Source: an uncultured Actinomycetes bacterium
GTDB lineage: Bacteria > Actinomycetota > UBA4738 > HRBIN12
Assembly (NCBI GenBank): GCA_963704725.1
Contig: OY969934.1
Span: 672,001-736,000, forward strand
Reading direction: 5' to 3'
Length of the DNA stretch: 64,000 bases
Numbering within the stretch: position 1 is the stretch's first letter; each line of letters opens with the position of its first letter. Both the position numbers and the translations under genes were made by a program. Below the pieces are notes generated by a model. That model did not search any database. It saw only the letters and a list, made by a program, of their open reading frames with translations, and was not told where the DNA came from. This document shows, in pieces, positions 1-64,000 of the stretch.

Positions 1-567
1 TCCGCCCCCGACGAGGCGCTCGTCTACCTCGGCGTGACCACGGAAGCCTCCACCGCCGAACAGGCGATGGACCAGAACGCCGCGAAGATGAACGACGTGA
101 TCGACGCCCTCCTGGCGGCGGGCCTCGATCGCGCCGACCTCGCGACCTCCTCGATCAACCTGTACCCCCGCTGGGACGACTCGGGGCAGCACGTGAACGG
201 GTTCACGGCGGACAACCAGGTGACCGCGACCGTGCGCGACATGGGCAGGGTCGGCACGATCGTCGACCGGGCCGTCTCGGCCGGCGCCAACCTGGTGAAC
301 GGCATCACGTTCCAGCTCTCGGAGGGGAGCGAGGCGACCGATCAGGCGTTGACGGAGGCCGTCGCCGACGCCAAGCGAAAGGCCGAGGCCCTGGCCGCGG
401 CGGGCGGTGCCGAGCTCGGGGTCGTCGTGAGCATCACCGAGCAGTCGTCGTCGATCTCCCCGCCGGTCGTCTATGCCCGCGATGCGATGGCCACCTCCGC
501 CACGCCGGTGCTGCCTCCGACGCTCGAGTCGGGCGTGAGCGTCAGCGTCGTCTGGTCGCTGGCCTGA
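1..567 (+). CDS. SIMPL/DUF541 domain protein (5' end outside window)
   Basis: Frame open from base 1 (SAPDEALVYLGVT); 'IVDRAVSAGANLVNGITF' and 'AVADAKRKAEALA...LGVVVSITE' are typical of SIMPL proteins. Confidence 0.85.
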   Translation, partial: SAPDEALVYLGVTTEASTAEQAMDQNAAKMNDVIDALLAAGLDRADLATSSINLYPRWDDSGQHVNGFTADNQVTATVRDMGRVGTIVDRAVSAGANLVNGITFQLSEGSEATDQALTEAVADAKRKAEALAAAGGAELGVVVSITEQSSSISPPVVYARDAMATSATPVLPPTLESGVSVSVVWSLA

Positions 568-568
568 G

Positions 569-2188
569 TCAGGCGCCAGGGCGATAGCGGTTGGTGATCG
601 GCATCCGCCGGTCGCGGCCGAACGCCTTCGGCGTGATCTTGATCCCCGGGGCGGCCTGCCGCCGCTTGTACTCCGCGAGGTCGACCAGCGCGACCACGCG
701 CCGGACGATGTCGGCGTCGGCACCTCGCGCGACGAGCTCCTCCGGGGAGCGATCGTCCTCGACGTACGCCTCCACGATCGGGTCGAGGACGTCGTAGGGC
801 GGCAGGGAGTCGGTGTCCTTCTGATCGGGACGGAGCTCCGCGGACGGCGCCTTGGAGACCACGCGCTCGGGGATCGGCTCCACCGGCTCGCGGGCGTTGC
901 GCCACCGGACGAGCTCGTACACGAGCGTCTTGGGGACGTCCTTGATCGGCGCGAAGCCGCCGGCCATGTCTCCGTACAGCGTGGCGTAGCCGACGGCGTA
1001 CTCGCTCTTGTTGCCGGTGGCCAGCACGAGCGAGCCGAACCGGTTCGACATCGCCATCAGGATGTTGCCGCGGATCCGCGCCTGCATGTTCTCCTCGGCG
1101 ATCCCCGGCTCGGTGCCGCGGAACGGCGGCTCGAGAGCGTGCAGGAGCGCCTCGAAGGGCTCGTCGATGGGGACGGTGTCGAGCTCGATCCCCAGCCGCC
1201 GGGCGACTTCTGCCGCGTCCTCGAGGCTCTCCGGCGACGTGTAGCGCGAGGGCATCGTGAGCGCGCGAACGGCGTGCGAGCCGAGCGCGTCCACGGCCAG
1301 GACGGCGACGAGGGCCGAGTCCACCCCCCCGGACAGGCCAAGCACCACCTCGCGGAACCCGTTCTTGCGGACGTAGTCCTGCAGGCCGAGGACGAGCGCC
1401 CGGTACACCTCCTCCGGCTCCCGGGGCGGCGGTGGGCGCTCCTGGCCGGAGGACAGGTCGCCGTCGATGTCCACGATCAACAGGTCCTCGTCGAACGAGC
1501 GCGCGCGGTGGCGCAGGGTTCCGTCGGGCGCGACCACGATGCTGGCGCCGTCGAACACCAGCTCGTCCTGCCCCCCCACGGCGTTGACGTAGACGATCCA
1601 CGCCCCCGTCTCGAGCGCGCGGTCCCGGCAGATCTCGACCCGCTCCTCGGACTTCCCCCGGTGGTAGGGCGAGCCGTTGATGTTCAGGATCACCGGCGTG
1701 CGGCGCTCGGCGTATGCGTCGAACGGTGGCCCCGGCGTCCACGCGTCCTCGCAGATCGACAGGCCGAGCTCGGAGCCCGCGAGCCGGACGGGGCACTCGG
1801 TCTCGCCGGGCACGAAGGTCCGCCGTTCGTCGAACACGCCGTAGTTGGGCAGCTTCACCTTGTGGTATCGAGCGACGACGTCGCCGCCCGCCACGAGCGC
1901 GGCGGCGTTGTGGATCCCGAGATCGGATCGATCCACGAACCCCGTCAGGACGGAGCACCCCCCGGCGGTCTGCTGCGCCAGGCGCGAGAGCGCCTCCAGG
2001 TTGTCCTGCACGAAGGACGGGCGCAGCACGAGGTCCTCCGGCGGGTACCCCGTGATCGCGAGCTCCGGGAAGACGATCACGTCGGCGTCGGCCTCCGTCG
2101 CCCGCGCCGCCCACGCCGCCATCAGCTCCACGTTGCCGTCGAGGTCGCCGACGGTGGGATCGATCTGACCGAGCGCGACGCGCACCAT
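569..2188 (-). CDS. nadE: Glutamine-dependent NAD+ synthetase
   Basis: N-terminal CN-hydrolase (FPELAITGYPPED, KLPNYGVFDE, ICED) plus NAD synthase (GLSGGVDS, ENMQARIR, TGNKSE, GYATLYGD, PSAEL). Confidence 0.96.
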   Translation of the reverse strand: MVRVALGQIDPTVGDLDGNVELMAAWAARATEADADVIVFPELAITGYPPEDLVLRPSFVQDNLEALSRLAQQTAGGCSVLTGFVDRSDLGIHNAAALVAGGDVVARYHKVKLPNYGVFDERRTFVPGETECPVRLAGSELGLSICEDAWTPGPPFDAYAERRTPVILNINGSPYHRGKSEERVEICRDRALETGAWIVYVNAVGGQDELVFDGASIVVAPDGTLRHRARSFDEDLLIVDIDGDLSSGQERPPPPREPEEVYRALVLGLQDYVRKNGFREVVLGLSGGVDSALVAVLAVDALGSHAVRALTMPSRYTSPESLEDAAEVARRLGIELDTVPIDEPFEALLHALEPPFRGTEPGIAEENMQARIRGNILMAMSNRFGSLVLATGNKSEYAVGYATLYGDMAGGFAPIKDVPKTLVYELVRWRNAREPVEPIPERVVSKAPSAELRPDQKDTDSLPPYDVLDPIVEAYVEDDRSPEELVARGADADIVRRVVALVDLAEYKRRQAAPGIKITPKAFGRDRRMPITNRYRPGA

Positions 2189-2228
2189 CGGCGCTCAGCC
2201 TACCGGTGCGCGGCGCCGGGACGCCGAA

Positions 2229-2256
2229 CGGCCCGGGGCGCAAGGGCCCCGGGCCG
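2229..2256 (-). terminator. GC-rich hairpin downstream of the PhoX-like gene
   Basis: cggcccggggc-gcaagg-gccccgggccg 11-bp stem; no U-tract. Confidence 0.5.
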
Positions 2257-2283
2257 CGGCCTTGTCCCACGATGGTGGTCGGT

Positions 2284-3762
2284 CTACTTCCTCCAGCCGG
2301 TGATCTCGAACACGACCCCGAAGCCGGTGACGTTGTGCTGCGCGCTGACGAAGAACCGCTGCCCGGTGGCGTCGAAGACGCCGCCGGTCCACTCGGCGTT
2401 CAGATCGTTCTCCGTTGCGAACTTGATGCACCCGTCGGATTGCTGATCGGCGTCGGCCCCGTCCGGCAGGCAGGCGAACATGTCGTTGTTCTTCGGGGGT
2501 GTGAGCTCGGCTCCGTCCCCGTCCTCGAGGATGATCCAGTTGCCCCGTCCGGGCTGGTACGCGACGTTGTCCATCATCGCGAAGTCCGGCGTCCCGACCA
2601 CGAAGGGTTGGACCTCGGGCGCCACCGCGGGTGTGGCCGAACCGCCGTTCGAGACGGCGTCGGCGAGCGAGCCGTCGGTCACGCAGATCGTCTCGCCCCA
2701 CAGGTGGTCGCCCGTCTCGTTGCCCGTGTTGTTGGCGCACCACCGGACCTGCCCGTTCGCCAGGGCGGCCCCGTCGACGTCGATGTCCTCGGGCCGGTAG
2801 TACCCCGTCAGGCGGGTGTCGCCGGTGGTCGAGAGGGCGCGGAGGTCGAGCTCGGTGTCCGCGGCGCCCATGGCGATCCAGATCCCCATGCCGTAGTTGG
2901 TGCCCTGACCCCAGTCGGTGTTCCCGGACCGACGTCCCAGGCGGAGCCCGTAGACCGTCCCATGGGCCAGGGGCGACTGGGCGAGCTGCTCGGCCGGGGT
3001 GGCGCCTTCGAGGGAGGACGGGCACGAGGACGTCGTCGCGCAGGTCGGCACGAACTTGAAGTACGCGCCACCGATGTTGCCGCCGCCCGGGCGATCCTCG
3101 CCGCCGTAGTAGACGGGACCGTCGTCGTAGATCCCCAATCCCTCGTAGGAGAGGCGGCCGAGGAAGGGACGCACGGCGAACAGGTCCGCTCCCGCGCCGC
3201 CGCCGAACGTCCCGGTCGCCCGGTCAAGGACGACGTCCGTGGCCGCGAGCGGGTCGAGCAGCTCGTACACTCGGCCGCCGGCCGCGCCGCCCCCCGCCTC
3301 CTCGGCGAACACCAGCGTGCCCCACGGGGTCCGCCGGGTGGGGTCGCATCCAGAGGTCCCCGTGAGGATGGTCTCGACGGCGCCGGTCGCGATGTTGATC
3401 CGCTGGAGCCCCGGATCGGAGGTGCCCTGCTCGTTGCAGGCGATCAGCCACTGCGGGTCGGTGTCGTTCGGCCACAGCGTGATCATGTCGATGTTCGTCG
3501 CCGCGACGCCGCTCGTCACGACGCGGACGCGAAGGCCCTTGGCGACGGTGACGAGCGCGGCCGGGTCGGCGTTCGCGGTGGCGGCGTCGATCGACGCGGT
3601 CGACGAGGCGCCGAGCGGACCCGCCACGCCGAAGAGCGCCGTGGACTGCGCGCGCAGCGTGTTGTCGCGCTGGACCCCGAAGTCGATCGCGGCGAGCGCG
3701 CCGCCGGCGACCCCGAGCGCGATGGCCGCGAGCGCCGCGACGACGATGGTCACCTTCTTCAT
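2284..3762 (-). CDS. Secreted PhoX-like (DUF839) alkaline phosphatase family protein
   Basis: Signal peptide MKKVTIVV..., SD GGAAAGGAGG; motifs TPWGT..AEE, LGRLSYEG, RPEDI, DN, ED, EWTGGVF, FVSAQH. Confidence 0.75.
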   Translation of the reverse strand: MKKVTIVVAALAAIALGVAGGALAAIDFGVQRDNTLRAQSTALFGVAGPLGASSTASIDAATANADPAALVTVAKGLRVRVVTSGVAATNIDMITLWPNDTDPQWLIACNEQGTSDPGLQRINIATGAVETILTGTSGCDPTRRTPWGTLVFAEEAGGGAAGGRVYELLDPLAATDVVLDRATGTFGGGAGADLFAVRPFLGRLSYEGLGIYDDGPVYYGGEDRPGGGNIGGAYFKFVPTCATTSSCPSSLEGATPAEQLAQSPLAHGTVYGLRLGRRSGNTDWGQGTNYGMGIWIAMGAADTELDLRALSTTGDTRLTGYYRPEDIDVDGAALANGQVRWCANNTGNETGDHLWGETICVTDGSLADAVSNGGSATPAVAPEVQPFVVGTPDFAMMDNVAYQPGRGNWIILEDGDGAELTPPKNNDMFACLPDGADADQQSDGCIKFATENDLNAEWTGGVFDATGQRFFVSAQHNVTGFGVVFEITGWRK

Positions 3763-3891
3763 CCGCACCCTCCTTTCCCTCCGACGCGACGCCCCGTGGA
3801 GGCGTCGCTGGGTGCGGCCGCAGTTCTAGGGGGTGAACGTGTCCGGAACGCGGATGAGGATGTGGCCGTCGCGTGAAGGCTCTGGCCGGGG

Positions 3892-4374
3892 CTACTCGAT
3901 GCCGCCGATGTCCAGGTTGTAGGCCTCCCACACGAGATCGGCGCCGAGCTGCCGATGCCGCACGAGGCGCCCCAGGAGGCGCTGGAGGTCGTCGCGGGCG
4001 TCGGCGACCGGCCAGGCGTCGCCGACCGGAGCCGTCTCGAACCGAGCGATCAGGTCCTCGGCGGCCTGGCGCATCTCGGGGTGTTCCTCGCGGAGGAGCT
4101 GGATCTTCCCGGCAAGGCGCGGCGCCTTCGCGCTGATCTCGTCGTACAGGCCCTCGGTCCGCTCCGTGACCTCGATGTGCTCCCCGATCGCGTGATCGAG
4201 GTCCTGGAGGCTCCGGACCACGTCCTTGGACCAGTCGGGCTCGCGACCCACCGCGGGACGGGAGATCGCCCGCTCCACGGCGACCAGCGCGGTGTGCAGA
4301 TCGGCACGGCGGCGGGCGGTCTCGGCGAGCGTGGGTGACATCTCGGTCTGCGCCAGCTCGTCGTGCTCGGTCAT
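3892..4374 (-). CDS. Hemerythrin-like helical protein
   Basis: HIEVTE...LREEH...HRQ pattern and C-terminal LVWEAYNLDIGG; SD GAGGAGG. Confidence 0.65.
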   Translation of the reverse strand: MTEHDELAQTEMSPTLAETARRRADLHTALVAVERAISRPAVGREPDWSKDVVRSLQDLDHAIGEHIEVTERTEGLYDEISAKAPRLAGKIQLLREEHPEMRQAAEDLIARFETAPVGDAWPVADARDDLQRLLGRLVRHRQLGADLVWEAYNLDIGGIE

Positions 4375-4438
4375 GGGGCCTCCTCGTACGCGGCTCGCCG
4401 AAGCTCGAAGGGTATCCCAAGCGCGGCCCGAGTGCGGA

Positions 4439-7400
4439 TCAGCTCACCGGCGCGAGCTCGGCCAGCCGTCGCCGCGCGAGATCGGCGGACACGGTGTTGC
4501 CCTTCGAAGCGAACGACGCCTCGGCGTCGCGCAGCGCGGTGCGCGCCGCCTCCAGCTTCCCTGCCGCCTGGCACACCTCGCTGAGATCCATCAGCGCGTT
4601 CCCCACGTCCTGCGTGTTGTCGGTTCCCTCGATGAGACGGACCGCCTCCCGGGCAAGGGTCTCGGCTTCCTCCAGTCGTCCTCGCCGCGCAAGCACCTTG
4701 CCCCGCACCGAGCGCCACGCGGACTGGGAAGCGACGTCTTGATCGGCGGCGATCGACTCACTCTCGATCGTGAGGGTCTCGGCCTCGTCGTCCCGGCCCT
4801 GCCGGTACAGGGCCTCGGCCAGCAGGGCGGCCGTGGTGGGGAGGTAGTCGCGCTCGCCCATCGCCCGCAGCACCTCCAGGTCGCGGCGCAGCTCGGCCTC
4901 CGCGGCGAGCGGGTCGCCGGCGAGCATCTCGATCGCGCCCGAGTCGATCGAGGTGAGCGCGGCGTGGAATCGCCACCCGAGCTCCTCGAGCATCGCTCGG
5001 CTCGTGCGATACCCCTCCCTGGCCTCGTCGAATCGACCCTGCATCGCGGTGAGGTGGGCGAGCACGCACAGGAGGATCGCCTCGGTCCGGCGATCGGTAC
5101 GGGCCTTGGCGAGGAGCTCTCGGCAGCGCGCCTCCGCCGTGTCGACGGGCGTCGGGCCGTACAGGACGCAGGATCCGATCGACGGCAGGAAGCGCGCCTC
5201 CAGCGTGGGATCGCCGGCTCGGCGGGCGTGCTCGATCATCCGGTCGGCCGCCTGCTCGGCCGCCCCGTAGTGCCCCCTCGTGAAATTGAGCTGCAGCAGC
5301 AGGCGCCACGCGCGGGCCAGGCCCTCGTCGTCGCCGAGCACCTCGAGCAGTGGGATCGCGCGCTCCACCTCCTCGAGCACGATCGCCTCGGTCGCCTCGG
5401 GGTCCGACGTGAACCGGAGGCGGAGGTGCGACAGGCGCGCACGCATCTCGACACGCCGGTCGCCGAGACCCGCCGCGAGCCGGGTCGCGTCCGAGAGCGC
5501 GGTCTCGGCGGCCGCGAACTCGCCGAGCTCGATGAGCGCGTCACCGGCCAGCAGGCCGAGGCCGGGGCGCTCCGGATCGTCCGAGGACCGCAACCAGGTG
5601 GCGCGCTGCAGGAGCGCCGCCGCCGCCGGCATGTCCCCCCGAGCGAGGGCCCGCCGCCCCGCCGACGCCAGGTACCGGGAGCCGCGGTCGCCGAGCTCGC
5701 GGACGTGCGCGTCCACGGGGCCGAGCTGGACGAGGATCACGTACGCGGCCTCGAGGTGGTAGCCGCGGATCTCCTCGTACTCGGTGGCGCGCTCGGCGGC
5801 GACCCGCTCCAGCCAGTCGACGAACCGCTCGTGCAGCTCAGCCCGGGTGCGCTTGAGCAGGCCGTGATACGCCGCGTCGCGGATCAGGATGTGGACGAAC
5901 CGGTGCGCCTCGTGACCGGCCAGCCGCGTGGTGGCGTCGGGGCGGACGAGATCCTTGCCGGCGAGCGACTCGAGGCTCGCCTCGACGGTCGGGGCGAGGC
6001 CCTCCGGCACGAGCTCCTCGACGGCGGCGCGGAAGAAGACCTGCCCGATCACGGATCCGCGCTCGAGCGCGGGGCGCTCGGCGGGGCTCAGGCGGTCGAG
6101 CCGGGCCGCCAGCAGGGCCGAGATCGTGGGCGGGATCGCCACGTCGCCGAGGTCCGACGTCGCCACCCACGAGCCGCCGCCGTCCTGTTGGCGCAGGACG
6201 CCGTCGTCGATCATCATCGAGAGCATCTGCTCGACGAACAGCGGGTTGCCCTCTGCCGCGGCCGTGATGCGGGAGCGCACCGACTGGTCCAGAGAGGAAC
6301 CGAGCAGGTTCTCGAGCACGAGCGAGCTCTCGGCCTCGGTGAGCGGCTCGAGCGTCACGGCCCGCACGTCGTCGGTCTCCTCACCCCACTCGGGGTGCTC
6401 CTCCAGCAGCTCCTTGCGCGAGGAGCACACGAGCAGGATCGGCGCCTCGGCCGCGTCGGCCAGGTAGCGAAGGAGATCGAGGAACGTCCCCTCGGCCCAG
6501 TGGATGTCGTCGACCATCACGACGAGCGGCCGCTCGAACGCCAGCGCCTCGAGCAGCGTCCGCGCGGCCGCGAACAGCTCGGCCACGGGGAACGCGGCGT
6601 CGTTCAGACCGATCGCGGCTCCCAGGCGTTCGGCCACGGGGCCGTTCCCGGCCAGGGTGGCGAGCTTGGCCACCGCGACCTCGCGCGGGTCGTCCTCGTC
6701 GATCGCTGCGGCGTCGCGGATCACCTCGGCCAGCGGCCAGAACGTGATGCCGTCCCCGTACGGGAGACACCGTCCGTGAAGGGGCCGGACCGTTCCGTCC
6801 GCCCGGGCTAGCAGCTCGCGCAGGAGCCGGGACTTGCCGACCCCCGCCGGGCCCAGGACCGTGACGACCTGCGCGCGGCGCAGCTCGATCGCGCGGTCCA
6901 GCGCCTGGGTGAGGACGGCGAGCTCGTGCTCTCGGCCGACCATCGGCGCGTCGAGCCGGCGGGCGACCCCTTCGTCCAGGCGCACCGAGAGGATGCGATA
7001 GGCGGCGACTCGCTCCGCCTTCCCCTTGAGCTCGAGCGGCTCGACGGCCTCGGCCTCGACGGCGTCGCGGACGAGTCGGTAGGTCGGCTCGCCGATCAGG
7101 ACCTCGTTCGTGGGCGCCGCCTGCTCGAGCCGGGCCGCCGTGTTGACGGTGTCGCCCGTGACGAGCCGCTGTCCCGACGACACATCGCCGGCGACGACCT
7201 CTCCGGTGTTCACGCCGGTGCGGTTCTCCAGATGCACCCCCCACCGCGATCCGAGGCGCTCGTTGAGCGCGACGAGCGCCTGCTGCATCTCGACGGCGGC
7301 CCGGACGGCGCGCAGCGCATCGTCCTCGTGCAGCCGGGGGAGACCGAAGACGGCCATGATCGCGTCCCCGATGTACTTCTCGACGCTGCCGCCGTGACGG

Positions 7401-7627
7401 ACGAGGACGCCGCGCATCTCGTTGAAGTACTCGTTCAGCACCTCGCGAAGCGACTCGGTGTCGAGCGCCTCGCCCAGGCTGGTCGAGCCCTTCAGGTCGC
7501 AGAACACGATCGAGACGGTCTTGCGGACCTCCTGTGCCACGGTCTCCGGGACGAGCTGCGCCCCGCAGAACCCGCAGAGACGGAAGCGATCGGGGTTCTC
7601 CTCGCCGCACGCGGGGCACAGCTGCAT
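4439..7627 (-). CDS. Adenylate/guanylate cyclase - STAND AAA ATPase - TPR protein with N-terminal zinc ribbon
   Basis: CPACG..CGFCG; FCDLKGST, KYIGD, VNTAAR cyclase motifs; Walker A GPAGVGKS; DDIHWA; GNPLF. Confidence 0.9.
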   Translation of the reverse strand: MQLCPACGEENPDRFRLCGFCGAQLVPETVAQEVRKTVSIVFCDLKGSTSLGEALDTESLREVLNEYFNEMRGVLVRHGGSVEKYIGDAIMAVFGLPRLHEDDALRAVRAAVEMQQALVALNERLGSRWGVHLENRTGVNTGEVVAGDVSSGQRLVTGDTVNTAARLEQAAPTNEVLIGEPTYRLVRDAVEAEAVEPLELKGKAERVAAYRILSVRLDEGVARRLDAPMVGREHELAVLTQALDRAIELRRAQVVTVLGPAGVGKSRLLRELLARADGTVRPLHGRCLPYGDGITFWPLAEVIRDAAAIDEDDPREVAVAKLATLAGNGPVAERLGAAIGLNDAAFPVAELFAAARTLLEALAFERPLVVMVDDIHWAEGTFLDLLRYLADAAEAPILLVCSSRKELLEEHPEWGEETDDVRAVTLEPLTEAESSLVLENLLGSSLDQSVRSRITAAAEGNPLFVEQMLSMMIDDGVLRQQDGGGSWVATSDLGDVAIPPTISALLAARLDRLSPAERPALERGSVIGQVFFRAAVEELVPEGLAPTVEASLESLAGKDLVRPDATTRLAGHEAHRFVHILIRDAAYHGLLKRTRAELHERFVDWLERVAAERATEYEEIRGYHLEAAYVILVQLGPVDAHVRELGDRGSRYLASAGRRALARGDMPAAAALLQRATWLRSSDDPERPGLGLLAGDALIELGEFAAAETALSDATRLAAGLGDRRVEMRARLSHLRLRFTSDPEATEAIVLEEVERAIPLLEVLGDDEGLARAWRLLLQLNFTRGHYGAAEQAADRMIEHARRAGDPTLEARFLPSIGSCVLYGPTPVDTAEARCRELLAKARTDRRTEAILLCVLAHLTAMQGRFDEAREGYRTSRAMLEELGWRFHAALTSIDSGAIEMLAGDPLAAEAELRRDLEVLRAMGERDYLPTTAALLAEALYRQGRDDEAETLTIESESIAADQDVASQSAWRSVRGKVLARRGRLEEAETLAREAVRLIEGTDNTQDVGNALMDLSEVCQAAGKLEAARTALRDAEASFASKGNTVSADLARRRLAELAPVS

Positions 7628-7693
7628 GGGGCGGAGTGTACGCCGGGGGTGCGGGCGGTTCGATGCGTTCCCGCAGGTCGCGGAGCCGAACGA

Positions 7694-9022
7694 CTAGGTG
7701 CGGCCCTTCGTGGCCCCCGGCGGCGCGAGGAAGATGACGATGTGGTCCCCGGTGCGCTTGTCGATCCGCGTCCGCCGCTGGCACGGTGGAACGGCCCCCG
7801 GGGTCTTCACCGGGCACTGCGGCAGGACGCCGACGTTGGTGAGGACGCCGTCGCGGTCGACGAAAGCGAGCGCCGAGCCGTAACAGACGCGGTCCTGGCT
7901 CCGCGGCCGGAGATCCAGCGCCGCGGGGACCCTGATCCGCACCACGCGGATGCTGTTCCCCGTCACGGTGAACGTCACGACCGGGGTGCCGTCGAGCGGC
8001 AGGTAGCCGGGGCACTCGAGCTCCTCGACGTCGAGCGCGATCGTGATGACGTCGCCGGGCTCGGCGTCCGGTGCCGTCACCGTCACGATGGTTCCGTCCG
8101 AGGTCGCGGAGCCCTCGCACCCCGGTCCCTCGCACACGGTCCCGCCATTCAGCACGTCGAAGGGCTCTGAGGTCACGGGCGTGATGCCGGAACCGCTCGT
8201 GGCGGTGATCCGGTAGCCGAGGCCCTGGGGTGAGATCGAGAACCCATCGCCGTGGTCGGCGTCGAAGACGGCCAGCCCATCCACCGCGTTGACGGTCGGA
8301 ACGGCCGGGGTGAGCGCGGCCCCGACGACGCCCGCGGGAGGCACCAGGGACAGCGAGATCGGGTCCGTCGAGGTGGTCACCCTCGATCCCCCCGGACCGT
8401 CGAGCACCTCGACGGCGACCGCGGTCCCGGCCGGGTCCAGCGCGTCGCCCGTGACGTTGGCGCCGAGCTGTGCCCCGGCGGGCGGCACGCTGAAGTGCAG
8501 CGCCAGCTCGCACGTCCCGACGAACACGTCGACGTGGCTGGTCGCGGCGGCGAACCGGAACTGCTCGGTTCCGGAGAAGTCGCGGGTGGGCTTGGCCTGG
8601 ATCCGGCCGGCACCGAGCTTGGCCGGGTCGTGCCAGCTGTAGACGGCCGCGCCCGGCGTGCTCGCCTGGAACGCGACGGATGCCGAGCCTCCGGGGGCCA
8701 CGGCGAGATTCCGGAGCTGGAGGATGCCGGAGAGGATGGCCGCGCTTCCCGCGGCCGGCGGCGTGACGATCGCGGTGATCGTGAACCCCGTGGGAGGCGT
8801 GATGTTCGCAGAGCGGAGCGACTGGATGGACGAGTCGTTGCGCAGCGTGGCCGTGAACGTCACCGACGAGCTCGCGGCGGCGCAGGAGGGCAGCACGTCG
8901 GCCGAGAACGGCTGCGACGGGGTCGCGGTCGCCGCCGGGCCGAGCGCGGCGGCGACGATCGCCGTGACGAGGAGCAACGGACGAGCCAGAGCGGAACGAC
9001 GGCGCGCGTCGTGAATCGTCAT
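7694..9022 (-). CDS. Secreted beta-rich hypothetical protein with paired cysteines
   Basis: Signal-like N-terminus (RRRSALARPLLLVTAIVAAAL), Ig-like beta composition, no recognised family; start uncertain. Confidence 0.6.
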   Translation of the reverse strand: MTIHDARRRSALARPLLLVTAIVAAALGPAATATPSQPFSADVLPSCAAASSSVTFTATLRNDSSIQSLRSANITPPTGFTITAIVTPPAAGSAAILSGILQLRNLAVAPGGSASVAFQASTPGAAVYSWHDPAKLGAGRIQAKPTRDFSGTEQFRFAAATSHVDVFVGTCELALHFSVPPAGAQLGANVTGDALDPAGTAVAVEVLDGPGGSRVTTSTDPISLSLVPPAGVVGAALTPAVPTVNAVDGLAVFDADHGDGFSISPQGLGYRITATSGSGITPVTSEPFDVLNGGTVCEGPGCEGSATSDGTIVTVTAPDAEPGDVITIALDVEELECPGYLPLDGTPVVTFTVTGNSIRVVRIRVPAALDLRPRSQDRVCYGSALAFVDRDGVLTNVGVLPQCPVKTPGAVPPCQRRTRIDKRTGDHIVIFLAPPGATKGRT

Positions 9023-9167
9023 CGGATCCGGTTCCCCTCCACCCGAGCGTTGCTTCGAGGCGCGACCGTATGGCCGCCTCGACCGGGATGTCAAGACGGG
9101 AACTCCCCCCGCCGCCCGGTAGGAGCGTGCGGTGGTGGCACCTCCGTCCCGCGTGCCCGAGCGCAGG

Positions 9168-10496
9168 TCACAGGATCGGCAGGTAGCGCTCGAGCTCGTA
9201 CGGAGTCACGTACGCCTTGTACGCATCCCACTCCTCGCGCTTGTTCCGGATCAGGAACTCGTGGACGTGGTCGCCGAGCGCCCGGCGAAGGACCTTCGAC
9301 TCGCCGGCCAGGCCGATCGCCTCGTGCAGGTCCGCGGGGAGCGAGCGGATCCCGGCGGCCCGGCGCTCGTCCTCGGTCATCTCGTAGATGTTGTTCGAGG
9401 CCTCGGGCGGCAGTTCCAGCTCCTGCTCGATCCCGTCGAGCCCGGCCGCGAGCATCGTCGCGAACGCCAGGTAGGGGTTGCAGGCCGGGTCCGGAGACCG
9501 GTATTCGATGCGCGTCGCCTCCTCGTTGCCCGGCTTGTACTGCGGGACCCGCACCAACGCCGACCGGTTCCGCCGCGCCCAGCACACGTAGACCGGTGCC
9601 TCGTACCCCGGGACGAGCCGCTTGTACGAGTTCACCCACTGGTTGGTGACGAGCGTGAGCTCCCGGGCGTGGCCGAGGACGCCGGCGATGTAGCCCTTGG
9701 CCGTCTTGGACAGGTGATACTCGTCGCTCGCGTCGAAGAACGCGTTGCGATCCCCCGCGAACAGGGACTGATGGACGTGCATGCCGCTGCCGTTCACGCC
9801 CATCACCGGCTTGGGCATGAAGGTCGCGTAGATCCCGAACTCCTGGGCGACCTCCTTCACCGTGAGCCGGTACGTCATCACGTTGTCCGCCATCGTGAGC
9901 GCATCCGCGTAGCGCAGGTCGATCTCGTGCTGGCTTGGCGCCACCTCGTGGTGGACGTACTCCACCGGGATGCCCATCGACTCGAGATACGCGACCGTGC
10001 GCTTGCGCCAGTCGGTGGCCACGTCCAGCGGCGTCTCGTCGAAGTACCCGCCCTGGTCGAGGAACGAGGGATCGCTGGCGCTCGTGAAGTAGAAGTACTC
10101 GAGCTCGGGGCCCACGTAGAACGTGAATCCGAGGTCCGAGGCGCGCGCGAGCTGACGCTTCAGCACGTACCGCGGGTCGCCCTCGAACGGGGTACCGTCG
10201 GGGTTGAGGACGTCGCAGAACATCCGGGCGACCTGTGCCTCGGTCTGCCACGGGATCAGCTGGAAGGTGGAGGGGTCGGGGACCGCCACCATGTCGGACT
10301 CCTGGATCCGGCTGAACCCGTCGATCGACGAGCCGTCGAACCCCATGCCCTCGGTGAGCGCGCCCTCGAGCTCCTGCGACGTGATCGTGAACGACTTCAG
10401 GAACCCGAGGACGTCGGTGAACCACAGTCGGATGTAGCGGATGCCACGCTCCTCGATCGTGCGCAGCACGAACTCGGCTTCGTTGGAAAGGGACAT
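9168..10496 (-). CDS. glnA2: Glutamine synthetase family protein, GSI-alpha/GlnA2 type
   Basis: [50 protein letters not shown]; lacks the GSI-beta insertion. Confidence 0.9.
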   Translation of the reverse strand: MSLSNEAEFVLRTIEERGIRYIRLWFTDVLGFLKSFTITSQELEGALTEGMGFDGSSIDGFSRIQESDMVAVPDPSTFQLIPWQTEAQVARMFCDVLNPDGTPFEGDPRYVLKRQLARASDLGFTFYVGPELEYFYFTSASDPSFLDQGGYFDETPLDVATDWRKRTVAYLESMGIPVEYVHHEVAPSQHEIDLRYADALTMADNVMTYRLTVKEVAQEFGIYATFMPKPVMGVNGSGMHVHQSLFAGDRNAFFDASDEYHLSKTAKGYIAGVLGHARELTLVTNQWVNSYKRLVPGYEAPVYVCWARRNRSALVRVPQYKPGNEEATRIEYRSPDPACNPYLAFATMLAAGLDGIEQELELPPEASNNIYEMTEDERRAAGIRSLPADLHEAIGLAGESKVLRRALGDHVHEFLIRNKREEWDAYKAYVTPYELERYLPIL

Positions 10497-10528
10497 GCCG
10501 CGAGCGTACTTCGGCGTGCGGAGCCTTC

Positions 10529-10545
10529 GTTACGCGTCCGTTAAC
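10529..10545 (-). promoter_or_regulatory. GlnR-box-like site upstream of glnA2
   Basis: Minus strand GTTAAC-GGACGC-GTAAC fits gTnAc-n6-GaAAc; TACGCT -10 lies 6 nt before the ATG. Confidence 0.7.
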
Positions 10546-10611
10546 TTCCGCCGGGTGCCGGGGCCAGGCGCACGATACTGACGTCGTGGACCCCTCGATC
10601 CCGGTGGCGCG

Positions 10612-13254
10612 GTGCTGACGCCCGAGGTCCTCGGGCGGACCCTGGCCCGGGCGCCCGACCCCGAGCTGGCGCGGGTGGCGCTCTCCCGCGTGGGCGAGGA
10701 CCCGGGCGCTCGGGAGACGCTGGCGCGCGAGGACGTCCTGCCCACCGCGGTCCGGGTGCTGGGGTTCTCCACGGCCGCGGCCGACTTCCTCGTGGCGCAC
10801 CCCGAGGAGACCGGGGCGCTCGCGGACGTGCGCCCTCGCTCCGGGGCCGAGCTCGAGGCCGAGTGCGACCGCGATCTCGAGCGGCTGGGGCCGGCCGGCG
10901 GTCTGCGACGTTTCCGGCGGCGGACCATGCTGCGCGTGGCAGCTCGAGACCTCGAGGGGGACGCGCTCGAGTCGATCGTCGCCGAGATCACCGCCGTGGC
11001 CGAGACCTGCCTGGCCCGGGCGGCCGAGCTCTCCGGGGCGCGGGCGCTCGCCGTCATCGGCCTCGGCAAGCTCGGCGGTCGCGAGCTCAACTACGCCTCT
11101 GACGTCGACGTGCTGTTCGTCCACGCGAAGCCCGGCGCCCCCACCCAGGAGCCGGCCGAGCGTTCGGCCGCGGCGTTGATCCGTCTGCTGTCCGAGCCGA
11201 CCGCGGACGGGGTCGCCCTGCGGGTCGACCCGACGCTGCGTCCCGGAGGCCGCGCCGGGGCTCTGTCCCGATCGCTCGACGCGATGCGCGGCTACTACGC
11301 GGGAGAGGCCGCCACCTGGGAGCGACAGGCGCTCATCAAGTCCCGGCCGGTCGCCGGCGACCTCGCCCTCGGGAGGCGGTTCGTCGAGATGGTCGAGCCG
11401 TTCGTCTATCCGCAGGACCTCGCCGCGACGGCGATCGACGAGGTCCGCCGGACCAAGGTGCGCCTGGAGGAGTACGTCCGCGCCCGCGGCAAGGCGGGCA
11501 CCGAGGTGAAGCGGGGATGGGGCGGGATCCGCGACGTCGAGTTCGCCGTGCAGCTCCTGCAGATCGTGCACGGCCGTCGCGACGAGCGGCTCCGGGAGCC
11601 CAACACGCTCGCCGCGCTGTCGGCGCTCGCCGCCGAGGGCTACGTCGGCGAGGGCGACGCGGAGGCCCTGGCGGGTGCGTACCGCTTCCTGCGCACGCTC
11701 GAGCATCGCCTGCAGATCGTCCGCGACCTCCAGACCCACGAGCTGCCGCCCGACCGGGCCTCGCGCGCGACGCTCGCGCGCTCGCTCGGGCTCGACGGCC
11801 CGGAGGCGCTCCAGTCCGAGTACGAACGTCAGACCCGCCTGGTCCGGGGCCTGCACGAGCGGCTGTTCTACCGCCCGCTCCTCGAGGCGTTCGCCGGTCC
11901 CCGGGCACCGCGCCCCGGAACCGATCGGGCGGCGACGGAGGAGCTGCTCGCCGGCCTGGGGTTCCGGCGGCCGGGGGAGTCCTTCGACGTCCTTGGCCGG
12001 CTCGTGGATCCGGCGACGAGGCTGGGCAAGGTGCTCGAGCACCTGTTCCCCGTCGTGGCCCCGCCGCTCGCCCTGGCCGCGAACCCCGACGCGGCGCTCG
12101 TTCGCTTCGAGCGCGTCGCGGCCTCGATCGGTCGGGACCGGGCTCTGGCCGACGCGCTGGCGAACGACCCGGCGGTCGCGCGCAGGCTCGGTCACCTCGT
12201 GTCGGCCAGCGGCTTCGCCACCGACGTCCTGGTGGCGGAGCCCTCCCGGCTGCTCGCGCTCGGCGACGGCGTGGATGCGGACGACGCGCCGGGCGCGCTC
12301 GCGGCCGTGGTGGCGAGGTACGCGGGGCGCGAGCTCCGACCGAGCGAGACCGGGGCGGCGCTGGCGGCGGTGGCCGATCGCGTCGTGCGCGAGGCGCTCG
12401 CCGAGGCCGAGCCCAACCTGCCCTTCGCCGTGATCGGTCTCGGCAAGCTGGGAGCGCGGGAGCTGAACTTCGGCTCCGACCTCGACGTCCTGTTCGTCTA
12501 CGAGGGCGAGGGGTCGGGCGAGTTCCGCCGCGGGGCCGAGATCGGGGAGCGCGTCGTCGCCGGGATCCGCCGCGCGGGCTGGGAGCCGGACCCCGACCTC
12601 CGCCCGGAGGGCCGGAGCGGTCCGCTCGCCAAGTCCTTCGCCGCCTATCTCGAGTACTGGGAGCGCTACGCCGAGACGTGGGAGTTCCAGTCCCTCACTC
12701 GGGCGCGCTTCGTCGCCGGGGACGAGGCGCTCGGCCGGCGTTTCTGCTCGGCCGCCGCGGACTTCGCGTACCCCGAGTACCTCCCGCTCGAGCGGGTCGG
12801 CGAGATCCGGCGGATGCGGGAGCGCATCGAGCTCGAGCGTGTCCGGCCGCTCGAGGCGTCGGCGTTCCACTTCAAGCTCGGCTACGGCTCGCTCGCGGAC
12901 GTGCAGTTCGCCGTCGAGCTCTCGCTGATGCGCTTCGGCGGTCAGAACCCGGAGGTCCGCACCCGCGGGACGCTCGACGCGATCGAGCGGCTGGCCCGGG
13001 CCAGGCTGATCGAGGACGCCGCGGCCCTGGCGCTCGGCGAGGCGTTCGTGTTCCTGTCCGACGTGAAGAACGCGCTGGAGATCGATCGCCGGGTGCACGC
13101 CGAGGCGATCCCTCCGGCGCCACAGGAGCAGCTCGCGCTGGCCCGGCGGCTCGGCTTCGAGGAGTACCCGAGGCAGACGTTCCTCGAGGAGTACCGACGG
13201 GTGACACGCCGGGCGCGGCGAGCCATGGAGCGAGTGTTCTACGAGGAGGGATGA
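10612..13254 (+). CDS. glnE: Glutamine synthetase adenylyltransferase/adenylyl-removing enzyme
   Basis: Two nucleotidyltransferase repeats (LGKLGGRELNYASDVD; LGKLGARELNFGSDLD), LRPGG/LRPEG, GGIRDVEF, EHRLQ. Confidence 0.93.
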   Translation: MLTPEVLGRTLARAPDPELARVALSRVGEDPGARETLAREDVLPTAVRVLGFSTAAADFLVAHPEETGALADVRPRSGAELEAECDRDLERLGPAGGLRRFRRRTMLRVAARDLEGDALESIVAEITAVAETCLARAAELSGARALAVIGLGKLGGRELNYASDVDVLFVHAKPGAPTQEPAERSAAALIRLLSEPTADGVALRVDPTLRPGGRAGALSRSLDAMRGYYAGEAATWERQALIKSRPVAGDLALGRRFVEMVEPFVYPQDLAATAIDEVRRTKVRLEEYVRARGKAGTEVKRGWGGIRDVEFAVQLLQIVHGRRDERLREPNTLAALSALAAEGYVGEGDAEALAGAYRFLRTLEHRLQIVRDLQTHELPPDRASRATLARSLGLDGPEALQSEYERQTRLVRGLHERLFYRPLLEAFAGPRAPRPGTDRAATEELLAGLGFRRPGESFDVLGRLVDPATRLGKVLEHLFPVVAPPLALAANPDAALVRFERVAASIGRDRALADALANDPAVARRLGHLVSASGFATDVLVAEPSRLLALGDGVDADDAPGALAAVVARYAGRELRPSETGAALAAVADRVVREALAEAEPNLPFAVIGLGKLGARELNFGSDLDVLFVYEGEGSGEFRRGAEIGERVVAGIRRAGWEPDPDLRPEGRSGPLAKSFAAYLEYWERYAETWEFQSLTRARFVAGDEALGRRFCSAAADFAYPEYLPLERVGEIRRMRERIELERVRPLEASAFHFKLGYGSLADVQFAVELSLMRFGGQNPEVRTRGTLDAIERLARARLIEDAAALALGEAFVFLSDVKNALEIDRRVHAEAIPPAPQEQLALARRLGFEEYPRQTFLEEYRRVTRRARRAMERVFYEEG

Positions 13255-13257
13255 GCG

Positions 13258-13650
13258 ATGGCCGAGACGGAGCGCCGTACGATCGCGTCGGGCTCGCCGT
13301 ACGAGCGCGTGATCGGCTTCTCGCGGGCGGTGATCGCCGGGCACCATGTAGCGGTGGCCGGGACGGCCCCCGTCATGCCCGAGGGTGTCGAGCCGCCGCC
13401 CGATGCGTACGGCCAGGCCCGGCGGGTGCTCGACATCATCCTGGGTGCGCTCGGGGAAGCCGGGGCCGGGCCGCAGCACGTGGTCCGGACGCGGACCTAC
13501 CTCGCTCGAGCCGAAGATTGGGAGGAGGTCGGCCGGGCCCACGGCGAGGTGTTCGCCGACGCTCGTCCGGCGAGCACGATGATCGTGGTGAGCGGGTTCC
13601 TCGACCCACGATGGCTCGTGGAGATGGAGGCCGACGCGATCGTGCCGTGA
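13258..13650 (+). CDS. RidA/YjgF family protein
   Basis: GFSRAV, VVRTR, RPASTM, LVEMEADA. Confidence 0.88.
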   Translation: MAETERRTIASGSPYERVIGFSRAVIAGHHVAVAGTAPVMPEGVEPPPDAYGQARRVLDIILGALGEAGAGPQHVVRTRTYLARAEDWEEVGRAHGEVFADARPASTMIVVSGFLDPRWLVEMEADAIVP

Positions 13651-13697
13651 GATCCGTCGGCAGGCGGCGGACGTTCGTCGCCGGGGCCGCCGGGACC

Positions 13698-14597
13698 TCA
13701 GATGCGCTCGATGGCCCCGGGTGCGAACCTCGGCCCGTACCGCGGCGCCTCGACGTGGCCCACCTCGAGCAGACGCTGGACGCGCCCGCGGTGCGGCCGG
13801 AACGGCTCGACGAGCTGGAGCATCCGCTCGTCGGTCCCGCGGGGCTCGCCGGCGAGCGTCCAGGCCACGATGTTCGGCAGGTGGTAGTCGCCGATCGAGA
13901 TCGCGTCGGCGTCGCCGAGCGCCGTCCGCGCCACCTCGGCGACCGTCCACGGCCCGATCCCGGGCAGGAGGCCGATCCGGGCCCGGGCGTCGGCGAGCGG
14001 CAGGTCCGCTGCGGCGTCGAGCCACGAGGCTCGCCGGCCCACCTCGCGCAGGAGCCGGGCACGACGTCCCTCGACCCCGAACGGATGGAAGGCGTACGAG
14101 GGCAGCGCCGCGACCCGCGTCGGGTCGGGCGGCAGCGTCAGGCCGAGCGGCCCGGGCGCGGGCTCGGCGAGCGCCGCCGAGAGTCGTCGGAAGGCGCGCC
14201 GGGACTCGGCCCCCGTGACCTTCTGCTCCAGGATCACGGGGATCAGCAGCTCGGCGACCAGCCCGGTCCTGGGGAGCCGGAGGCCGGGGTGGCGCCGCCA
14301 CAGCTCGCGGACGGCACCGCGCTCGGGCTCGAACGTCTCGGCCGGGTCGAGCGCCCCGCACCAGCCCGCCGCGCGGTCCAAGAGCCATGCGCTTCCCGGC
14401 CCCCACGCCTCGACCTCGATTGCGCCACCCGATGGCGCCAGGCGCGCGGCAACCGGACCGGCCGGCGTGCGGGAGGCCCGGAGCACCGCGCCACGGTCGA
14501 TCCGCATCGTCGGGTCGCCGGCGCCGCGCCGGAGCGGGCCAAGCGTCATGGCCAGATCGATCGGCCTCGGGGTCGCGATGCGGCGCGCCGTCACCAC
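13698..14597 (-). CDS. DNA-3-methyladenine glycosylase (AlkA-like, HhH-GPD)
   Basis: ILEQKVT, LPGIGPWT, GDYHLP. Confidence 0.85.
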   Translation of the reverse strand: MVTARRIATPRPIDLAMTLGPLRRGAGDPTMRIDRGAVLRASRTPAGPVAARLAPSGGAIEVEAWGPGSAWLLDRAAGWCGALDPAETFEPERGAVRELWRRHPGLRLPRTGLVAELLIPVILEQKVTGAESRRAFRRLSAALAEPAPGPLGLTLPPDPTRVAALPSYAFHPFGVEGRRARLLREVGRRASWLDAAADLPLADARARIGLLPGIGPWTVAEVARTALGDADAISIGDYHLPNIVAWTLAGEPRGTDERMLQLVEPFRPHRGRVQRLLEVGHVEAPRYGPRFAPGAIERI

Positions 14598-14620
14598 GCC
14601 GAGCGTACCGGGGAGGACGT

Positions 14621-14650
14621 CGAGGGCCGGCCCTGCAGGGCCGGCCCTCG
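14621..14650 (-). terminator. Perfect 30-bp palindrome after glnA1, probable terminator
   Basis: cgagggccggccctg|cagggccggccctcg, 16 nt after the glnA1 stop. Confidence 0.65.
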
Positions 14651-14666
14651 GATCTCGCTCGACGTC

Positions 14667-16097
14667 TTACAGATCGTAGTAGAGCGCGAACTCGTGCGGG
14701 TGTGGGCGAAGCCGCACGGCGTCGACCTCGTGGAGCCGCTTGTACTCGATCCAGGTGTCGATGACGTCCTGGGTGAAGACGCCGCCCTCGAGGAGCCACT
14801 GGTGATCGGCCTCGAGCGCGTCGAGCACCTCCTCCAGCGAACCCGGCACCTGGCGGACCGTCGCCTTCTCCTGCGGCGGCAGGTCGTACAGGTCCTTGTC
14901 GATCGGCTCCGGCGGCTCGGTCTTGTTCTTCACGCCGTCGAGCCCCGCCATCAGCATCGCCGAGAAGGCGAGGTACGGGTTGCACGACGGGTCGGGCGTC
15001 CGGAACTCCAGTCGCTTGGCGCCCGGGTTCTTGAAGTACTGCGGGATCCGCACGCACGCCGACCGGTTCCGCTGCGAGTACACGAGGTTGATCGGCGCCT
15101 CGTAGCCGGGCACGAGCCGCCGGTACGAGTTCGTCGTCGGGTTCGTGAACGCGAGCAGCTGGGGGGCGTGGGCGAGCAGGCCGCCGATGTACCAGCGCGC
15201 GATGTCGCTGATGCCCGCGTAGCCGACCTCGTCCCAGAACAGGTTCTCGTCGTCCTTCCACAGGCTCTGGTGCGTGTGCATCCCGGAGCCGTTGTCCTGG
15301 AAGATCGGCTTGGGCATGAACGTCACGGTCTTGCCGGCGGCTCGCGCCGTGTTCTTGACGACGTACTTGTACTTCATGACGTTGTCGGCGGTACGCAGCA
15401 GCGTGTCGTAGCGCATGTCGATCTCGGCCTGGCCGGCCGTGCCGACCTCGTGGTGGTGCACCTCGATCTTGATGCCCACCTGCTCGAGGTTCAGGACCAT
15501 CTCCGAGCGGAGGTCCTGGTAGTGGTCCATCGGGGGGAGCGGGAAGTACCCCTCCTTGTACCGAGGCTTGTACCCGAGGTTCGGCTCGCCCGAGAGCTCA
15601 CGCTCGCGGCCCGAGTTCCACACGCCCTCGATCGCGTCGATGTGGTAGTAGCCCTCGTGCTGGTTCTGGTCGAACCGGATCGCGTCGAAGATGTAGAACT
15701 CGCACTCCGGTCCCCAGTACGAGATGTCGGCGATCCCGCTCTGCTTCAGGTACAGCTCGGCCTTGCGGGCGATGTACCGAGGATCGCGTGTGTACATCTC
15801 GCCGGTCACCGGGTCCCTGACGAAGCACGAGATGTTCAGCGTCACGTGTTTCGTGAACGGGTCGAGATAGGCGGAGTCCGCGTCCGGCACCAGGAGCATG
15901 TCGGACTCCTGGATCTCCTGGAACCCGCGGATCGACGAGCCGTCGAAGCCGAGCCCCTCGTCGAAGCTCGCCTCGTTGAGCTCGGATACCGGGATCGAGA
16001 AGTGCTGCATCAGCCCCGGAAGGTCGGAGAACCGCAGATCCACGATCTCGGCGCCCGAGTCCTTCGCGATGGCGAGGACCTCTTTCGGTGTGGCCAT
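14667..16097 (-). CDS. glnA: Glutamine synthetase type I-beta
   Basis: [36 protein letters not shown], adenylylation motif DLYDLPP. Confidence 0.96.
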
Positions 16098-16172
16098 CCC
16101 TCGTCTGCCCCCTTTCCCTGCGGCGGCCGTGCACGTCCGGGCGAAAGGGTAGGGGGCCGGGGCGGGGGGCCG

Positions 16173-16189
16173 GTTTCGAGCGCGTTAAC
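16173..16189 (-). promoter_or_regulatory. GlnR-box-like site upstream of glnA1
   Basis: Minus strand GTTAAC-GCGCTC-GAAAC fits the a-site/n6/b-site consensus. Confidence 0.75.
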
Positions 16190-16268
16190 TCTGCGGGTGC
16201 CCCGCCGAAGCGGGTGCGGCGAACCCCCGGGTACAGGAGTCCGAGCGACGTGTCGATGCAACACGGGC

Positions 16269-16556
16269 ATGAGGATCAGGGCCACCCCCGAGGCACGCTC
16301 GTGGATCCGCGACCAGGGCGGACTCCTGTTCATCCGGCTGTCGCGCGTCGTGAGCGCTCGGGGGGCGATGCGGAGTCTCGTCGTCTCGACCGATCCGCCC
16401 TCGGACGCCTTCGACTACCAGCGCTTCGAGACGATGGGGTTCGTCCTGTTCCTGCAGCCCGGGGTCCGGCCGCCCCGGGAGCTCCACGTCGAGGTGGTGG
16501 GGCGGATGCGCCGGCGGATCGCGGCCTTCTGGAACGGCTGCGCGTTCGTGGTGTAG
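16269..16556 (+). CDS. Small hypothetical protein (95 aa)
   Basis: C-terminal part of long ORF 11517..16556 from ATG 16269 (MRIRATPEARSWIRDQGG...IAAFWNGCAFVV) fills the gap between glnA and glnR. Confidence 0.65.
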   Translation: MRIRATPEARSWIRDQGGLLFIRLSRVVSARGAMRSLVVSTDPPSDAFDYQRFETMGFVLFLQPGVRPPRELHVEVVGRMRRRIAAFWNGCAFVV

Positions 16557-16597
16557 ACAGGGCAGCCCCCGTCGAGGATCCCCGGTTCGCCCGCCCG

Positions 16598-17257
16598 TCA
16601 GGCCTCCGCGGCCCGGTAGCCCACGCCCCGCACCGTCTCGATCAGGCTCTCGAACTCCGGGCCCAGCTTCGCCCGCAGGCGGCGGATGTGGACGTCGACC
16701 GTGCGCGTGCCGCCGTAGAAGTCGTAGCCCCACACCTCGCGCAACAGGGTGGGCCGGGTGAAGACGCGGCCAGGTCGCTCCGCCAGGTAGCGCAGGAGCT
16801 CGAACTCCTTGTATGTGAGGTCGAGCGGACGCCCCAGCACGGTCACGCGGTAGGCGTCGGTGTCGAGCGTGAGCGCGCCGAGCCGGATGGTGGCGGGATC
16901 GCCCGATCCCCATCGGCGACGCAGCATCGCCAGGCGCAGTCGGATCTCGACCGCCGGGGTCCCCGGCGTGAACAGCTCGTCCGCCACCTCCTCCCACCGG
17001 AACCGCTCGAGGTCTCGCCGCTCCACCACGATGACGACCGGCGCTCGAGCCTGATGCTCGCGCAGCGCCAGCAGCACCGCGTAGCCCTGCCCGGGGTTCT
17101 CGGCGGCGTCGACGAGGATGGTCTCGGCCCCCATGGCCAGGACGTCGGCGAGCCCGGCGACCGACAGGTGGTCGGTCTTGGTGTCGAGCTGGAGCTCCGC
17201 GAGCCCAGGGAGGGCCTCGTCGGGGGATCGGTCGGTGAGCATGAGGACGGGGTCCAC
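16598..17257 (-). CDS. glnR: OmpR-family orphan response regulator, GlnR-like
   Basis: Atypical receiver; LTYKEFELL..VWGYDFYGGTRTVDVHIRRLRAKLG wHTH; beside glnA and a MoaD-like gene, with GlnR boxes nearby. Confidence 0.75.
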   Translation of the reverse strand: MDPVLMLTDRSPDEALPGLAELQLDTKTDHLSVAGLADVLAMGAETILVDAAENPGQGYAVLLALREHQARAPVVIVVERRDLERFRWEEVADELFTPGTPAVEIRLRLAMLRRRWGSGDPATIRLGALTLDTDAYRVTVLGRPLDLTYKEFELLRYLAERPGRVFTRPTLLREVWGYDFYGGTRTVDVHIRRLRAKLGPEFESLIETVRGVGYRAAEA

Positions 17258-17308
17258 GACCCGCCGAGGGTACCGGCTCCGGTGTCGGGCGGATAGCCTG
17301 AGGGCGGG

Positions 17309-17551
17309 ATGACGATCGTCACGGTCCGACTGTTCGCCGCGCTCCGCGACCTCGCCGGCTCGAGCGAGGTGGAGGTGGAGGCCGCCACCACGGGCGAGGT
17401 CGTCGAGGCGCTGTCGCGCCGGTACGGCGAGCGGTTCGAGCGGATCGCGCGATCGGGCACCGTCGTCGTGGACGGCGAGCGCGCGGGACCCGCCACGTCG
17501 CTCCGCGGGACCGAGCGGGTGGCCGTGCTCCCTCCCGTGTCGGGGGGCTGA
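17309..17551 (+). CDS. MoaD/ThiS family sulfur carrier
   Basis: VRLFAALR...LPPVSGG C-terminal di-glycine. Confidence 0.9.
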   Translation: MTIVTVRLFAALRDLAGSSEVEVEAATTGEVVEALSRRYGERFERIARSGTVVVDGERAGPATSLRGTERVAVLPPVSGG

Positions 17552-17590
17552 GCGGGCGCAACCCCCCTTTTGTCATACTTGGCGCGCCCG

Positions 17591-18505
17591 ATGCGCTTCC
17601 AGCGGCTCCTCCTCATCGTCAACCCGGTCGCGCGGACCTACTCGAAGGCGACGCTCGCCGTCATCGAGAAGGCCCTGTCCGCCGACTTCCGCCTCGAGGT
17701 GGCCGAGACGAAGGAGCGGGGTCACGCCTCCGAGCTCGCCACGCAGGCCGTCGCGGACGGGATCGACCTCGTCGTCGTGTTCTCCGGCGACGGCACGGTG
17801 AACGAGGTCGTCAACGCGTTGGCCGGATCCGACACGGGGATCGCGGCGCTCCCCGGCGGCGCGACGAACATCTTCGTGCGCGCGCTGGGCCTCCCGCTCG
17901 ACCCGGTGGAGGCGACGGGGACGCTGATCGCCAAGGCGCTCGACGACGAGGCGTTCAAGCTCTCGCTCGGCGTGGCGGACGGGCGGTACTTCGCCGTGAA
18001 CTGCGGCGCCGGAGTCGACGCCGCGGCGATGCGGCGGATCGACGCGAAGTTCCCTCGGGACAAGTCCCGATTCGACCGGGTCGCGTTCCGCGCCGTGGCG
18101 TGGGAGCTCCTCGTGGGCTACGCGGGGCGCATCGCCGACCTCGAGGTCCGGATCGACGACGGCGAGCCGCTGCCGTCGCTCTCGGTGATGGTGGGCCGGA
18201 CCGATCCCTACACCTACTACAAGGGGTACGGGATCCGGATGACGCCCGAGGCGTCCCTGGAGGAGGGTCTCGACGTGCTGTCGGTGCGCAAGCTCCGCCG
18301 TCGCAGCGTCCCCCGGATCGCGTGGCAGGTCTTCGGTTCGGCCCGTCACGTGCGAGGACGCGACATCGACTACGTGCACGACGCCTCGCGCGTGCTCGTG
18401 ACCTCGGCGCGACCCTTCCCGGTGCAGGTCGACGGCGACTCCGTCGGGGTCCATCGCCGCCTCGAGGTGGAGCTGGCCCGCGAGGTGCTGTGGGTGGTGG
18501 GGTAG
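17591..18505 (+). CDS. Diacylglycerol kinase family lipid kinase
   Basis: IVNP, SGDGTVNE, LPGGATN, QVDGD. Confidence 0.88.
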   Translation: MRFQRLLLIVNPVARTYSKATLAVIEKALSADFRLEVAETKERGHASELATQAVADGIDLVVVFSGDGTVNEVVNALAGSDTGIAALPGGATNIFVRALGLPLDPVEATGTLIAKALDDEAFKLSLGVADGRYFAVNCGAGVDAAAMRRIDAKFPRDKSRFDRVAFRAVAWELLVGYAGRIADLEVRIDDGEPLPSLSVMVGRTDPYTYYKGYGIRMTPEASLEEGLDVLSVRKLRRRSVPRIAWQVFGSARHVRGRDIDYVHDASRVLVTSARPFPVQVDGDSVGVHRRLEVELAREVLWVVG

Positions 18506-18515
18506 TCCCCTCGGC

Positions 18516-19244
18516 TCAGGCCGAGCCGGCCTCGCGCTGCTGGATCCCGCACTCCCACTTCGACAGCCCCGCCCACCGGCCGGCGCGCTCCGCTTCACCC
18601 GAGAACTGCAGCCTCGTGCACGGCGCGCAGCCGATCGAGGCGTAGCCGAGGTCGTAGAGCGGGTTGTGCGGTAGGTCGTGTTCGGCCAGGTAGGCCCACG
18701 TGTCGCGGCGGGTCCACGTGGCCACGGGGTTGATCTTCACCATCCACCGTCCCGGCTCGAGCTCGTACCGGTCGACGATGGGGCTCGTGATCCTGGTGGG
18801 CGCGGAGTCGCGCCGGAACGCCGTGATCCACGCGTCCAGCCCTCGGAGCGCCTCGAGCATCGGCCGGACCTTGTTGAGGTCGCAGCAGCGGTCGGGATCC
18901 CGCTCGTACAGACGTGGTCCGAGCGCCGCGGCCTGCGTCGCGGGCGTGTGCTCGCCCGAGAGCTCGATGACGTTCAGCTGCAGACGCTCCGTGAGCTCCG
19001 TCTTGAACGCCAGGGTCTCGGCGAAGTGGTAGCCGGTCTCCAGGAACATCACGGGAACGTCGGGTCGGGACGCGAGCGCCATGTGCATGACGCACGTCCC
19101 CTCCGCCTGGAACGCCGAGGCGATCGCCACCCGCTCCAGTCCCGATTCTTCGAGCGCCCAGCGGACGACCTCGCGCGGATGCGCGCGTTCGAAGCGCTCG
19201 TTGAGGTCGCGGATCTCCTCGTCGAGGAGGAGCGTTCGGGGCAT
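18516..19244 (-). CDS. cysH: APS/PAPS reductase (Fe-S type)
   Basis: ETGYHF, CC..K, SIGCAPCT, GRW, ECG; SD GGAGG before ATG 19244. Confidence 0.92.
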   Translation of the reverse strand: MPRTLLLDEEIRDLNERFERAHPREVVRWALEESGLERVAIASAFQAEGTCVMHMALASRPDVPVMFLETGYHFAETLAFKTELTERLQLNVIELSGEHTPATQAAALGPRLYERDPDRCCDLNKVRPMLEALRGLDAWITAFRRDSAPTRITSPIVDRYELEPGRWMVKINPVATWTRRDTWAYLAEHDLPHNPLYDLGYASIGCAPCTRLQFSGEAERAGRWAGLSKWECGIQQREAGSA

Positions 19245-19402
19245 GGAGAGCCTCCGGGTCGGGCCCGGGAAGTATAGGCGGGCCCCGGGCCGTGCCCCGG
19301 GGGCGGCCCCCAACGCCGCCGGTATGCTGGGCGCGCCGCCACCCCGGGTTCCGCGCGGGTCGCCGCGGCGCGCACGCCACCGACGAAGGAGTGACCCGGA
19401 CC

Positions 19403-20578
19403 ATGACCGACGCCCAGACCATCGCGCCCCACGGAGGCACCCTGGTCGACCTGCTCGTCCCCGAAGCCGACCGGGACAAGCTGGCCGACGAGGCCGGGCA
19501 CTTCCCCAAGCTGGTCGTGAACGAGCGCGAGCTCTCCGACCTCGAGATGCTGGCGGTCGGTGCCTTGTCCCCGCTCCGGGGGTTCCAGGGGGAGGCCGAC
19601 TACCGCTCCATCCTGCGCTCGATGCATCTGGAGGACGGGACCGCGTGGACGATCCCCGTCACGCTGTCGCTGTCCGACGAGGAGGCAAAGCGCATCGGCG
19701 GCGCGGAGGCGGTCACGCTGCTCGCGGCCGACGGCGGCGAGCCCCTCGCGATCCTCGAGGTCTCGGGGCTGTATCGGCGAGACCGCGAGGAAGAGGCGCG
19801 GGCGGTCTTCGGGACGCAGGACGTCGCGCATCCGGGCGTGAAGGCGCTCCACGACGCCGGCGATGTGTGTGCGGCCGGCCAGCTCCGCGTGCTGCGGCTG
19901 CCGGAGCACGACGACTTCCTCGAGTACCGACTCACCCCGGCCGAGACCCGGGCCGAGTTCGCCCGGCGGGGGTGGAAGACGGTCGTGGGGTTCCAGACCC
20001 GCAACCCCATCCATCGCGCGCACGAGTACATCCAGAAGTGCGCGCTCGAGATCGTCGACGGCCTGCTCGTCCATCCGCTGGTCGGGGCGACGAAGGGCGA
20101 CGACGTCCCCGCCGAGGTTCGGATGCGCTGCTACGAAGCCCTCTTCGACGGCTACTACCCGAAGGACCGCGCGATGGTCTCGGTCTTCCCCGCCGCGATG
20201 CGGTACGCGGGACCGAAGGAGGCGATCTGGCACGCCATCGCTCGCAAGAACTACGGCTGCACCCATTTCATCGTGGGGCGTGATCACGCGGGCGTCGGCG
20301 ACTACTACGGCACGTACGAGGCCCAGGAGATCTTCGACCGGTTCGAGCCGGACGAGCTCGGCATCACCCCGCTCCGGTTCGAGCACTCGTTCTTCTGTCT
20401 GCGCTGTGAGGGGATGGGCTCGCCGAAGACGTGCCCGCACGGGGACGACGATCGCGTGATCCTGTCCGGGACGAAGGTGCGAGAGATGCTCCGGGCCGGC
20501 GAGGTCCCGCCGATCGAGTTCAGCCGTCCCGAGGTGGCGGCGATCCTGATCGAGGCGATGCGCGGCCGGGGCGCCTGA
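19403..20578 (+). CDS. sat: Sulfate adenylyltransferase (Sat type)
   Basis: PHGG, LSPLRGF, FQTRNPIHRAHE, MRYAGP, GRDHAG, SGTKVR. Confidence 0.95.
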   Translation: MTDAQTIAPHGGTLVDLLVPEADRDKLADEAGHFPKLVVNERELSDLEMLAVGALSPLRGFQGEADYRSILRSMHLEDGTAWTIPVTLSLSDEEAKRIGGAEAVTLLAADGGEPLAILEVSGLYRRDREEEARAVFGTQDVAHPGVKALHDAGDVCAAGQLRVLRLPEHDDFLEYRLTPAETRAEFARRGWKTVVGFQTRNPIHRAHEYIQKCALEIVDGLLVHPLVGATKGDDVPAEVRMRCYEALFDGYYPKDRAMVSVFPAAMRYAGPKEAIWHAIARKNYGCTHFIVGRDHAGVGDYYGTYEAQEIFDRFEPDELGITPLRFEHSFFCLRCEGMGSPKTCPHGDDDRVILSGTKVREMLRAGEVPPIEFSRPEVAAILIEAMRGRGA

Positions 20579-20652
20579 GCCGCCGCGGCCCGGGGTTGAG
20601 TCCGGGCGCACCGGCGGTTTGCTCACCACGCTGCGCGTTCGCTACGCTGCTG

Positions 20653-21714
20653 GTGCGGGAGCGCGGCCGAGCCGCGAGGAGGCCCCCGACGATCGCTCGC
20701 AGGATCACGGTTCGAAGCGTGCTCGCCCTGGCCGTCGCGGCCGGCGCCCTGGGGCTCTCTCCGGCCCTCGCCGACACCAAGCACGAGCTCGACGCAGCCA
20801 AGGCCGAGCTGGCGCAGGTGCAGGCCGAGCTCGATCGCGCCACCGCGGCGTGGAACGACGCCGTCACCCGTCTCGGGGAGACCAGGGACGACATCACCCA
20901 AACCCGGGTGCGGATCGGCTCGATCGAGCGTCGCCTCCAGCACATCCAGGAGCGCCTGTCCGATCGGGCCGTGGCCGCCTTCACCACCGGGCCGGCCAGC
21001 ACGATCGACCTCCTGCTGTCCTCGGCGTCGTTCACGGAGTTCTCGGACCGGCTCGAGTTCCTCGGCAGCGTGACGCAGGGCGACGTCGATCTCTCCCTCG
21101 AGGAGCGCAACGCCCAGGAGGACCTGCGCCGCGAGCGCGAGGACCTCGTCTCGCTCTCCGAGCGGCAGGCCGACGCGGCGGCGGCGCTGCGTTCGGCCCA
21201 GCAGTCGATCGACGCGCAGTTCGGCCGGATCCAAGACCGGGTGGCCGGCCTCACCGCCCGTTACCGGGAGGAGGTCGCGGCGCGGCAGGAGCTGCAGATC
21301 CTCGGCCAGCGAGTCGATCCGAGCTCACCGATCCAGGTCTGCCCGGTGGCCGGGCCGAACTCGTTCGTGGACTCGTTCGGGTGGCCGCGCCCGGGGGGCC
21401 GGACCCACCAGGGGATCGACCTGATCTCGCCGTTCGGCACGCCGATCGTGGCGGCGCACCCCGGGGTCGTCTCGCACAGCTCGAGCGTCCTGGGCGGCAA
21501 CCAGGCCTACGTCCGCGCCTCGAGCGGCACGTACACGTTCTACGCCCACCTGTCGAGCTACAGCTCCGCGAGCGGCAGCGTCGGCGCCGGCACCGTGATC
21601 GGCTACGTCGGGAGCACCGGCGACGCGGGAAGCACGAACCACCTGCACTTCGAGTACCACCCCGGGGGCGGGGCGGCCGTGGACCCGTACCAGATGCTGC
21701 TCGGCGTGTGCTGA
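20653..21714 (+). CDS. Secreted coiled-coil M23 family peptidoglycan endopeptidase
   Basis: Signal peptide, coiled coil, HQGID, YAHL, HLHFE; start uncertain. Confidence 0.85.
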   Translation: MRERGRAARRPPTIARRITVRSVLALAVAAGALGLSPALADTKHELDAAKAELAQVQAELDRATAAWNDAVTRLGETRDDITQTRVRIGSIERRLQHIQERLSDRAVAAFTTGPASTIDLLLSSASFTEFSDRLEFLGSVTQGDVDLSLEERNAQEDLRREREDLVSLSERQADAAAALRSAQQSIDAQFGRIQDRVAGLTARYREEVAARQELQILGQRVDPSSPIQVCPVAGPNSFVDSFGWPRPGGRTHQGIDLISPFGTPIVAAHPGVVSHSSSVLGGNQAYVRASSGTYTFYAHLSSYSSASGSVGAGTVIGYVGSTGDAGSTNHLHFEYHPGGGAAVDPYQMLLGVC

Positions 21715-21790
21715 CGGACCGACCGTCCTGGACGGGGCCGTTTGCGGCCCCCGGCGTTACGATTCCTGCCAACCCGACGAGGGGCTGCAT

Positions 21791-22318
21791 GTGAGCGAAC
21801 AGACGAACCGAAGGATCGACCACATCCGGCAGCCGGCGTTCGTCGAGTCGCTGGGCGAGCTGTCGCTCGAGGAGCTTCGGCGCCGCCGCGACGACTGCCT
21901 GGCCGAGCGGGAATACCTCTCCCTGCTCCGGCGTCTGGTGCAGGGACGGGCCGAGATCCTCAAGGCCGAGGTCGAGCGGCGGGACGCCTCGGGTGAGCAG
22001 GTGCCGCTCGTCGAGCGGCTGGCCGAGATCCTGTCGGGCGAGTCCCAGGGCCCCGCTCGCGGCGAGGCCGTCCGCATCAGCGTCCCCGAGGAGGAGATGC
22101 TGCTGGCCCGGCGGCGGGTGGAGCGTCTCGTCGCCGACGCCGGGCTCTCGGATCCCGGTTCCCTCGACGACGACCGGCTGGCCGGGGCGGTGGAGATGCT
22201 GGCCGGGGAGGAGCGCGAGGTCTCCGAGGCCCGGGGCGTGGTCATGGCGGTGCTGGACGTCGTGCAGGAGGAGCTGAAGCGCCGCTACAAGGACGACCCC
22301 TCGCTCGTCCTGAGCTGA
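21791..22318 (+). CDS. rsiG: RsiG/AmfC family anti-sigma factor
   Basis: Two helices resembling E-x3-S-x2-R-x3-Q-x3-D (REYLSLLRRLVQGRAE; EREVSEARGVVMAVLD); ends ELKRRY. Confidence 0.75.
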   Translation: MSEQTNRRIDHIRQPAFVESLGELSLEELRRRRDDCLAEREYLSLLRRLVQGRAEILKAEVERRDASGEQVPLVERLAEILSGESQGPARGEAVRISVPEEEMLLARRRVERLVADAGLSDPGSLDDDRLAGAVEMLAGEEREVSEARGVVMAVLDVVQEELKRRYKDDPSLVLS

Positions 22319-22521
22319 TCCCGCTCCGCCGGCATCCCCGCGGACCACACGTCGTACGGAACCCAGGGGAGCCGTCGCAGGCCGTCTGGTGGATGCGCCC
22401 AGCGGCAACGGGGGAGCGCCGCGGACCACGGTCAATTCCGCCCGTGGAGGGATGGTCCGCGTCGGGAAAAGACGCCACGCTGCGGCCGCACTGCAATCGA
22501 TGCGCACACGTGCGGCCCTAC

Positions 22522-23289
22522 ATGAACGAGACAACCCTCTTCCCCGGCGCGGGCCCGGATCCTCGGGACCCTGAGCTGCCCGCGGTGCACGATCAGATGA
22601 TCGTGTTCGCGCGGGAGCTCGGTGAGCTCTACCGTCTGGAACGGACGCGGAGCTCCCAGCTCGAGCGGGCGCTCGGGAGCCTCCAGGAGAGCTACCTGGC
22701 GACGATGAAGTCGCTCGCGCAGGTGGTCGAGGCCAAGGACCGGAACACGCGCGGTCATCTCGACCGGACCCAGGCGTACGGGCTCGCCCTGGCCGAGCGG
22801 ATCGACCCGGAGCTGGCCGAGTCGCCGACGCTCGGCTACGGGTTCTTCCTCCACGACATCGGCAAGGTGGGCGTCCCCGAACACATCCTGTGCAAGCGGG
22901 GTCCGCTGACGGCCGCCGAGTGGCAGGTCATGCGGCGACACCCCCTGATGGGCGCCCAGATCGTCGCGCCGATCGCGTTCCTGAACGACACGGTCGACCT
23001 CATCCGGCACCATCACGAGCGGTTCGACGGCACGGGCTACCCGGACGGCCTGCGTCGGGACCAGATCCCTCTGACCGCGCGGATCTTCTCCGTGGCCGAC
23101 GCCTTCGACGCGATGACGAGCGATCGCCCCTACCGGGGGTCGATCGGGGTGGAGCGGGCCCTCGGCGAGCTCGAGGCCGGCGCCGGTGGGCAGTTCGACC
23201 CCGAGGTCGTCCGCGTCTTCGTCACGATGGTCGATCGTCGCGTGGAGCCGGTCCGGGACCGGGCCACCGTTTCGAGTCTCGCGGTCTGA
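22522..23289 (+). CDS. HD-GYP cyclic-dinucleotide phosphodiesterase
   Basis: EAKD..TRGH, HDIGK, HHHERFDGTGYP, ADAFDAMTSDRPY. Confidence 0.9.
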   Translation: MNETTLFPGAGPDPRDPELPAVHDQMIVFARELGELYRLERTRSSQLERALGSLQESYLATMKSLAQVVEAKDRNTRGHLDRTQAYGLALAERIDPELAESPTLGYGFFLHDIGKVGVPEHILCKRGPLTAAEWQVMRRHPLMGAQIVAPIAFLNDTVDLIRHHHERFDGTGYPDGLRRDQIPLTARIFSVADAFDAMTSDRPYRGSIGVERALGELEAGAGGQFDPEVVRVFVTMVDRRVEPVRDRATVSSLAV

Positions 23290-23323
23290 CCCCGGCCCGG
23301 CCGCCGGGCTACCCTTGCCATCC

Positions 23324-24307
23324 ATGGCCGCACCGGCGCCGCTCGTCCGCGTGGTTCGCTCGGGCGTCCAGGAGAGCGTCCACCTCGGCCACGTCGCCGT
23401 GTGCGATCCGCGGGGCCGCGTCCTGGCCGCGGCGGGCGACCCTCACCATCTGCTGTTCTCACGGTCCTGCCTGAAGCCGCTCCAGGCGGCGGTCTCCCTC
23501 GCACGGATCGACGTCGAGCTGTCCGACGACCTGGTGGCGATCATGTGCGGCTCGCACAACGGGGAGGCGGAGCACGTCCGGGCCGTCCGGCGCCTCCTGC
23601 GCGCGGCGGGCGCCCGCGAATCCGACCTGCGCTGCCCGCCCGACCTGCCGTCTCGACGTGAGGACGCGGCCCGCGCCGCCCGGCCCCGCCCCGTGTACCA
23701 CAACTGCTCCGGCAAGCATGCCGGGATGGTCGCGGCATGCGCCGGCGCCGGGTGGCCGGTGCCCACGTACCGCGATCGTTCCCACCCCCTCCAGCGCGAG
23801 GTGGCCCGGGCCGTCCGGCGGGCCACGGGCGCCTCGCGGGCGCCGGTCGGCGTGGATGGGTGCGGGGTGCCGACGTTCGGCCTGCCGCTGGCCGCGATGG
23901 CCACGCTGTTCGCGCGCCTCGCCCGGCCCGAGCGGCTCGGCGACCTCGCGCCGTTCGCGGCTCGCGCCGTGGGGGCGATGCGCGCCCACCCCCTCCTGGT
24001 GGCGGGGACGCGGCGCACGGACACCCTGCTGATGCGCGTCGTTCCGGACGTCGCATCCAAGGGGGGCGCCGAGGCCCTGGCCTGCGCGGCGGTGCTGGAC
24101 CAGGGCGTCGGGGTCGCCGTCAAGATCGCCGACGGCGGCGACCGGGCCGCCGGGCCCGCCCTGGTGCGGGCGCTCCATCTCTTGGACGCCGTCACCGCCG
24201 ATCAGCTCGAGGCGCTCGCCTCCGTGGCCCGGCGACCGGTGCTGGGGGGCGGGCGGCAGGTCGGGGAGCTCGTGGCCGGCTTCCGGCTCCGCCGGCCGAG
24301 GGGATGA
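23324..24307 (+). CDS. Asparaginase II family protein
   Basis: ESVHLG, RSCLKPLQA, GSHNGE, NCSGKH, DGCG, SKGGAE. Confidence 0.88.
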   Translation: MAAPAPLVRVVRSGVQESVHLGHVAVCDPRGRVLAAAGDPHHLLFSRSCLKPLQAAVSLARIDVELSDDLVAIMCGSHNGEAEHVRAVRRLLRAAGARESDLRCPPDLPSRREDAARAARPRPVYHNCSGKHAGMVAACAGAGWPVPTYRDRSHPLQREVARAVRRATGASRAPVGVDGCGVPTFGLPLAAMATLFARLARPERLGDLAPFAARAVGAMRAHPLLVAGTRRTDTLLMRVVPDVASKGGAEALACAAVLDQGVGVAVKIADGGDRAAGPALVRALHLLDAVTADQLEALASVARRPVLGGGRQVGELVAGFRLRRPRG

Positions 24308-24359
24308 GGCCGCGGCCGGCGGTCCCCTCGCTCGCGCGATGCCTCGATACGATGCTCGG

Positions 24360-25634
24360 ATGGGCTCGACCCTTGGGCGGCACCGGGACCGCCCGCGCGT
24401 GGCCGTCGTCAGCCTCCACACCTCGCCCCTCGACCAGCCGGGCGGCGGCGACTCCGGCGGCATGAACGTGTTCATCCGCGCCGCGGCGGAGCGGATGGCG
24501 GCCAAGGACCTGGATGTGGACGTCTTCACCCGGTGCCGGGGGCGGGGTGGCCCCGAGGTGGACGAGCTGGGGGGGTCCCGGCTCATCCACGTCAAGGCGG
24601 GACCGTGCGCGCCGGTCCCGAAGGAGGAGCTCCCGAGATACCTTCCCGAGTTCCTCGGCGGCGTGCTGCACCGCCAGCGGGCCGAGGGGACCCGGTACGA
24701 CCTCGTGCACACCCACTACTGGCTGTCCGGGTGGGTGGGGCGCAGCACCAAGGAGATCTGGGGCGTGCCGCTCGTGGCCTCCTTCCACACGCTCGGGAAG
24801 GTGAAGAACTACTCGCTCGCCCTGGGCGAGCGTCCGGAGCCCGAGGTCCGGCTGGCCGGTGAGGAACGCGTGATCGCCGAGGCCGATCGTCTGGTCGCGG
24901 CGACGCCCTCGGAGGCCGCTCAGCTCGTCGGCCTGTACCGCGCCGAGTCGGAGCGGATCCGGCTCATCCCGCCGGGCGTGGACCACTCGCTCTTCTTCCC
25001 GCGCCCCCGCGACGAGGCCGCCGGGCGGCTGCACCTGGCGGGAGCCCGGCTGCTCCTGTTCGTGGGCCGGCTCCAGGTCCACAAGGGCCCCGACGTTGCC
25101 GTCCGGACCCTCGCCGAGCTGATCGCGCGCGATCCGGGCGGGACGGCGGACGTCGTGCTGGCCCTCGTCGGCGGGCCGAGCGGAGCCGGCCACGGCGCCG
25201 AGGTGGCCCACCTCATGGATCTCGCCTCCGCCCTCGGCGTCGGCGAGCGCGTGATGTTCTTCCCCCCGCAGCCGCAGGCTCGGCTGGCGGACTTCTACGC
25301 CGCGGCGGAGGCCGTGCTCGTCCCGTCGCGCTCCGAGTCGTTCGGGCTCGTAGCGCTCGAGGCGCAGGCGTGCGGGACGCCGGTGATCGCGGCCGGGGTG
25401 GGGGGGCTCCGCTACGTGGTCGACGACAGGGTGACCGGGTACCTCGTGGAGGGCCACGACCCGAGCGACCACGCGGATCGCGTCCTGTCGATCCTGCGCG
25501 ACGGGGCCGGCGCCCGCCGGATGGGCGCGGCGGGCGTGGCGCACTCCATCCGTTTCTCGTGGGACTCGACCGCCGACCGGATGGTGACCGTGTACCGCGA
25601 GCTCCTCGACGGCGGCGCCGCCCCGGCCCCGTGA
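24360..25634 (+). CDS. mshA: D-inositol-3-phosphate glycosyltransferase (mycothiol synthesis)
   Basis: HTSPLDQPGGGDSGGMNV, HTHYWLSG, HTLGKVKN, SESFGLVALEAQACGTP. Confidence 0.9.
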   Translation: MGSTLGRHRDRPRVAVVSLHTSPLDQPGGGDSGGMNVFIRAAAERMAAKDLDVDVFTRCRGRGGPEVDELGGSRLIHVKAGPCAPVPKEELPRYLPEFLGGVLHRQRAEGTRYDLVHTHYWLSGWVGRSTKEIWGVPLVASFHTLGKVKNYSLALGERPEPEVRLAGEERVIAEADRLVAATPSEAAQLVGLYRAESERIRLIPPGVDHSLFFPRPRDEAAGRLHLAGARLLLFVGRLQVHKGPDVAVRTLAELIARDPGGTADVVLALVGGPSGAGHGAEVAHLMDLASALGVGERVMFFPPQPQARLADFYAAAEAVLVPSRSESFGLVALEAQACGTPVIAAGVGGLRYVVDDRVTGYLVEGHDPSDHADRVLSILRDGAGARRMGAAGVAHSIRFSWDSTADRMVTVYRELLDGGAAPAP

Positions 25635-26173
25635 CCGTCCCCGTCCTGCGGGGGCGCGAGGTCGTCCTCCGTCCCGTCGAGGATGCCGATCACCCCGTCA
25701 TCCTCGAGTGGCAGAACGACCCCGAGGTGTGGTGGTGGATGGACTACGAGCGGACCTTCACGCTCGAGGACGTCCACGCGAGCGAGGCGCTCGCGAAGGT
25801 GGAGGGACACCCGTTCCTGATCGAGGCGCCGGACGGCCGTCCCATCGGACGTATCGGGTTGAACCAGTTCAGCGAGCGCGACGAGACCTGCTCGCTGTAC
25901 GTCTTCGTCGGCGACGCCCGGTACCGGGACACCGGCTTCGGCCAGGACGCCATCCTCACGCTGCTCCGCTGGGGCTTCGACACCTTCGGGCTGCACCTCG
26001 TGCAGCTGTGGGGGTTGTCGACGAACACGCGCGCGATGCGCGCGTACGAGCACGTCGGGTTCGCCGTCGACGGAACGCTTCGGGAGCGCTCGTTCAAGAG
26101 CGACGGGGAGCGGTACGACCGCACGATCTTGAGCATCACGCGACGCGAGTTCGACGCGTTGCACCGCGCATAG
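25631..26173 (+). CDS. GNAT (RimJ/RimL-like) N-acetyltransferase
   Basis: GTG overlaps mshA stop; LRPV, IGRIGL, N.RA.RAYEHVGF, GTLRE. Confidence 0.85.
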   Translation: MTVPVLRGREVVLRPVEDADHPVILEWQNDPEVWWWMDYERTFTLEDVHASEALAKVEGHPFLIEAPDGRPIGRIGLNQFSERDETCSLYVFVGDARYRDTGFGQDAILTLLRWGFDTFGLHLVQLWGLSTNTRAMRAYEHVGFAVDGTLRERSFKSDGERYDRTILSITRREFDALHRA

Positions 26174-26298
26174 GCTCGCCGAACGCGTTGCGGCGCAACG
26201 GTGTACGGACTGCCGACGTCATGCGTTCATGTTCTTGTCACTCTTTCCACCGTGCCCGCTACCAGCGCATATGGCGTCTGACCTGGGGGTTCTTCGAG

Positions 26299-26328
26299 TT
26301 GACCCCCGTACCGGGGCGACGTTAGATT
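26299..26328 (+). promoter_or_regulatory. Sigma-A-like promoter of the candidate ncRNA
   Basis: TTGACC-N18-TAGATT; predicted start about 26335. Confidence 0.7.
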
Positions 26329-26334
26329 CGCGTC

Positions 26335-26609
26335 GCTCCGAGCAGTCGGAGCGGCCGAGTCAGGGAACCGAAGTCGGGACCCCTGGGAAAGCCGTAAGGC
26401 CAACTGGGCGCACCTGCTCGTATGGTTGGGAAGGCCAACTAGCTGTGCGGGTGGGGAGGCTCGGGCGGCCCCAAAGCCCAACGAAAGGGTCTACGGCCAG
26501 GAAACCGAGACGGCTGTGAGAGGTTGCTCGGGGCACCTGAGCCCGAGGGGCCGACGGTGGTTGGAGGCTTCGGCTTCCGACGAGCCGGAGGTCCCTCGGG
26601 TTCTTTTCT
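26335..26609 (+). ncRNA. Unassigned large structured non-coding RNA (~275 nt)
   Basis: Promoter upstream; 5' hairpin GCTCCGA-GCAG-TCGGAGC; nested helices; GCC-GTAA-GGC and C(TTCG)G tetraloops; 3' hairpin + T-run; no credible ORF. Confidence 0.7.
26582..26609 (+). terminator. Intrinsic terminator-like hairpin
   Basis: gagccggagg-tc-cctcgggttc followed by ttttct. Confidence 0.6.
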
Positions 26610-26703
26610 GCGACCCTCGTTCTCTCCGGCCGGCGTCCTCTCCTTCCCCTCGCGCCGGGCCCGTCTTGTTCGCCTTCGTCCACGCGGGTAGCGTTGCGCG
26701 GAC

Positions 26704-27342
26704 ATGGCATCCGAGCGCGAGAGCGACGCCCGCGGCCGGCGCGACCAGATCGTCGAGGTGGCCATGCGTCACTTCGCCGAGCACGGCTACCGAGGAGCGC
26801 GCGTCGAGGACATCGCGGCCGAGGTCGGGGTGGCCAAGGGAACGGTGTTCCTGCACTTCGGCAACAAGGAGGGGCTGTTCCTCGCGGCCTTCGAACGCGC
26901 GGTGCGCGAGCTCCCCGCCTGGCTCGACGTCCCCGAGGAGGTCAAGGAGCAGGGCTTCTGGGCCGTGCTCGAGCACTGGCTCGTGCGCACGGAGCAGTTC
27001 TTCGCCGAGGTCTGGGTGCAGAACCGGGTGGCCATGATCGGGCGCTACGACACGGGGCTCGGCATGCGCCGGCCGATCGACCGGTTCATGCGCAGCGAGG
27101 ATCCGTACGGGACCCTGGAGTTCGTCGAGTTCGGCGTCCGGCGCGGCGAGATCCGCGACGACGTCGACAGCGACATGATCGCGTCGATGCTGGACTGGCT
27201 GGCCGAGCGGTTCCAGGACGCGCTGGCGAGCGAGGAGCTTGATCCCGGCCTCGTGCATCGCAAGCCCTTCCTCCCGGAGCGTCGCGCGAACCGGATCCGC
27301 GAGTTCCTGGAGCTCGTGCGCACGGGGCTCGCCGCGCGCTGA
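26704..27342 (+). CDS. TetR family transcriptional regulator
   Basis: IVEVAMRHFAEHGY..VEDIAAEVGVAKGTVFLHFGNKEGLF. Confidence 0.92.
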   Translation: MASERESDARGRRDQIVEVAMRHFAEHGYRGARVEDIAAEVGVAKGTVFLHFGNKEGLFLAAFERAVRELPAWLDVPEEVKEQGFWAVLEHWLVRTEQFFAEVWVQNRVAMIGRYDTGLGMRRPIDRFMRSEDPYGTLEFVEFGVRRGEIRDDVDSDMIASMLDWLAERFQDALASEELDPGLVHRKPFLPERRANRIREFLELVRTGLAAR

Positions 27343-27397
27343 GGCGGGCCTCCGGGCCTCGGCTGGGTGCTGGGTCCGGGCTGGTAGCGTGCCCGCC

Positions 27398-28318
27398 GTG
27401 AACGGTCCCCTGCTTCGCGGACCCGTCCTGCGGCTCACGCGGGCGGGATGGTTCAAAAGGCTCGCGACCGGCCGGGCGGGGTGGCTGGTCGCGTCGAGGT
27501 TCGTGGCGGGCGACACGCTCGACGCCGCGATCACCACGGCCGGTGTGCTCGAGCGCCGCCAGTGCGCGACGATCCTCGACCACCTCGGCGAGAACGTGAC
27601 GGCGCCCGAGCACGCCGCCGAGGCGGTCGCCGCGTACGTCCGGGCGCTCGACCGGATCGAGGACGAGCCCGGCCTCGATCTCACGATCTCGGTCAAGCTC
27701 ACGCAGCTCGGGCTCGACTTCTCGACGGACCTGGCGGTGGCCAACCTCGAACGCGTGGTGGACGCCGGCCGCGACCGTGTCGTCATGATCGACATGGAGT
27801 CGAGCGCCTACGCCGACCGCACGCTCGAGGTGTTCCGGGCGCTCCGGGCCCGGACCGACCGGGTCGGGGTCTGCCTGCAGGCGTGCCTGCACCGCACGCC
27901 GCGCGACGTCGAGGACCTGCCGCTCGCGTCCACCGTTCGGCTCGTCAAGGGCGCCTATCTCGAGCCCCCCGAGGTGGCGATCGAGGATCGGCGGGAGGTC
28001 GACCGCGCCTTCGCCCGCCTGGCCGCCACCATCCTGTCGCGGGGCCACACCCTGCACGTCGCCACGCACGACCCGGACCTGCTCGAGGGGACCCGGGCGT
28101 ACGTCGAACGGACCGGCACGTCGTGGAAGCGGGTGGACTTCCAGTTCCTCCTCGGCGTGCGTCGCGACCTCCAGGCGCGCTACGCGGACGAGGGGTATCC
28201 GGTCACGATCTACGTCCCCTACGGGACGGAGTGGTACCCCTACCTCACTCGACGGTTGGCCGAGCGCCCTGCCAACATGTGGTTCTTCCTGTCGAACCTG
28301 GCGCGGGTTCGGCGATGA
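27398..28318 (+). CDS. Monofunctional proline dehydrogenase
   Basis: RFVAG, LGE, SVKLTQLG, IDME, RLVKGAY, ATHD, YVPYG..W..YL.RRLAERPAN. Confidence 0.92.
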   Translation: MNGPLLRGPVLRLTRAGWFKRLATGRAGWLVASRFVAGDTLDAAITTAGVLERRQCATILDHLGENVTAPEHAAEAVAAYVRALDRIEDEPGLDLTISVKLTQLGLDFSTDLAVANLERVVDAGRDRVVMIDMESSAYADRTLEVFRALRARTDRVGVCLQACLHRTPRDVEDLPLASTVRLVKGAYLEPPEVAIEDRREVDRAFARLAATILSRGHTLHVATHDPDLLEGTRAYVERTGTSWKRVDFQFLLGVRRDLQARYADEGYPVTIYVPYGTEWYPYLTRRLAERPANMWFFLSNLARVRR

Positions 28319-28358
28319 CCGCGGAACGCAGAGGGGGATCGATGAGGGAGAGCCGGAC

Positions 28359-29192
28359 GTGACCGACGGGCGCACCGTGGCGTTCCTGGGCGGCGGCCGC
28401 ATGGGTGAGGCGCTCGTCTCGGGACTGATCCGCTCGGGCGGGCGAACCGCCGACGAGATCGTGGTCACGACCCGGCGCGAGGAGCGGGCCCACGAGATCG
28501 CGGAGCGGTACGGCGTCGCGACGACCCGCTCGAACCCGGACGCCGTGGGACGGGCCGAGGTCCTCGTCCTCATGGTCAAGCCCCAGGACATGGGCACGCT
28601 GCTGGACCAGATCGCCCCGGCCGTCACGCCGCAGCACGTCGTGGTGAGCTTCGCGGCGGGGATCCGAACCTCGTTCGTCGAGCGCCGCCTCGTGCCGGAC
28701 GTGCCCGTGGTCCGCGTGATGTCGAACGTCGCCGTGCTCGTCGACGAGGCGATGTCGGTGGTCGCGCCGGGCGCGCGGGCCGAGGACTCGCACCTGGCGA
28801 TCGCAGAGGAGATCCTCGGCTACGTGGGACGGGTGATCCGGCTGAAAGAGTCGCACCTGGACGCGATCACGGCGACGAGCGGCAGCGGCCCCGCCTACTT
28901 CTTCCTGCTGGCCGAGGCCATGATCGAGGCCTGCATCCTTCTGGGGCTGTCTCGCGACGTCGCGACGGAGCTGATCGTGCAGACCATGCTCGGCTCGGCC
29001 AAGATGCTGCGTGACACGGGGAAGCACCCGGTCGAGCTGCGGGAGATGGTGACCTCCCCGGGGGGAACGACGATCGCGGCGATCCGCGTCCTGGAGGAGA
29101 CCGGCGTGCGGGCCGCCTTCCTGAACGCGATCGACGCGGCGTGCCGCCGGGGCGCCGAGCTGGCGCAGGGCGGCGACGAGGACGAAGGCTAG
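28359..29192 (+). CDS. proC: Pyrroline-5-carboxylate reductase
   Basis: GGGRMG, VKPQ, SGSGPAY, VTSPGGTT. Confidence 0.95.
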   Translation: MTDGRTVAFLGGGRMGEALVSGLIRSGGRTADEIVVTTRREERAHEIAERYGVATTRSNPDAVGRAEVLVLMVKPQDMGTLLDQIAPAVTPQHVVVSFAAGIRTSFVERRLVPDVPVVRVMSNVAVLVDEAMSVVAPGARAEDSHLAIAEEILGYVGRVIRLKESHLDAITATSGSGPAYFFLLAEAMIEACILLGLSRDVATELIVQTMLGSAKMLRDTGKHPVELREMVTSPGGTTIAAIRVLEETGVRAAFLNAIDAACRRGAELAQGGDEDEG

Positions 29193-29211
29193 GACGGGAG
29201 CGAGGTGACGG

Positions 29212-29334
29212 ATGGGACGAGGTGACCGGGCGCGGGTGCGGTGGGCGCACGACCGCGAGCGCAAGAAGAAGGACGGAGAGAAGCGGAGGGCGGCCGAGCG
29301 GGCCGCGGCGCGAAAGGCGGCGGCCAAGAAGTAG
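29212..29334 (+). CDS. 40-aa highly basic small protein (absent from ORF track)
   Basis: SD GAGGTG, ATG..TAG encodes MGRGDRARVRWAHDRERKKKDGEKRRAAERAAARKAAAKK and fills the gap after proC. Confidence 0.6.
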   Translation: MGRGDRARVRWAHDRERKKKDGEKRRAAERAAARKAAAKK

Positions 29335-29337
29335 CCG

Positions 29338-30117
29338 CTACGGGCGCCCGATGCGGTTGCCCAGGACCCCGATCCCCTCGGCCTCGACCTCGACCTCGGC
29401 GCCGGGCCAGATCCGCTGCTCGAACCCGGGGATCTCGAACGGGCCCGACGCGAACGCCTCGCCCGGGCCGAGCGCCTCGGTCCGCGAGGCCCGCTCCACG
29501 TCGTGCAGGAGCCCTCGGGCGGTGCCGTTCAGGTTGCCCTTGATCCACTCCTCGCCGTCGACGCGGACGGTGACGAACGCGGTCTGGGGGTCGAGCTCGT
29601 CGGCCGTCACGATGCAGGGACCGATCGAGATGGGCACGCCGTCGGGGCTCGCCATCGGGTCCCCGGTGGTGCTGCGCGCCAGCCAGTCGCCGACGAGCGT
29701 GTAGCCGAACACCACCGAGGACGTCTCCTCGGTGGTGAGCGGATCCTCGACCCGCCGGCGCAGGACGGCCGCGATCTTGGGGTGGAACTCCAGCCAGCCG
29801 GCCCCCGCCGGCCAGGGGATCTCGTCGCCCGGGCCGAAGATGCGGCGCGAGCCGTCGAGCGCGTCGGCCGAACGAAGGGCCGCGGGAAGGATGGGCGCGA
29901 GCAGGTGCGCGTGATCGACGACGCAGGCCTTCGCCTCGTCGCGCTCGAGGGCGGCACGGGCGGCATCGAGAACGGTGCCCCCGTTGCCCTTGACCAAGCG
30001 CTCCATCGTCGCGGGGAAGGCGGGGTGACCGACCGCGTCGGCCAGGTCCACGATCTTCCCCTCGAGCAACGCTCCCAGCCGCCGGTGCCCCCGCCGGTCG
30101 AAGGTCACGAGCCTCAA
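29338..30117 (-). CDS. Fumarylacetoacetate hydrolase-fold protein, degenerate active site
   Basis: MRLVTF, GPGDEI, FGYTL..DW.AR, IGPCIVT.DE, GIGVLGN; canonical ExE replaced (EFHPKI). Confidence 0.7.
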   Translation of the reverse strand: MRLVTFDRRGHRRLGALLEGKIVDLADAVGHPAFPATMERLVKGNGGTVLDAARAALERDEAKACVVDHAHLLAPILPAALRSADALDGSRRIFGPGDEIPWPAGAGWLEFHPKIAAVLRRRVEDPLTTEETSSVVFGYTLVGDWLARSTTGDPMASPDGVPISIGPCIVTADELDPQTAFVTVRVDGEEWIKGNLNGTARGLLHDVERASRTEALGPGEAFASGPFEIPGFEQRIWPGAEVEVEAEGIGVLGNRIGRP

Positions 30118-30272
30118 GGGAGGCCGATGGTACGCCCGGGCCGGGGCCGATTCCAGGCTATCCCGAGGTCAGTTGGGCCGGTGCGCGCGACTTGGGGGCC
30201 CTCGGTCCCGGCGGCTACGATGTGGCTGGTCAGCGCGCACGTTCCGCCGCGTTCCGCAAGGAGGGACACCCC

Positions 30273-31838
30273 ATGGCTGAGCAGGGCTTCCGCATCACCT
30301 ACGCCACGATGTCGGCCGACAACGAGGAGCTGCACCGCCAGTACGAGCGGGGCATCGAGGTGGCGCGCTCCTGGCTCGGCCAGAAGCACTCCCTGTACGT
30401 GAACGGCGAGGCCCGCGACGGGTCCGGGCACAAGGAGGCCCGCTCGCCCATCGACGGGACGGTGATCGGGGAGTTCGCGCTCGGCACGCGCGAGGACGTC
30501 CGCGACGCCGTGGCGGCGGCCAGGGCCGCGTTCCCCGAGTGGGCCAACCGCCCGTGGCAGGAGCGGGTAGCGATCATGCGCAAGGCTGCGGACATCATGA
30601 GCGAGCAGCGCAACGAGCTGTCGGCGCTCATGGCGATCGAGGTCGGCAAGAACCGGCTCGAGGCGCTCGGGGACGTCGAGGAGTCGGCGGATCTGATCCG
30701 GTGGAACGCCAACGAGATCGAGCGCAACGACGGGTTCCGCAAGCCGATGCAGTCGCTCGGCTCGTCCGGCGAGTACTACGACGTCCTGCGGCCGTACGGG
30801 GTGTGGGCCGTGATCAGCCCCTTCAACTTCCCGATGGCGCTGGCGGCCGGCCCCTCGTCCGGCGCCCTGGTCGCCGGCAACTGCGTCGTCTTCAAGCCCG
30901 CCCACATGGGCGTGTTCACCGGGCTCAAGCTGTACGAGATCTACATCGCGGCCGGCGTCCCCAAGGGCGTCGTCCACTACCTCAGCGGGCCGGGCAGCGT
31001 GATCGGGGACGAGATCGTCAACCACCCCGACGTGGCCGGGATCACCTTCACCGGCTCGTACGAGGTGGGGATGGGCATCTACAAGAACTTCGCCAAGGAC
31101 TACCCCAAGCCGGCCATCTGCGAGATGGGGGGCAAGAACCCCACGATCGTCTCCGACAAGGCGGACCTCGACAAGGCGACCGACGGCGTGATGCGCTCGG
31201 CGTTCGGGTACGGCGGGCAGAAGTGCTCGGCCAACTCGCGGGTGTACGTCCACCGGAGCGTGCACGACGAGTTCGTCAGCCTCCTCAAGGACAAGACAGA
31301 GAAGATCGCGATCGGCGACCCGTTGAAGAAGGAGAACTGGCTCGGGCCGGTGATCGACGAGAGCGCCGTCGCGACGTTCGAGCGGGCGGCCGAGGAGGCC
31401 AAGAAGAACGGCACCGTGGTCACCGGCGGCGAGCGACTGACCGAGGGCGAGTTCGCCAAGGGCACGTTCGTCCAGCCCACGGTGGCCGAGCTCCCACTCG
31501 ACTCCTGGGTGTGGAAGGAGGAGCTGTTCGTCCCGTTCGTGGCGGTCGCGCCGTACGACGACCTGGACGAGGCGATCCGGCTCGCCAACGACACCGAGTA
31601 CGGGCTGACGGCGGGCTTCTACAGCGAGGACCGTGCCGAGATCGACCGATGGCTGAGCTCGATCGAGGCCGGCGTCGTCTACGTGAACCGGCGAGCGGGC
31701 GCCACCACGGGCGCGTGGCCGGGCGTGCAGCCGTTCGGGGGCTGGAAGGGGTCGGGCACCAGCGGCAAGGCGGGCGGCGGCCCGTACTACGTCCAGCAGT
31801 ACCTGCGCGAGCAGTCCCGGACGGTGATCGAGGAATGA
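30273..31838 (+). CDS. Aldehyde dehydrogenase, P5C dehydrogenase-like
   Basis: SPFNFP, FTGS, EMGGKN, GQKCSANSR, EELF, QPFGGWKGSG. Confidence 0.88.
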   Translation: MAEQGFRITYATMSADNEELHRQYERGIEVARSWLGQKHSLYVNGEARDGSGHKEARSPIDGTVIGEFALGTREDVRDAVAAARAAFPEWANRPWQERVAIMRKAADIMSEQRNELSALMAIEVGKNRLEALGDVEESADLIRWNANEIERNDGFRKPMQSLGSSGEYYDVLRPYGVWAVISPFNFPMALAAGPSSGALVAGNCVVFKPAHMGVFTGLKLYEIYIAAGVPKGVVHYLSGPGSVIGDEIVNHPDVAGITFTGSYEVGMGIYKNFAKDYPKPAICEMGGKNPTIVSDKADLDKATDGVMRSAFGYGGQKCSANSRVYVHRSVHDEFVSLLKDKTEKIAIGDPLKKENWLGPVIDESAVATFERAAEEAKKNGTVVTGGERLTEGEFAKGTFVQPTVAELPLDSWVWKEELFVPFVAVAPYDDLDEAIRLANDTEYGLTAGFYSEDRAEIDRWLSSIEAGVVYVNRRAGATTGAWPGVQPFGGWKGSGTSGKAGGGPYYVQQYLREQSRTVIEE

Positions 31839-33142
31839 GCGTCGAGGAGCTGACCGATCTCGCGAACGCCCAGGCCCCCCGGCTCCTGACCGAGGTCCCG
31901 GGGCCGGAGGCCCTGGCGAGGATCGATCGAGACGGCAAGGTCACCAGCCCGTCGCTTCCCCGCGCCTATCCGCTGGTCCCCAGGCGGGGCGGCGGCTCGG
32001 TGATCGAGGACGTGGACGGCAACCTGTTCCTCGACCTCAACGCGGGGATCGCGGTCACGTCGACGGGGCACGCCCATCCCAAGGTGGTCGAGGCGATCCG
32101 CCGGCAGGCCGGCGAGCTCCTGCACTACTCGGGAAGCGACTTCTTCCTCCCGATCTACTCGGACGTCTGCGAGGAGCTCGACCGCATCGCGCCGTTCAAG
32201 GAGGACGCCCGGACCTTCCTCACGAACTCGGGGACGGAGGCCGTCGAGGGCGCCATCAAGCTGGCGCGGTACGCGACGGGACGGCAGTACGTGATCGCGA
32301 TGCTGAACGCCTTCCACGGGCGCTCGTACGGGAGCGTCTCGCTCACAGCCAGCAAGGCCAAGTACCGGACGGGGTTCGGCCCGCTCCTTCCCGGCGTGTT
32401 CCACACCCCGTTCGGCGACTTCGAGCACATCGAGGAGGTCCTGTTCAAGCGGCTGGTCTCGCCCTCCGAGGTCGCGGCGATCGTCGTCGAGCCGATCCTC
32501 GGCGAGGGCGGTTACGTCCTGCCGCCGGACGGGTGGTTCGGGTACCTCCGGGACCTCTGCGACCGCCACGGGATCCTGCTCGTCGCCGACGAGGTGCAGT
32601 GCGGGATGGGACGGACCGGCAAGATGTGGGCGATCCAGCACTTCGGCGTCGAGCCCGACATCGTGCTGGCCGGCAAGGGCATCGCGAGCGGCATGCCCCT
32701 CGGCGCGATGATCGCGCGGGAGAGCCTGATGACCTGGGAGGTCGGCGCCCACGGGTCCACGTACGGCGGCAACCCGGTCTCGTGCGCGGCCGCGCTGGCC
32801 ACGATCGAGCTGATCGAGGGCGGCCTGATGGACAACGCGCGGGAGGTCGGCGGCGTGCTGGTCGACGGCCTCCGCGGCATCCAGCAGCGCCATCCGCAGA
32901 TCCGCGACGTCCGCGGGCTCGGGCTGATGATCGGTGTGGAGCTGTCCGACCACGACACGATGGTCGCCGTCGAGCACGCGGCGTTCCGCCGGGGACTCCT
33001 GGTGCTCGGGTGCGGGGACTCGGTGATCCGGATGGCGCCGCCGCTCGTGTTCCGCATGGATCAGACCGACACCGCGCTCCGGATCTTCGAGGAGGCGGTG
33101 TCCGAGGTCGAGACGGCGGCGGGCGGGGACACGCTGGCGTGA
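31835..33142 (+). CDS. Class III PLP aminotransferase (GABA/ornithine-like)
   Basis: NSGTEA, FHGR, EPILGEGG, DEVQCGMGRTG, GKG. Confidence 0.9.
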   Translation: MSVEELTDLANAQAPRLLTEVPGPEALARIDRDGKVTSPSLPRAYPLVPRRGGGSVIEDVDGNLFLDLNAGIAVTSTGHAHPKVVEAIRRQAGELLHYSGSDFFLPIYSDVCEELDRIAPFKEDARTFLTNSGTEAVEGAIKLARYATGRQYVIAMLNAFHGRSYGSVSLTASKAKYRTGFGPLLPGVFHTPFGDFEHIEEVLFKRLVSPSEVAAIVVEPILGEGGYVLPPDGWFGYLRDLCDRHGILLVADEVQCGMGRTGKMWAIQHFGVEPDIVLAGKGIASGMPLGAMIARESLMTWEVGAHGSTYGGNPVSCAAALATIELIEGGLMDNAREVGGVLVDGLRGIQQRHPQIRDVRGLGLMIGVELSDHDTMVAVEHAAFRRGLLVLGCGDSVIRMAPPLVFRMDQTDTALRIFEEAVSEVETAAGGDTLA

Positions 33143-33519
33143 CCCTCGAGCTCGATTCGCTGAGCTTCGACTGCGCGCAGCCGGTGCGGGTGGCGAGGTT
33201 CTGGGCCGCGGCCCTCGGCTTCGAGCTCGATCCCGAGTCGAACGACGAGCTGGCGTGGATCGCCGACCCGTCTTGCCGAACCCGCGGCATCTTCTTCCAG
33301 GCCGTTCCGGAGTCGAAGATCGCCAAGAACCGGCTCCACATGGATCTCCGTCCGGCCGGCTCGATGGCCGCGGAGGTCGAGCGCCTCGCCGGGCTCGGGG
33401 CGGTGACCGTGGGGCGGGTGGACGAGGGCGGGAGCTTCTGGACGGTCATGCGGGACGTCGAGGGCAACGAGTTGTGCGTCCTGCGTGGCCCCGAGGACGG
33501 CTGGACCCCCGAGCCATGA
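33139..33519 (+). CDS. VOC/glyoxalase family protein
   Basis: FDC, FWAAALG, KNRLHMDL, DVEGNELC. Confidence 0.88.
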   Translation: MTLELDSLSFDCAQPVRVARFWAAALGFELDPESNDELAWIADPSCRTRGIFFQAVPESKIAKNRLHMDLRPAGSMAAEVERLAGLGAVTVGRVDEGGSFWTVMRDVEGNELCVLRGPEDGWTPEP

Positions 33520-33529
33520 GCCCAAGGAC

Positions 33530-34444
33530 ATGAGCAAGGTCGCCACGATGCACGACGCGGTCGCGGAGCTCGTTCGCGACGGCGACACCGTGGCGATCGA
33601 GGGTTTCACTCACCTGATCTGCTTCGCCGCCGGCCACGAGATCATCCGCCAGGGCCGGCGAGACCTCACGCTGGCCCGGATGACGCCGGACGTGGTGTAC
33701 GACCAGATGATCGGCGCGGGGGTGGCGAGGAAGCTCGTCTTCAGCTGGCTGGGCAACCCCGGGGTGGGGTCGCTGCATGCGGTGCGGCGCCGGATCGAGC
33801 ACGCCGACCCCGAGCCCCTGGAGATCGAGGAGTACTCGCACTTCGGGATGGTCTGCCGCTACGTCGCGGGGGCCTCGAACCTCCCGTTCTTCCCGATCCG
33901 CTCGTACTACGAGAGCGACATCCCGAGCGTGAACCCGAACATCCTCCCCATGCGCTCGCCGTACGAGGACGGCACCGAGGTGTACGTCGTGCCGCCGCTG
34001 AAGCCCGACGTGACGATCGTCCATGCCCAGCGCGCCACGACCACCGGCGACACGCAGATCTGGGGGCTGCTGGGGTGCCAGAAGGAGGCGGCGTTCGCGG
34101 CCGAGCGTGTGATCGTCGTCTGCGAGGAGATCGTCGACGAGTCCGTCGTCCGCCGCGATCCGAACCGGACGGTGATCCCGGGGGTGGTGGTCGACGCCGT
34201 CGTCGAGCAGCCGTTCGCGTGCCATCCGAGCTACACGCAGGGGTACTACGACCGAGACAACGCCTTCTACCGGGAGTGGGAGGGCATCTCCAAGGACCCG
34301 GAGGCGCTGGACGCCTGGCTCAAGGAGTGGGTCTTCGACCTGCAGAGCCACGCCGAGTACGTGGAGAAGATGGGCGACCGGTGGGAGGGGCTCCGGCCCG
34401 GCGACCGCCCCTCGGGCGAGGTCAACTACGGGGAGTACGCGTGA
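33530..34444 (+). CDS. CoA-transferase subunit A (glutaconate CoA-transferase-like)
   Basis: VRDGDTVAIEGF, FSWLGNPG, LPFFP, PDVTIVHAQ. Confidence 0.88.
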   Translation: MSKVATMHDAVAELVRDGDTVAIEGFTHLICFAAGHEIIRQGRRDLTLARMTPDVVYDQMIGAGVARKLVFSWLGNPGVGSLHAVRRRIEHADPEPLEIEEYSHFGMVCRYVAGASNLPFFPIRSYYESDIPSVNPNILPMRSPYEDGTEVYVVPPLKPDVTIVHAQRATTTGDTQIWGLLGCQKEAAFAAERVIVVCEEIVDESVVRRDPNRTVIPGVVVDAVVEQPFACHPSYTQGYYDRDNAFYREWEGISKDPEALDAWLKEWVFDLQSHAEYVEKMGDRWEGLRPGDRPSGEVNYGEYA

Positions 34445-35211
34445 GCGAGCCCGTCTACTCGAAGAACGAGATGATGATCTCGGCCAGCGCGCGGACGCTC
34501 GCCGGCGAGCGGATCTGCTTCGTCGGCGTGGGCCTGCCGAACATCGTGTGCAACCTCGCGCAGCGAACGGTCGCCCCCGAGCTCCAGCTCGTGTACGAGG
34601 CGGGGGTGTTCGGGGCCCGTCCGGCCCGCCTGCCGCTCTCGATCGGCGATCCGACGCTGGTGTCCGGATCGACCGCCGTCACGTCGATGTTCGAGCTGTT
34701 CGCGTTCTACCTCCAGGCCGGCCTGATCGACGCCGCGTTCCTCGGCGGGGCGCAGATCGACCGGTTCGGGAACCTGAACACAACCGTGATCGGCGACTAC
34801 GCCACGCCGAAGGTGCGGCTGCCGGGCTCGGGCGGCGCGTGCGAGATCGCGATCCACGCGCGACGGATCCTGGTGATCATGCGGCAGGCCCAGCGCTCGT
34901 TCGTCGACCGCCTGCACTTTCGTACGTCGCCCGGCCACTCGGGCGATCCCGCGCACGATCAGGCGCGCGGGTGGTTCGGCAGCGGGCCGACGAGCGTCGT
35001 CACCGACCTCGGCGCGTACGGGTTCGACGAGGCGACCGGGGAGATGACGCTCCTGACGCTGCACCCGGGCGTCACGCTCGAGCAGGTGCGCGAGAACATG
35101 GGATGGGACCCCAAGCTCGCGGCCAACCTCGGCGAGACGCCGCCGCCCACGGACGAGGAGCTCCGGATCATACGGACCGAGCTCGATCCCGAGGGCGTCC
35201 ACACGTCCTGA
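34441..35211 (+). CDS. CoA-transferase subunit B
   Basis: FVGVGLP, YEAG, AQIDRFGNLN, RLPGSGG. Confidence 0.88.
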   Translation: MSEPVYSKNEMMISASARTLAGERICFVGVGLPNIVCNLAQRTVAPELQLVYEAGVFGARPARLPLSIGDPTLVSGSTAVTSMFELFAFYLQAGLIDAAFLGGAQIDRFGNLNTTVIGDYATPKVRLPGSGGACEIAIHARRILVIMRQAQRSFVDRLHFRTSPGHSGDPAHDQARGWFGSGPTSVVTDLGAYGFDEATGEMTLLTLHPGVTLEQVRENMGWDPKLAANLGETPPPTDEELRIIRTELDPEGVHTS

Positions 35212-35232
35212 GAGGGCTGAGAGACTGACGCC

Positions 35233-35433
35233 GTGAGCGATCGCGACCGTGACCCCGAGCCCGACGGCGAGCGCCCGCCCGACCCCGACGCGGAGCCGCC
35301 CGCGCTCGACACGTCCGACGAGCCCGAGCCGGACTGGGCCGAAGGGATCCGTCGCGGTCGGCGCGAGCGAGCCGAGCGGCTCCGGTCGCTCCTCGGTCCG
35401 ACCGACGACGAGGAGGAGGGGCCGCCGGCATGA
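35233..35433 (+). CDS. Small acidic hypothetical protein
   Basis: 66-aa ORF whose stop overlaps the next ATG (ATGA). Confidence 0.5.
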   Translation: MSDRDRDPEPDGERPPDPDAEPPALDTSDEPEPDWAEGIRRGRRERAERLRSLLGPTDDEEEGPPA

Positions 35434-36749
35434 GCCACGTGTTCCACCGGGTCCTGGGGCGCGAGCTCCCGCGGGCGGTGCGGGCCGAGGGCGTGTGGAT
35501 CGAGGACGCGGAGGGGACCCGGTACCTCGACGGCGCCGGCGGCGCGATCGTCGTCGGCGTGGGCCATGGCGACGCCTCCCTCGTCGCCGCCATGACCGAG
35601 CAGGCCTCGCGGACCCCGTACGTCCACGGCACGGTGTTCACGACGGACGCGCTCGAGGCCTACGCGGACGACGTGGCGACCGTGCTCCCGCTCGACGACC
35701 CGCGCGTCTACCCGGTGTCGGGCGGCAGCGAGGCCGTCGAGACCGCGATCAAGCTCGCACGGGCCTACCATCTCGCGCGCGGCGAGGCGTCGCGGACGAT
35801 CGTGATCGGGCGACGCGCGTCGTACCACGGCAACACCCTTGGGGCGCTCGACGCCGGCGGCAAGGAGGCGCTGAAGCGTCCTTACTCCCCGTGGCTGGGG
35901 CGCTTCCGGCAGGTCGAGGCGGCGTACGAGTACCGGTGCCCCAACCCCGCCCACCCCGCCGGCTGCGGCGCGTGGCACGCGGCCGAGCTGGAGCGCGCCA
36001 TCGAAGCCGCCGGTCCGGACGCCGTCGCGGCGTTCATCGCCGAGCCGGTCGGCGGTGCGACGCTCGCCGCGGCCGTGCCCTCCGAGGACTACTGGCCGGC
36101 CGTCGCCGACGTGTGCCGGCGCCGCGGCGTGCTCCTGATCGCCGACGAGGTCATGACCGGCTTCGGCAGGACGGGGCGGTGGTTCGGACTCGACCACTGG
36201 GGGGTACGCCCCGACATCCTCACCGCCGGGAAGGGCTCGACGAGCGGGTACTGGCCGTTCGGGTTCGCGGCCTGCAGCCGCGACGTGTTCGAGACCGTCC
36301 GTCCGAAGGGGTTCGTCCACGGGTTCACGTGGTCGCACAACGGCGTCGGCGCCGCCGTGGCCCACGCCACGCTGCGCCGGCTCCGAGAGGGAGACCTCGT
36401 CGAGGCCAGCGCCCGGACCGGCGAGCGCCTCCTCAAGGAGCTGTCCTCGGCGCTCGGCGAGGATCCGATCGTCGGCGACGTCCGCGGCATCGGGTTGATG
36501 ATCGGCGTCGAGCTGGTCGCCGACCGGTCGACGAAGGCTCCGTTCCCGCGCGCCGACCAGGTCACCGAGCGCGTCGTCGCCGCCGCGCGCGAGCTCGGCC
36601 TCCTCCTGTACTCGAGCACCGGCCACGTCGACGGCGCCGACGGGGACCTCGTGATGCTCGGCCCGCCGTTCGTGATCTCGGACGCCGAGTGCGACCTGGT
36701 GGTCGAGCGGACCGCGGCCGCGATCGCCCGGGTCTCGAGCCCGAGGTAG
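35430..36749 (+). CDS. Class III PLP aminotransferase (omega-amine type)
   Basis: GGSEAVE, SYHGNT, EPVGG, DEVMTGFGRTG, GKG, HGFT. Confidence 0.9.
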   Translation: MSHVFHRVLGRELPRAVRAEGVWIEDAEGTRYLDGAGGAIVVGVGHGDASLVAAMTEQASRTPYVHGTVFTTDALEAYADDVATVLPLDDPRVYPVSGGSEAVETAIKLARAYHLARGEASRTIVIGRRASYHGNTLGALDAGGKEALKRPYSPWLGRFRQVEAAYEYRCPNPAHPAGCGAWHAAELERAIEAAGPDAVAAFIAEPVGGATLAAAVPSEDYWPAVADVCRRRGVLLIADEVMTGFGRTGRWFGLDHWGVRPDILTAGKGSTSGYWPFGFAACSRDVFETVRPKGFVHGFTWSHNGVGAAVAHATLRRLREGDLVEASARTGERLLKELSSALGEDPIVGDVRGIGLMIGVELVADRSTKAPFPRADQVTERVVAAARELGLLLYSSTGHVDGADGDLVMLGPPFVISDAECDLVVERTAAAIARVSSPR

Positions 36750-36751
36750 CC

Positions 36752-37900
36752 GTGGGCGGAACCGCCGGCCTCGTGCTGTGCCCGGACGCCCGCCTGTACG
36801 ACCACGGCGCCGAGCATCCTCTCCGCCCCCAGCGCGTGCTCTTCACGTGGGACCTCATCACGGCGTGCGGTCTGCTCGACGCTCCCGGCGTCTCCACGAT
36901 CGACTCCCGTCCGGCCGACGACGACGAGCTCCGGCTCGTCCACGCGGACGACTTCATCGACGCCACCCGGCGGGCCGGTCACGGCGAGGCGGGGGAGTGG
37001 TGGCGGTACGGCTACGGCCCCGGCGATAACCCGATCTTCCCGCAGATGCACGAGGCCGCGGCCGCGGTGGCCGGTTCGTCGATCTCGGCGGCCGAGGCCG
37101 TGCACACCGGCCGCGTCGCCCATGCGTTCAACGCGGCCGGGGGCCTGCACCACGCGATGCCGGCGCGCGCCTCCGGGTTCTGCGTGTACGACGACCCGGC
37201 GATCGCGATCGCGTGGCTCCTGCAGCAGGGTGTGCATCCGATCGCGTACGTCGACGTCGACGTGCACCACGGCGACGGCGTGCAGGCCGTCTTCTACGAA
37301 GACCCGCGGGTCCTCACGATCTCGCTGCACGAGTCCGGCGAGTTTCTGTTCCCGGGCAGCGGGTTCGTCACCGAGCGCGGGGCGGCCGGCGGCGAGGGCA
37401 CGAAGGTGAACGTCCCCTTCCACCCCGGCACCACGGACGAGGCGTGGCTCGCCGCGTTCGACGCGGTCGTGCCGCCGGTCCTTCGCGCGTTCGGCCCCAA
37501 GGTCCTCGTCACGCAGCTGGGCTGCGACACGCACGTCTCGGACCCGCTCGCCCACCTCCGGCTCACCACGCGCGCCTACCGCGAGACCGCCTCCCGGCTG
37601 CACGCGCTGGCGCACGAGCTCACCGGCGGACGGTGGATCGCCACCGGAGGGGGCGGCTACCAGTGGGCGTCCGTCGTTCCCCGGGCCTGGACCCTCTACT
37701 TCGCGGAGATGGGCGGCGTCGAGCTCGCCGACGACCTCCCCGAGGGATGGATCGAGACGATCGAGTTCGAGGTGCGCCGCGAGGTCCCCACGACGTTCTC
37801 GGATCCGCCCGTCGACGGCGACCGCCTCGATCCCGAGACGGAGCACGTGATCGCGTCCGTGCGCGAGACGTGCTTCCCCTTCTTCGGCCTGCAGCCATGA
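36752..37900 (+). CDS. Zn-dependent deacetylase (AcuC/HDAC family)
   Basis: HPL.P.R, GGLHHA, SGFC, DVHHGDG, SLHE, GCD.H..DPL, GGGGY. Confidence 0.9.
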   Translation: MGGTAGLVLCPDARLYDHGAEHPLRPQRVLFTWDLITACGLLDAPGVSTIDSRPADDDELRLVHADDFIDATRRAGHGEAGEWWRYGYGPGDNPIFPQMHEAAAAVAGSSISAAEAVHTGRVAHAFNAAGGLHHAMPARASGFCVYDDPAIAIAWLLQQGVHPIAYVDVDVHHGDGVQAVFYEDPRVLTISLHESGEFLFPGSGFVTERGAAGGEGTKVNVPFHPGTTDEAWLAAFDAVVPPVLRAFGPKVLVTQLGCDTHVSDPLAHLRLTTRAYRETASRLHALAHELTGGRWIATGGGGYQWASVVPRAWTLYFAEMGGVELADDLPEGWIETIEFEVRREVPTTFSDPPVDGDRLDPETEHVIASVRETCFPFFGLQP

Positions 37901-39318
37901 GCCCCCGGCAGGCGAAGCTCGTCTGCACGCTCGGTCCCGCCACGGCCAGCCTCGACGGGGTCCGGGCGCTGGCCGAGGCCGGCACCGACGTGTTCCGGGT
38001 CAACCTCTCACACGGCGACGAGGGCTCCCACGCCGAGCTGATCCGCCTCGTGCGAGCCGTGTCCGAGGAGCGCGGGATCGACCTGGCGGTGATGGCCGAT
38101 CTCCCCGGCCCGAAGATCCGACTCGGCGAGCTCGAGGGGGGCGCCGTGCGTCTCGAGCAGGGCTCCCGGTTCGTGCTCGGCGCGGCGGACGATCCCGGCA
38201 CGGCGGCCGGAGCGAGCACCACGTATGCGGGGATGGCCGGAGATGTCCGGCCGGGCGACCGCGTGCTGCTCGCCGACGGCGCGGTCGAGCTCGTCGTCGC
38301 GTCGATCGACGGCGCCACGGTCGTGTGCGAGGTGGCGCGGGGAGGGCGGATCCGATCGGGTGCGGGCGTGAACGTCCCAGCCGAGCGCCTCAGCCTCCCC
38401 GGCATCACCGAGCGCGACCGGACCGAGCTGGCCGAGGCCCTTGCCCTCGGCGTGGACCTGGTGGCGCAGTCGTTCGTGCGCGGCCCCGCCGATCTGATCG
38501 GCGTGCGGGCCCTGATGGGCGAGCGGTCGGCACCCATCGTGGCGAAGATCGAGACCCGGCCCGCCGTCGAGGCGATCGACGGGATCCTCGAGCAGGCCGA
38601 CGCGATCATGGTCGCGCGGGGCGACCTCGGCGTCGAGCTGCCGATGGAGGACATCCCGATCCTGCAGAAGGAGCTGCTCCGCTCGGCGAGGCGGGCCGGC
38701 CGTCCGGTGATCGTCGCCACGCAGATGCTGGAGTCGATGACGGCGTCGCCCCGGCCGACGCGCGCCGAGGCCACCGACGTCGCGAACGCGGTGCTCGACG
38801 GCGCGGACGCCATCATGCTCTCGGCCGAGACCGCGATCGGCGAGTACCCCGTCGAGGCCGCCCGGGCCGCCGTCCGCATCGCCGAGGTGGCCGAGGATCG
38901 AGGCGCTGAGTTCCGGGCCGAGCCCGAGCCCTGCCGCCATCGCGACGAGGCCGCCGCGGTGGCCCACGCCGCGGCGCGGATCGCGGCCGACGATCCCGAC
39001 GTCGTGGCGATCGCCTGTTACACGGGATCGGGCCGCACGGCCGCGCTTCTGTCGGCCGAGCGCCCCCGCGTGCCGGTCTACGCGTTCGCGCCCGACGTCG
39101 ACGTCCGGCGTCGCCTCGGCCTCCGATGGGGCGTGCGCGCGCTCCCCGCGGCCGAGCCCACGGACACCGACCAGATGATCGCGTTCATGGACGAGGGCCT
39201 GCGCGCCGGCGGTTTCGCGCGCGAGGGGGACGCGCTCGTCATGACGGCCTCCTCCCCGGCCGGACGAACGCGGACGAACATGCTCAAGGTCCACCACGCC
39301 GGCGCGGCCGTGCGCTGA
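37897..39318 (+). CDS. pyk: Pyruvate kinase
   Basis: KLVCTLGPA, NLSHG, DLPGPKIR, AKIE, ARGDLGVE, ATQMLESM, MLSAET. Confidence 0.95.
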   Translation: MSPRQAKLVCTLGPATASLDGVRALAEAGTDVFRVNLSHGDEGSHAELIRLVRAVSEERGIDLAVMADLPGPKIRLGELEGGAVRLEQGSRFVLGAADDPGTAAGASTTYAGMAGDVRPGDRVLLADGAVELVVASIDGATVVCEVARGGRIRSGAGVNVPAERLSLPGITERDRTELAEALALGVDLVAQSFVRGPADLIGVRALMGERSAPIVAKIETRPAVEAIDGILEQADAIMVARGDLGVELPMEDIPILQKELLRSARRAGRPVIVATQMLESMTASPRPTRAEATDVANAVLDGADAIMLSAETAIGEYPVEAARAAVRIAEVAEDRGAEFRAEPEPCRHRDEAAAVAHAAARIAADDPDVVAIACYTGSGRTAALLSAERPRVPVYAFAPDVDVRRRLGLRWGVRALPAAEPTDTDQMIAFMDEGLRAGGFAREGDALVMTASSPAGRTRTNMLKVHHAGAAVR

Positions 39319-39322
39319 AGGT

Positions 39323-39367
39323 CTGAGTCGTACTCAGAGATGAGTCTGTTACACTCATGAGGTGAGT
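39323..39367 (+). promoter_or_regulatory. Operator repeats and -10 of vapBC
   Basis: Five ACTCA/TGAGT half-sites in inverted pairs overlap TACACT (39350-39355) and the GTG start. Confidence 0.65.
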
Positions 39368-39613
39368 AAGCGACTTCAGGTGCTCCTCGGGGACGACGAG
39401 CTCGCCGAGTTCCGGGAGGCAGCGGCCAGGCAAGGCCTGACGCTCTCGGAGTGGGCTCGCCAAACTCTGCGGCGAGCCCGGGCCGAGCAGCCACGCGGCG
39501 ACCGCGCCGCGAAGCTCGCCGCGGTGCGGGCGGCGTCCCGTCACGCTTTCCCGACGGCGGAGATCGAGACGATGCTTGAGGAGATCGAGCGGGGCTACGG
39601 CGCCGCACGATGA
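39362..39613 (+). CDS. vapB: Ribbon-helix-helix antitoxin (VapB)
   Basis: [13 protein letters not shown] pattern; stop overlaps the PIN toxin start. Confidence 0.85.
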
Positions 39614-40005
39614 TTCTCGTCGACTCCAACGTGCCGATGTACCTCGTCGGCGCGGAGCATCCTCACAAAGCGGATGCCCAGCGACTGCTCGACGACCTGA
39701 TCGCCCGCGAGGAACGCCTCGTCACGGACGCCGAAGTCCTCCAGGAGATCCTGCATCGCTACACGGCTATCAGGCGGCTGGACGCGATCCAGCCGGCCTT
39801 CGACGCGGTGCTGGACCTCGTGGACGAGGTGCTTCCCATCGGGCTCGAGGAGGCCGAGGAAGCGAAGCGGATCGTGCTCGGCCGATACGGTCTCTCTGCG
39901 CGCGATGCCATACATGTCGCCACGATGCGTTCACATGAGATCCGTCGCATCCTGAGCTTCGACACAGCGTTCGACAGATTCCCCGGCATCGAACGGATCG
40001 CATAG
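39610..40005 (+). CDS. vapC: PIN-domain toxin (VapC)
   Basis: [23 protein letters not shown]. Confidence 0.92.
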
Positions 40006-40021
40006 GGACTGCTCTGAGGGG

Positions 40022-40274
40022 TGGTCTTGCCCGGCTTTCTTGGAGTCCGATAACCGCATTCCTCATGCCACGACCGTCAGTTGCCGTGAGCCTCGAACCA
40101 TGTCGAGATGAGCATCCCGAGCGCGCTGTGACGCCGCTGCCGGTTGTGGAAGACCTCGAGGTACTCGAAGATCGCGTTCGCGAGCTCGACCCGGGTTCGC
40201 CAGGTCTGCCGGTCGAGCAGCTCAACCTGCATCGGCGACCAGAACGACTCGATCATGGCGTTGCCCTAGCAGTG
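40022..40274 (-). mobile_element. IS3-family remnant (right end plus integrase C-terminus, internal stop)
   Basis: Minus frame C*GNAMIESFW..QVELL..WRTRVELANAIFEYLEVFHNRQRRHSALGM; TG-starting IR-like end at 40022-40047. Confidence 0.8.
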
Positions 40275-40396
40275 GCCTCGTGACCTGAAATGGATGTCAC
40301 TCCTCTTGAACCGGTCAGGATCCGCCGTCGTGCCGCGGTACGAGCGGCTGGATCAGAGTTTGGCCGCCGCCTCCAGCGTTCCGCGGCTGAGCCCGG

Positions 40397-40858
40397 TCAG
40401 CGCTCGGATTCCCGCAACATCGCCAGGGCACGCTCGAGGCGGCGGGCGCGCGTGTCCGGGCGCTGGGCCTCGGCGATCGAGACTGCGAGCTCGCGGCGCC
40501 GCGTGAACGAGAGGGCGTCGAACCGTTCGCGCGCCGCCCGGTCCGCGCGCAGCGTCGCGGCCAGATCGTCGGGGACCTCCACCTCGCGCGGTTGCTCGTC
40601 GTTCGAGACGACGACGTGCAGGGTGTCGCCGACCGAGGCGCCGGCGGCGGACATCACGGCCTTCGTCACGCCGAGCATCATCCGTCCGCCCATCGAGACG
40701 ATGGATCCGCGATAGGGAGCGCCGTTGAACGTCGCAGCGACGGGGATGCGCCCCCCGCCGCCGAGCGCGGAGACCACGTCGGGGGGGATCACGACGAGAT
40801 GGCCCCCGCTCCCCCGGGCGCTCGGGACGAGCTCCGCGTCGAAGGTCGCCCTCGCCAT
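40397..40858 (-). CDS. DUF1905 + YdeI/OmdA domain protein
   Basis: GRIPV..TFNG..YRGS; VEVPDDLA..L...F..LS.T.RRE...I..A.RP.TR.RR. Confidence 0.85.
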   Translation of the reverse strand: MARATFDAELVPSARGSGGHLVVIPPDVVSALGGGGRIPVAATFNGAPYRGSIVSMGGRMMLGVTKAVMSAAGASVGDTLHVVVSNDEQPREVEVPDDLAATLRADRAARERFDALSFTRRRELAVSIAEAQRPDTRARRLERALAMLRESER

Positions 40859-41047
40859 CGCTTCGAGCCTACCGCCCGGCCCGGCGCCGGGTCACGCGCC
40901 CGACGCCCCACCGGTACAGCGGCGGGGTCAACACCCGGAAGGCCTGCAGCGCAGCCACCCAGCGAGGGACGGACACCTCGGGCCGCAGGTGCGGAGTTCG
41001 TGCCGAGCGGTTCGATCGCCGGTATTCGAGCCTGACGGAGAGGCAGC

Positions 41048-41605
41048 GTGGGCAGTTCAGGGCAGCAGGCGGAGCACGACCGCGACGGCGACGGTAGCCG
41101 CAGATCCGCGCTCGCCCTCGTGAAGGAGGCGGGGCGGATCCTGACGCGCTATCTGCGCCCAGCGAGTCATCCGCGGGAGGAGACGAGGACGAGGTTCGTC
41201 CAGAGCGGGGATCTGGAGCGAGTCTTGGTTCTGATCACGCAGGCGATCGAGCTCGACCCGGATGAGCCCGCCTATCCATGGAATCTGGCCTCGTCGCTCC
41301 GTCGCCTCGATCAGCCGCAGTTCGCTCTCGCCTTCATCGAGCAGGCGATCCGCGTGGCGACCGAGGTCGGCGACTCCGAGTGGGCCGACGAGCACGTCCA
41401 CCTCGCGTGGGCCGACACGGCGCTTGCCGCTCGCCAGTTCGACGTCGCGCTCGTTGCCCTCGCTCGCGCGCGAGAGAAGACGCACGACGTCGACGTGTTG
41501 GCGGAGACCTCGCGACTCGCGGCCGCCGTCGCACACGAGAGCGGCGACGAACGGCGGGCCCAGGCACTCGCCGTCGGCGCCCGGCCGAGGGCCGAGAACG
41601 GCTGA
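41048..41605 (+). CDS. TPR-like hypothetical protein
   Basis: QAIELDPDEPAYPWNLA...AL..IEQAI. Confidence 0.6.
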   Translation: MGSSGQQAEHDRDGDGSRRSALALVKEAGRILTRYLRPASHPREETRTRFVQSGDLERVLVLITQAIELDPDEPAYPWNLASSLRRLDQPQFALAFIEQAIRVATEVGDSEWADEHVHLAWADTALAARQFDVALVALARAREKTHDVDVLAETSRLAAAVAHESGDERRAQALAVGARPRAENG

Positions 41606-41627
41606 CGGGGGTCAACGCGAAAGCGGG

Positions 41628-42014
41628 TCACCAGATCGTGCCGGCCCGGTCGTACGCGCGGATCCGACGGTCGCGCGTCACCAACGGGGCGTGCTCGGAG
41701 AGCGCCGAGGCGTAGATGAGCCGGTCGGCGGGGTCGCCGGGGAACGCCTCCTCGAGCAGTCCGGCTCGCAGCGCTCGCTCCGAGGTGAGCTCGAGCTCTT
41801 CGCACCGGTCGAGGGCCAGGGCCTGCCGGATCCAGCGATGGACGTCGCGGTCGAGCTGGATCCTGCCGCGGCGAGCGAGCATCGCGACCTCCCAGCAGCT
41901 GATCGCGCACACGCAGATCCGGTCGGCCCGATCGATCGCCTCGCGCGCCCGTCGCGACAGCCGGCTCGGCTCGGAGACCCACCAGAGCCAGATGTGGGTG
42001 TCGAGAACGATCAG
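41628..42014 (-). CDS. vapC: PIN-domain toxin (VapC), probable CTG start
   Basis: Frame extends to (L)IVLDTHIWLWW; SCWE, DPADRLI, LVTRD; CTG overlaps the antitoxin TGA. Confidence 0.88.
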   Translation of the reverse strand: MIVLDTHIWLWWVSEPSRLSRRAREAIDRADRICVCAISCWEVAMLARRGRIQLDRDVHRWIRQALALDRCEELELTSERALRAGLLEEAFPGDPADRLIYASALSEHAPLVTRDRRIRAYDRAGTIW

Positions 42015-42241
42015 GAGACCTCGGCCTCCCAGTCGGTCTCGATCGGGGCGACGAGCTCATCGTCGGAGGCGATGAAGGTGACGCTGCCGTTCAGGCTGGG
42101 TGGTTCCTCGACCGGGACGACTCGCGCGATCGGCCGGCCCCTCTTGGTCACGATGAGCTCCTCGCCGGTCTCGGCCACCTTGTCGAGGAGGCCGAGGCAC
42201 TCCGCTTTGAACTTGCTGATGGCGATGGATCGTTGGGCCAC
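42011..42241 (-). CDS. Phd/YefM antitoxin
   Basis: ISKFKA..L.LLD.V...GE..IVTKRGRPIARVVP. Confidence 0.9.
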   Translation of the reverse strand: MAQRSIAISKFKAECLGLLDKVAETGEELIVTKRGRPIARVVPVEEPPSLNGSVTFIASDDELVAPIETDWEAEVS

Positions 42242-42260
42242 TCGGGGCTCCTCGCTGTTG

Positions 42261-42286
42261 TGACTATGGTCAGAATACCATGGTCA
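42261..42286. promoter_or_regulatory. Tandem palindromic operator of the phd-vapC pair
   Basis: TGACTATGGTCA and ATACCATGGTCA just upstream of the antitoxin start. Confidence 0.6.
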
Positions 42287-42287
42287 G

Positions 42288-42755
42288 TTACTCGTCCCGC
42301 GGTCCCTCGAACGGCGTGGGCTCTCGGAGGATCTCGAGGTCGGCGAGGCCGTCGTCCGGGTTGCGGTGGAGCGTGCCGAGGAGCGCGAACCCGAGGTCCC
42401 GGATCGCGAGGTGATCGGGCCTCGGTGTGTCGGGGCGCCGGAGGCCGAGGACGATCTGGAGCCCGGCGGCATCGGCGACCCGCAGGAGCGTCCGGATCGT
42501 CGGGAGGCGATTGCCGGTCTCGATGGTCGCGAGCGTCGATTGGGAGGTGCCGATCGTGGCGGCGAGCCGGCGTTGGGACAGGCCACTGAGCTCGCGGGCG
42601 ACGAGGACGAGATAGCCGGCGCCGAGCGACTGGGGTGTCGTCGGTGGGGGAGGCTCCGGCGGCGAGGTGATCTCGATTTCGAGATCACCTCGTTCGCGGA
42701 CGTCCCCGCCCTCCACCGGCCGAACCCTACGCGCCGCCACCGACGCTGTGCTCAC
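42288..42755 (-). CDS. XRE-family HTH protein
   Basis: ARELSGLSQRRLAATIGTSQSTLATIETG..PTI.TL; start uncertain. Confidence 0.75.
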   Translation of the reverse strand: MSTASVAARRVRPVEGGDVRERGDLEIEITSPPEPPPPTTPQSLGAGYLVLVARELSGLSQRRLAATIGTSQSTLATIETGNRLPTIRTLLRVADAAGLQIVLGLRRPDTPRPDHLAIRDLGFALLGTLHRNPDDGLADLEILREPTPFEGPRDE

Positions 42756-42793
42756 CCAGCTGAGCCGTCACCGCCCTGCGCTACGGTCCCACC

Positions 42794-44863
42794 GTGAGCT
42801 CCGAGACCACCGAGCGGGCCACGCGGCTCCTCGAGGCGATCGCGGGGCCCGGCTCCCGACCGCGACCGGGCCAGCTCGAGGCGATCGAGGCGGTCGCCGG
42901 CCGCCGTGGCCGCGTGCTCCTCGTCCAGCGGACCGGGTGGGGCAAGAGCGCCGTGTACTTCGTCGCCACGCGGCTCCTCCGTGACGCCGGCGCCGGGCCG
43001 ACGTTGCTCGTATCCCCGCTCCTGGCCCTGATGCGGAACCAGATCGAGATGGCGAACCGAGCGGGAGTGGTGGCCGAGACCATCAACAGCTCGAATCGCG
43101 AGGAGTGGGAGCGGGTCCGCGGCGCGCTCGAGGACGGCCGCGTCGACCTTCTCCTCGTCTCGCCCGAGCGGTTCAACAACCTCGAGTTCCGCGACGACGT
43201 GCTTCCCGCGCTGGCCGGCGCCACCGGGCTGCTCGTGGTGGACGAGGCCCACTGCATCAGCGACTGGGGGCACGATTTCCGGCCCGACTACCGGCGGCTG
43301 GTACGGGTCCTCGACCTTCTTCCGCGCGGCGTCCCGATCCTGTGCACGACGGCGACCGCGAACGACCGCGTCATCGCCGACGTCACCGAGCAGCTCGGCA
43401 GCGACCTGGAGACGTTCCGCGGCACCCTGGAGCGGGAGAGCCTCGCGCTGTCCGTCGTCGACCTGCCCTCGCAGCCGGACCGCCTGGCGTGGCTCGCCCG
43501 GAACGTCCCCGCGTTCGTCGGGAGCGGGATCGTCTACTGCCTCACGATCCGCGACACGGAGCGCGTGGCCGAATGGCTCACATCCCAGGGCATCCATGCC
43601 GTCGCGTACAGCGGCGGGACCGAGAACGAGGAGCGCGAGCGGGTCGAGGCCGACCTGCTCGCGAACCGCGTGAAGGTCGTCGTCGCCACGTCGGCGCTCG
43701 GCATGGGGTTCGACAAGCCCGACCTCGCCTTCGTCGTGCACTTCCAGTCGCCGGGCTCGCCGATCGCCTACTACCAGCAGGTCGGCCGGGCGGGCCGCGC
43801 CCTCGACCACGCGCCGGCGGTGCTCCTGCGAGGCAACGAGGACCGGGACATCCAGGACTACTTCATCCGGACCGCGTTCTCCCCGCGGCGGCAGGCGGAG
43901 CAGGTGATCGAGCTGCTCGCCGAGCACGCGCGTCCGATGACCGTCGCAGAGATCCTCGCGCACGTGAACGTCCGTCGGTCCCGACTCGAGGCGATGCTCA
44001 AGATCCTCGAGGTCGAGGGGGCGATCGCCCGCCGGGACCGAGGGTGGATCCGCACGCTCCAGCCGTGGACCTACGACGCCGCGCGCGTCGAGGCGGTCAC
44101 GGCCACGCGACGGGCCGAGCAGGCCGCGATGGAGGAGTACGCGACCACGCCGGGATGCCTGATGGAGTTCCTCCGGCGGGAGCTCGACGACCCGGGCGCC
44201 GAGCCCTGCGGGCGATGCGCGAACTGCACTCGAGTGCCGCCGCCGTCGGCGGTCGATCCGGAGCTCGCCGAGGCCGGTCGCGGGTACCTGCGCTCGAGAT
44301 CGATCGCGGTCGAGCCGAGGAAGATGTGGCCCACCGGCCTGGACGACCTCCGCGGCCGGATCCCGGCGGAGTCGCTCCTCGAGCCGGGGCGGGCGCTCTG
44401 CGTCTACAACGACGGAGGGTGGGGCGAGCTCGTGCGCGAGTCGAAGCTGCACGGGACGGCCTTCCCGGACGAGCTCGTCGAGGCGTCGGCCCGGCTGATC
44501 ACGCGCGTGTGGCGACCGGACCCGGCGCCGGAGTGGGTGACGGCGGTGCCGTCGCAGCTCCACCCGGAGCTCGTGCCGGGGTTCGCCGAGCGCCTGGCCG
44601 GCGCGCTCGGGCTGCCGTTCGTCCTGCCGGCGCGCAAGGCTCGCGAGACCGCCCCGCAGAAGGAGATGGAGAACAGCGCCCAGCAGCTCCTGAACATCCT
44701 CGATGAGTTCGAGGTCGCGAGTCGCGTGCCGTCGGGACCGGTCCTGCTCGTCGACGACATCCGCGACTCGGGATGGACGCTGACCGTGCTCGGCCGGCAG
44801 CTGCTCGAGGCCGGGAGCGGGCCCGTGTACCCGTTCGTGCTCGCCGTCGCGGTGAGCGCATGA
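42794..44863 (+). CDS. rqlH: RecQ-like helicase with tetracysteine and C-terminal PRTase-like domain (RqlH clade)
   Basis: TGWGKS, DEAHCISDWGHDFRPDY, TAT, QVGRAGR, C..CGRCANC, LLVDDIRDSGWT. Confidence 0.85.
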   Translation: MSSETTERATRLLEAIAGPGSRPRPGQLEAIEAVAGRRGRVLLVQRTGWGKSAVYFVATRLLRDAGAGPTLLVSPLLALMRNQIEMANRAGVVAETINSSNREEWERVRGALEDGRVDLLLVSPERFNNLEFRDDVLPALAGATGLLVVDEAHCISDWGHDFRPDYRRLVRVLDLLPRGVPILCTTATANDRVIADVTEQLGSDLETFRGTLERESLALSVVDLPSQPDRLAWLARNVPAFVGSGIVYCLTIRDTERVAEWLTSQGIHAVAYSGGTENEERERVEADLLANRVKVVVATSALGMGFDKPDLAFVVHFQSPGSPIAYYQQVGRAGRALDHAPAVLLRGNEDRDIQDYFIRTAFSPRRQAEQVIELLAEHARPMTVAEILAHVNVRRSRLEAMLKILEVEGAIARRDRGWIRTLQPWTYDAARVEAVTATRRAEQAAMEEYATTPGCLMEFLRRELDDPGAEPCGRCANCTRVPPPSAVDPELAEAGRGYLRSRSIAVEPRKMWPTGLDDLRGRIPAESLLEPGRALCVYNDGGWGELVRESKLHGTAFPDELVEASARLITRVWRPDPAPEWVTAVPSQLHPELVPGFAERLAGALGLPFVLPARKARETAPQKEMENSAQQLLNILDEFEVASRVPSGPVLLVDDIRDSGWTLTVLGRQLLEAGSGPVYPFVLAVAVSA

Positions 44864-44884
44864 GCCGCGTAGGGTGGTGATCGG

Positions 44885-45832
44885 ATGGCCCGACGACGCG
44901 ACGACGCGCTCGCCTCGCTCCTCCTCACGAACCGGCTGACCGAGACGGCGGCGAAGCCGCTCGCCGCGGGGGAGTTCTGGTCCCTGGTCCGGACGGTCGA
45001 GGACCCGGCCCGGCTGCTCGGCCTGGATGCGGCGGGCGTCGCACAGGCCGTGGGATCCACCGTCGCGGAGGCCGAGCGCGTGACGTCGCTGCTCGAGGCG
45101 GGTGCGGCGCTCGCGTTCGAGCTCGAGCGGCTCGAGCAGGAGGGGTTCCGCGTCCTGTCGCCGTTCGACGACGGGTACCCGGAGCGGCTCGTGACGCGGC
45201 TCGGAGACGCGGCGCCGCCGGTCCTCGTCGTGGCAGGTCCGACGTCGCTGCTCGAGCAGGACGGGATCGGGATCGTCGGTTCCCGCGACGTCACACCCGA
45301 AGGCGTCGCGGTCGCCCGCGGCGCGGCGGAGCTCGCGGTGGCCAACGGCCTCGCCGTCGTCTCCGGGGGCGCCCGCGGGGTCGACCAGCAGGCGATGGCC
45401 GCCGCGTACCAAGCGGGCGGGACAGTGGTGGGGGTCCTCGCCGAGTCGCTCCTGCGCCGGGTCCGCGACCCGGAGACCCGGAGGGCGATCGGCGAGGGGT
45501 CCGCGTGCCTCCTCACGCCGTACAAGCCCGACGCCGGGTTCAGCGTCGCGAACGCGATGGGGCGGAACAAGCTGGTCTACGCACTGTCCCGCGTGACGCT
45601 CGTCGTGGCGAGCGACCTCGAGAGCGGCGGGACGTGGGAGGGCGCGAAGGAATCGCTCTCGCGGGGCTACGGCGCCGTCGCGGTGTGGCGCGGAAGCGGG
45701 GCCGGCGCGGGCAACGAGGCGCTGGTCCGACTCGGAGCGACGCCCATCGAAGACGTGGACGAGCTCCCGGCCCTGGAAGCGCGCGAGTCCGAGCCGGTGG
45801 GTGGCACCGAGCAGCTGAAGCTCGGGATGTGA
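44885..45832 (+). CDS. DprA/Smf-like protein (RqlI-like)
   Basis: YPERL..PP.L, IVGSR, VSGGARGVD, AMGRN, GGTW; directly follows rqlH. Confidence 0.85.
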   Translation: MARRRDDALASLLLTNRLTETAAKPLAAGEFWSLVRTVEDPARLLGLDAAGVAQAVGSTVAEAERVTSLLEAGAALAFELERLEQEGFRVLSPFDDGYPERLVTRLGDAAPPVLVVAGPTSLLEQDGIGIVGSRDVTPEGVAVARGAAELAVANGLAVVSGGARGVDQQAMAAAYQAGGTVVGVLAESLLRRVRDPETRRAIGEGSACLLTPYKPDAGFSVANAMGRNKLVYALSRVTLVVASDLESGGTWEGAKESLSRGYGAVAVWRGSGAGAGNEALVRLGATPIEDVDELPALEARESEPVGGTEQLKLGM

Positions 45833-45944
45833 TCTCGCCGGCGGGCCCTGGGTCGGCCGGAGCGTGGCCTCGTGCGAGCCGATCCTCGCCGCTGCGCGCG
45901 CCCGATCGACGTGAGTCGTCGCTCTGCCTCCGTACACTCGGCGC

Positions 45945-46952
45945 GTGCGATTCGGCTACGGTCTGATCACCTGCCAGCGATACCCCGGCGACCCGCGGAC
46001 GGACGCGGATCTGTACCGGGAAGCTCTGGAGCTGGCGGAGGAAGTGGAGCGCTTGGGCTTCGACTCCGTGTGGACCAGCGAGCATCACTTCGCGGACGAC
46101 GCCTACGCACCCTCGCTGCTCACGCTCACGGCTGCCATCGCCGCCCGGACCCGTTCCATCCTGCTCGGGACGGGGCTGCTCCTGGCGCCGCTCTACCCGC
46201 CGCTTCGATTGGCGGAGGACGCAGCGGTGGTGGACCTGCTGTCCGAGGGGCGGTTCATCCTCGGCCTCGGACTCGGGTGGCTCGACTGGGAGTTCGACGC
46301 GCTCGGCGTTCCGTTCGGGGAGCGGGCGAGCCTGACCGAGGAGGCCATCAGGGTCTGCCGTCAGGGCTGGGGCGACGGGCTCGTCGAGGGCCCCGGCGTG
46401 GCGGTGCACCCCAAGCCGATGCGGCCGGGCGGGCCGCCCATCTGGTTGGGCGCCCACGCTGAGCGAGCCGTCCGCCGGGCCGCTCGGCTGGCCGACGGCT
46501 GGATGGCCGGGGAGCCCGACCTCGACGGATTCGCGCTCCGCTTGGCGTGGCTACGTGACGAGGCGACCCGGGCGGGACGTCGGGCCGATGCACTGGAGGT
46601 CGCCGGGTACTGGCCGGTATTCGTGTGGGAGGAGGGCGACGCCTGGGAGCGCGTGCGCCCGTACCACCACTACGTCGACTGGAGGTACGACGACGCCGAG
46701 GGAGCCCGCGGGCGCTTGGGCCCGATCCCGAGCCCGCCGCCGCTCGACGCGGAGAGCGAGGCCGCCCTCCGCGCGACGATGATCTGCGGGTCGCCCAACG
46801 AGGTGGTCGCGCGGATCGCCGAGTACGCCGAGGCGGCCGGACCCGGCTTCCACTTCGTGGCCCGTCTGTACTACCCGGGGATGGACCCAGCCACGATGCG
46901 CGAGTCCACGCGCTTGTTCGCCGAGAAGGTTATCCCGGCACTGCGCGGCTGA
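45945..46952 (+). CDS. Luciferase-like (LLM) flavin-dependent oxidoreductase
   Basis: GFDSVWTSEHHF, RLAED...D.LS.GR..LGLG.G, PPIWLG. Confidence 0.9.
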   Translation: MRFGYGLITCQRYPGDPRTDADLYREALELAEEVERLGFDSVWTSEHHFADDAYAPSLLTLTAAIAARTRSILLGTGLLLAPLYPPLRLAEDAAVVDLLSEGRFILGLGLGWLDWEFDALGVPFGERASLTEEAIRVCRQGWGDGLVEGPGVAVHPKPMRPGGPPIWLGAHAERAVRRAARLADGWMAGEPDLDGFALRLAWLRDEATRAGRRADALEVAGYWPVFVWEEGDAWERVRPYHHYVDWRYDDAEGARGRLGPIPSPPPLDAESEAALRATMICGSPNEVVARIAEYAEAAGPGFHFVARLYYPGMDPATMRESTRLFAEKVIPALRG

Positions 46953-47162
46953 GCGGTCGGACCTCGCCCGGATCGGTCTCGGTTCGGCGGAGCTGGTGAC
47001 ACAGTCGGACCCCATCCCCCAGTAGGGCGCGGTCTTCACCCCCGGCCTGTACGTGGAGCCGAAGCCGCGGATCGAGATGGTGAGAGGTCTGGATGATGGC
47101 GGCCTCTCACGCCCCGGCGCCTGATCCCTCGCATCCCCGACTTCCCAACGCGACAATGGGGC

Positions 47163-47561
47163 ATGGTGACTCGCCGACTAGAAGTGGGCGACCGCGTGGT
47201 GGTCTATGGCGGCTACGATCCGGAGCCCGAGTGGCTGGTCGCGAACCCGGCTGGCTATGTTGGTCGCGTCGTTGAGTTCCTTCCCGGTCAGAACCTGAAC
47301 CTCGCGCCGCTGATCGAACTCGACGACCAGCTCGTGCTCCCCGCCGGAGCTGGGGCCGCGCGAGGAACGGAGGTTCGTGGGCTGTTCCTCGTCCTTGAGC
47401 TCGCGCATCGAGGCACAGACTGGTCCACCCCGACTCCCCGCATCCACGTGGAGCTCTGTGACTTCCGCCCCGAGCCCAAAGCGTGGCCAGATCGTCGCCA
47501 AGGCGCTCGGGTCGAGTCCCACGCGACTTACCGGGTGATCGGGACCGAGAAGGGCCGATAA
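47163..47561 (+). CDS. Hypothetical protein (array gene 1)
   Basis: 132-aa ORF with lower GC; GACAAT just before the ATG. Confidence 0.6.
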   Translation: MVTRRLEVGDRVVVYGGYDPEPEWLVANPAGYVGRVVEFLPGQNLNLAPLIELDDQLVLPAGAGAARGTEVRGLFLVLELAHRGTDWSTPTPRIHVELCDFRPEPKAWPDRRQGARVESHATYRVIGTEKGR

Positions 47562-47642
47562 GTACCCGCGCCCCGGGTGCGAGGCCCCGAGTAGGTATCT
47601 AGAGTCGTGCAGGCGCAGATGACGAGATGACTGGGGACGCAG

Positions 47643-47888
47643 GTGACCGACGAGCCTGAAGTGCTTGACGGACTGGAGGCCCAACGAAAGGCAGCCGGCT
47701 TGCAGGAGCTCGTGTCAAATGAGTACGACTGGACTGCGCTCTACCGCGATCCCGTTTCCGGAACGCTCTGGAAGGAGTCATACCCGTCGCCCGAAACACA
47801 CGGTGGGGGACCGCCTCGACTCGAGATGATCGATCGCCGTCGAGCCCTCTTGGAGTTCGACCTGACAGAGGGCGACCTGGACGAATGA
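47643..47888 (+). CDS. Imm27-like polymorphic-toxin immunity protein (array gene 2)
   Basis: W..LYRDP..G.LW..SYP..E.HGGGPP.L signature. Confidence 0.7.
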   Translation: MTDEPEVLDGLEAQRKAAGLQELVSNEYDWTALYRDPVSGTLWKESYPSPETHGGGPPRLEMIDRRRALLEFDLTEGDLDE

Positions 47889-47973
47889 GTGAGGTTCCGG
47901 GGGTTCGCGTGACGTCACAAATGTCCACGCGCCCCGGCGCACGCAGCCGCAGACGCTGGACCCTATCCTCACG

Positions 47974-48369
47974 ATGATGACTTCAAGGCCGACCGACCGG
48001 CGGAATGTGACTTGGTTCATCGCCTGGATGCTCACGGGTGCCGGTTATGCCCTTGGAATCCTGGGCGCGCTCTCCATCGGTCCCTATGTCCTGGTCATCA
48101 CGGTGGCAGCCACCATCGTTCTTGCTACCCGCAGGGGATCCAAGGTGGGGCTACCCGGCCTGGTTTCCGGTCTCGGACTCCCACTGTTCTACGTTGCGTT
48201 CTTGAACCGATCAGGGCCTGGAACGGTCTGCACCTCTACCGGTACGAGCCAATCCTGCGTGGATGAATGGAGCCCATGGCCGTGGCTCGCGATCGGGATT
48301 GTGCTGCTGGTGAGCGGGTACGTGTGGTTCGCGAGGACCCACCGGCGTACAGGTGCCGCCGCCCCATGA
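47974..48369 (+). CDS. Small integral membrane protein (array gene 3)
   Basis: About 4 hydrophobic segments and a C-x8-C loop. Confidence 0.65.
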   Translation: MMTSRPTDRRNVTWFIAWMLTGAGYALGILGALSIGPYVLVITVAATIVLATRRGSKVGLPGLVSGLGLPLFYVAFLNRSGPGTVCTSTGTSQSCVDEWSPWPWLAIGIVLLVSGYVWFARTHRRTGAAAP

Positions 48370-48497
48370 CCATGACGCTCTGGGTCACGGTGCTTGAATA
48401 GACCCTGGGCTCTCGCGGGCATGTCCGAGAGACTGTCGGGCTCCAAGAACATTGCCCACGCTCGGGCATCCCAGCGACCTCGACCTAGAGTTGAACT

Positions 48498-48752
48498 ATG
48501 TCTACGGACAGCTACGGCAACCAGATCGTTCGCTACACGGTCCGGATGCAGCTGGAACCTGAGGGCCGGATGGTCGAGTACAGGGCGGTCACCTCTCTCG
48601 GGGAGCTGAAGGCAGCGGCGATGGCGGCGTTGCGACTGCGGTCGGAGGACCCGGAAGCACGATTCGCGTCCATCGAGATCGTGAACACGGAGACCAAGTA
48701 CACGATCGATCCGGAGCGCGACTTGCTCGACTACTTGGGAGGCGTCGACTGA
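48498..48752 (+). CDS. Hypothetical protein (array gene 4)
   Basis: 84 aa; TAGAGT -10 6 nt before the ATG; hairpin ccctgaccc-ccgga-gggtcgggg after the stop. Confidence 0.6.
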   Translation: MSTDSYGNQIVRYTVRMQLEPEGRMVEYRAVTSLGELKAAAMAALRLRSEDPEARFASIEIVNTETKYTIDPERDLLDYLGGVD

Positions 48753-49026
48753 CCCCTGACCCCCGGAGGGTCGGGGTACATCGGCGAACGCTCGCGCACC
48801 ACGGCGTGCCCTTCCTGGACGGCTCGTAGTGTCCACGCGCCCCGGCGCGGGAGGCTTCCACCGTCCCCGACTGACTTCTGGCTCGGTGTACGCAGATGAC
48901 GAGATGACGGCGGATCGAAAAGGTTGGGGATTCTGATGGTCCTGATCCCGAGGAGTCGCGTGGCCCCTGCATCGACCGGCCGCGCGGAGGAACAGTGGCA
49001 CCGGAACGGAGAGGAGATGAACATCC

Positions 49027-49788
49027 ATGCCGGTTCCTGATCCCTCATTCGGTTGGCAGGATGCCACCGCTGCCTTCGCCGTCGTCGCGGTCGTGGCGTT
49101 CCTGGTGACCTGGGTCGTGACGGACCTCGGTCACGTGTCGCGGACTCCCTACGTGGCGATCCTCACACTGACGACGCTCGCCCTTGCGGCTGGCTACCTC
49201 GCTTGGTCGGGCACGTCCGTGGCCGAGCTCGTAACGGCGGGGTGGGTCTGGGGCATCCTCGGGGGTCTGGTCGCAGCTGCGCTGGTCATTCCCCTGGTCC
49301 GTCGGCTGCCCTCAGGACCTCGCCCTGAAGGTTCTCAGCTCGTTGGACGGTTCCTCTGGGAAGGGGGCGTGTACGGCTTCGCGGAAGGAGTCCTACTCGC
49401 AACCCTGCCGGTCCTGGCTGTCTGGCAGGCAACCGACGCGCTCGGCTGGACGGATACCACATGGGCAAAGGTCGGCTCGGGCGCACTCGCGGCGGTCGGA
49501 GCGTTGTTCGTGATCTTGGTCCACCACCTCGGATACCGTGAGTTCCGGGCGAGGGCCGCAAGGAAGATGCTTCGGGGTGCGCTGGTTGCTTGCGGCATCC
49601 AGGCGTTGGCGTTCCTTCTGACGGGAAACGTGCTCGCTCCGGTCGTCGCCCACATCGTGCTCCACGGGGAGCTGACACTCCGCGGCATCGAGATGCCTCC
49701 CACGTCGCATCCGGAGCCGGTTTCCAGTGGCGCAGGCCGCGCGCGGGTCACCAAGGTCCCCGCACCGGAGAAGGAGTCAGTCGCGTAG
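49027..49788 (+). CDS. Multi-pass membrane protein, CAAX/Abi-like motifs (array gene 5)
   Basis: About 7 hydrophobic segments; E-G..L, HH.GY, P.VAH..LH. Confidence 0.6.
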   Translation: MPVPDPSFGWQDATAAFAVVAVVAFLVTWVVTDLGHVSRTPYVAILTLTTLALAAGYLAWSGTSVAELVTAGWVWGILGGLVAAALVIPLVRRLPSGPRPEGSQLVGRFLWEGGVYGFAEGVLLATLPVLAVWQATDALGWTDTTWAKVGSGALAAVGALFVILVHHLGYREFRARAARKMLRGALVACGIQALAFLLTGNVLAPVVAHIVLHGELTLRGIEMPPTSHPEPVSSGAGRARVTKVPAPEKESVA

Positions 49789-49944
49789 GGAAGTCATAGA
49801 ACCCGCATGCGTCAGTGGGTGAAACTCTGCACGCATCCCGGCGCCGTTGGCGGCGACGGAGGTATATGAACTGGTGTCGAAGATCACCTCGCCCTGGGTT
49901 GAAGGTCGAACGTTCGGCCCTGGAAGTACCGAGAGGAGAACACG

Positions 49945-50289
49945 GTGAGCAACGAACAGGCGGCACCTGAGACCAAGGGTGTTGCGGTGGAGTTCCTTGC
50001 AGCGGTTGACCTTGGGCCTGAGATCGAGGGCATGGCAGGGCGCCAACTTCGGATGCGTACGGTGACCATCGAGGCTGGAGGCGTCTTCGGCCCCATCCAC
50101 GACCATGAAGGCAGACCGGGCCTCGTCTACATTCTGCAGGGAACGATCACCGACCATCGAGATGGAGGCGCGACGGACTATGGGCCGGGAGTGGGCTGGC
50201 CCGAGGATAGGAACACCACACACTGGCTCGAGAACAGAGGAACGACTCCGGCGGTGGAGATCTCGGTCGACATCGTCGGGCAAGAGTGA
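49945..50289 (+). CDS. Cupin domain protein (array gene 6)
   Basis: SD GAGGAG; H.H..RP..VYILQG, HWLEN.G. Confidence 0.85.
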   Translation: MSNEQAAPETKGVAVEFLAAVDLGPEIEGMAGRQLRMRTVTIEAGGVFGPIHDHEGRPGLVYILQGTITDHRDGGATDYGPGVGWPEDRNTTHWLENRGTTPAVEISVDIVGQE

Positions 50290-51884
50290 GTGACGCGACC
50301 GGCACCCACAACGTGAGCACGGACGAGGAAACGGGCGCGACGGCGGAGCGGTCCTCGGGCGTGCGGCTGTCAGAGCTCGTCGCCGTCATCTCGTTCTCCT
50401 CCGACTTCGGGCTCGGACAGCCGATGGAGCATGTCCTGCGCTCGTGCCTGATCGCGCTCCGCCTCGCGGATCGCCTCGGCGTCGACGAGGACGGGCGGCG
50501 CGAGATCTACTGGGTCACGCTCCTCGCCCTCGTGTGCACGGGCGAGTCCTTCGAGCTCGCGGGGGTGTTCGGCGACGACGTGGCCTTCCGAGCGGGCATG
50601 TACCACGTCGGGCCGTCGCAGCTCGCGCAGATGCTCTACGTGCTCCGGTCGGCGTCCCCACGCGTGCGAGGGGCCGCGGGGATCGCGTCGAGCGGCGGGC
50701 GGTCGGTCGAGTCGATGTTCCTCGCGCACTGCGCCGTCACGCGCGAGGTGGCGCGGCGTCTCGGGCTCGGCACAGGCGTCGCCGAGGCGCTCTCGCACAC
50801 GTTCGCCCGGTGGGACGGCAAGGGGCTCCCGCGCGGCGTGGTGCCCGAGGACGTGCCGATCTCCGCGCGGGTGATGCAGCTCGCGGACCTCGCCGAGGTC
50901 CATCACCGCCTGCGCGGGATCGAGGGCGCGCTCGAGATGGTGCGGTCGAGGGCGGGCAGGATGTTCCCGCCGGATCTGGCGCGGCGCTTCCTGGACGACG
51001 CGCCGGAGATCCTGGCGGACCTCGACGACTCGGCATGGGACCGCGTCGTGGCCGCCGAGCCGGACCCTCGTCCGCCGCTCACCGAGGACGGGTTCGACGA
51101 GGTGCTCGAGGTCATGGCCGACATCGCCGACCTGAAGTCGCCGTGGTTCGCCGGCCATTCGCGCGGGGTGTCCGACCTCGCCGCGCGCGCGGTGCGCGCC
51201 GCCGGGATGCCGGAGCCCGACGTCGTCACCGTTCGGCGCGCGGGTCTCCTCCACGACCTCGGCCGGACGGCGATCGCGAACAGCCTGTGGGACCGGCGCG
51301 AGGCGCTCACGGACGGCCAGCACGAGCGGATCCGTCTGCACGCGTACTACACCGAGCGCATGCTGCGGCGTCCCGCCGCGCTCGCCGGGCTCGCGGCGAT
51401 CGCGTCGTCGGATCACGAGCGGCTGGACGGGTCGGGCTACCACCGGGGCGCGCGCGGCGCGGACATCCCTCTGCTCGGCCGCTACCTGGCCGCCGCCGAC
51501 GTGTACCACGCGCTGCTCGAGGATCGCCCCCACCGGCACGCCCGCACACCGAAGGAGGCGGCCGCGCACGTGCGGAGCGAGGCCCGGGCGGGGCGGCTCG
51601 ACGGCGCCGCGGTGGACGTCGTCCTCGGGGCGGCCGGCCACCGGCGCACCGGAGCGTCGGCCGCCCCCGCCGGACTCACGGCCAGGGAGGTCGAGGTCCT
51701 CGTCCTCGTCGCGCGCGGGTCGACCACCCGCCAGGTCGCTCGGGCGCTCGGCATCGCGCCGAAGACCGCCGGCAACCACATCGAGCGGATCTACGCGAAG
51801 ATCGGCGCGTCGAGCCGGTCCACCGCGACGCTGTTCGCGATGCGCCACGGCATGCTCGCCACGCTCGAGCCCGTCCGTCCCTGA
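50286..51884 (+). CDS. HD-GYP-like phosphohydrolase fused to LuxR HTH
   Basis: RWDGKG.P, HDLGR, HERLDGSGY, GLTAREVEVL...IYAKIG. Confidence 0.9.
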   Translation: MSDATGTHNVSTDEETGATAERSSGVRLSELVAVISFSSDFGLGQPMEHVLRSCLIALRLADRLGVDEDGRREIYWVTLLALVCTGESFELAGVFGDDVAFRAGMYHVGPSQLAQMLYVLRSASPRVRGAAGIASSGGRSVESMFLAHCAVTREVARRLGLGTGVAEALSHTFARWDGKGLPRGVVPEDVPISARVMQLADLAEVHHRLRGIEGALEMVRSRAGRMFPPDLARRFLDDAPEILADLDDSAWDRVVAAEPDPRPPLTEDGFDEVLEVMADIADLKSPWFAGHSRGVSDLAARAVRAAGMPEPDVVTVRRAGLLHDLGRTAIANSLWDRREALTDGQHERIRLHAYYTERMLRRPAALAGLAAIASSDHERLDGSGYHRGARGADIPLLGRYLAAADVYHALLEDRPHRHARTPKEAAAHVRSEARAGRLDGAAVDVVLGAAGHRRTGASAAPAGLTAREVEVLVLVARGSTTRQVARALGIAPKTAGNHIERIYAKIGASSRSTATLFAMRHGMLATLEPVRP

Positions 51885-51898
51885 CGCCCCGCCCGGCG

Positions 51899-51918
51899 CA
51901 TGAGGAGAACTCCTCATG
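51899..51918. promoter_or_regulatory. Perfect inverted repeat, probable operator of the HD-LuxR protein
   Basis: CATGAGGAG-AA-CTCCTCATG upstream of TAGCGT (51939-51944) and the cupin gene. Confidence 0.65.
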
Positions 51919-51990
51919 ACGCGCTCTCGGGCTCTCCCTAGCGTGCGACGCATCCCCGGGGGTGTCCCGGGGCCGACGAGAGGAGGAGCG

Positions 51991-52374
51991 GTGACGGCGA
52001 CCGCGAGGAGCTTCGAGCAGCCGGACGACACGACGCGCTTCGCCAACGGCGAGCAGCGGATCGTCCACGTGATGGGCGCGCCCGTGGGCTTCGCCACGTT
52101 CCGGCCCGGGTGGCGGTGGTCGAACGACATCCGCCCGCTGGCCGGCACCGATCGGTGCCGCGCGCATCACGCCGGCTACGTCCTCGCCGGCAGGTTGCAC
52201 GTGGAGCCGCTCGACGGCCCGCCGGTCGAGCTGGCTGCGGGGGACGTGTTCGAGATCGCCCCGGAGCACGACGCGTGGGTGGTCGGGGACGAGGCGTGCG
52301 TGCTGATCGACTGGTTCGGCACGGCGGACGCGCCCGCACGCCCGACCGCGGAGCGCGCGGGAGCACGGCGATGA
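51991..52374 (+). CDS. Cupin domain protein
   Basis: SD GAGGAGGAG; PGWRWS, C.A.H.GY, P.HDAWVVG. Confidence 0.88.
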   Translation: MTATARSFEQPDDTTRFANGEQRIVHVMGAPVGFATFRPGWRWSNDIRPLAGTDRCRAHHAGYVLAGRLHVEPLDGPPVELAAGDVFEIAPEHDAWVVGDEACVLIDWFGTADAPARPTAERAGARR

Positions 52375-52892
52375 GCGGCACGCCGGCCACCCTGACGTTC
52401 CGCCTCTCGGTCCCGACCACGGCATCGCCCGCCGTCGTCTACCACCACCTCGCGGACCTCGGATCGCACCTCGTCTGGGCGGGGGAGCGGGCCCCTCGGA
52501 AGAGCTTCCGCCTGCTGACGATCGAAGCTCAGAGCCGCGCGGCGACCGTCGGCGAGCGGTTCTCCTCGAGCGGCGCGAACAGCAACGGGACCTTCTACGA
52601 CCGGTCCGTGGTGGTCGAGGCCGATCCCGGTGCGCGCCTCGGGTTCGACACCGAGTCGACGCTCGACCGCAAGCACGGCACGACCTGGCACGCCAGGTTC
52701 GCGCACCGCTACACGATCGAACGCTCGGGTGAGGGGGCGGTGGTCGCGTACGCGGCCGAGGTCCGGCCGCAGAACTACGTCCCGTACTGGCTGAAGCCGG
52801 GGATGCGCAGGGTGACGCGCGTCATGGTGCAGTCGATGATGCGCCGGAACCTCCGGAACCTCGTGGCGATGGCGGAGGCGTCGGAGGGCTAG
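52371..52892 (+). CDS. SRPBCC/polyketide cyclase-like protein
   Basis: ATGA overlap; ASP..VY..LADL..H..W and C-terminal helix. Confidence 0.65.
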   Translation: MSGTPATLTFRLSVPTTASPAVVYHHLADLGSHLVWAGERAPRKSFRLLTIEAQSRAATVGERFSSSGANSNGTFYDRSVVVEADPGARLGFDTESTLDRKHGTTWHARFAHRYTIERSGEGAVVAYAAEVRPQNYVPYWLKPGMRRVTRVMVQSMMRRNLRNLVAMAEASEG

Positions 52893-54166
52893 GAGGTCCC
52901 GGCGAGCCCGTCGATCATGGCCGCCGGCACCCCGGACGCGTCGCAGGGATCGGGGCGCTCGCGCGGGGACAGGAGCTCCGCTATCGCGTCCCCGCCCTCG
53001 CGGGCCCCGAACACCTCGCCGTCGCGCCGCGCCCACAGCCACACGAGCCAGCCCTCGAAACCGTACGCGCACGAGTCGGCCTGCCAGTGGGCGAGAGCCC
53101 GGGCGCCGGCCGCGGCGTCGGCGTACGCGAAGCGGAACGCGCCGAACTCGCCCATGACGACCGGCATCTCGACCGCGTCGGACAGCCCGATCGCCGCCAC
53201 CTGTTCCGGGAGGTCGTGCCCCACCCCGGGGTACAGGTGCAGGTCCGCCAGGTCGAGGGCGGAGGACTCGAGCATCGACCTCGAAGGCACGATCCGCGGG
53301 TCGTCGCCGAGCTGCGCGAAGAACCCCATCGTGACGAGGGCGCCGGGATCGAGCCGGCGGATGGCCGCGCGGACCCGCTCCGTCGCCACGCGCACGTTCG
53401 ACTCGACCATCGCCTGCTTCTGCGCGGGGTTCGTCATGTCGTAGGTCTCGCCGTCGGCGGTCGTGACCGATCCCGACGTCAGCGACAGGGGCTCCACGTC
53501 GGCCAGGACGAACTGCTCCTGCTGGATCTCGTAGATCACGACCTCGAGCGGGGCGTGTTGCCGGCGCAGGGCCCGGATCACCTCGGTCCAGTACTCGACG
53601 AGCAGGTCGTGGCCCTCGGGCGCCAGCCACAACGAGTTGCGATAGCCGCCGAACGGGCTGCAGCAGGGCAGTCGGTCCGAGTACCCGCGGTCCGGGACGT
53701 CGACCGAGGCGAGCATCACCACGATCCCCTGGGCCCGGGCCATGCGGAGGAAGTCGGCGACGTTGCTCGCGTACGCCGGGCGGATCGATCCGTTCGCCGT
53801 GGAGATGCAGTCCACCCGGCACAGGTCGAGGAACACCCGCACCGTGTCGTAGCCGAGGGCGCGCATCCGTCGGAGCTCGCGACGGATCGCCGCCGGGTCC
53901 CAGTCGCGCGGGCGGAACAGGCCGCTCGCGACGTGGTCGCCCTCGCGGACCTTCATGAGCAGGTTCGCGCCGCGGGGGACGAACCGGTCGCCCGTGCGGC
54001 GGTCGAACAGCTCTCGCACGCCGTCGGCGCGCTCGCGGACGCCGATCCAGTGGCGGTCGCTTCGGGCGGCCGGCGCCGCCGCGGCCGAGAGCAGGGACGC
54101 GGTGAGCGCCACCACCAGCACGAGGGTGACCCGACGGCGCACGGTCGAGGGGGAGCGTAAGCCCAT
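52889..54166 (-). CDS. Secreted GH-A clan glycoside hydrolase (GH5-like)
   Basis: Signal peptide; RGAN, GYDTVRVF, DLHLYP, VVMGEFG. Confidence 0.75.
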   Translation of the reverse strand: MGLRSPSTVRRRVTLVLVVALTASLLSAAAAPAARSDRHWIGVRERADGVRELFDRRTGDRFVPRGANLLMKVREGDHVASGLFRPRDWDPAAIRRELRRMRALGYDTVRVFLDLCRVDCISTANGSIRPAYASNVADFLRMARAQGIVVMLASVDVPDRGYSDRLPCCSPFGGYRNSLWLAPEGHDLLVEYWTEVIRALRRQHAPLEVVIYEIQQEQFVLADVEPLSLTSGSVTTADGETYDMTNPAQKQAMVESNVRVATERVRAAIRRLDPGALVTMGFFAQLGDDPRIVPSRSMLESSALDLADLHLYPGVGHDLPEQVAAIGLSDAVEMPVVMGEFGAFRFAYADAAAGARALAHWQADSCAYGFEGWLVWLWARRDGEVFGAREGGDAIAELLSPRERPDPCDASGVPAAMIDGLAGTS

Positions 54167-54203
54167 CGCTCGTTGGGGCGACATCTGATAATCTGATTCC
54201 GTG

Positions 54204-54455
54204 ATGAAGGACATCTCGGCGACGGACGCCGCTCGGAACTTCTCCGACCTGCTCGACTCGGTCGAACACGGGCACGAGAGCTTCGTCGTGACGAGGGGTG
54301 GGCACCCCGTGGCTCGGATCGTCCCCGCGGAGGCGGCGTCGGGAAGGGCCGTGAAGGACCTGCTCGATCGCCATGCGCCGGATCCCGGATGGTCCGCGGA
54401 TCTGGCGGAGCTGCGGTCCCTGCTGGTCACCGAGGAGCGCGACTGGACCGCCTGA
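54204..54455 (+). CDS. Phd/YefM antitoxin
   Basis: ISATDAARNFSDLLD.V....VVTRGGHPVARI; ATCTGAT direct repeat upstream. Confidence 0.9.
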   Translation: MKDISATDAARNFSDLLDSVEHGHESFVVTRGGHPVARIVPAEAASGRAVKDLLDRHAPDPGWSADLAELRSLLVTEERDWTA

Positions 54456-54838
54456 TCCTCGACACGACCGTGCTCGTGTCCGCCGAGCGCCGTCGCCGCC
54501 GGATCCAGCAGGCGATCGGCGACGACGACGACGTGGCCATCGCCGCGATCACCGCCGCCGAGCTCCTGGTGGGGGTCGAGCTCGCCGACCGTCGGCACCG
54601 GTCGCCGCGCGAGGCCTTCGTCGGCGAGCTTCTCGAAACGCTGACCGTGGAGGACTACTCGCTCGCCACCGCCCGAGCCCATGCGCGCCTGCTCGCGTTC
54701 GCGCGCTCGTCCGGGCGACCGCGGGGCGCCCACGACTTGATGATCGCCGCAGCGGCGGTCGCCTCAGACCGTATCCTCGTGACCGCGGACGGCCGCGGAT
54801 TCGCGGAGCTCCCCGGGGTCGAGGTCCGCGTGGTCTGA
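54443..54838 (+). CDS. vapC: PIN-domain toxin (VapC), probable CTG start
   Basis: LILDTT, TAAEL..G, HDLMIAA.A, VTAD; SD GAGGAG 5 nt before CTG 54443. Confidence 0.88.
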   Translation: MDRLILDTTVLVSAERRRRRIQQAIGDDDDVAIAAITAAELLVGVELADRRHRSPREAFVGELLETLTVEDYSLATARAHARLLAFARSSGRPRGAHDLMIAAAAVASDRILVTADGRGFAELPGVEVRVV

Positions 54839-54857
54839 AGCGAGGGAATGGGTCGGG

Positions 54858-55592
54858 CTATCGCCAGTCGACCGTGACGACCTCGACCGGCTCGGAGATG
54901 CCGCGGACCTGGACCTCGCGCGGCTCCGACGTCTCGTAGCGCGATCCCGCCGCCGTCGCCTTGCTCGCCACGATCTCGCCCCCGGCCGCGAGCGCGGCGA
55001 TCCGGGAGGCCTCGTGGACGCCCTTGCCGGTGAAGTTCTTGCCCACCTGCGTCGCCCCCGCCGCGTGCACGCCGACTCTCACGTTCGGCGCGAACCCGGC
55101 CTTGGCACGGTGATCGGCCAGCCGCCGCTGGATCGCCACGGCGCACGCCAGCGCCTCGTCCGGTGAGTCGAACCCGACGAAGAAGCCGTCGCCCGTCCCG
55201 ACGATCTCCTCGCCGCGGTGGTCGGTGAACAACCCACGGAGCGTCTCGTCGTGCCAGCGGAGGACGTTCTGCCAGGCCTCGTCGCCGAGCGCCTCGACCA
55301 GGTTCGTCGAGCGCTCGATGTCGGTGAACATGAACGTCTTCTGGACCCGGCGCGGCGCCTCCTTGCCGCGGAGCTGCCACGGCAGCAGGTCCGCGACCTC
55401 CTCGACCTCGACCGCGGCCGTGGGACACGCGAGCGCCGCCGTGCGCAGCAGCTCCTCGTCCACGCTCGCCGCGTCGGCCACGTCGGCCTTGGCGAAGTCA
55501 CCCTCCAGCCAGTCGAACGCCGTGGGTGCGATCGTGATGCAGTTGCCGGCCCCGATGCACCGATGCCGGTCGATCCGGGCCCGCAACGCCAT
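54858..55592 (-). CDS. Ferredoxin - class III nucleotide cyclase fusion
   Basis: CIGAGNC...CP ferredoxin, then FTDIERST, GDG, RVGVH, VHEASR; ATG overlaps upstream TGA. Confidence 0.85.
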   Translation of the reverse strand: MALRARIDRHRCIGAGNCITIAPTAFDWLEGDFAKADVADAASVDEELLRTAALACPTAAVEVEEVADLLPWQLRGKEAPRRVQKTFMFTDIERSTNLVEALGDEAWQNVLRWHDETLRGLFTDHRGEEIVGTGDGFFVGFDSPDEALACAVAIQRRLADHRAKAGFAPNVRVGVHAAGATQVGKNFTGKGVHEASRIAALAAGGEIVASKATAAGSRYETSEPREVQVRGISEPVEVVTVDWR

Positions 55593-58500
55593 CAGATCAC
55601 CTCCCGGAACGCGTACGCCGTGGCCTCGGCTCGCGACGGCGTGCCGAGCCTCGCGTACAGCTCGGCCAGCCGGCTCGCCACCTCGGCCTCGCCGAGGCCG
55701 AGCTCCTCGGCGATCTCTCGGTCGGTGCGGCCCGCAACGAGCCCGCCCAGCAGCGCGACCTCCTGTTCGTCCAGCTCGGCCGGCCCGATGCCCTGGACCC
55801 CGTCCGCCGCGATGGGGCCGACCAGGCGGGCCAGCGCGCCTCCCGTCGAGCCCCGGAGCCACCGTGCCCGGACCTCGGGGTCGACCGTGCGCTGCGCGAT
55901 CAGCACGAGCGTCAGGCGCAGGTAGTCGACGACGCCCGCGCGCTCCTCCTCGGTCCCGCCCTCGACGATGGCCCGCGCGGCCGGGAGCACGATCTCGAGC
56001 GACACGTCCTCGTGCGCCGAATCCTGGAGGCTCTGGACCGCCGAGCGGGCCGCCTCCACCGCCTGCTCGACGCGGCCCCGCGCCAGCTCCACCATGGCCA
56101 TCGCCGCGTCGGCCTGGGCCGGCCACGGCGGGTGGCCCGGGAGCTGCGACGCGAGCGAGCGCACCTCGAGCGCCGCCGTCTCGGCCGCGCCGAGGAGCTC
56201 CTCGTCGCCGCCGGCCTCGCCGAGGCGGGCCGCCTCCACCGCCAGCCGGCCGAGGGCCTCGCACCGCGCCGCGGTCTGGCCTTGCGCGGCGGCGAGCTCG
56301 ATCGCCCGCTCGAAGTGCCGGCGCATCTCGTTGGCGTCGCCGGCCGCGGCGTGCACGAGCGCCCGCCACAGCTCGAGCTGTCGGGTGCGGAACGCCGTCG
56401 GCGCGTCCGACGCGGCGGCCTCGGCGCGGGCGAGCCATTCGCGGGCGCCCACGACGTCGTCCAGATCCAACCACGCCATCGCCGTCCCGCCGGCCGAGAG
56501 GAACTCGAAGCCCTTGTCGCCGATCACCTTGGCCTGGCGGTACGCCTCCTCGCCGCGCGAGACGGCGAGGTCGGGGATGACCTTGGCCCGCGCGAACACG
56601 TGCGTCCCGAAGACCATCTGCCACTCGGAGATCGCGCGCTCGCTGCCCTTCGTGAACGACTTGATGTTCGTCCACAGCCGGCGGATCTCCTCGATGTGGT
56701 GGCCGGCGCCCGAGCCCAGGTGGATGTCGGCGCCCCAGCTCAGGACGCCCATCGCGATGATCACCGTCATGGCGCCCTGGCGATCGTCGAGGCGCTCGTA
56801 GATCTCGAGCGCCTCGGGGAGCAGGCGCGAGGCCTCCTCGTAGAGGTGCGCCACCGGCGTCTGGCGAACGACCTCCGCCATGGGCATGGACGTCGTCATG
56901 CGCAGGAACTCCTGGTGGGCGCCGTTCATGATCTCCCCGACGAACCAGGCCCGGAACAAGCCGAAGTCGACGACGGCGATCTCGCGGAGCGAGGCGGCCA
57001 GCGCGCGGTCGTCGCCGAGCTCCCGGGCCAGGTCGGCGGCGTGGCGGAAGGCCTCGGCCGCGCCCTCGAGGTCTGCCTCCGTGAACGAGGGCGAGAACAT
57101 CTCGCCGAGCTCGGCGCCCATGAGCGCCTGCCCGAGCTCCAGCGTGGCCGCGAGCTCGAGCCGGCGGTCGCCGCTCGCCGCCGCATCGCCCTGGACCTGG
57201 CGAGCGAGCGTGGCCGACGCCTCGTGCTCCTCGGACTGGCGCAGGGCGGCCGTGCGGCGCAGGCGGACGTCGCGACCGGTGGAGCTCGTGTCGCCGAGCG
57301 CCTCGGCCAGCGCCTCGATCTCGGCGAGGCCCTCAAGTCGGTCGCCGGTGCGGTGGAGCATCTCGAGGGCGTCGTCGCGCGCGATGAGGAGCTGGAGGCG
57401 CTCCTGGGCGCTCGTTGCCGCCGGGAGCGCGAGGTCCACGACGCGCAGGACCTCCTCGGGGGCGCTCGCGCGCAGCGAGTTCTCCGCCGCCTGCAGCGAG
57501 AACCGGACGCAGATCGTCGCGTCGCCCGCCGCCTTCGCGTGGTGAGCGAGGAGCGGGAGGCTCTCGGGCGCCGGCGCGCCGGTCATGAGCAGCTGGACGA
57601 TCGCCTCGTGCACGGCCCGCCGCTTCGAAGGCGAGAGCGAGCCCGTCGCGAACTCGCGCACCTGGTCGTGGGCGAACGAGTAGTCGGCGGCCTCGTCCTT
57701 CGGGAGCTCGAGGAGCAGCCCGGCGGCGACGGCCGGCGCGAGCGCCTCGGCCAGCTCGTCGGTGGACGGTTTCCGGTCGCCCAACCGGACCTCGACCTCC
57801 TCGAGGTCCTTCAGGCTGAACCGGCGCCCGAGGATCGCGGCGAGGGCGAGCGCGCCCATCGTCTCGTCGGGCAGGCGCGCGGCGCGGCGGGAGATGAGCG
57901 TTCGCACCGCGGCGGGGACGAGCTTCTCGGCGCCCTTCGTGAGCGTCCAGACGTCGCCGACGCGCTGGGCCATGCCGGCCTCGCGGTAGGTCTGGGCCAG
58001 CTCGGCCAGGATGAACGGGACGCCCTCGGATTGGCCGTGCATCGTGTTCGCCATCCGCGGGTCGACGGTCCCGCCGAGCACCTCGGCCAGGAAGGTGGCG
58101 CTCTCCGGGTGGCTGAACCTCGACAGTCGGAACCGCCGGACGACGCCGAACCGCTCCATGTCGGCGAGGAGCGTCACGGCCTCGGTGACGAACGCGAGCT
58201 CCTCGGGCCGGATCGTGGCCATGAGCAGGATCGGGCTCGTCGTGACGGCGCGGACGACGTAGCGCATGGCCCGGAGGCTGTCGTCGTCGGCCCACTGGAG
58301 GTCGTCGACGAAGATCGCGAGCGGCTTCGCGGCGGCCAGGTCGCGCAGGGCCACGGCGGCGAGGTCGAACGTCCGCAGGAGCTTCGCGTCCGGCGGGAGG
58401 CCGGCGAGGGAGGGGTCGTCCCGGCCGGACAGTGCGTCGACGGCGGCCGCGAGCGCCGGGACCGACGAGTCGGCGGCGGCCGCGGCTCCCAGGATCGAGC

Positions 58501-58780
58501 GGGCGAGGAGGAACGGGCCGCGGAGCTCCTCGTCGGCGGCGACGGAGACGACGGTGAACCCGAGCGCGCTCGCCTGCTCGGCGGCGTCGACCATCAGCCG
58601 GGTCTTGCCGATGCCGGGCTCGCCCTCGAGCGTGAGGGCGGTGAGGCGGCCGGCGGCGGCGGAGCGCAGCTCCTGGCCGATCGCGGCGAGCTCGGTGGCG
58701 CGGCCCACGACCTCACGGGTGACGCGGCGGACCTGGAGCTGCAGCGGGGCGAAAGGGATCGCGGTGCCCGGTCGGCTCAT
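55592..58780 (-). CDS. STAND AAA ATPase with helical repeats and C-terminal LuxR-like HTH
   Basis: GEPGIGKT, DDLQWAD, GVPF, F.HD; LVAGRTDREIAEELGL. Confidence 0.88.
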   Translation of the reverse strand: MSRPGTAIPFAPLQLQVRRVTREVVGRATELAAIGQELRSAAAGRLTALTLEGEPGIGKTRLMVDAAEQASALGFTVVSVAADEELRGPFLLARSILGAAAAADSSVPALAAAVDALSGRDDPSLAGLPPDAKLLRTFDLAAVALRDLAAAKPLAIFVDDLQWADDDSLRAMRYVVRAVTTSPILLMATIRPEELAFVTEAVTLLADMERFGVVRRFRLSRFSHPESATFLAEVLGGTVDPRMANTMHGQSEGVPFILAELAQTYREAGMAQRVGDVWTLTKGAEKLVPAAVRTLISRRAARLPDETMGALALAAILGRRFSLKDLEEVEVRLGDRKPSTDELAEALAPAVAAGLLLELPKDEAADYSFAHDQVREFATGSLSPSKRRAVHEAIVQLLMTGAPAPESLPLLAHHAKAAGDATICVRFSLQAAENSLRASAPEEVLRVVDLALPAATSAQERLQLLIARDDALEMLHRTGDRLEGLAEIEALAEALGDTSSTGRDVRLRRTAALRQSEEHEASATLARQVQGDAAASGDRRLELAATLELGQALMGAELGEMFSPSFTEADLEGAAEAFRHAADLARELGDDRALAASLREIAVVDFGLFRAWFVGEIMNGAHQEFLRMTTSMPMAEVVRQTPVAHLYEEASRLLPEALEIYERLDDRQGAMTVIIAMGVLSWGADIHLGSGAGHHIEEIRRLWTNIKSFTKGSERAISEWQMVFGTHVFARAKVIPDLAVSRGEEAYRQAKVIGDKGFEFLSAGGTAMAWLDLDDVVGAREWLARAEAAASDAPTAFRTRQLELWRALVHAAAGDANEMRRHFERAIELAAAQGQTAARCEALGRLAVEAARLGEAGGDEELLGAAETAALEVRSLASQLPGHPPWPAQADAAMAMVELARGRVEQAVEAARSAVQSLQDSAHEDVSLEIVLPAARAIVEGGTEEERAGVVDYLRLTLVLIAQRTVDPEVRARWLRGSTGGALARLVGPIAADGVQGIGPAELDEQEVALLGGLVAGRTDREIAEELGLGEAEVASRLAELYARLGTPSRAEATAYAFREVI

Positions 58781-58850
58781 CGACCAATGAGGCTACGACA
58801 GGGCGGCATCACGCGCGCCGGAGGGCCGGCGGATCCACACGAGGGATTCG

Positions 58851-61040
58851 CTAGCCGAGCTCCCACGCCCGCCCAGCGCCGATGGGGGCCGGGGCGGGGG
58901 TGATGCGGAACGACGTGCCGTCCACCTCGATCACCCCGAAGTCCCCGGCGAAGTGCAGGCGGAGCTTCGGCGCGCACGTGCACGCCGAGAATCCGCAGCA
59001 CGGGCCCGAGCGGCAGTCCACCCGCTCCATCTCGGCGTCGATCGTGGCGCCGTGCTCGACGGTCGAGCCGACCAGGGCGGTGACCCGGCCGGTGGCGGGC
59101 CAGATCGACGGCGGGACGATCGTCCCGGCGTCGGCCACGATGCCCGTCTCGAACGTCAGCCACAGCGAGTCGTCCTCGAGGTTGGCCTCGTCGTTGGCCA
59201 CCTCGCTCGCCTCGTAGTGGAGGCGGTCCCGGCGCTCGTGGTCGTGCAGGTCGGTGATGGCGTGGAACGGCGTACCCTCCGGCGCCACCGGCTCGAGCTC
59301 GTCGGGGTCCGAGCCGAGCTGGTGTCGCAGGTCGTAGTCGATGAAGATCCCGACCTTGCCCTCGACCCAGCCCGCCGCCGTGAACTCGACGGGGCACTCC
59401 GGCGGTCCCTGGTACGTGCACTCGACATCGGCGTTCGCGGCGATCCGGCTGGACGCGTGGCCGGTGTAGCGGTTCACGTGCCCCGGGCACATGCTCTCGA
59501 GATCGATCTTCACGACGTTGGCCACGACCCACGCCGCATGGGCGGCCACCTCCGGCGGCTCCTCGTGCGAGCGGAGCTGCCGGTACGGTGCGACGTCCTC
59601 GGGCATGCGGGGCTCGCCGAGGCCCTGCATCCACGCCAGGTCCTCGGCCGGGCCGCTGCGCACCGCGGCCTCGACGCGCCCGCCCAGGCCGTGGGGTTCG
59701 AGCGCGAGCGAGGGGATCCGCAGCCGCGCGGACGGGGCGTCGGGGGTCACGCCCTCCTGTCGCCCCCGCGCCGCCAGCTCGCGCTCGGACACCGTGAGGC
59801 TCACGCTCACCGTGTAGACGCAGCACTCCCGCCCCCGGGCCGGGCGGAGCAGCCGGCGGCCGGCGTCGGTCCGGTAGTAGACGGCCCAGTCGCACGCCGC
59901 GTACTCGGGCTCCGGCGGGACCCCGCCCACCGGCGGGGTGGGTTCCTCGGGGGGCGGCCTCCCGCGCTCGCGGGTCGGACCGGAGGCGGGAGGCGGCGGC
60001 GTCCGCTCGCGCGTGCGGCCCCACAGCAGGAAGCCACCCAGGAGCGCCGCGACGATGCCGGCGGCGACCAGCATCCAGTCGAGGAGGTCCCCGTCCTCCT
60101 GGGCCACCTCGCCGACGCCGGGCACGAACGAGGCACGTGGCGAGGGCGAGGTCGACGCGGCCGCCGAGGGCGACGGCGTGGGCGACTCGCTGGGCGAGGG
60201 CTCCTCCTCGACCGCCTGCCGGAGCAGGGGCGTGAAGACGTCGACGGGCGGCGGCAGCGTCCCGCGCGGGTTCACGCCCGTCACCGAGTCGGCCGCGCCC
60301 GGGTCCTCGGCGTTCGCTTGGTGGAAGGTGTGGGCGTCGAACCCGATCACCGTGCCCCGGAGCGGGAACTCGGCGGCCGGGATCACGAACCACGCCAGCT
60401 CGCCCTGCCGGAGCACGAGGGCGTCCGTGTGGAACTCCTGGAAGGGACCCCCGGCGACCTGGAGGTAGACGACCGAGTCGCCGTCGGCGGTGAGGTCGAG
60501 CCGCCACGCCTTGTTCGTGTCGACGAACGGCGAGGCCGGGCGGGGGTCCTGGGCCGTGGGGAAGTCGTCGTCGTTCGCGAGCACGGCCAGCGTGAGCACC
60601 TCCTGGCCGGAGACCGCGGGCTCGGCGGCCAGGCGCATCCCCACGACGACCGTCCCACTCCGGAAGGGGCGGGTCGAGGTCTCGTACCGGGGGCACGACA
60701 CCTCCGGCCGCTCGCAGTCCAGCGCTCCGCCCGGCGAGAACAGGGCGTCGAACGACTCGCCGTCGATCGCGATCGCGAACTGGGTCTCCTGGACGAGATC
60801 GGCGAACGCCGGGACCGACCCGGGGGCTCCGCCTTCGAGGGTGTAGAGGTCGCCGGCCGCGTCGGGGACGTCTACCGTTTGCGGCGCCCCGTCCCAGGCG
60901 AACGCGCCGGCCGGATCCCCGACGAGCGCGTTCAGCGCGTCGACGAAGGCCGCGGACAGATCGACGGTCTCCTGCCCGGACGCGGGCGCCGCCGACACCA
61001 CGAGCACCGCGGCGACGAGCAGGACCCGGGCCGCCCTCAC
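58851..61040 (-). CDS. Type I membrane protein with Cys-rich C-terminal domain
   Basis: GTGA overlap start; signal peptide, PS linker, TM WMLVAAGIVAALLGGFLLW, then many Cys. Confidence 0.65.
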   Translation of the reverse strand: MRAARVLLVAAVLVVSAAPASGQETVDLSAAFVDALNALVGDPAGAFAWDGAPQTVDVPDAAGDLYTLEGGAPGSVPAFADLVQETQFAIAIDGESFDALFSPGGALDCERPEVSCPRYETSTRPFRSGTVVVGMRLAAEPAVSGQEVLTLAVLANDDDFPTAQDPRPASPFVDTNKAWRLDLTADGDSVVYLQVAGGPFQEFHTDALVLRQGELAWFVIPAAEFPLRGTVIGFDAHTFHQANAEDPGAADSVTGVNPRGTLPPPVDVFTPLLRQAVEEEPSPSESPTPSPSAAASTSPSPRASFVPGVGEVAQEDGDLLDWMLVAAGIVAALLGGFLLWGRTRERTPPPPASGPTRERGRPPPEEPTPPVGGVPPEPEYAACDWAVYYRTDAGRRLLRPARGRECCVYTVSVSLTVSERELAARGRQEGVTPDAPSARLRIPSLALEPHGLGGRVEAAVRSGPAEDLAWMQGLGEPRMPEDVAPYRQLRSHEEPPEVAAHAAWVVANVVKIDLESMCPGHVNRYTGHASSRIAANADVECTYQGPPECPVEFTAAGWVEGKVGIFIDYDLRHQLGSDPDELEPVAPEGTPFHAITDLHDHERRDRLHYEASEVANDEANLEDDSLWLTFETGIVADAGTIVPPSIWPATGRVTALVGSTVEHGATIDAEMERVDCRSGPCCGFSACTCAPKLRLHFAGDFGVIEVDGTSFRITPAPAPIGAGRAWELG

Positions 61041-61633
61041 GGCGCCCCCGCCACCGGGGTCCCGCAGTCGGTGAGCCAGCGGTACCGCCCGTCCTGGAGC
61101 ACGACGTGGACGTCGGTCTCGACGAACGTCTCGCCGTCCTCGGTGAACCGCACCCGGACGGTGGTCGCGCCGTGGACGCGCCGGCGGACGTCGTCGGTCT
61201 CGTACACGTAGGAGCCGTCGCCCTGCACGGCGAGGACCTCGACCGCGTAGTCGGGCACGTCCAGGGCGCCCAGGGACGCCCGGCATTGCTCTTCGCCGTA
61301 CCGGTCGAGCACGAACGGATGGAGCCGGGGGAGCAGGAACCGGACGTCCCCATCGGCGAAGGCGCTCCCGAGCGCGGCGAAGAACTCCTCCGGCGTCTCC
61401 GCGGCCGGCTCCTCCGTGGGCTCGGCGGTCGGGGACGGTGACGGCTCGGCGGTCGGGGACGGTGACGGCTCGGCGGTCGGGGACGGGCTCGCGGCGGTGG
61501 TCGGGGAGGTGGGGGCGCCGCCCGCGGCCGAGGAAGTGCCGCCACCGCCGCCCAGCACCCCGATCAGGCCGACGACGATCCCTCCGAGGCCCGCGGCGAG
61601 CAGGACCACGCCCACCCCCCGCCGAGCCCCCAC
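61037..61633 (-). CDS. Membrane-anchored/secreted protein with PSPTAE linker
   Basis: SD GGAGG before GTG 61633; N-terminal hydrophobic segment; C-terminal W.TDCG. Confidence 0.65.
   Translation of the reverse strand: MGARRGVGVVLLAAGLGGIVVGLIGVLGGGGGTSSAAGGAPTSPTTAASPSPTAEPSPSPTAEPSPSPTAEPTEEPAAETPEEFFAALGSAFADGDVRFLLPRLHPFVLDRYGEEQCRASLGALDVPDYAVEVLAVQGDGSYVYETDDVRRRVHGATTVRVRFTEDGETFVETDVHVVLQDGRYRWLTDCGTPVAGAP
61419..61486. repeat. 24-bp coding tandem repeat (~2.8 copies)
   Basis: ggctcggcggtcggggacggtgac encodes the PSPTAEPS linker on the minus strand. Confidence 0.85.
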
Positions 61634-61760
61634 CGAACCTCCCCCCGAAGGTTGGGCGGCACTATCCGTCGAGCTGGCCACCGAGTCAAACGCGTAACGG
61701 ACGCGCCCCTCGGGGCGGTACCGCAGAGTCCGGAGTCCATCGATGGTCGAGGGGGTCGTC

Positions 61761-62786
61761 ATGCGTCGTGCTCGAACCGTGTTCGTCATAGTCCCGGCTC
61801 TGATCGTGCTCCTGGGGGGGACGGCGCTGGCCGCCAAGCCCGGGCCGGGCACCAGCACCGGGACCGGCCGGGTCTTCTTCCCGAACCCGGTGGCGCAGCT
61901 CCAGGACCAGACGCTCACCGACCAGAACGACGCCGACTACGCGGCGCTTCAGCCGGCGTACGTCGAGGTCGAGCTGACGAACCTCGACGGCAGCGGCAAC
62001 CTGATCGGCGACTGGGCGAACATCCGGAGCTCGACGGGCCCGCTCGCGTACTCGGCCGACAACACCTTCCTGTACGACCGGCACGACGACCGGTTCGAGC
62101 AGGTCATGGCGTACTACTGGGTCACGCAGGCGCAGCTGTACATCCAGAGCCTGGGATTCGGCTCGACGCTACGCCCGGTCAACATGGAGTCGCAGGACGT
62201 CCGCATCAACACGTGGGGGCAGGACAACTCCTACTCGTGGGACAAGCACGACGTCCTGCGGTTCGGCAAGGGCGGGGTGGACGACGCCGAGGACGCCGAG
62301 GTCATCCTGCACGAGTACGGGCACGCCATCCAGGACTCGCAGATGACGCCGTTCGGCGGGTTCGGCACCTCCGCCGAGGCCGGCGCGATCGGCGAGGGGT
62401 TCGGCGACTACTGGGCGGTCACCGTCTCGAACGTCGTCGCGCCCACACCCGATCCGGCCTGCGTCGCCGACTGGGACTCGGTCTCGTACACGTCGACGAC
62501 CCCACACTGCCTGCGCCGCGTCGACGGGACCTTGATGTACCCGGCCGACCTCGACGGGCGGGTCCATCACGACGGGCAGATCTGGTCTCGCGCCCTGTGG
62601 GACATCCGGAACGCGCTCGGCCACGTGGTGGCGGACACGATCATCCTGGAGGCACAGTTCTCGTTCGCCCCCGACACGTCGATGCCGGCGGCGGCCGAGG
62701 CGACGGTGGCGGCGGCGGCGACGCTGTACGGAGCCGCGGAGGCGGCCGCCGTCCAGGCCGCGTTCGAGGCGCGGGGCATCCTCTGA
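61761..62786 (+). CDS. Secreted M36/M4-like zinc metallopeptidase
   Basis: Signal peptide; DAEVILHEYGH, GEGFGDY, VH.DGQIWS. Confidence 0.88.
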   Translation: MRRARTVFVIVPALIVLLGGTALAAKPGPGTSTGTGRVFFPNPVAQLQDQTLTDQNDADYAALQPAYVEVELTNLDGSGNLIGDWANIRSSTGPLAYSADNTFLYDRHDDRFEQVMAYYWVTQAQLYIQSLGFGSTLRPVNMESQDVRINTWGQDNSYSWDKHDVLRFGKGGVDDAEDAEVILHEYGHAIQDSQMTPFGGFGTSAEAGAIGEGFGDYWAVTVSNVVAPTPDPACVADWDSVSYTSTTPHCLRRVDGTLMYPADLDGRVHHDGQIWSRALWDIRNALGHVVADTIILEAQFSFAPDTSMPAAAEATVAAAATLYGAAEAAAVQAAFEARGIL

Positions 62787-62831
62787 CCGGTTTCGACGGG
62801 GCGTTGATGTCGTTTTCGATATCATTTCCAC

Positions 62832-63146
62832 GTGGACGCGTCCTCGATCGTGCTCGGGGCTCGCGCCTCGGAGGGGTTGACCCAGCGCGAGCTGGCGCGA
62901 CGGTCCGGCGTGCCGCAGGCGGCGATCTCGCGTATCGAGCGGGGTCTCGTCTCGCCCAGGACCGAGACGCTGGACCGGCTCCTCCGCGCGTGCCGGCGAG
63001 ACGTCGAGCTCGTGGTCCGACCGGGCACCGGCCTCGACCGCACCCTGATCCGGCAGCGGCTTCGCCTCAGCGTCTCCGAGCGCGCCAACGCCGCCGTGCG
63101 GGACTGGGAGGGCCTAAGTCGGTTCCTGCGGGCGGCGGGGCGATGA
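62832..63146 (+). CDS. XRE-family HTH protein
   Basis: GLTQRELARRSGVPQAAISRIERG; palindrome tgatgtcg-tttt-cgatatca (62805-62824) over -10 TATCAT. Confidence 0.85.
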   Translation: MDASSIVLGARASEGLTQRELARRSGVPQAAISRIERGLVSPRTETLDRLLRACRRDVELVVRPGTGLDRTLIRQRLRLSVSERANAAVRDWEGLSRFLRAAGR

Positions 63147-63646
63147 ACGAGTCCGCGTTCGATCCACTCTCGGCGCTGCGCACGCTCCTCGAGCACGACG
63201 TCCGCTTCATCATCATCGGTGGCTTCGCCTCGGCGCTTCGTGGATCGCCCGTCATCACCGGCGATCTCGACGTCTGCTACGCGCGGGACGATGCGAACCT
63301 CGAACGGCTCGCCGAAGCCCTTCGCGCGCTCCAGGCCAGACTTCGAGGCGCACCTCCCGACGTGCCGTTCCACCTGGATGCGCCGTCCCTCCGCGCCGGT
63401 GACCACTTCACGTTCACTACGTCGTCCGGCTCGCTCGATTGCCTGGGCACGCCCGCGGGGACGAACGGATTCGCCGACCTCGACGCCAGGGCGACGGGCG
63501 AGGTGATCGACGAGATGACGGTCCGTGTCGCCGCCCTCGACGACGTGATCCGGATGAAGCGGGCTGCCGGCCGGCCGAAGGATCTGATCCAGCTCGAGTG
63601 GCTCTCCGCGCTCCGGGACGAGATCGACGAATCGGGCCCGCGGTAG
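63143..63646 (+). CDS. Nucleotidyltransferase-like protein
   Basis: IGGFA...G...T.DLD; MK.AAGRPKD; ATGA overlap with the HTH gene. Confidence 0.8.
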   Translation: MNESAFDPLSALRTLLEHDVRFIIIGGFASALRGSPVITGDLDVCYARDDANLERLAEALRALQARLRGAPPDVPFHLDAPSLRAGDHFTFTTSSGSLDCLGTPAGTNGFADLDARATGEVIDEMTVRVAALDDVIRMKRAAGRPKDLIQLEWLSALRDEIDESGPR

Positions 63647-63665
63647 ACGCCGGTATCCTTCGGCG

Positions 63666-64000
63666 ATGGCCGACCTCGACCGCACCGACGCACTGGCCGA
63701 ACGCCTTCGGGCCGACTCCCAGGGCGCGCTGGAGCTCTTCGCGGTCTACCTGGGCAAGCGGCTCGGCCTGTACCGGGCGCTCGCCGAAGCCGGGCCCGTC
63801 ACCTCGACCGAGCTCGCCGAGCGGACGGGCATCGCCGAGCGGTACGCGCGGGAGTGGCTCGAGCATCACGCCGCCGGCGACCTGCTCGAGGTCGACGACC
63901 CCGCCGCCGAGCCGCTCGCCCGCCGGTACCGGATGCCGCCGGAGCACGTGCCGGTGCTGGCCGACGAGGACGACCTCCGCTACGGGGCCTACCGAGGGAT
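63666..64000 (+). CDS. wHTH-containing SAM-dependent methyltransferase family protein (3' end outside window)
   Basis: Own translation: LG.RLGLYRALA...TSTELAERTGIAERYAREWL; TATCCT 6 nt before the ATG. Confidence 0.75.
   Translation, partial: MADLDRTDALAERLRADSQGALELFAVYLGKRLGLYRALAEAGPVTSTELAERTGIAERYAREWLEHHAAGDLLEVDDPAAEPLARRYRMPPEHVPVLADEDDLRYGAYRG

Follow-up and report, generated by a model that had tools for sequence, protein, structure and literature searches.

Few bacterial RNAs combine near-universal presence in a class, high sequence identity across an order, a covarying fold and a heavy presence in RNA libraries; those that do (RNase P, tmRNA, SRP, 6S and Ms1 RNAs) are central to cell physiology. 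Sponge RNAs of the CsrB/RsmZ type are free-standing and terminator-ended and carry repeated short hairpins, the number of these modules being variable, with activator-type sites 5′ of the promoter. A rod with a central bubble defines 6S RNA and is predicted for Ms1 (excerpts of PMC4191392). Ms1 (MTS2823 or scr3559) is a very abundant RNA of ~300 nt with a conserved sigma-A-like promoter and a terminator (excerpts of PMC4191392 and PMC9130861), and Rfam includes a model for it (PMC9130861, same excerpts). CoRP of Corynebacterium glutamicum is an abundant polymerase-binding RNA of 516 nt that is flanked by tRNA genes and cleaved into two pieces; it was found only experimentally and shows that polymerase-binding RNAs unlike 6S and Ms1 exist, and the excerpts of PMC11077062 that describe it propose one abundant polymerase-associated RNA per species, which may be unlike 6S or Ms1. 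The orphan RNA raiA also occurs in Actinobacteria, and its status as a cis- or trans-acting RNA is ambiguous (excerpts of PMC5737381).

Here we describe an RNA gene in a 64-kb stretch of DNA (the window, to which positions refer unless they are called genome positions) from an uncultured soil actinobacterial class. The RNA is near-universal in the class, ~80–94% identical across the order, folded with covariation and heavily present in RNA libraries, that is, it has the rare combination described above, and it belongs to none of the RNase P, tmRNA, SRP, 6S and Ms1 families. Because its host lineages are known only from metagenome-assembled genomes, it escaped culture-based discovery.

The RNA gene and its promoter

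The gene lies between a GNAT gene and tetR, occupies 26335 to ~26607 (~273 nt, + strand) and is single copy in the genome; the transcript would start 7 nt past the −10 box, and its end falls within the U tract. The features of the locus are as follows.

26235..26247, +, conserved upstream element TTGTCACTCTTTC, ~50 nt 5′ of the −35 box (read from the sequence)
26259..26288, +, upstream repeat region, a degenerate repeat, CATATG and then TGACCTGGGG (candidate transcription-factor site, by eye)
26299..26328, +, promoter, −35 TTGACC at 26299-26304, 18-nt spacer, −10 TAGATT at 26323-26328 (promoter scan)
26335..26607, +, the RNA (conservation bounds, fold z −6.58, RNA-library contigs over 26316-26604)
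26604..26609, +, U-rich tail UUUUCU, in most homologues of alignments A2/A3 and missing in some, e.g., L029, L016 and L114
26689..26706, +, candidate −10 box of tetR, TAGCGT at 26689-26694, 9 nt before the ATG at 26704 (from the sequence; outside the RNA)

TTGACC-N18-TAGATT, which an earlier note on this DNA had singled out as a near-consensus promoter, is the sole sigma-70-like site in 25500-27500 (1 found, 0.1 expected); TTGAC-N17-21-TAnnnT followed by the same RNA start is present in 71 of 80 related loci, and the promoter is also kept in alignment A1. Conservation among relatives is bounded by the −10 box on the 5′ side and by the U tract on the 3′ side. A simple terminator scan of 25500-27500 returned 0 sites; it missed the U-tailed 3′ hairpin of the RNA, whose length and interruptions exceed what the scan rule permits. 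The stretch 26335-~26607 (+) is an independently transcribed small RNA gene with its own strong, conserved promoter, a terminal hairpin and a U tract.

The TTGTCACTCTTTC element also occurs in the same orientation 5′ of the RNA promoter in loci L039 and L186-L188, and it precedes a small paralogue in loci L192/L193 in the form TTGTCACTGTTTC. At the position equivalent to the upstream repeat region, loci L038 and L039 read TGACCTGCG..CATATG-like..TGACCTGCG and loci L186-L188 the reverse-complement form GCAGGTCA..CATATG..GCAGGTCA, patterns that were recognized by eye and carry no statistics.

Comparison with known RNAs

Rfam 15 searched at gathering scores returned 0 matches in the entire 64-kb window. 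At E up to 10, the matches in 26150-26750 were at chance level, with no family below E 0.4 (the best sub-threshold matches, to a Pyrobaculum snoRNA, microRNA precursors and a 15-nt SECIS-like hairpin, are all far under their cut-offs), and six variant loci searched at E up to 1 gave nothing relevant. RNase P, tmRNA and SRP RNA each score above cut-off elsewhere in the genome, so the RNA is none of these three. The literature searched (main texts, with parts of PMC8632094 and PMC5737381 among them) holds no description of the RNA. We conclude that the family has not previously been described; the earlier note had failed to match the RNA to RNase P, tmRNA, SRP, Ms1 or a riboswitch and had called the class unknown, and the lack of a usable match in Rfam 15 agrees with that view.

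Like 6S RNA, the RNA is abundant, stable and free-standing, and its 5′ end is locked in a closing helix. However, 6S RNA is a largely double-stranded rod of ~185 nt whose large central bubble mimics an open promoter, whereas the RNA is multi-branched, measures 273–527 nt across the family and is highly conserved in primary sequence. The 6S model (RF00013) had no match at E up to 10 in the region or in the whole 95%-complete, single-contig genome; because the control genome of C. glutamicum likewise lacks a match to RF00013, this is weak evidence in the phylum.

With Ms1, compared via Rfam and its published description, the RNA shares the phylum, a similar size, a single-gene unit with conserved promoter and terminator, and great abundance, but there is no Rfam-level similarity. 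Ms1 has oxidoreductase and HAD-IB hydrolase genes as neighbors, whereas the RNA has a GT4/GNAT gene upstream and tetR, proline dehydrogenase and proC genes downstream; in this genome, the RNA is located at genome position 698335, away from the HAD-IB (TIGR01490) genes at 589049 and 331815. For Ms1, one long hairpin interrupted by a central bubble is predicted, together with two short hairpins at the ends, whereas the RNA branches several times within a closing stem and carries its 3′ rod separately; only an alternative 5′ hairpin and the long 3′ hairpin resemble parts of Ms1. We also looked next to the first HAD-IB gene for an RNA of the Ms1 kind; nothing there resembled a promoter, and none of the 250-nt windows folded strongly (best z −2.25, compared with −3.86 for the RNA under the same scoring). 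By eye, the stretch beside this gene holds a tRNA-like sequence.

CoRP, compared by its description, is also actinobacterial, abundant and large, but it is tRNA-flanked and cleaved in two. The CsrB/RsmZ RNAs share variable hairpin modules (1 to 10 GNRA hairpins in the family described here), a free-standing gene, a terminator and conserved sites 5′ of the promoter. In Csr/Rsm RNAs, GGA is found in the hairpin loops; here, the loops are GNRA, and the GGAA-like purine motif flanks the hairpins or sits in internal loops, and the short type of the RNA has a complex covarying core instead of simple repeats. CsrA (PF02599), the classic partner of repeat-hairpin sponge RNAs, had no match at E up to 0.01 in the 95%-complete genome (controls were matched in three genomes), a point against the protein-binding explanation proposed below. 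The RNA resembles raiA, OLE, ROOL and GOLLD in being well conserved and intricately folded, with an often high expression and an obscure biochemical function, but differs in architecture, neighborhood and taxonomic range; their Rfam models matched neither the 64-kb window nor, at E up to 10, the region, nor the six variant loci.

Secondary structure

The stability of the fold is strand-specific: the + strand has a z score of −6.58, which 0 of 200 shuffles reach, compared with −0.74 (46 of 200) for the − strand. In an alignment of 29 homologues, compensatory changes occur at 39 of the 90 consensus pairs, a number attained by 0 of 500 shuffles, and 97.2% of the cells are paired, compared with 32–51% in slid-alignment controls; the pairs with the highest mutual information are Watson-Crick swaps within predicted helices. 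The structure supported by covariation has 11 helices; P1 closes a multi-branched core, and the 3′ hairpin stands apart from it. Its principal elements are as follows.

26335..26347, +, 5′ strand of P1 (helix 1; partner 26522-26534), 13 pairs, 5 compensatory, 99.5% paired
26351..26357, +, 5′ strand of P2 (helix 2; partner 26510-26516), 7 pairs, 3 compensatory
26358..26509, +, conserved core domain, helices 3-8, with invariant columns in alignments A1/A2
26413..26455, +, P7 (helix 8), an arm of 17 bp capped by a 9-nt loop, 9 of the 17 pairs compensatory
26522..26534, +, 3′ strand of P1, GGUUGCUCGGGGC, nearly invariant over the 74 sequences of alignment A3
26539..26603, +, long 3′ hairpin of ~65 nt that doubles as the terminator stem, 30 pairs, 12 compensatory in alignment A3

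Individual pairs illustrate the covariation. In P1, pair 26340/26529 changes from G-C to A-U in all long-type relatives; in P2, of 56 sequences, 24 have CG and 22 have UA at pair 26356/26512; and in P7, pair 26427/26441 is UA in 33, CG in 15 and UG in 5 sequences. The core contains near-invariant unpaired stretches (CAGGGAACCGA, GGGAAAGCCGUAAGG, the loop GAAGGCCAA at 26430-26438, CCCAAAGCCCAACGAAAGGG and CAGGAAACCGAGAC), and its motifs recur in homologues from other families of the phylum and in a paralogue of ~190 nt.

The detailed fold in the earlier note was largely wrong. The closing stem supported by covariation is P1, 26335-26347 with 26522-26534; the closing stem proposed earlier (26367-26383 with 26547-26558) has covariation that 444 of 500 shuffles match, and its middle pairs are broken in 15–19 of the 29 sequences. 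The proposed GUAA tetraloop hairpin overlaps the covarying helix 7, and the proposed second arm (ctcgggc/gcccgag) clashes with supported helices, 26460-26465 lying within helix 7 and 26541-26547 in the 3′ hairpin. The long arm is real and is P7 (26413-26429 with 26439-26455, with the compensatory pairs listed above). A 5′ hairpin at 26335-26352 is able to form; it shows one compensatory change and is mutually exclusive with P1. A candidate pseudoknot (tcagg/cctga) is 92% paired, with values that 20–63 of 500 shuffles reach, and its linker differs in distant homologues.

From its base outward, the 3′ hairpin runs through 14 bp, the GA/GA internal loop (26553-54 with 26588-89), 4 bp, a loop of G against GA (26559 with 26582-83) and 9 distal bp up to its UUCG loop (26569-72). 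Thus, the earlier note was right that a C(UUCG)G hairpin exists (26569-26572), although not as a separate element upstream of a terminator: it caps the single ~65-nt hairpin at 26539-26603, which is followed by UUUUCU. GGUGG and CGAGCC in this hairpin are invariant or nearly so, and its internal loops are invariant over the 74 sequences. The loops were also considered as a K-turn, a reading that we rejected because inspection of alignment A3 identifies a 2×2 GA/GA loop and a 1×2 loop.

A constant handle and an exchangeable inner domain

The family is built of two parts. The constant part, the handle, consists of the 13-bp P1 and the ~65-nt, rod-like 3′ hairpin with its two invariant, purine-rich internal loops; using model R1 (P1 strand plus 3′ hairpin), we found it in 144 of 151 class genomes.

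The exchangeable part, the inner domain, has a length of 190–440 nt. In the RNA described here (the short type), it is the multi-branched core, in which purine-rich stretches that are invariant and unpaired abound; relatives instead have an array of 3–10 GNRA-capped hairpins, mostly preceded by GGAA-like purines, and the RNA is 340–527 nt long. The number of GNRA hairpins per RNA is 1.1 for the short, 5.7 for the long and 9.5 for the very long type, compared with 0.7–1.0 in shuffles; GCAA (121) and GCGA (47) account for most of the 202 tetraloops of the long types.

Diverged full homologues occur in three further families of the phylum, in a search that also took in roughly 70 others, and the core was found by model R2 in 16 of 151 phylum genomes. 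A core-only paralogue of ~190 nt, located tail-to-tail with an EamA gene and head-to-head with an SDR gene, was found via BLAST in six genomes (G057, G058, G139, G059, G048 and G107). We considered whether long-type genomes retain the core at a second locus as complementation; this is true for some only, and in four long-type genomes (G022, G014, G041 and G042) model R2 detected no core, which means that cells can do without the core or that each of the two inner domains has a role of its own. Two further candidates were discarded: a Streptomyces match in a pattern scan (L116) is a chance match within coding DNA, and L053 has only a hairpin resembling the 3′ hairpin.

Possible functions

In the window, tetR (26704-27342; TetR_N Pfam match) and a proline dehydrogenase gene (27239-28318) lie downstream of the RNA. 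A cis-acting leader, that is, a riboswitch, attenuator or protein-binding leader with a terminator that controls read-through into tetR, proline dehydrogenase and proC, has in its favor that the proline dehydrogenase/proC cluster invariably lies downstream of the RNA and shares its strand: proC is downstream in 18 of 31 loci (counted within a 1.5-kb flank only) and directly follows the RNA in L022/L023, and proline dehydrogenase is directly downstream in L017, L018 and L027. The RNA also terminates in a terminator-like hairpin; as an alternative to P1, the P1 3′ strand CUCGGG may form 6 bp with CCCGAG in the 5′ half of the terminator stem, and a hairpin of the 5′ end alone is possible too. However, these alternative pairings have no covariation of their own, the internal loops of the terminator stem are invariant although simple termination would not require them, and the inner domain, with its range of lengths, can be replaced by hairpin arrays. 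The next gene also differs among genomes (tetR in 18 of 31 loci, elsewhere proline dehydrogenase, proC directly or an isochorismatase-like gene), each with a −10 box 9–10 nt before the start codon, as seen for the TAnnnT boxes in L028, L029 and L039; in the window, the position of the TAGCGT box suggests that the tetR transcript is leaderless or nearly so. A cis leader is the 5′ untranslated region of the genes it controls in all members, but the core-only paralogue precedes a convergent EamA gene and, flanked by convergent and divergent genes, is not a leader. We therefore regard a leader as very improbable; the earlier interpretation, an independent, free-standing, structured RNA of ~275 nt, holds and is supported by the conservation bounds, the covariation, the lack of an Rfam match, the varying downstream genes with −10-like boxes and the context of the paralogue. 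The view that there is no RNA gene, and that the region is a conserved DNA element or a short coding frame, deserves next to no credence: mechanical open reading frames of 96 and 116 aa (26229-26519, +, and 26360-26710, −) overlap the region, as is common in GC-rich DNA, but substitutions in the helices are compensatory, indels of 1, 2, 4 and 20–250 nt are tolerated among homologues, stability is strand-specific, and thousands of RNA-library contigs map to the RNA.

Two other readings accept a free-standing RNA. It is unlikely, in our judgment, that the RNA acts mainly via its own fold, that is, as an orphan-type, tertiary-structured RNA that serves as a ribozyme, as a particle that assembles itself or as a sensor of a ligand in trans. 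On this view, the invariant nucleotides outside the helices would form a pocket or tertiary contacts, and the GNRA loops, which dominate the long types, would give RNA–RNA contacts; many invariant unpaired positions do lie between covarying helices, a pattern typical of tertiary-structured RNAs, and the RNA contains internal duplications (CAGGGAACCGA and CAGGAAACCGA; GGGAAAGCC and GGGAAGGCC). Positions 4 and 7 of the 9-nt P7 loop also co-vary (GC 29, AU 12, GU 4, AC 6, AG 1), which is compatible with a self-complementary kissing contact; however, the loop is not self-complementary in the core-only paralogue and in several distant homologues (AGCC, AGCG), so we rejected a kissing-loop dimer. 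The replacement of the entire core by simple hairpin arrays in many genomes ill fits an essential catalytic or ligand pocket, and raiA, OLE, ROOL and GOLLD are unmatched in Rfam. Quite improbable is a base-pairing or decoy RNA with purine-rich single strands (GGGAA, GGAAACC, GAAAGG, GGAGG) that would pair with and titrate pyrimidine-rich targets, for example C-rich loops of other small RNAs, mRNA sites or the 3′ end of 16S rRNA. Such motifs are repeated and unpaired in the short type and multiplied in the long types, and the RNA is free-standing with its own terminator hairpin; however, ~150 nt are nearly invariant, whereas the seeds of base-pairing small RNAs are usually short, and the genome gave no match to 6C RNA (RF01066) at E up to 1, in an insensitive search that also left the C. 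glutamicum control under the cut-off.

Our best explanation of this independent RNA gene of an undescribed family, held tentatively, is that its product is an abundant, trans-acting, protein-binding RNA that may have a 6S/Ms1-like role. The RNA would accumulate and act in trans by binding a protein that it sequesters or scaffolds, the invariant handle would be a fixed docking platform, and repeated modules for contact, from one to many, would come from the inner domain. Action in trans is suggested by the varying downstream genes with their own −10 boxes and by the position of the core-only paralogue between convergent and divergent genes; a platform with modules is suggested by the invariant loops of the 3′ hairpin, the retention of the handle in 144 of 151 genomes, the GNRA counts and the upstream element common to the paralogues. 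The most plausible single partner, proposed with less confidence, would be RNA polymerase, with the RNA as a stand-in for 6S, Ms1 or CoRP: 6S was not found, RNase P, tmRNA and SRP RNA are located elsewhere, the size range of 273–527 nt is near that of Ms1 (~300) and CoRP (516), and the excerpts of PMC11077062 propose such an RNA for each species. Against this explanation, the supported fold is multi-branched and not a rod with a central bubble, the primary sequence is conserved far beyond the norm for 6S or Ms1, the RNA lies outside the Ms1 synteny, CsrA was not found, and model R2 detected no core in four long-type genomes. 6S and Ms1 are possibly functional analogues; abundance, size and the lack of a detectable 6S keep the analogy alive, and no tested defining feature of either was found in the RNA.

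A bolder form of the protein-binding explanation, which we consider doubtful, is a new class of housekeeping ribonucleoprotein RNA. The handle would recruit a conserved protein, the exchangeable inner domain, be it a tertiary-folded core or up to ten GNRA hairpins, would make the RNA multivalent and allow it, for example, to sequester or assemble a machine in dormancy, and the handle would be reusable across small RNAs under one upstream control element. If the RNA sequesters polymerase, the idea of one abundant polymerase-binding RNA per species would extend to a third or fourth unrelated architecture; if it does not, it would represent a new class of orphan RNA, one whose natural variants differ by a swap of the entire inner domain, which would be useful in experiments.

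Presence in environmental RNA libraries

All four RNA-library runs examined, each from a different study, contain contigs with at least 85% identity on 26316-26604 (200, 2,542, 5,874 and 12,012 contigs), where contig depths cannot rank expression and the RNA libraries may include DNA. From this presence we infer that the RNA accumulates to high levels, and it would serve as a sensitive marker of the activity of the clade in soil and groundwater metatranscriptomes. The depth over the 3′ hairpin is lower in three of the four runs, a difference that contig data do not allow to be interpreted. In the flanks, 26100-26315 and 26628-26800, which are too diverged in relatives for mapping, there are no contigs except at 26220-26291 in run X7 (depth ≤2.3). 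One RNA-library contig ends at 26604 and continues with CT and a run of A.

An independent RNA gene between the GNAT and tetR genes

The structured RNA is encoded by a conserved, independent gene, single copy in its genome, in the gap between the GNAT and tetR genes:

25370-26173, GNAT gene (Pfam), 5' border of the gap
26299-26328, promoter TTGACC-N18-TAGATT
26335 to ~26607 (+), the RNA, ~273 nt
26335-26347 / 26522-26534, P1, the closing stem
26351-26357 / 26510-26516, P2
26374-26382 / 26487-26496, core helix 5
26384-26387 / 26477-26480, core helix 6
26398-26409 / 26459-26470, core helix 7
26413-26429 / 26439-26455, core long arm (helix 8)
26535-26538, linker
26539-26603, 3' hairpin
26704-27342, tetR gene, 3' border of the gap

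The promoter, correctly read in the earlier note, is the sole sigma-70-like site in 25500-27500 (0.1 expected). From 26335, the + strand folds with −157.8 kcal/mol (z −6.58), which 0 of 200 shuffles equal; the complementary strand has a z of −0.74, equalled by 46 of 200. The 3' end is a ~65-nt hairpin followed by UUUUCU, which a simple terminator scan did not call.

Covariation supports a fold with a closing handle and a multi-branched core

Of 41 related genomes, the window's among them, 36 contain the stretch from the −10 box to the U tract by BLAST, with full-length matches at 73-94% identity. On alignment A2, 29 homologues (rows L003, L027 and L028 from genomes marked unpublished, G011, G029 and G037), the RNAalifold consensus has 90 pairs; 97.2% of cells are paired and 39 pairs carry compensatory changes (161 cells). 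None of 500 column shuffles reaches any of five measures, and sliding the partners by 1-3 columns lowers pairing to 32-51%. In a 56-sequence alignment the top mutual-information pairs are Watson-Crick swaps within the supported helices (26375/26495, GC 31 and CG 21; 26356/26512, CG 24 and UA 22), and some inter-helix stretches are identical in 29/29 A2 sequences.

Two elements that had been proposed by eye, the long arm and UUCG-capped hairpin, agree with this fold; the proposed closing stem (26367-26383 / 26547-26558) lacks support, since 444/500 shuffles match it and 15-19 of the 29 sequences disrupt pairs at its centre, and the 'second arm' is incompatible with the covarying helices. Pairing in the tcagg/cctga pseudoknot reaches 92%, but 20-63/500 shuffles attain its values and distant homologues lack it; the 5' hairpin can form, but only to the exclusion of the better-supported P1. 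Positions 4 and 7 of the long arm's 9-nt loop (26430-26438) co-vary (GC 29, AU 12, GU 4, AC 6, AG 1; n = 52), which would fit a self-complementary loop-loop contact; the lack of self-complementarity in several distant homologues counts against it.

A new RNA class, centred on one order

With Rfam 15 (4227 models), no match reached the gathering score across the 64-kb window, and the eight matches on 26150-26750 (E up to 10) were all at chance level. The window's genome, 95% complete in a single contig of 3.45 Mb, has RNase P RNA, tmRNA and SRP RNA above cut-off at other places. Neither 6S RNA (RF00013; E up to 10) nor 6C RNA was found there; both searches have little power in this phylum, since the Corynebacterium control also fails or scores below cut-off. 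The one syntenic place examined showed no Ms1-like RNA, and CsrA was not found in the genome. The RNA class is new, having no Rfam 15 model and no description found by a full-text literature search that included motif-discovery papers; an earlier listing under another name, in a supplementary motif list, is possible.

Scanning one genome per species for an exact pattern returned at least 119 stretches, of which 80 were taken as loci. Among the matches listed, nearly all come from metagenome-assembled genomes whose label goes no further than Actinomycetota, Actinomycetes or Actinobacteria bacterium, and 71 of the 80 loci share the promoter and RNA start, the rest mostly running into a contig end. 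One Streptomyces match was discarded as a chance occurrence within coding DNA.

Occurrence of the RNA family by search

R1 (P1 3' strand plus 3' hairpin), class: 144/151 genomes; 99/101 of good quality
R1, phylum: 17/151 genomes
Motif pair CAGGGAACCGA..GCCGTAAGG, phylum: 28/401 genomes; reversed-pattern controls 0
R2 (core), phylum: 16/151 genomes

The class genomes searched all belong to one order (families f1-f8). Weaker R1 matches outside the order, in families f11 and f18, are true full-length homologues, alike in promoter, 5' end, core motifs, P1 and 3' hairpin. The motif pair occurs in f1, f2, f6, f11, f18 (15/21) and f52; R2 picks out these lineages too, with no match in the ~45 other families sampled. 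The tallies include some unpublished genomes, on which only the f52 occurrence (genome G299) depends.

A fixed handle with an exchangeable inner domain

The family is modular. Among the matches listed, the RNA comes in three length classes (259-290, 341-436 and 509-527 nt), and 34 of loci L046-L125 carry long or very long versions, besides these two examples:

L038 1561-2076 (+), very long type
L039 1528-1893 (−), long type

The longer classes retain the promoter, both P1 strands (with G-C to A-U covariation at 26340/26529 throughout) and the 3' hairpin; the core is swapped for arrays of 3-10 short GNRA-tetraloop hairpins, most with GGAA-like purines on their 5' side (e.g., GGAAGGCCGCAAGGCC, GGAGCGCCGCAAGGCGAGCC). 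GNRA hairpins per RNA number 1.1 in the short type, 5.7 (range 3-8) in the long type and 9.5 in the very long type, against 0.7-1.0 in shuffled sequences; two RNAs of the longer classes fold with z of −8.8 and −9.5. R2 does not detect the core in four long-type genomes (G022, G014, G041, G042). The sole such hairpin of the window's RNA, GCCGUAAGGC, has GGGAAA just 5', the form of one array module, and covarying helix 7 takes up part of it.

A ~190-nt paralogue occurs at a second locus in some long-type genomes (G057, G058, G048, G139, G059, G107); it consists of a 9-bp P1, a U tract and a core that lacks helices 5 and 6:

L186 612-800 (−), core-only paralogue
L187 ~748-935 (+), core-only paralogue
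L188 (−), core-only paralogue

In G057 (L186) it is convergent with an EamA transporter gene and divergent from a short-chain dehydrogenase (SDR) gene; lying tail-to-tail with the one and head-to-head with the other, it cannot be the leader of any gene, so at least one family member is unable to act in cis.

Gene neighborhood

Of 31 oriented loci, 27 have a GT4 glycosyltransferase (mshA-like) gene 5' of the RNA in the same orientation, and 18 have proC downstream, within the 1.5-kb flank. The tetR gene directly follows the RNA in family f1 only (18 loci). Between tetR and proC the window has a proline dehydrogenase gene (27239-28318; Pro_dh, E 1.7e-27); the ORF at 27448-28362 (304 aa) that overlaps it is a spurious frame with no Pfam match. 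This pairing of catabolic proline dehydrogenase with biosynthetic proC is conserved throughout the order. Elsewhere the gene immediately 3' of the RNA is proline dehydrogenase (translations read), proC (L022/L023) or, identified by eye, an isochorismatase-like gene (L028, L181).

Genes that follow the RNA carry a TAnnnT box 9-10 nt before the start codon in the window (26689-26694), L028, L029 and L039. Leaderless genes of actinobacteria typically have this arrangement, which argues for separate transcription units.

In loci of other families (L181-L185, L019), the gene just 5' of the RNA encodes not GNAT but a small conserved protein, with a C-terminus that reads by eye as YbjN-family-like; the RNA's place behind the mshA-like gene thus predates its immediate neighbors.

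RNA libraries

In a public-run index, 20 runs hold parts of a 701-nt query (shares 0.19-0.31), and six of the 20 are RNA libraries. Contigs of four, from four studies, were matched at 85% identity:

X7, labelled groundwater: 5,874 contigs
X9, unspecified metagenome: 200 contigs
X13, labelled soil: 2,542 contigs
X18, labelled soil: 12,012 contigs

RNA libraries from several habitats yield assemblies of many close variants of the RNA, at high multiplicity. Matching contigs are limited to 26316-26604 (uncovered flanks are uninformative) and summed depths are very large; the records are contigs, so depth cannot rank genes, and RNA libraries may contain DNA. One X9 contig (a single record) stops at 26604 and continues with CT and an A run, which fits an RNA 3' end within the U tract.

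Possible modes of action

The novelty belongs to the class, and any mode of action is a candidate only. The invariant handle could be a protein-docking platform, with the purine-plus-GNRA repeats as contact modules that vary in number. A docking platform with variable contact modules is the logic of protein-sequestering RNAs. We tentatively prefer a trans-acting, protein-binding RNA, at somewhat short of even likelihood; the absence of CsrA from the genome search counts against this mechanism. RNA polymerase would be the most obvious partner; it makes up the larger part of that likelihood and by itself is rather unlikely. The lack of a detectable 6S RNA (in a search weak in this phylum) and of an Ms1-like RNA at the one syntenic place speaks for it, as does the proposal, in PMC11077062, of one abundant polymerase-associated RNA per species, at times of new type. 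Against it, the supported fold is not a rod and bubble, sequence conservation is unusually high, and the synteny differs from that of Ms1 (PMC9130861, PMC4191392).

A function centred on the RNA itself (tertiary fold, ligand or assembly) is unlikely, and a base-pairing or decoy role is less probable again. Action as a cis leader, with the downstream genes carrying their own TAnnnT boxes and the G057 paralogue leading no gene, is improbable; that 26335-~26607 is not an RNA, given strand-specific folding and covariation, is scarcely credible.

Upstream region and small RNA relatives

A conserved region precedes the promoters of the RNA, the ~190-nt paralogue and a ~105-nt small RNA candidate of genus g32:

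26235-26288, window; L038 1480-1525; L039 2010-1925 (−); also L186-L188 and L192/L193: upstream conserved region
L192 ~925-1023 (−); L193 ~870-967 (+); L194 ~855-952 (+): ~105-nt candidate

The region contains TTGTCACT(C/G)TTTC and then two TGACCTGCG-like repeats flanking a CATATG-like center; the repeats are in reverse-complement orientation at the paralogue locus. From its sequence it looks like a transcription-factor site common to these RNAs, which would make them a small regulon. The ~105-nt candidate has the base of the 3' hairpin (GAGCCCGAGAGGCUGA...GGUCUCUCGGGCU) in common with the family, which explains the second, weaker R1 matches in g32, and an upstream TTGTCACTGTTTC element also precedes it in L192 and L193; by eye, it lies 3' of an amidohydrolase-like gene.

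Just 3' of the paralogue U tract is a GC-rich stretch with long inverted repeats (L187 ~960-1090, L188 ~960-1050), possibly a terminator complex or a further structured RNA. In the window, CGTTGCGGCGCAACG forms a perfect small hairpin at 26186-26200, 13 nt 3' of the GNAT stop codon. Rfam scores both of its strands weakly as SECIS_4-like (E 0.47, 9.5); the hairpin is most probably just an end-of-gene element of the GNAT transcript.

Follow-up and report, generated by a model that had tools for sequence, protein, structure and literature searches.

Introduction

Integrons are the textbook device for the serial capture of single genes, and their attC sites, structured imperfect palindromes with R''/L''-L'/R' boxes and a GTTRRRY core, are conserved in structure rather than in sequence. 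Serine-recombinase sites, such as res site I and the att sites of large serine recombinases, are dyads in which an asymmetric central dinucleotide of 2 bp sets the polarity. Arrays that lack an adjacent integrase are known as CALIN from a 2016 survey, and that survey reports no complete integron in Actinobacteria (Cury et al. 2016, PMC4889954). In Bacteroidales, the recombinase-associated acquired interbacterial defence clusters (rAID-1) are defined by an XerD-like recombinase gene that heads the cluster at its 5' end, and they combine co-directional genes of skewed GC content and orphan immunity genes with repetitive intergenic sequences called 'reminiscent of integrons' (Ross et al., 10.1101/471110). 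The pdif modules of Acinetobacter plasmids are described as modules bounded by short sites and moved by the host XerC/XerD without a recombinase of their own (PMC7399989).

Here we analyze a row of small genes within a window of 64,000 nucleotides (the whole stretch of DNA under study) from an uncultured soil actinobacterium. We consider it likely that this row of genes is an integron-like array of mobile single-gene cassettes that are joined by conservative site-specific recombination. The array would work like an integron but with a different site and without an integron integrase. The initial annotation had already proposed integron-like serial capture at a shared intergenic motif, and that reading is supported by clusters of the site throughout the family and by breakpoints that fall within it. 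We also put forward, with somewhat less than even confidence, the narrower proposal that this soil Actinomycetes family possesses its own capture system that has a platform of about 42 nt, an exchange at a central CC and no dedicated integrase, being served instead by XerC/XerD or by an unrecognised recombinase. We found no published description of such arrays in the literature, and the results point to an undescribed gene-capture system that lacks an integron integrase in an uncultured family of soil actinobacteria.

The array and its sites

The features of the array, in window coordinates and in order along the plus strand, are as follows.

47048..47082, plus strand: degenerate remnant of a gene for a CpaF/TadA-type secretion ATPase, immediately left of the first site
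47092..47140, plus strand: first-type (platform) site, left arm GATGATGGCGGCCT; R1 match of 17.4 bits
47163..47561, plus strand: cassette 1 gene, 132 aa, without a family match
47562..47585, plus strand: decayed cassette-type site GTACCCGCGCCCCGGGTGCGAGGCC; no R1 match
47614..47631, plus strand: copy 1 of the 18-nt repeat CGCAGATGACGAGATGAC, 5' region of cassette 2
47643..47888, plus strand: cassette 2 gene, 81 aa, Imm27 immunity-protein family
47912..47959, plus strand: cassette-type site, core 47926-47940; top R1 match of the genome (31.9 bits)
47974..48369, plus strand: cassette 3 gene, 131 aa, hydrophobic, apparently a membrane protein
48498..48752, plus strand: cassette 4 gene, 84 aa, without a family match
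48789..48821, plus strand: putative AAA+ ATPase gene fragment, a remnant in the spacer that reads LAHHGVPFLDG
48820..48865, plus strand: cassette-type site, core 48834-48848; R1 match of 30.7 bits
48891-48908: copy 2 of the 18-nt repeat, 5' region of cassette 5
49027..49788, plus strand: cassette 5 gene, 253 aa, hydrophobic, apparently a membrane protein
49813..49861, plus strand: last clear site, core 49830-49844 (CACGCATCCCGGCGC); R1 match of 18.8 bits
49945..50289, plus strand: Cupin_2 gene, 114 aa; PF07883, E 6.8e-10

The six small ORFs between 47.1 and 50.3 kb are co-oriented and low in GC, just as the initial annotation had described, with a GC content of 64-65% against about 72% around them. 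In 1-kb bins from 47001 to 50000 the GC fraction is 0.653, 0.637 and 0.654, with neighbouring bins at 0.70-0.76. A host codon-usage model misses five of the six genes and also calls few genes within the arrays of relatives. The motif strings likewise sit at the coordinates first given for them, and the 19-mers at 47922 and 48830 are identical as had been claimed. We describe the site with a sequence model (R1) built on 62 sites from relatives and the window, the alignment of which contains a 15-nt conserved sequence and no GTTRRRY box. This conserved core is CACGCGCCCCGGCGC, in which 5-bp inverted arms, GCGCC and GGCGC, surround a central CC whose asymmetry gives the site a polarity. The motif is the spacer motif that was first noticed, but it is also more than that: the core lies within an imperfect palindrome of about 36 nt that has two classes of left arm. 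Platform or 'first' sites carry the left arm GAYGAYGGCGGCCT, with which the palindrome becomes complete; in cassette sites the left arm is A-rich, for example AAACTTGY. The right arm is weaker than the core and reads roughly GNGNGGCC(GCC). Among 51 cassette-type sites, 47 lie 20-80 nt 3' of the upstream stop codon, with a median of about 43 nt.

Five of the six spacers had been credited with the motif and a sixth with a weak variant. Four good copies stand. The copy at 47562 is regarded as decayed because R1 misses it, yet its homologue in a related locus (L013, 11347) is a good site, and the spacer before cassette 4 (48453-48476) holds only a variant without R1 support, so that two of the six spacers are without a working site. 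The core of the first-type site reads CTCACGC-CCCGGCGC (47106-47120) with 2 nt missing, and its left arm is common to the first sites of arrays in other genera. The CpaF/TadA-type fragment beside it is part of the array platform. Its 35 nt are found within full-length genes that read ...MVNGPDDVYVERKGRIERV... in five related loci (L017-L021), fragments of the same 35 nt adjoin first-type sites in four others (L013, L014, L015 and L016), and a related fragment adjoins the first site of L047.

The product of cassette 2 matches PF15590 (E 3.4e-14, 52.9 bits, cut-off 27.3). The spacer remnant at 48789..48821, which we take to be the Walker B stretch of an AAA+ ATPase, has matches of 91-94% identity over its 33 nt in four relatives, and in four metagenome runs it is present at high depth with loose ends on both sides. 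At the right end, the Cupin_2 gene is probably either a sixth cassette or the right border of the array. No site follows this gene and its stop codon overlaps the start of a HD_5+GerE regulator gene (50286-51884). Metagenome contigs break at 49912-49946 and 50282-50287, and one metagenome loose end before 49916 bears a core-like string. The 18-nt repeat has only the two listed copies in the genome, both in the array, and is absent from about 600 kb of related loci.

As originally noted, the region has neither a tRNA (none was found in 40000-56000) nor an integrase, the PF00589 matches of the genome all lying outside the window. A tRNA-targeting island was consequently rejected for this locus, although the array of L013 does lie in one. 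There was also no Rfam match at E<=1 in 44000-53000. The -10 elements that had been reported before several start codons were not recovered by a consensus promoter scan, which returned no site and is not tuned to actinobacteria.

Distribution of the site

Taken within the window only, the statistics are weak. If up to three mismatches are allowed, the 19-mer gives 2 matches where 0.34 are expected, and a 15-mer pattern gives 5 where 1.95 are expected; in each case 5 of 100 shuffles reach the observed count. Genome-wide statistics are strong. Both exact copies of the 15-mer in the 3.45-Mb genome are in the array, as are three of the seven copies of CACGCNNCCCGGCGC. The 12-mer palindrome by itself is background because the genome holds 17 copies. 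At E<0.02, R1 has eight matches in three places of the genome, and four of these (47092, 47912, 48820 and 49813) fall within 2.8 kb on one strand between the co-oriented low-GC ORFs.

A scan of the family at E<=0.01 found matches in 95 of 150 genomes and in 28 of 33 genera, with at least five sites in 19 of the genomes. Same-strand clusters comprise up to 18 sites; for example, L026 has 13 sites in 10 kb at spacings of 251-1239 nt (median about 774). In the same order but outside the family only 6 of 71 genomes match, with one match each, and a sample of the phylum outside the order gave only four single weak matches. The model scan that had been suggested as a check therefore reveals same-strand clusters across many relatives, whereas other genomes show no more than background.

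Exchange of single cassettes at the core

Individual cassettes are shared by different genomes at 92-98% identity, yet their order and their neighbours differ, and the junctions lie within the core. When alignments of at least 85% identity and at least 250 nt between loci of different genomes are considered, eight of nine have an end no more than 17 nt from a core in both partners. For example, cassette 1 (47110-47576) is 98.3% identical over 467 nt to L013:10892-11358, and two genera share a RibD_C cassette at 97.8% identity over 836 nt; both ends lie within cores in each case. Cassette 3 recurs in L048 and L049 (95.6% and 98.0% identity to 47928-48222), where it directly follows the gene-5 cassette with the junction within the core, an order and a set of neighbours that differ from those of the window. 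One and the same cassette can be preceded by a platform site in one genome and, in a different genome, by a cassette site. Homologues of gene 5 with at least 91% amino-acid identity have R1 sites on both sides in L047-L050, only downstream in L045 and only upstream in L064, with only weak matches in L046; more distant homologues (66-85%; L051-L063 and L065) are mostly outside arrays. Contigs from soil, peat and sediment metagenomes also carry single cassettes of the window array with ends at 47928/47937. For cassette 3, such contigs start at 47937 or have a first-type left half before 47928, and one metagenome joint runs from 48809 to 47923. Shared single-gene units thus break within the motif, which is what the initial annotation had proposed to look for.

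Core variants at positions +1, +6 and +7 travel with the upstream cassette and those at +10 and +14 with the downstream cassette, so that junctions narrow to 2-4 nt at the centre of the 15-nt core. As read from these variants, the crossover is shown to map to the central CC, a position that comes from few junctions and that gene conversion could have blurred. A complete palindrome results in L035 when the left half of the first site is joined to the right half of the last site, and it equals an unoccupied site elsewhere in this genome at 40 of 42 positions (manual count). In metagenome contigs of other organisms we saw neither an excised circle nor an empty and occupied pair at one locus, and the genes that flank the window array were not found side by side in any relative. 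Most of the genomes used are metagenome bins, and some 'within-genome' duplications could therefore be population mixtures.

With the crossover at the central CC, each cassette carries a right half-site, a 5' region of its own and a single gene, together with the left half of the site that follows. Two direct sites are predicted to recombine and release a circle with one hybrid site. This circle would in turn recombine with the platform site and enter the array at its head, and genes would in this way be stacked serially. The cassettes may be expressed from short promoters of their own, several as leaderless transcripts, and the recombinase would act in trans.

An unlikely but not negligible alternative is that the motif serves as a regulatory or structural repeat (the operator of a shared regulator, an RNA hairpin or terminator, or a REP-like element) that flanks small genes by coincidence, and that the cassette boundaries arose by homologous recombination between the short repeats after transfer. 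The site does lie in the places of operators and terminators, 20-80 nt past the upstream stop and a short way ahead of the next start. It is also partly palindromic, and the families tested yielded no dedicated recombinase. However, the consensus fold of the sites has only three base pairs without covariation, there is no T-run terminator at the sites, and the core is conserved in those 28 of 33 genera beside unrelated genes. A junction window of 2-4 nt in the core centre is also too short and too precise for RecA-type exchange. The sites are moreover clustered rather than dispersed, and a Y1/RAYT-type transposase (PF01797) was present in none of five genomes. REP/BIME elements as such, which occur in hundreds of dispersed copies along with a RAYT gene, were ruled out, given eight good sites in three places and the same lack of PF01797.

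Less probable still is that the units are small non-autonomous transposable elements with the core as their target, which they would duplicate on insertion. Arrays would then grow by repeated insertion into the duplicated target, with the transposase encoded elsewhere, for instance in one of the IS elements near some arrays. The same sequence does bound each unit on both sides, IS3-family transposases occur beside or inside the arrays of L013 and L042, and rve_3 genes flank a site in L068. Against this, the units have no terminal inverted repeats beyond the site halves, neighbours exchange left and right site halves as in reciprocal recombination, most array loci examined are without IS elements, and IS110-type genes occur in one of five genomes. 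It is very improbable that the motif is a GC-rich string that arose by chance in a horizontally acquired island of fixed genes. Although the window-only statistics and the 17 copies of the 12-nt palindrome would agree with this, it is contradicted by the model scans of the genome and the family and by the breakpoints within cores.

Search for a recombinase

At the loci examined no recombinase lies beside an array, except for one island integrase of L013 (11501-12547, minus strand) next to a tRNA that inspection by eye, but not ARAGORN, identified as tRNA-Cys. The present genome has just two PF00589 genes, XerC (2.31 Mb) and XerD (2.01 Mb), and these two are the sole tyrosine recombinases in three of five array-bearing genomes (G000, G048 and G018). 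Resolvase-domain (serine recombinase) genes are absent from three of the five (G048, G018 and G051), and TIGR02249, the integron integrase, scores above its cut-off in none. The search for a co-occurring recombinase that was initially suggested turned up no enzyme, in the families tested, that is specific to genomes with arrays; of the recombinases in these families, XerC and XerD alone occur in all five. The housekeeping XerC/XerD pair is consequently our leading guess for the trans-acting enzyme, albeit a doubtful one. The geometry of the site, a dyad with an asymmetric 2-bp centre, would fit a mobile-element serine recombinase equally well. Neither dif patterns nor a palindrome scan near the skew maximum located in the genome a dif site, in which XerC and XerD binding arms would surround a 6-bp centre, and one conserved dif candidate looks like an operator palindrome instead. 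If the host Xer proteins or an unrecognised enzyme do the work, this would show that cassette arrays can arise without a dedicated integrase, and genetic tools for high-GC bacteria would gain a compact new recombination site.

Comparison with described systems

The array shares with integrons its co-oriented and mostly single-gene cassettes of about 0.3-1.2 kb with a recombination site between genes, shuffled and shared cassettes whose junctions are inside the site, and a first site that is distinct from the cassette sites, as attI is from attC. It differs in that there is no IntI gene next to the arrays scanned, that the cassettes seem to carry their own promoters, and that the site, of about 36 nt, has a 15-nt primary sequence but no GTTRRRY-type box or conserved extended stem. 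The lack of an adjacent integrase resembles CALIN (Cury et al. 2016, PMC4889954). As with rAID-1, there are co-directional low-GC genes with intergenic repeats; of immunity genes there are an Imm27 gene in the window, the only one of its six, and a WapI-like gene that adjoins the array of L032. However, no XerD-like recombinase gene adjoins any array examined, the cargo consists less of immunity genes than of small enzymes and membrane proteins, which make up most of it, and neither the phylum nor the repeat sequence is that of the Bacteroidales clusters. Discrete modules in genomes with XerC/XerD as sole tyrosine recombinases recall pdif modules and Xer-exploiting integrative elements, but the sites here are all direct and in long chromosomal arrays. 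A crossover that maps to an asymmetric 2-bp dyad centre is a likeness to serine-recombinase sites, whereas three of five array-bearing genomes have no Resolvase-domain gene.

The finding points to a functional equivalent of integrons in a widespread uncultured soil lineage. If the narrower proposal of a capture system peculiar to the family is true, it would be the first integron analogue of the phylum, and cassette arrays would have been invented independently three times, the other two cases being integrons and the rAID clusters of Bacteroidales. The site is short, is defined by its sequence and can be modelled, so that cassettes could be harvested from metagenomes as is done via attC sites today, which would open up a pool of mobile actinobacterial genes. 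The cassette content is typical of chromosomal integrons, with which it shares GNAT, SnoaL and DinB families, immunity proteins (here Imm27 and WapI) and genes of unknown function; further families among the cargo are RibD_C, YCII, STAS, methyltransferases, nucleotidyltransferases and cyclases.

An array of small low-GC genes in the window

The stretch at 47.1-50.3 kb is probably a cassette array. It contains six co-oriented ORFs of 132, 81, 131, 84, 253 and 114 aa (genes 1 to 6) that have a GC content of 0.64-0.65 versus 0.70-0.76 in adjoining bins, which bears out the initial description of this region as a run of small, co-oriented, low-GC genes. A known family is matched by just two of the proteins, the second (Imm27, an immunity protein) and the sixth (Cupin_2), and NCBIfam and PADLOC searches with all six returned no match. 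A codon-usage model trained on the source genome (G000) misses five of the six genes and makes few calls within the arrays of relatives, in keeping with a foreign origin. Landmarks of the array and its flanks are as follows.

Features of the window array and its flanks
Left flank: luciferase-like monooxygenase gene
47048-47082: degenerate remnant of the 5' part of a CpaF/TadA-type ATPase gene, immediately left of the first site
47614-47631 and 48891-48908: 18-nt exact repeat CGCAGATGACGAGATGAC, one copy each in the 5' region of cassette 2 and that of cassette 5
48789-48821: conserved 33-nt stretch in the spacer ahead of the 48830 site
From 49945: cupin gene, its stop codon overlapping the start of the regulator gene
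Up to 51884: right flank, HD_5+GerE (LuxR-type) regulator gene with a GTG start, 532 aa

A tRNA search of the array region found none, in agreement with the initial annotation. The segment at 47048-82 was considered as a tRNA 3' end and rejected, as it matches none of the tRNAs of the genome and is instead the CpaF-like fragment. In an empty-site comparison, the two genes flanking the array were found together in none of the relatives. A paralogue of the 532-aa regulator is present at G000:C1:12448-13931. The repeat CGCAGATGACGAGATGAC has no further genomic copy and is absent from ~600 kb of related loci, and the gene-5 cassette in other genomes has a 5' region that differs from that of the window. 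The 33-nt stretch reads LAHHGVPFLDG and is highly conserved across many genomes and metagenomes; we take it to be the probable stranded remnant of an AAA+ ATPase gene. A sigma-70 consensus promoter scan, which is not tuned to actinobacteria and is uninformative on internal promoters either way, returned no sites.

An apparently sequence-defined site between the genes

The motif strings initially recorded in the spacers are all present, at 47104, 47562, 47922, 48830 and 49826. Within the window alone the support for this motif is weak, the observed counts being reached by 5 of 100 shuffles; at the scale of the whole 3.45-Mb genome the evidence is strong. The exact 15-mer CACGCGCCCCGGCGC has only two genomic copies, both of which are in the window array, and seven copies (three in the array) when its two central letters are left free. 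The 12-nt palindrome alone has 17 copies, which is background. From 62 sites in the window and published relatives we built a sequence-only model (R1) that gives eight matches in G000 with E<0.02. Four are in the window array (47092, 47912, 48820 and 49813), three belong to another low-GC array, at 304-310 kb, and one is at 602 kb. Thus the model recovers four of the recorded spacer copies. The copy at 47562 went undetected; its counterpart in a relative (L013:11347) is a good site, so this copy has decayed. The weak variant at 48453 received no support from the scan.

Alignment of the 62 sites and a position matrix define a nearly invariant 15-nt core in which 5-bp inverted arms, GCGCC and GGCGC, flank a central CC. 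The right arm of the site is weaker: it has G at +17 and then GCC at +20 to +22, after which a further GCC is frequent. Two classes are distinguished by the left arm: in the first, or platform, sites it is GAYGAYGGCGGCCT (or ...GGCGGCGG) and completes a long palindrome, and in cassette sites it is A-rich, as in AAACTTGY. The stop codon of the upstream ORF usually lies 20-80 nt ahead of the core (range 3-179 nt, median ~43). The TAA of the A-rich arm was considered as the cassette stop codon and dismissed, as this is true for just 7 of 47 sites. A folded, attC-like site was considered and rejected, the consensus fold having three base pairs only and no covariation to support them. The site therefore looks like one that is defined by sequence and acts as a duplex.

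Cassette boundaries and exchange map to the core

Breakpoints fall at the motif, as a comparison of loci between genomes shows. Among nine alignments of at least 85% identity and at least 250 nt, there are eight in which an end lies no more than 17 nt from a core in each partner, the lone exception being window gene 5 versus locus L014. For example, a RibD_C cassette is shared by two genera at 97.8% identity over 836 nt with cores at both ends, and the arm just upstream of it is of the cassette class in one genome and of the platform class in two others. For window gene 5, close homologues (at least 91% amino-acid identity) have R1 sites on both sides in four loci of relatives (L047-L050). In two of these, L048 and L049, the next cassette after that of gene 5 is the gene-3 cassette of the window (95.6% and 98.0% identity from 47928), with the junction within the core, whereas in the window these two cassettes occur in a different order and with different neighbours. 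In addition, cassette 1 is found at 98.3% identity in a different array with other neighbours in G009, a relative from the same genus. Core variants at +1, +6 and +7 travel with the upstream cassette and those at +10 and +14 with the downstream cassette, which maps the exchange to the central CC.

Distribution and cargo of arrays in relatives

Pattern and model scans of related genomes revealed same-strand site clusters across many genera. Locus L026 has 13 sites within 10 kb at a spacing of 251-1239 nt, and further clusters are present in L028, L030-L033, L035, L036, L038 and L039. At E<=0.01, R1 matches 95 of 150 family genomes and 28 of 33 genera, with at least five sites in 19 of the 150 (maximum 18), these tallies taking in unpublished genomes. 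Beyond the family the scans give single matches: six of 71 genomes in the rest of the order have one each, and a phylum-wide sample yielded just four weak ones outside the order. In fragmented assemblies many matches lie at contig ends, as expected of repeated mobile units. The records of the related loci are titled as uncultured Actinomycetes and are metagenome bins. Separately, L065:3001-3757 is homologous to window gene 5 (68% amino-acid identity) and has a weak site match 1.2 kb upstream. Its contig belongs to a bin whose title, Vicinamibacterales, denotes another phylum, and the explanation is either transfer between phyla or an error in binning.

The genes carried by arrays of relatives include SnoaL-like proteins, GNAT acetyltransferases, methyltransferases, STAS, BrkB, RibD_C, DinB, YCII and DUF1801 proteins, nucleotidyltransferases of the aminoglycoside-modifying families and RTX-repeat proteins, and a WapI-like immunity gene adjoins the L032 array. 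Fusions of an alpha/beta-hydrolase with an adenylate/guanylate cyclase recur as cassettes, often first after the platform site.

Hydrolase-cyclase fusions in loci of relatives
L028:12013-13395, 13558-15162 and 19175-19993: three copies in one locus
L031:7470-8903: one copy
L033:8159-9517: one copy
L036:7244-8659: one copy

The cyclase gene was considered as part of the machinery and rejected: in L033 and L036 it lies between two sites and is thus a common cassette.

Platform, apparently unoccupied site and a second array

The CpaF-type fragment that precedes the first site of the window array also adjoins first sites in several loci of the genus. A longer related left flank, with ~110 nt conserved, is common to L047 and L034, the latter from an unpublished genome. 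A similar fragment was also observed after a cassette-type site in L068, from another family.

Other loci in G000
G000:C1:602061-602104 (L044:3063-3105), minus strand: perfect palindrome GGCCTCGCGCGCC-CC-GGCGCGCGAGGCC with a platform-type left flank
G000:C1:304239-309613 (L042:4240-9614): second, smaller array, four same-strand sites in a stretch of 65-70% GC

The 602-kb palindrome is the third-best R1 match in G000 and looks like an unoccupied platform site. In locus L035, joining the left half of the first site to the right half of the last rebuilds a full palindrome that equals this site at 40 of 42 positions (manual count). A TadE-like gene of a tad pilus locus contains the 602-kb palindrome, which there encodes ...ASRAGAREAAIT..., and the platform may therefore stem from a tad locus. 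The second array is broken by IS3-family transposase genes (L042:5191-8036), and some arrays are interrupted or flanked by transposases of this type.

Candidate recombinases

The initial annotation had suggested a recombinase encoded in trans. Consistent with this, no site-specific recombinase adjoins the array in the array loci scanned, L013 excepted. Recombinase families were examined in five array-bearing genomes.

Recombinase families in G000, G009, G018, G048 and G051
PF00589 (tyrosine recombinases): two genes each in G000, G048 and G018, three in G051, four in G009
Resolvase domain (serine recombinases): six genes in G000, one in G009, none in G048, G018 and G051
Y1 transposase: none of the five genomes
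IS110 type: G000 only
Integron integrase TIGR02249: over the cut-off in none of the five genomes

NCBIfam identifies the two PF00589 genes of G000 as XerC and XerD, and these are the only members of the tested families common to all five genomes. This makes host XerC/XerD the leading guess, albeit a tentative one. A search for a dif site in G000, meant for a comparison of Xer arms and made with sequence patterns and by scanning for palindromes around the skew maximum, gave nothing convincing. An AT-rich 27-mer at G000:C1:2088416-2088442 holds a perfect 16-nt palindrome; it is single-copy, is found with at most three mismatches in five of 41 relatives, including one from another family, and is probably an operator rather than dif. 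A serine recombinase supplied in trans would also suit the arrays, as a dyad with a 2-bp asymmetric centre suits such an enzyme. The L013 array lies within an island that has a generic tyrosine integrase beside a sequence read by eye as tRNA-Cys. This integrase was rejected as the recombinase of the arrays, as it scores far below all curated cut-offs and is absent from the other array-bearing genomes, and the island may be a carrier by which the array moves.

Comparison with known systems

The initial reading of integron-like cassette capture was essentially right, and the observation behind it is real. The window array works like an integron but fails on the two features by which integrons are defined, IntI and attC. 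In a 2016 integron survey, none of the complete integrons was from Actinobacteria (PMC4889954). The rAID-1 elements of Bacteroidales share low-GC co-directional genes and intergenic repeats with the window array; however, rAID-1 clusters have a XerD-like gene at the 5' end, which the window array does not have (10.1101/471110). The pdif modules borrow the host Xer enzymes (PMC7399989), an idea that extends to the window array as a candidate only. A search of full-text literature, with subscription journals and supplements outside its scope, returned no description of such arrays in Actinomycetota.

Cassettes in metagenomes

The plasmid and phage collections searched gave no match to the array, and no public sequencing run contained it whole (best share 0.15). 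Four runs from soil, peat and sediment supplied contigs that we compared with the array, its uncovered parts being uninformative, and single cassettes were found in other contexts. These contigs belong to other organisms and therefore demonstrate cassette reuse rather than excision in the source strain. One contig begins at 47937, loose ends ahead of 47928 carry the platform left half, and a joint of 48809 to 47923 occurs in two runs. The cupin gene is very common in these contigs, with breaks at 49912-49946 and 50282-50287.

Follow-up and report, generated by a model that had tools for sequence, protein, structure and literature searches.

Organization of the Locus

Two overlapping genes on the minus strand of the 64,000-nucleotide window (the whole stretch of DNA analyzed) encode a STAND-LuxR regulator and, directly downstream, a small protein in which a ferredoxin domain precedes a class III nucleotide cyclase (Table 1). 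On that strand the junction reads ...GGGAGGTGATCTGATGGCG, the TGA ending the 1062-aa frame overlapping the ATG that begins the 244-aa frame, and a Shine-Dalgarno-like hexamer, GGGAGG, lies 7 nt ahead of the second start. A preliminary description of this DNA had proposed an unannotated start at 55592 with a TGATG overlap and a 244-aa product, and this was confirmed by the sequence and by the lengths of relatives: the best 120 matches measure 226–245 aa and align from residue 1–3, and this agreement backs the short start. Of 77 related loci, 70 have a stop-to-start distance of −4 to +26 nt between the two genes. Strict translational coupling need not be assumed, as the small gene is preceded by a GGGAGG site of its own.

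Table 1. Features of the gene pair and positions in the window
Feature	Position	Strand	Basis or remark
STAND-LuxR regulator gene	55592..58780	-	ORF, 1062 aa; stop TGA 55594-55592
AAA_16 P-loop NTPase domain, residues 23-186	58223..58714	-	Pfam, E 1.4e-18
Walker A GEPGIGKT	58601-58624	-	in AAA_16; Walker B region DDLQWAD
Alpha-helical solenoid sensor domain, residues 400-990	55811..57583	-	AF2 secondary structure
Predicted ferredoxin-contact residues within STAND 554-925	56006-57121	-	complex prediction
LuxR/GerE helix-turn-helix, residues 1004-1057	55610..55771	-	Pfam GerE, 25.0 bits vs cut-off 23.5
Junction	55590..55605	-	GGGAGG 55605-55600, TGA 55594-55592, ATG 55592-55590; read from sequence
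Ferredoxin-cyclase gene	54858..55592	-	translation, Pfam, 203 orthologues; 244 aa, stop 54860-54858
Fer4_13 single-cluster ferredoxin domain, residues 7-62	55407..55574	-	Pfam Fer4_13 and Fer4_15
C12-x2-A15-x2-C18	55539-55559	-	cluster motif, first part; Ala at A15
C56-P57	55422-55427	-	cluster motif, second part
Linker, residues 66-80	55353..55397	-	motif L69-L70-P71-W72-Q73-L74-R75 near-invariant
Class III cyclase catalytic domain, residues 86-231	54900..55337	-	Pfam Guanylate_cyc, PDB, Foldseek
D91	55320-55322	-	metal Asp
V131	55200-55202	-	Lys position (VGTGD)
D135	55188-55190	-	metal Asp
N186	55035-55037	-	Asp position
H193	55014-55016	-	Asn position
R197	55002-55004	-	Arg

The Ferredoxin Domain and Its Linker

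The N-terminal domain of the small protein scores 34.1 bits against the Fer4_13 family of Pfam (E 4.5e-8; cut-off 24.5), and the 3.45-Mb genome contains no other Fer4_13 match; the sequence matches of the domain in the PDB are the ferredoxins of T. maritima, D. africanus, and P. furiosus. It carries the motif C12-I-G-A15-G-N-C18...C56-P57, corresponding to the CXXA/GXXC(X)nCP pattern given for [3Fe-4S] ferredoxins in the available text of PMC6237146. Residue conservation was scored over 203 aligned orthologues, 4–5 of which are gapped at the scored columns. C12 and C18 are each found in 198 of them, and C56 and P57 each in 199, while position 15 is occupied, among 198 sequences, by Ala (194) or Ser (4). 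The family profile, the alignment, and the published motif thus bear out the earlier account of the architecture and of a [3Fe-4S]-type motif with Ala at the second Cys position, and the domain most likely holds a [3Fe-4S] cluster, a cluster type that we infer from this motif.

Between this domain and the cyclase, the residues of the LLPWQLR motif are kept in 189–198 of about 199 orthologues. Despite this conservation, the linker is modelled with a pLDDT below 50 in the monomer.

The Cyclase and Its Active Site

The C-terminal domain matches Guanylate_cyc (PF00211) with an E value of 6.5e-8 (32.8 bits; cut-off 21.9), and its sequence matches in the PDB include Ma1120 of M. avium (E 2e-24) and Rv1900c of M. 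tuberculosis (E 4e-18). The AF2 model of the domain has a pLDDT of about 90 and superimposes on Ma1120 in Foldseek with TM 0.89–0.93 and an rmsd of 1.4–2.1 Å. By profile and fold, the enzyme is a class III cyclase of the Rv1900c/Ma1120 subgroup.

Active-site residues were assigned by alignment to these two enzymes, with the Ma1120 numbering taken from the available part of PMC4215837. D91, D135, and R197 align with their counterparts in both and are each present in 199 of the 203 orthologues, the other 4 being gapped, so that both metal-binding Asp and the catalytic Arg are kept, as had been noted. The atypical base-selecting residues reported before, V131 in place of Lys and N186 in place of Asp, are also present. 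Position 131 is Val in 159 orthologues, Ser in 17, Ala in 9, Thr in 9, and never Lys; position 186 is Asn in 174 and Asp in 19. This Val/Asn pair, found in only 4 of 150 representatives of the subgroup, is neither the canonical adenylyl pair (Lys/Asp) nor a guanylyl one (Glu/Cys, Ser, Gly...), and the cyclic nucleotide product therefore cannot be assigned from the sequence. The change of the transition-state Asn to His was likewise found (H193, in 196 of the 203 orthologues), but it does not have the special character implied for it, as His stands here in 130 of the 150 representatives and, by alignment, in Rv1900c. Ma1120, an active enzyme, has Ala at this position, and its A164N substitution abolishes activity according to the part of PMC4215837 available. 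With His this common in the subgroup and Ma1120 active with Ala, the transition-state Asn is not a defining residue of the subgroup.

The STAND-LuxR Regulator

The large protein combines Walker A and B motifs, a helical repeat sensor, and a C-terminal LuxR helix-turn-helix, which place it among the STAND/LAL (MalT-like) regulators. Its AF2 model (mean pLDDT 86.4) is laid out as an NTPase, a winged-helix region, an alpha-solenoid (400–990), a flexible segment (990–1000), and the helix-turn-helix (1005–1060). Foldseek matches of this model include STAND-TPR (6mfv), Avs3 (8dgc), MalT (8bob), and Apaf-1, among others, and a profile of 38 STAND orthologues matches the DNA-binding domains of DevR, NarL, VraR, and GerE in the PDB. 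Invariant among these 38 are G53, E54, P55, G56, G58, K59, D159, Q162, W163, and D165. Domain searches found no cNMP-binding family in the protein.

Conservation of the Pair and Fused Relatives

Ferredoxin-cyclases of this kind, which bear only automatic names in the databases, are common and highly conserved in uncultured soil Actinomycetota and Chloroflexota. The preliminary description had named a lack of conserved pairing with the STAND gene as evidence against its proposal; in fact, each of the 80 related loci has a STAND-LuxR orthologue (39–84% identity) immediately upstream in the same orientation. Among 61 genomes of the same order, a set that overlaps the related loci and is thus not an independent count, 32 encode the ferredoxin-cyclase (the unpublished G011, G034, and G041 among them); all 32 also encode the STAND orthologue, and in 31 the two are adjacent on one contig. 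A STAND orthologue stands without its partner in just three genomes, namely one copy cut at a contig end and two relatives of 41–42% identity. The pairing is obligate, and no third conserved gene was found around it: the largest flanking family occurs in 9 of the 80 loci, and, of the remaining ORFs of the window past position 44000, none has a match in more than one related locus.

These unconserved flanks, together with a patchy distribution (STAND-orthologue matches in 8 of the 13 genomes of the genus searched), would suit an accessory anti-phage cassette in which a STAND sensor is coupled to a nucleotide-cyclase effector, as in Avs or Pycsar. In fold, the STAND protein is similar to Avs3/Avs4, which grip proteins with their sensors, and the cyclase matches PycC weakly (best E 2e-4, 18.7 bits). 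This match is, however, at the level of the shared fold; against the PADLOC anti-phage models, Pycsar and Avs among others, the pair did not qualify as a member of any system, and the STAND protein matched none of them. The output domain is a LuxR helix-turn-helix, no effector gene accompanies the pair, and the 64–95% identity of the ferredoxin-cyclases across two phyla is high for a defence gene. Searches of viral contigs gave no orthologue (2 weak partial matches), and on plasmids none of 12 matches covers 80% of the query. A role in defence is therefore very improbable.

The idea that the cyclase is here split off from a partner to which it is elsewhere fused is borne out by relatives. Cyclases of the same subgroup stand behind AAA_16...GerE in P0133, P0200, P0213, and P0262 (all three Pfam families) and in P0180 and P0263 (AAA_16 and GerE by Pfam, the cyclase by phmmer match). 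Two singletons retain the ferredoxin as well, P0277 as an AAA_16...Fer4_13-cyclase fusion of 1313 aa and P0275 as a GerE-Fer4_13-cyclase fusion; full STAND-LuxR-ferredoxin-cyclase fusions such as P0277 are rare. The cyclase-STAND fusion cited earlier from the same window was also recovered, the minus-strand gene at 4439..7627 encoding Guanylate_cyc, AAA_16, and TPR. G040, the closest relative of the STAND protein that has no ferredoxin partner, is a single 1227-aa cyclase-STAND-LuxR protein whose STAND part is 42% identical and whose N-terminal cyclase is of the same Val/Asn/His type.

Predicted Complex and Proposed Working

Modelling of the small protein with its STAND neighbor, put forward in the preliminary description, was carried out 1:1 in one job with STAND residues 400–1062 and the whole small subunit. 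The ferredoxin was placed in the solenoid with ipSAE values of 0.85, 0.84, and 0.85 in three runs, as against 0.01 for the best of three controls. Of 157 solved complexes, 116 reach the mark applied to this score, compared with 2 of 215 mismatched pairs; these are rough counts in a setting where custom alignments were used. At least 79% of contacts are common to the three runs, with a partner pLDDT of at least 78. The predicted interface comprises ferredoxin residues 9–59 of the small subunit, including the cluster-binding loops (9–17 and 54–59), and residues 554–568, 610–618, 679–703, 721–732, 761, 795–798, 833–838, 880–885, and 921–925 of the regulator. The model suggests that the ferredoxin domain, both cluster loops included, sits in the concave face of the solenoid; by the tool's own caveat, such a model supports binding and does not show it. 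To our knowledge, no complex of the ferredoxin-STAND kind has been solved.

Conservation gives a mixed view of this surface. Conserved contact residues include Y/F724, G725 (38/38), R700, T795-P796, R798, A837, L880-P881-G882-H883, E924, and D925, and the conservation of the STAND interface (0.71) is barely higher than that of the rest of the solenoid (0.67). In the ferredoxin-free G040, 9 of 19 strongly conserved predicted contacts are kept versus 123 of 164 elsewhere in the solenoid (Fisher p 0.016, from one lineage), with G725, H883, and the nearby C840 changed. Inter-protein mutual information, a weak test given the small sample of 62 paired sequences, showed no enrichment at the predicted interface, to which none of the top 50 pairs and 5 of the top 200 belonged (2.85 expected). 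The C...AP..F motif on the ferredoxin surface is largely common to ferredoxins of this family, and its conservation is thus not specific evidence for docking to STAND. The linker is absent from the predicted interface with STAND residues 400–1062, and the model does not account for the conservation of LLPWQLR.

Since the ferredoxin is modelled into the solenoid, the Fe-S domain may influence the STAND protein, or be sensed by it, instead of controlling the cyclase of its own chain. The opposite arrangement, in which the Fe-S domain controls the cyclase in its own chain or homodimer and the STAND-LuxR protein is only co-expressed downstream, for example as a cyclic-nucleotide receptor, with no ferredoxin contact, follows the usual design of an N-terminal sensor regulating a C-terminal class III cyclase. 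The redox-, O2-, or NO-gated cyclic-nucleotide signal proposed in the preliminary description, with a product possibly other than cAMP, would belong here. Protoglobin (P0158), TPR, BTAD, and FHA modules precede the cyclase in the same subgroup, 13 cNMP-binding domain matches in the genome make diffusible signalling plausible, and the conserved STAND pairing fits this reading too. This arrangement nevertheless appears unlikely in view of the predicted seating in the solenoid and its margin over the controls, the monomer model, which has a low-confidence linker and no confident ferredoxin-cyclase contact, and the domain searches of the STAND protein, in which no cNMP-binding family appeared.

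The Fe-S domain is best read as the input to the STAND sensor or as its docking handle. Were it a structural handle only, it would replace the covalent link of the fused relatives, the cluster would be constitutive, and the signal, either a small molecule or a protein, would be recognized at another site of the solenoid. Fused relatives without ferredoxin still carry a cyclase on the STAND-LuxR protein, as G040 does with the same cyclase type, and the docking model is silent on sensing. The presence of the cluster loops in the predicted interface argues instead that docking would probably be cluster-dependent, the strict [3Fe-4S] motif, never with Cys at position 15 in the 198 sequences, suggests that cluster type matters, and a plain tether needs no metal centre. 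A purely structural role thus appears unlikely.

The preferred reading, to which a probability of about one half is given, is that the two genes form one two-subunit signalling module in which the Fe-S state is read by the STAND sensor and the outputs are transcription and a cyclic nucleotide. The occurrence of other sensor domains, Protoglobin among them, in fusions with this cyclase subgroup agrees with such a reading as well. The large subunit is a MalT/LAL-type regulator with a P-loop NTPase switch, an extended alpha-solenoid as sensor, and a LuxR domain for DNA binding, and the small one joins its ferredoxin domain through the conserved linker to a class III cyclase with an intact metal- and phosphate-binding apparatus. 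The state of the cluster (present or lost, oxidized or reduced, O2- or NO-modified) would alter how the domain is seated in the sensor, or whether it is seated at all, and the altered seating would set the NTPase switch and oligomerization. Class III cyclases must dimerize to be active; oligomerization could both drive LuxR-dependent transcription and bring the tethered cyclase domains together to make a cyclic nucleotide, with base preference left open by Val131/Asn186 in place of Lys/Asp. In this scheme we infer the redox sensitivity, the direction of control, the oligomerization, and the product. If the STAND sensor does grip the ferredoxin, iron-sulfur or redox state would be linked to gene control and cyclic-nucleotide signalling.

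Comparison with Known Systems

Ma1120 (the orthologue of the pseudogene Rv1120c) and Rv1900c/LipJ are class III adenylyl cyclases of known structure and rank first among the PDB matches in both sequence and fold (TM 0.84–0.93). They have in common with the present protein the motifs FTDIxxST and GDGF, the two metal Asp, the Arg, and the lack of Asn at the transition-state position; in LipJ, the cyclase is likewise C-terminal to another module. They differ in the base-selecting pair, Lys101/Asp157 in Ma1120 (available text of PMC4215837) and Asn/Asp in Rv1900c by alignment versus Val131/Asn186 here, and both are without a ferredoxin domain or a STAND partner.

The CHD-ATPase-LuxR proteins of the M. 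tuberculosis complex (Rv0386 type) are listed as 'CHD + LuxR' in the part of the CHD census PMC3466318 available, which also reports an alternative substrate-binding mode for Rv0386 and in which the word 'ferredoxin' has 0 occurrences. They combine the same class III cyclase, STAND-type ATPase, and LuxR helix-turn-helix, and G040 has exactly their single-chain order. Here, in contrast to their N-terminal cyclase on the same polypeptide, there are two genes, the cyclase being encoded separately downstream with a ferredoxin domain through which its non-covalent attachment is predicted.

A ferredoxin N-terminal to a class III cyclase, suggesting redox input, also occurs in membrane class IIIb adenylyl cyclases, where it lies between a haem-b type 6TM anchor and the catalytic domain; 30 proteobacterial sequences, such as R. 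palustris Q132R4, are given in the available portion of PMC4821796. Those are alpha- and beta-proteobacterial membrane proteins with a cytochrome-b-like anchor, whereas the present protein, from Actinomycetota and Chloroflexota, is a soluble one of 244 aa that starts 6 residues before the ferredoxin with no membrane segment, has a catalytic domain of another subgroup, and is encoded in a pair with a STAND-LuxR gene.

MalT and the LAL family share the order of NTPase, helical arm, solenoid sensor, and LuxR helix-turn-helix, and MalT is regulated through the binding of other proteins (the title of 8bob speaks of negative regulation of the maltose system). The proposed ligand in the sensor groove here would be a protein-borne Fe-S domain rather than a sugar, and the partner would carry an enzyme output. 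Apaf-1 with cytochrome c and Avs3/Avs4 with phage proteins, STAND proteins that all figure among the fold matches of the regulator model, differ in having no LuxR output, no cyclase, WD40 or other repeats, and another biology; by analogy only, a likeness of principle and not of membership, a STAND repeat sensor grips a whole protein in each, and in Apaf-1 the gripped protein is a small redox metalloprotein.

Gene arrangement and domain architecture

On the minus strand, the stop codon of the STAND-LuxR gene overlaps the start codon of the ferredoxin-cyclase gene in a junction that reads GGGAGGTGATCTGATGGCG directly in the window. The preliminary description had presented the two genes as translationally coupled; the TGA/ATG overlap is present and coupled translation is plausible, but strict coupling is not required, since the small gene has a GGGAGG site of its own 7 nt ahead of its ATG. 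A longer in-frame ORF starting at a GTG at 56675, which crosses the STAND gene in another frame, is not supported as the small gene, given that the 120 best relatives have lengths of 226-245 aa and alignments that begin at residue 1-3. Scanning of 54600-59100 yielded no promoter-like site and one terminator-like site, which lies inside a coding region and compares with 0.7 expected. No LuxR box was found in 61 regions upstream of the STAND gene, and a conserved operator was likewise discarded, the commonest 9-mer occurring in just 8 of these regions and resembling a -10 element.

Features of the gene pair and related proteins (P, database protein representatives; G, genomes compared, G000 being that of the window; L, related loci; positions are those of the window unless a contig is named)
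Feature	Position or representative	Strand	Remarks
STAND-LuxR ORF	55592..58780	-	1062 aa, TGA at 55594-55592
AAA_16	residues 23-186, large protein	-	Pfam E 1.4e-18
GerE/LuxR	residues 1004-1057, large protein	-	Pfam
Ferredoxin-cyclase ORF	54858..55592	-	244 aa, ATG at 55592-55590, end 54858
Fer4_13	residues 7-62, small protein	-	Pfam E 4.5e-8
Linker LLPWQLR	55353..55397, residues 66-80	-	near-invariant, low confidence in monomer model
Guanylate_cyc	residues 86-231, small protein	-	Pfam E 6.5e-8
AAA_16...GerE-cyclase	P0133, P0200, P0213, P0262		all three Pfam families
AAA_16...GerE-cyclase	P0180, P0263		cyclase seen only in phmmer match
BTAD-AAA-TPR-cyclase			fused relative of same cyclase subgroup
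Protoglobin-cyclase	P0158		same cyclase subgroup
FHA-FtsK-cyclase	P0148		same cyclase subgroup
TPR-cyclase paralogue L002	1498..3444, G000:C1, ~3.116 Mb	-	648 aa
G040 single-chain protein L091	2754..6437, G040:C4	-	1227 aa, N-terminal cyclase + STAND-LuxR

All four Pfam domains of the pair score above the curated cut-offs, and the coordinates, domains and residues called at the outset were all reproduced by the ORFs, Pfam matches and alignments. In the AlphaFold2 model of the STAND protein, built on 38 orthologues (mean pLDDT 86.4), the NTPase is followed, up to about residue 400, by helices and a winged-helix region; residues 400-990 form one unbroken alpha-solenoid, 990-1000 are flexible and 1005-1060 make up the HTH. 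Among its fold matches are a STAND-TPR protein (6mfv), Avs3 and Avs4 in complex with phage proteins, MalT (8bob), Apaf-1 and CED-4.

Distribution and conservation of the pair

A word-indexed search in which 8000 candidates were scored returned at least 2378 relatives of the ferredoxin-cyclase at E ≤ 0.001. The best 120 of the 2378 share 76-90% identity with the query, and of these 117 are annotated with PF00211 together with a Fer4 family; their database names are just 'class 3 adenylate cyclase', 'ferredoxin' or '4Fe-4S domain-containing protein'. A library clustered at 50% identity gave 33,538 matches at E ≤ 0.001 and 328 at E ≤ 1e-30, with the ferredoxin motif in only 9 of the 150 best representatives, all but one of which (P0124) look like fragments, fusions or frame-shifted calls. 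Since so few other clustered representatives carry the motif, the ferredoxin-cyclases form one tight orthologous group. The representative P0128, considered as a 'catalytically dead' clade, was set aside as a sequencing or assembly artefact, its middle stretch being out of frame between well-matching ends.

Among species-representative genomes, 121 stretches encode a relative, and the best 80 share 64-95% identity. The sources of these 80 include uncultured Actinomycetota (Gaiellaceae, Nitriliruptorales and Solirubrobacterales among them), Chloroflexota (Limnocylindria, Dehalococcoidia, Anaerolineaceae) and single bins labelled Dormiibacterota, Eisenbacteria and Planctomycetaceae. In a tree of 62 STAND partners the rows grouped largely by phylum, with 5 label changes for Actinomycetota and 3 for Chloroflexota versus about 16-17 with shuffled labels. 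Binning errors may account for the Dormiibacterota and Planctomycetaceae labels, whose rows adjoin near-identical Actinomycetota rows. Uncultured soil Actinomycetota and Chloroflexota, in which little is known of how redox and iron responses are regulated, hold the family in abundance.

The pairing with the STAND gene put forward in the preliminary description is conserved: a STAND-LuxR orthologue (39-84% identity, some copies being cut by contig ends) ends directly upstream on the same strand in 80/80 of these best loci. The distance from stop to start is -4 to +26 nt in 70 of the 77 loci in which both ends could be placed, and for the other 7 the start-picking rule took an in-frame start further upstream. 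Within the order of the window the module is patchy, the small protein being matched in 34 of 61 genomes (E ≤ 1e-60), 32 of them with the ferredoxin part; counted among them are the unpublished genomes G011, G034 and G041 (each with the pair) and G049 (cyclase-only match). All 32 order genomes with the small gene also have the STAND orthologue, adjacent on one contig in 31, although these genomes overlap the 80-locus set and the two pairing counts are not independent. In the remaining genome, G020, a contig end cuts the STAND gene and the two genes sit on separate contigs. Conversely, the STAND gene appeared without its partner as a fragment at a contig end (G024) and as relatives of 41-42% identity in G040 and G046. 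Of the 13 other genomes of the genus, 8 yielded a STAND orthologue, and none was found in G004 (96% complete).

No third conserved gene or target operon accompanies the pair, window ORFs beyond 44000 matching at most 1 of the 80 loci, and the largest family among 441 flank ORFs is present in 9 of the 80. The pair behaves as a self-contained two-gene unit. There is little support for reading it as a defence cassette: PADLOC gave no match for the STAND protein and only weak PycC matches for the cyclase, the output is a LuxR domain, no effector gene stands beside the pair, and no copies occur on viral contigs or plasmids. Viral contigs held no full orthologue and 2 weak partial matches, while none of 12 plasmid matches, all cyclase-only and from rhizobia and Ruegeria, covered 80% of the query.

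The ferredoxin domain and the cyclase active site

The ferredoxin motif of the small protein is C12-I-G-A15-G-N-C18...C56-P57. In an alignment of 203 orthologues, of which 4-5 are gapped at the columns scored, no ungapped row lacks any of its three Cys or the Pro, and position 15 is Ala in 194 of 198 rows, Ser in 4 of 198 and never Cys. PMC6237146 assigns CXXA/GXXC(X)nCP to [3Fe-4S] and CXXCXXC(X)nCP to [4Fe-4S] ferredoxins; with its Ala15 the present motif fits the former, so that the domain can soundly be taken as putatively of the [3Fe-4S] type. It is the sole Fer4_13 match in the 3.45-Mb genome, which holds 22 cyclase-domain and 13 cNMP-binding matches.

The AlphaFold2 model of the small protein alone (59 sequences) has a pLDDT of about 90 in the cyclase part, 47-70 in the ferredoxin part and below 50 in the linker (residues 66-78), within which L69-L70-P71-W72-Q73-L74-R75 is almost invariant in the 203 aligned orthologues. 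The nearest solved proteins to the cyclase domain are Ma1120 of M. avium (E 2e-24) and Rv1900c/LipJ of M. tuberculosis (E 4e-18), and the model superimposes on Ma1120 with a TM score of 0.89-0.93 and an rmsd of 1.4-2.1 Å. Using the Ma1120 numbering of PMC4215837, K101, D157, A164 and R168 correspond to V131, N186, H193 and R197 of the small protein, and the metal ligands are D91 and D135. The base-selecting residues (V131/N186 against K101/D157 in Ma1120) are atypical, as had been noticed originally. The further claim of a changed 'transition-state Asn' is right in that the position holds His193, but this is not peculiar to the protein and represents a family trait, since His is also found in Rv1900c (Asn, Asp, His and Arg at the same four positions in the PDB alignment) and in 130 of the 150 best subgroup representatives. 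Moreover, Ma1120 is active with Ala at this position and lost activity when Asn was introduced, according to PMC4215837.

In the 150 representatives (P0124-P0273) the base-selecting pair varies widely while the metal-binding Asp and the Arg stay put: Lys/Asp and Asp/Gly occur in 28 each, Asn/Asp in 11 and Asp/Ala in 9, and Val/Asn in only 4, 2 of which are ferredoxin-cyclases. We know of no characterised member of the common Asp/Gly type, and the variability of the pair marks this subgroup as a place to seek unusual cyclic nucleotides. Among the 203 aligned orthologues, the 199 ungapped rows all have D91, D135 and R197, and 196 rows have H193; position 131 takes Val, Ser, Ala or Thr, in no row Lys, and at position 186 there are 174 Asn and 19 Asp. 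This pattern argues for a catalytic machinery under strong constraint combined with non-canonical residues at the positions that name the substrate; the product cannot be read from the sequence, nor a base preference assigned.

Predicted docking of the ferredoxin in the STAND solenoid

Prediction of a complex between STAND residues 400-1062 and the whole small subunit, which the preliminary description had proposed as a check, was performed in three runs with three controls. It gave scores of 0.85, 0.84 and 0.85 against 0.01 for the best control, relative to a mark that is reached by 116 of 157 solved complexes versus 2 of 215 mismatched pairs and is rough here because custom alignments were used. 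The three runs share at least 79% of contacts, with a partner pLDDT of at least 78. The model supports, short of demonstrating, binding of the ferredoxin to the STAND protein. On the small-subunit side the predicted interface consists of the ferredoxin domain alone (residues 9-17, 19-35, 39-40, 43-48, 51 and 54-59), including both cluster loops. On the STAND side it follows the inner face of the solenoid (554-568, 610-618, 679-703, 721-732, 761, 795-798, 833-838, 880-885 and 921-925). The linker lies outside this interface; it may contact the STAND protein in its N-terminal half, or else the dimer of cyclase domains.

Conserved contact residues among the 38 orthologues are G725 (38), R700 (37), Q721, V728 and R798 (36 each), P796 (35) and H883 (33), with a mean conservation hardly higher in the predicted interface than in the rest of the solenoid (0.71 versus 0.67). 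APC-corrected mutual information over 62 paired sequences, which are few and closely related, showed no enrichment at the predicted interface, with 0 interface pairs in the top 50 and 5 in the top 200, versus 2.85 expected. The single-chain protein of G040, which shares 42% identity with the window's protein over the full length of the STAND part, has no ferredoxin and carries a cyclase of the same Val/Asn/His/Arg type. It keeps 9 of 19 strongly conserved contact positions versus 123 of 164 elsewhere in the solenoid (Fisher p 0.016), and is altered at the positions of G725, H883 and C840. This lower retention of contact positions, in one lineage only, agrees with the docking model. A fourth cluster ligand supplied by the STAND protein (H727 or C840) is not supported, as neither residue is in the contact list; C840 is kept in 37 of 38 STAND orthologues and is Leu in G040. 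The corner of the putative cluster that Ala15 would leave free faces the predicted interface; completion or capping of the cluster by a STAND residue or a small thiol is conceivable as part of the full reading given below, with no direct support from the contact list.

Taken together, the findings are consistent with a two-subunit module whose ferredoxin domain would plug into the STAND sensor. Because the cluster loops lie in the predicted interface and the [3Fe-4S] motif is strictly kept, the state of the Fe-S domain is most likely what the sensor would read, or at least what docking would depend on. Class III cyclases need to dimerize, and activation of the STAND protein would both switch on LuxR-dependent transcription and bring the cyclase domains together as a dimer. 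In its full form, to which we tentatively give about three chances in ten, this reading describes an NLR-like STAND transcription factor whose solenoid closes round the [3Fe-4S] ferredoxin of its partner and responds to the intactness and the redox state (oxidised or reduced) of the cluster, in a manner akin to that of Apaf-1 with cytochrome c. The complex would then turn on LuxR-dependent genes and gather cyclases that make a cyclic nucleotide, the base being set by Val/Asn and perhaps not adenine. Besides the defence cassette, two rival readings remain: in one, the ferredoxin itself controls the cyclase, with the STAND protein as a downstream player; in the other, the ferredoxin is a mere tether.

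If the docking model is right, this would be the first bacterial STAND protein with a metalloprotein domain as its ligand, and would offer a clean two-protein system for a [3Fe-4S] cluster as signal. Induced proximity might then also explain how STAND-attached cyclases are switched on, including the unexplained mycobacterial Rv0386-type proteins.

Fused relatives and comparison with known systems

The cyclase subgroup of the small protein forms the C-terminal domain of many signalling proteins in the 50%-identity library and Pfam (see the table). The STAND parts of the C-terminally fused relatives resemble that of the window in the NTPase region only (25-31% identity) and are without its solenoid motifs. 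The TPR-cyclase paralogue of the window's own genome has a cyclase domain 54% identical to that of the ferredoxin-cyclase, and this architecture of about 650 aa is very common among database relatives. Fusions of the whole pair are rare, single-sequence clusters (P0277, 1313 aa, AAA_16...Fer4_13-cyclase; P0275, GerE-Fer4_13-cyclase), some of which may be sequencing errors since the stop and start are so close together. The STAND-cyclase fusion reported earlier at 4439-7627 does contain Guanylate_cyc and AAA_16; this 1062-aa protein (4439..7627, minus strand), one of the genome's 22 cyclase-domain matches, has DUF7577 and TPR/MalT-like repeats as well, and no LuxR domain.

Taken singly, class III cyclases, STAND regulators and Fe-S sensors have all been studied thoroughly. 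Single-chain cyclase-ATPase-LuxR proteins are known from the M. tuberculosis complex (PMC3466318), whereas in the window the cyclase is split off into its own gene and carries an Fe-S domain. Similarly, the ferredoxin-containing cyclases of proteobacteria are membrane proteins with a haem-b type anchor (PMC4821796), whereas the present protein is soluble. In literature that mostly leaves out subscription journals, and to which supplementary tables might add, we found no report of a soluble ferredoxin-cyclase or of its pairing with a STAND-LuxR protein, nor a description of a module joining a class III cyclase, a STAND regulator and an Fe-S domain. What is known are the parts and the general theme of a cyclase with a STAND-LuxR protein or of a sensor domain with a cyclase; the Fe-S domain, the split arrangement and the predicted docking of a ferredoxin in the solenoid are not known from this literature.

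Neighbouring genes and an apparently decaying copy

The STAND gene is immediately preceded on its strand by an 811-aa ORF (58851..61286, minus strand) with a hydrophobic segment, which has no Pfam match and is not conserved beside the pair in the 80 loci. An apparently decaying copy of the pair is found in another genome (G009:C37:29070-32755; genome contamination 9%), where the STAND match is split with an internal TGA and the ferredoxin-cyclase match covers residues 3-167 only. In the window, on the other side of the gene pair, a VapBC-like pair, consisting of a Phd/YefM antitoxin (54201..54455, plus strand, E 1.4e-11) and a PIN-domain toxin (54389..54838, plus strand, E 3e-10), is convergent with the ferredoxin-cyclase gene, with 19 nt between the gene ends; of the 80 related loci, only L026 has it next to the ferredoxin-cyclase and STAND genes.
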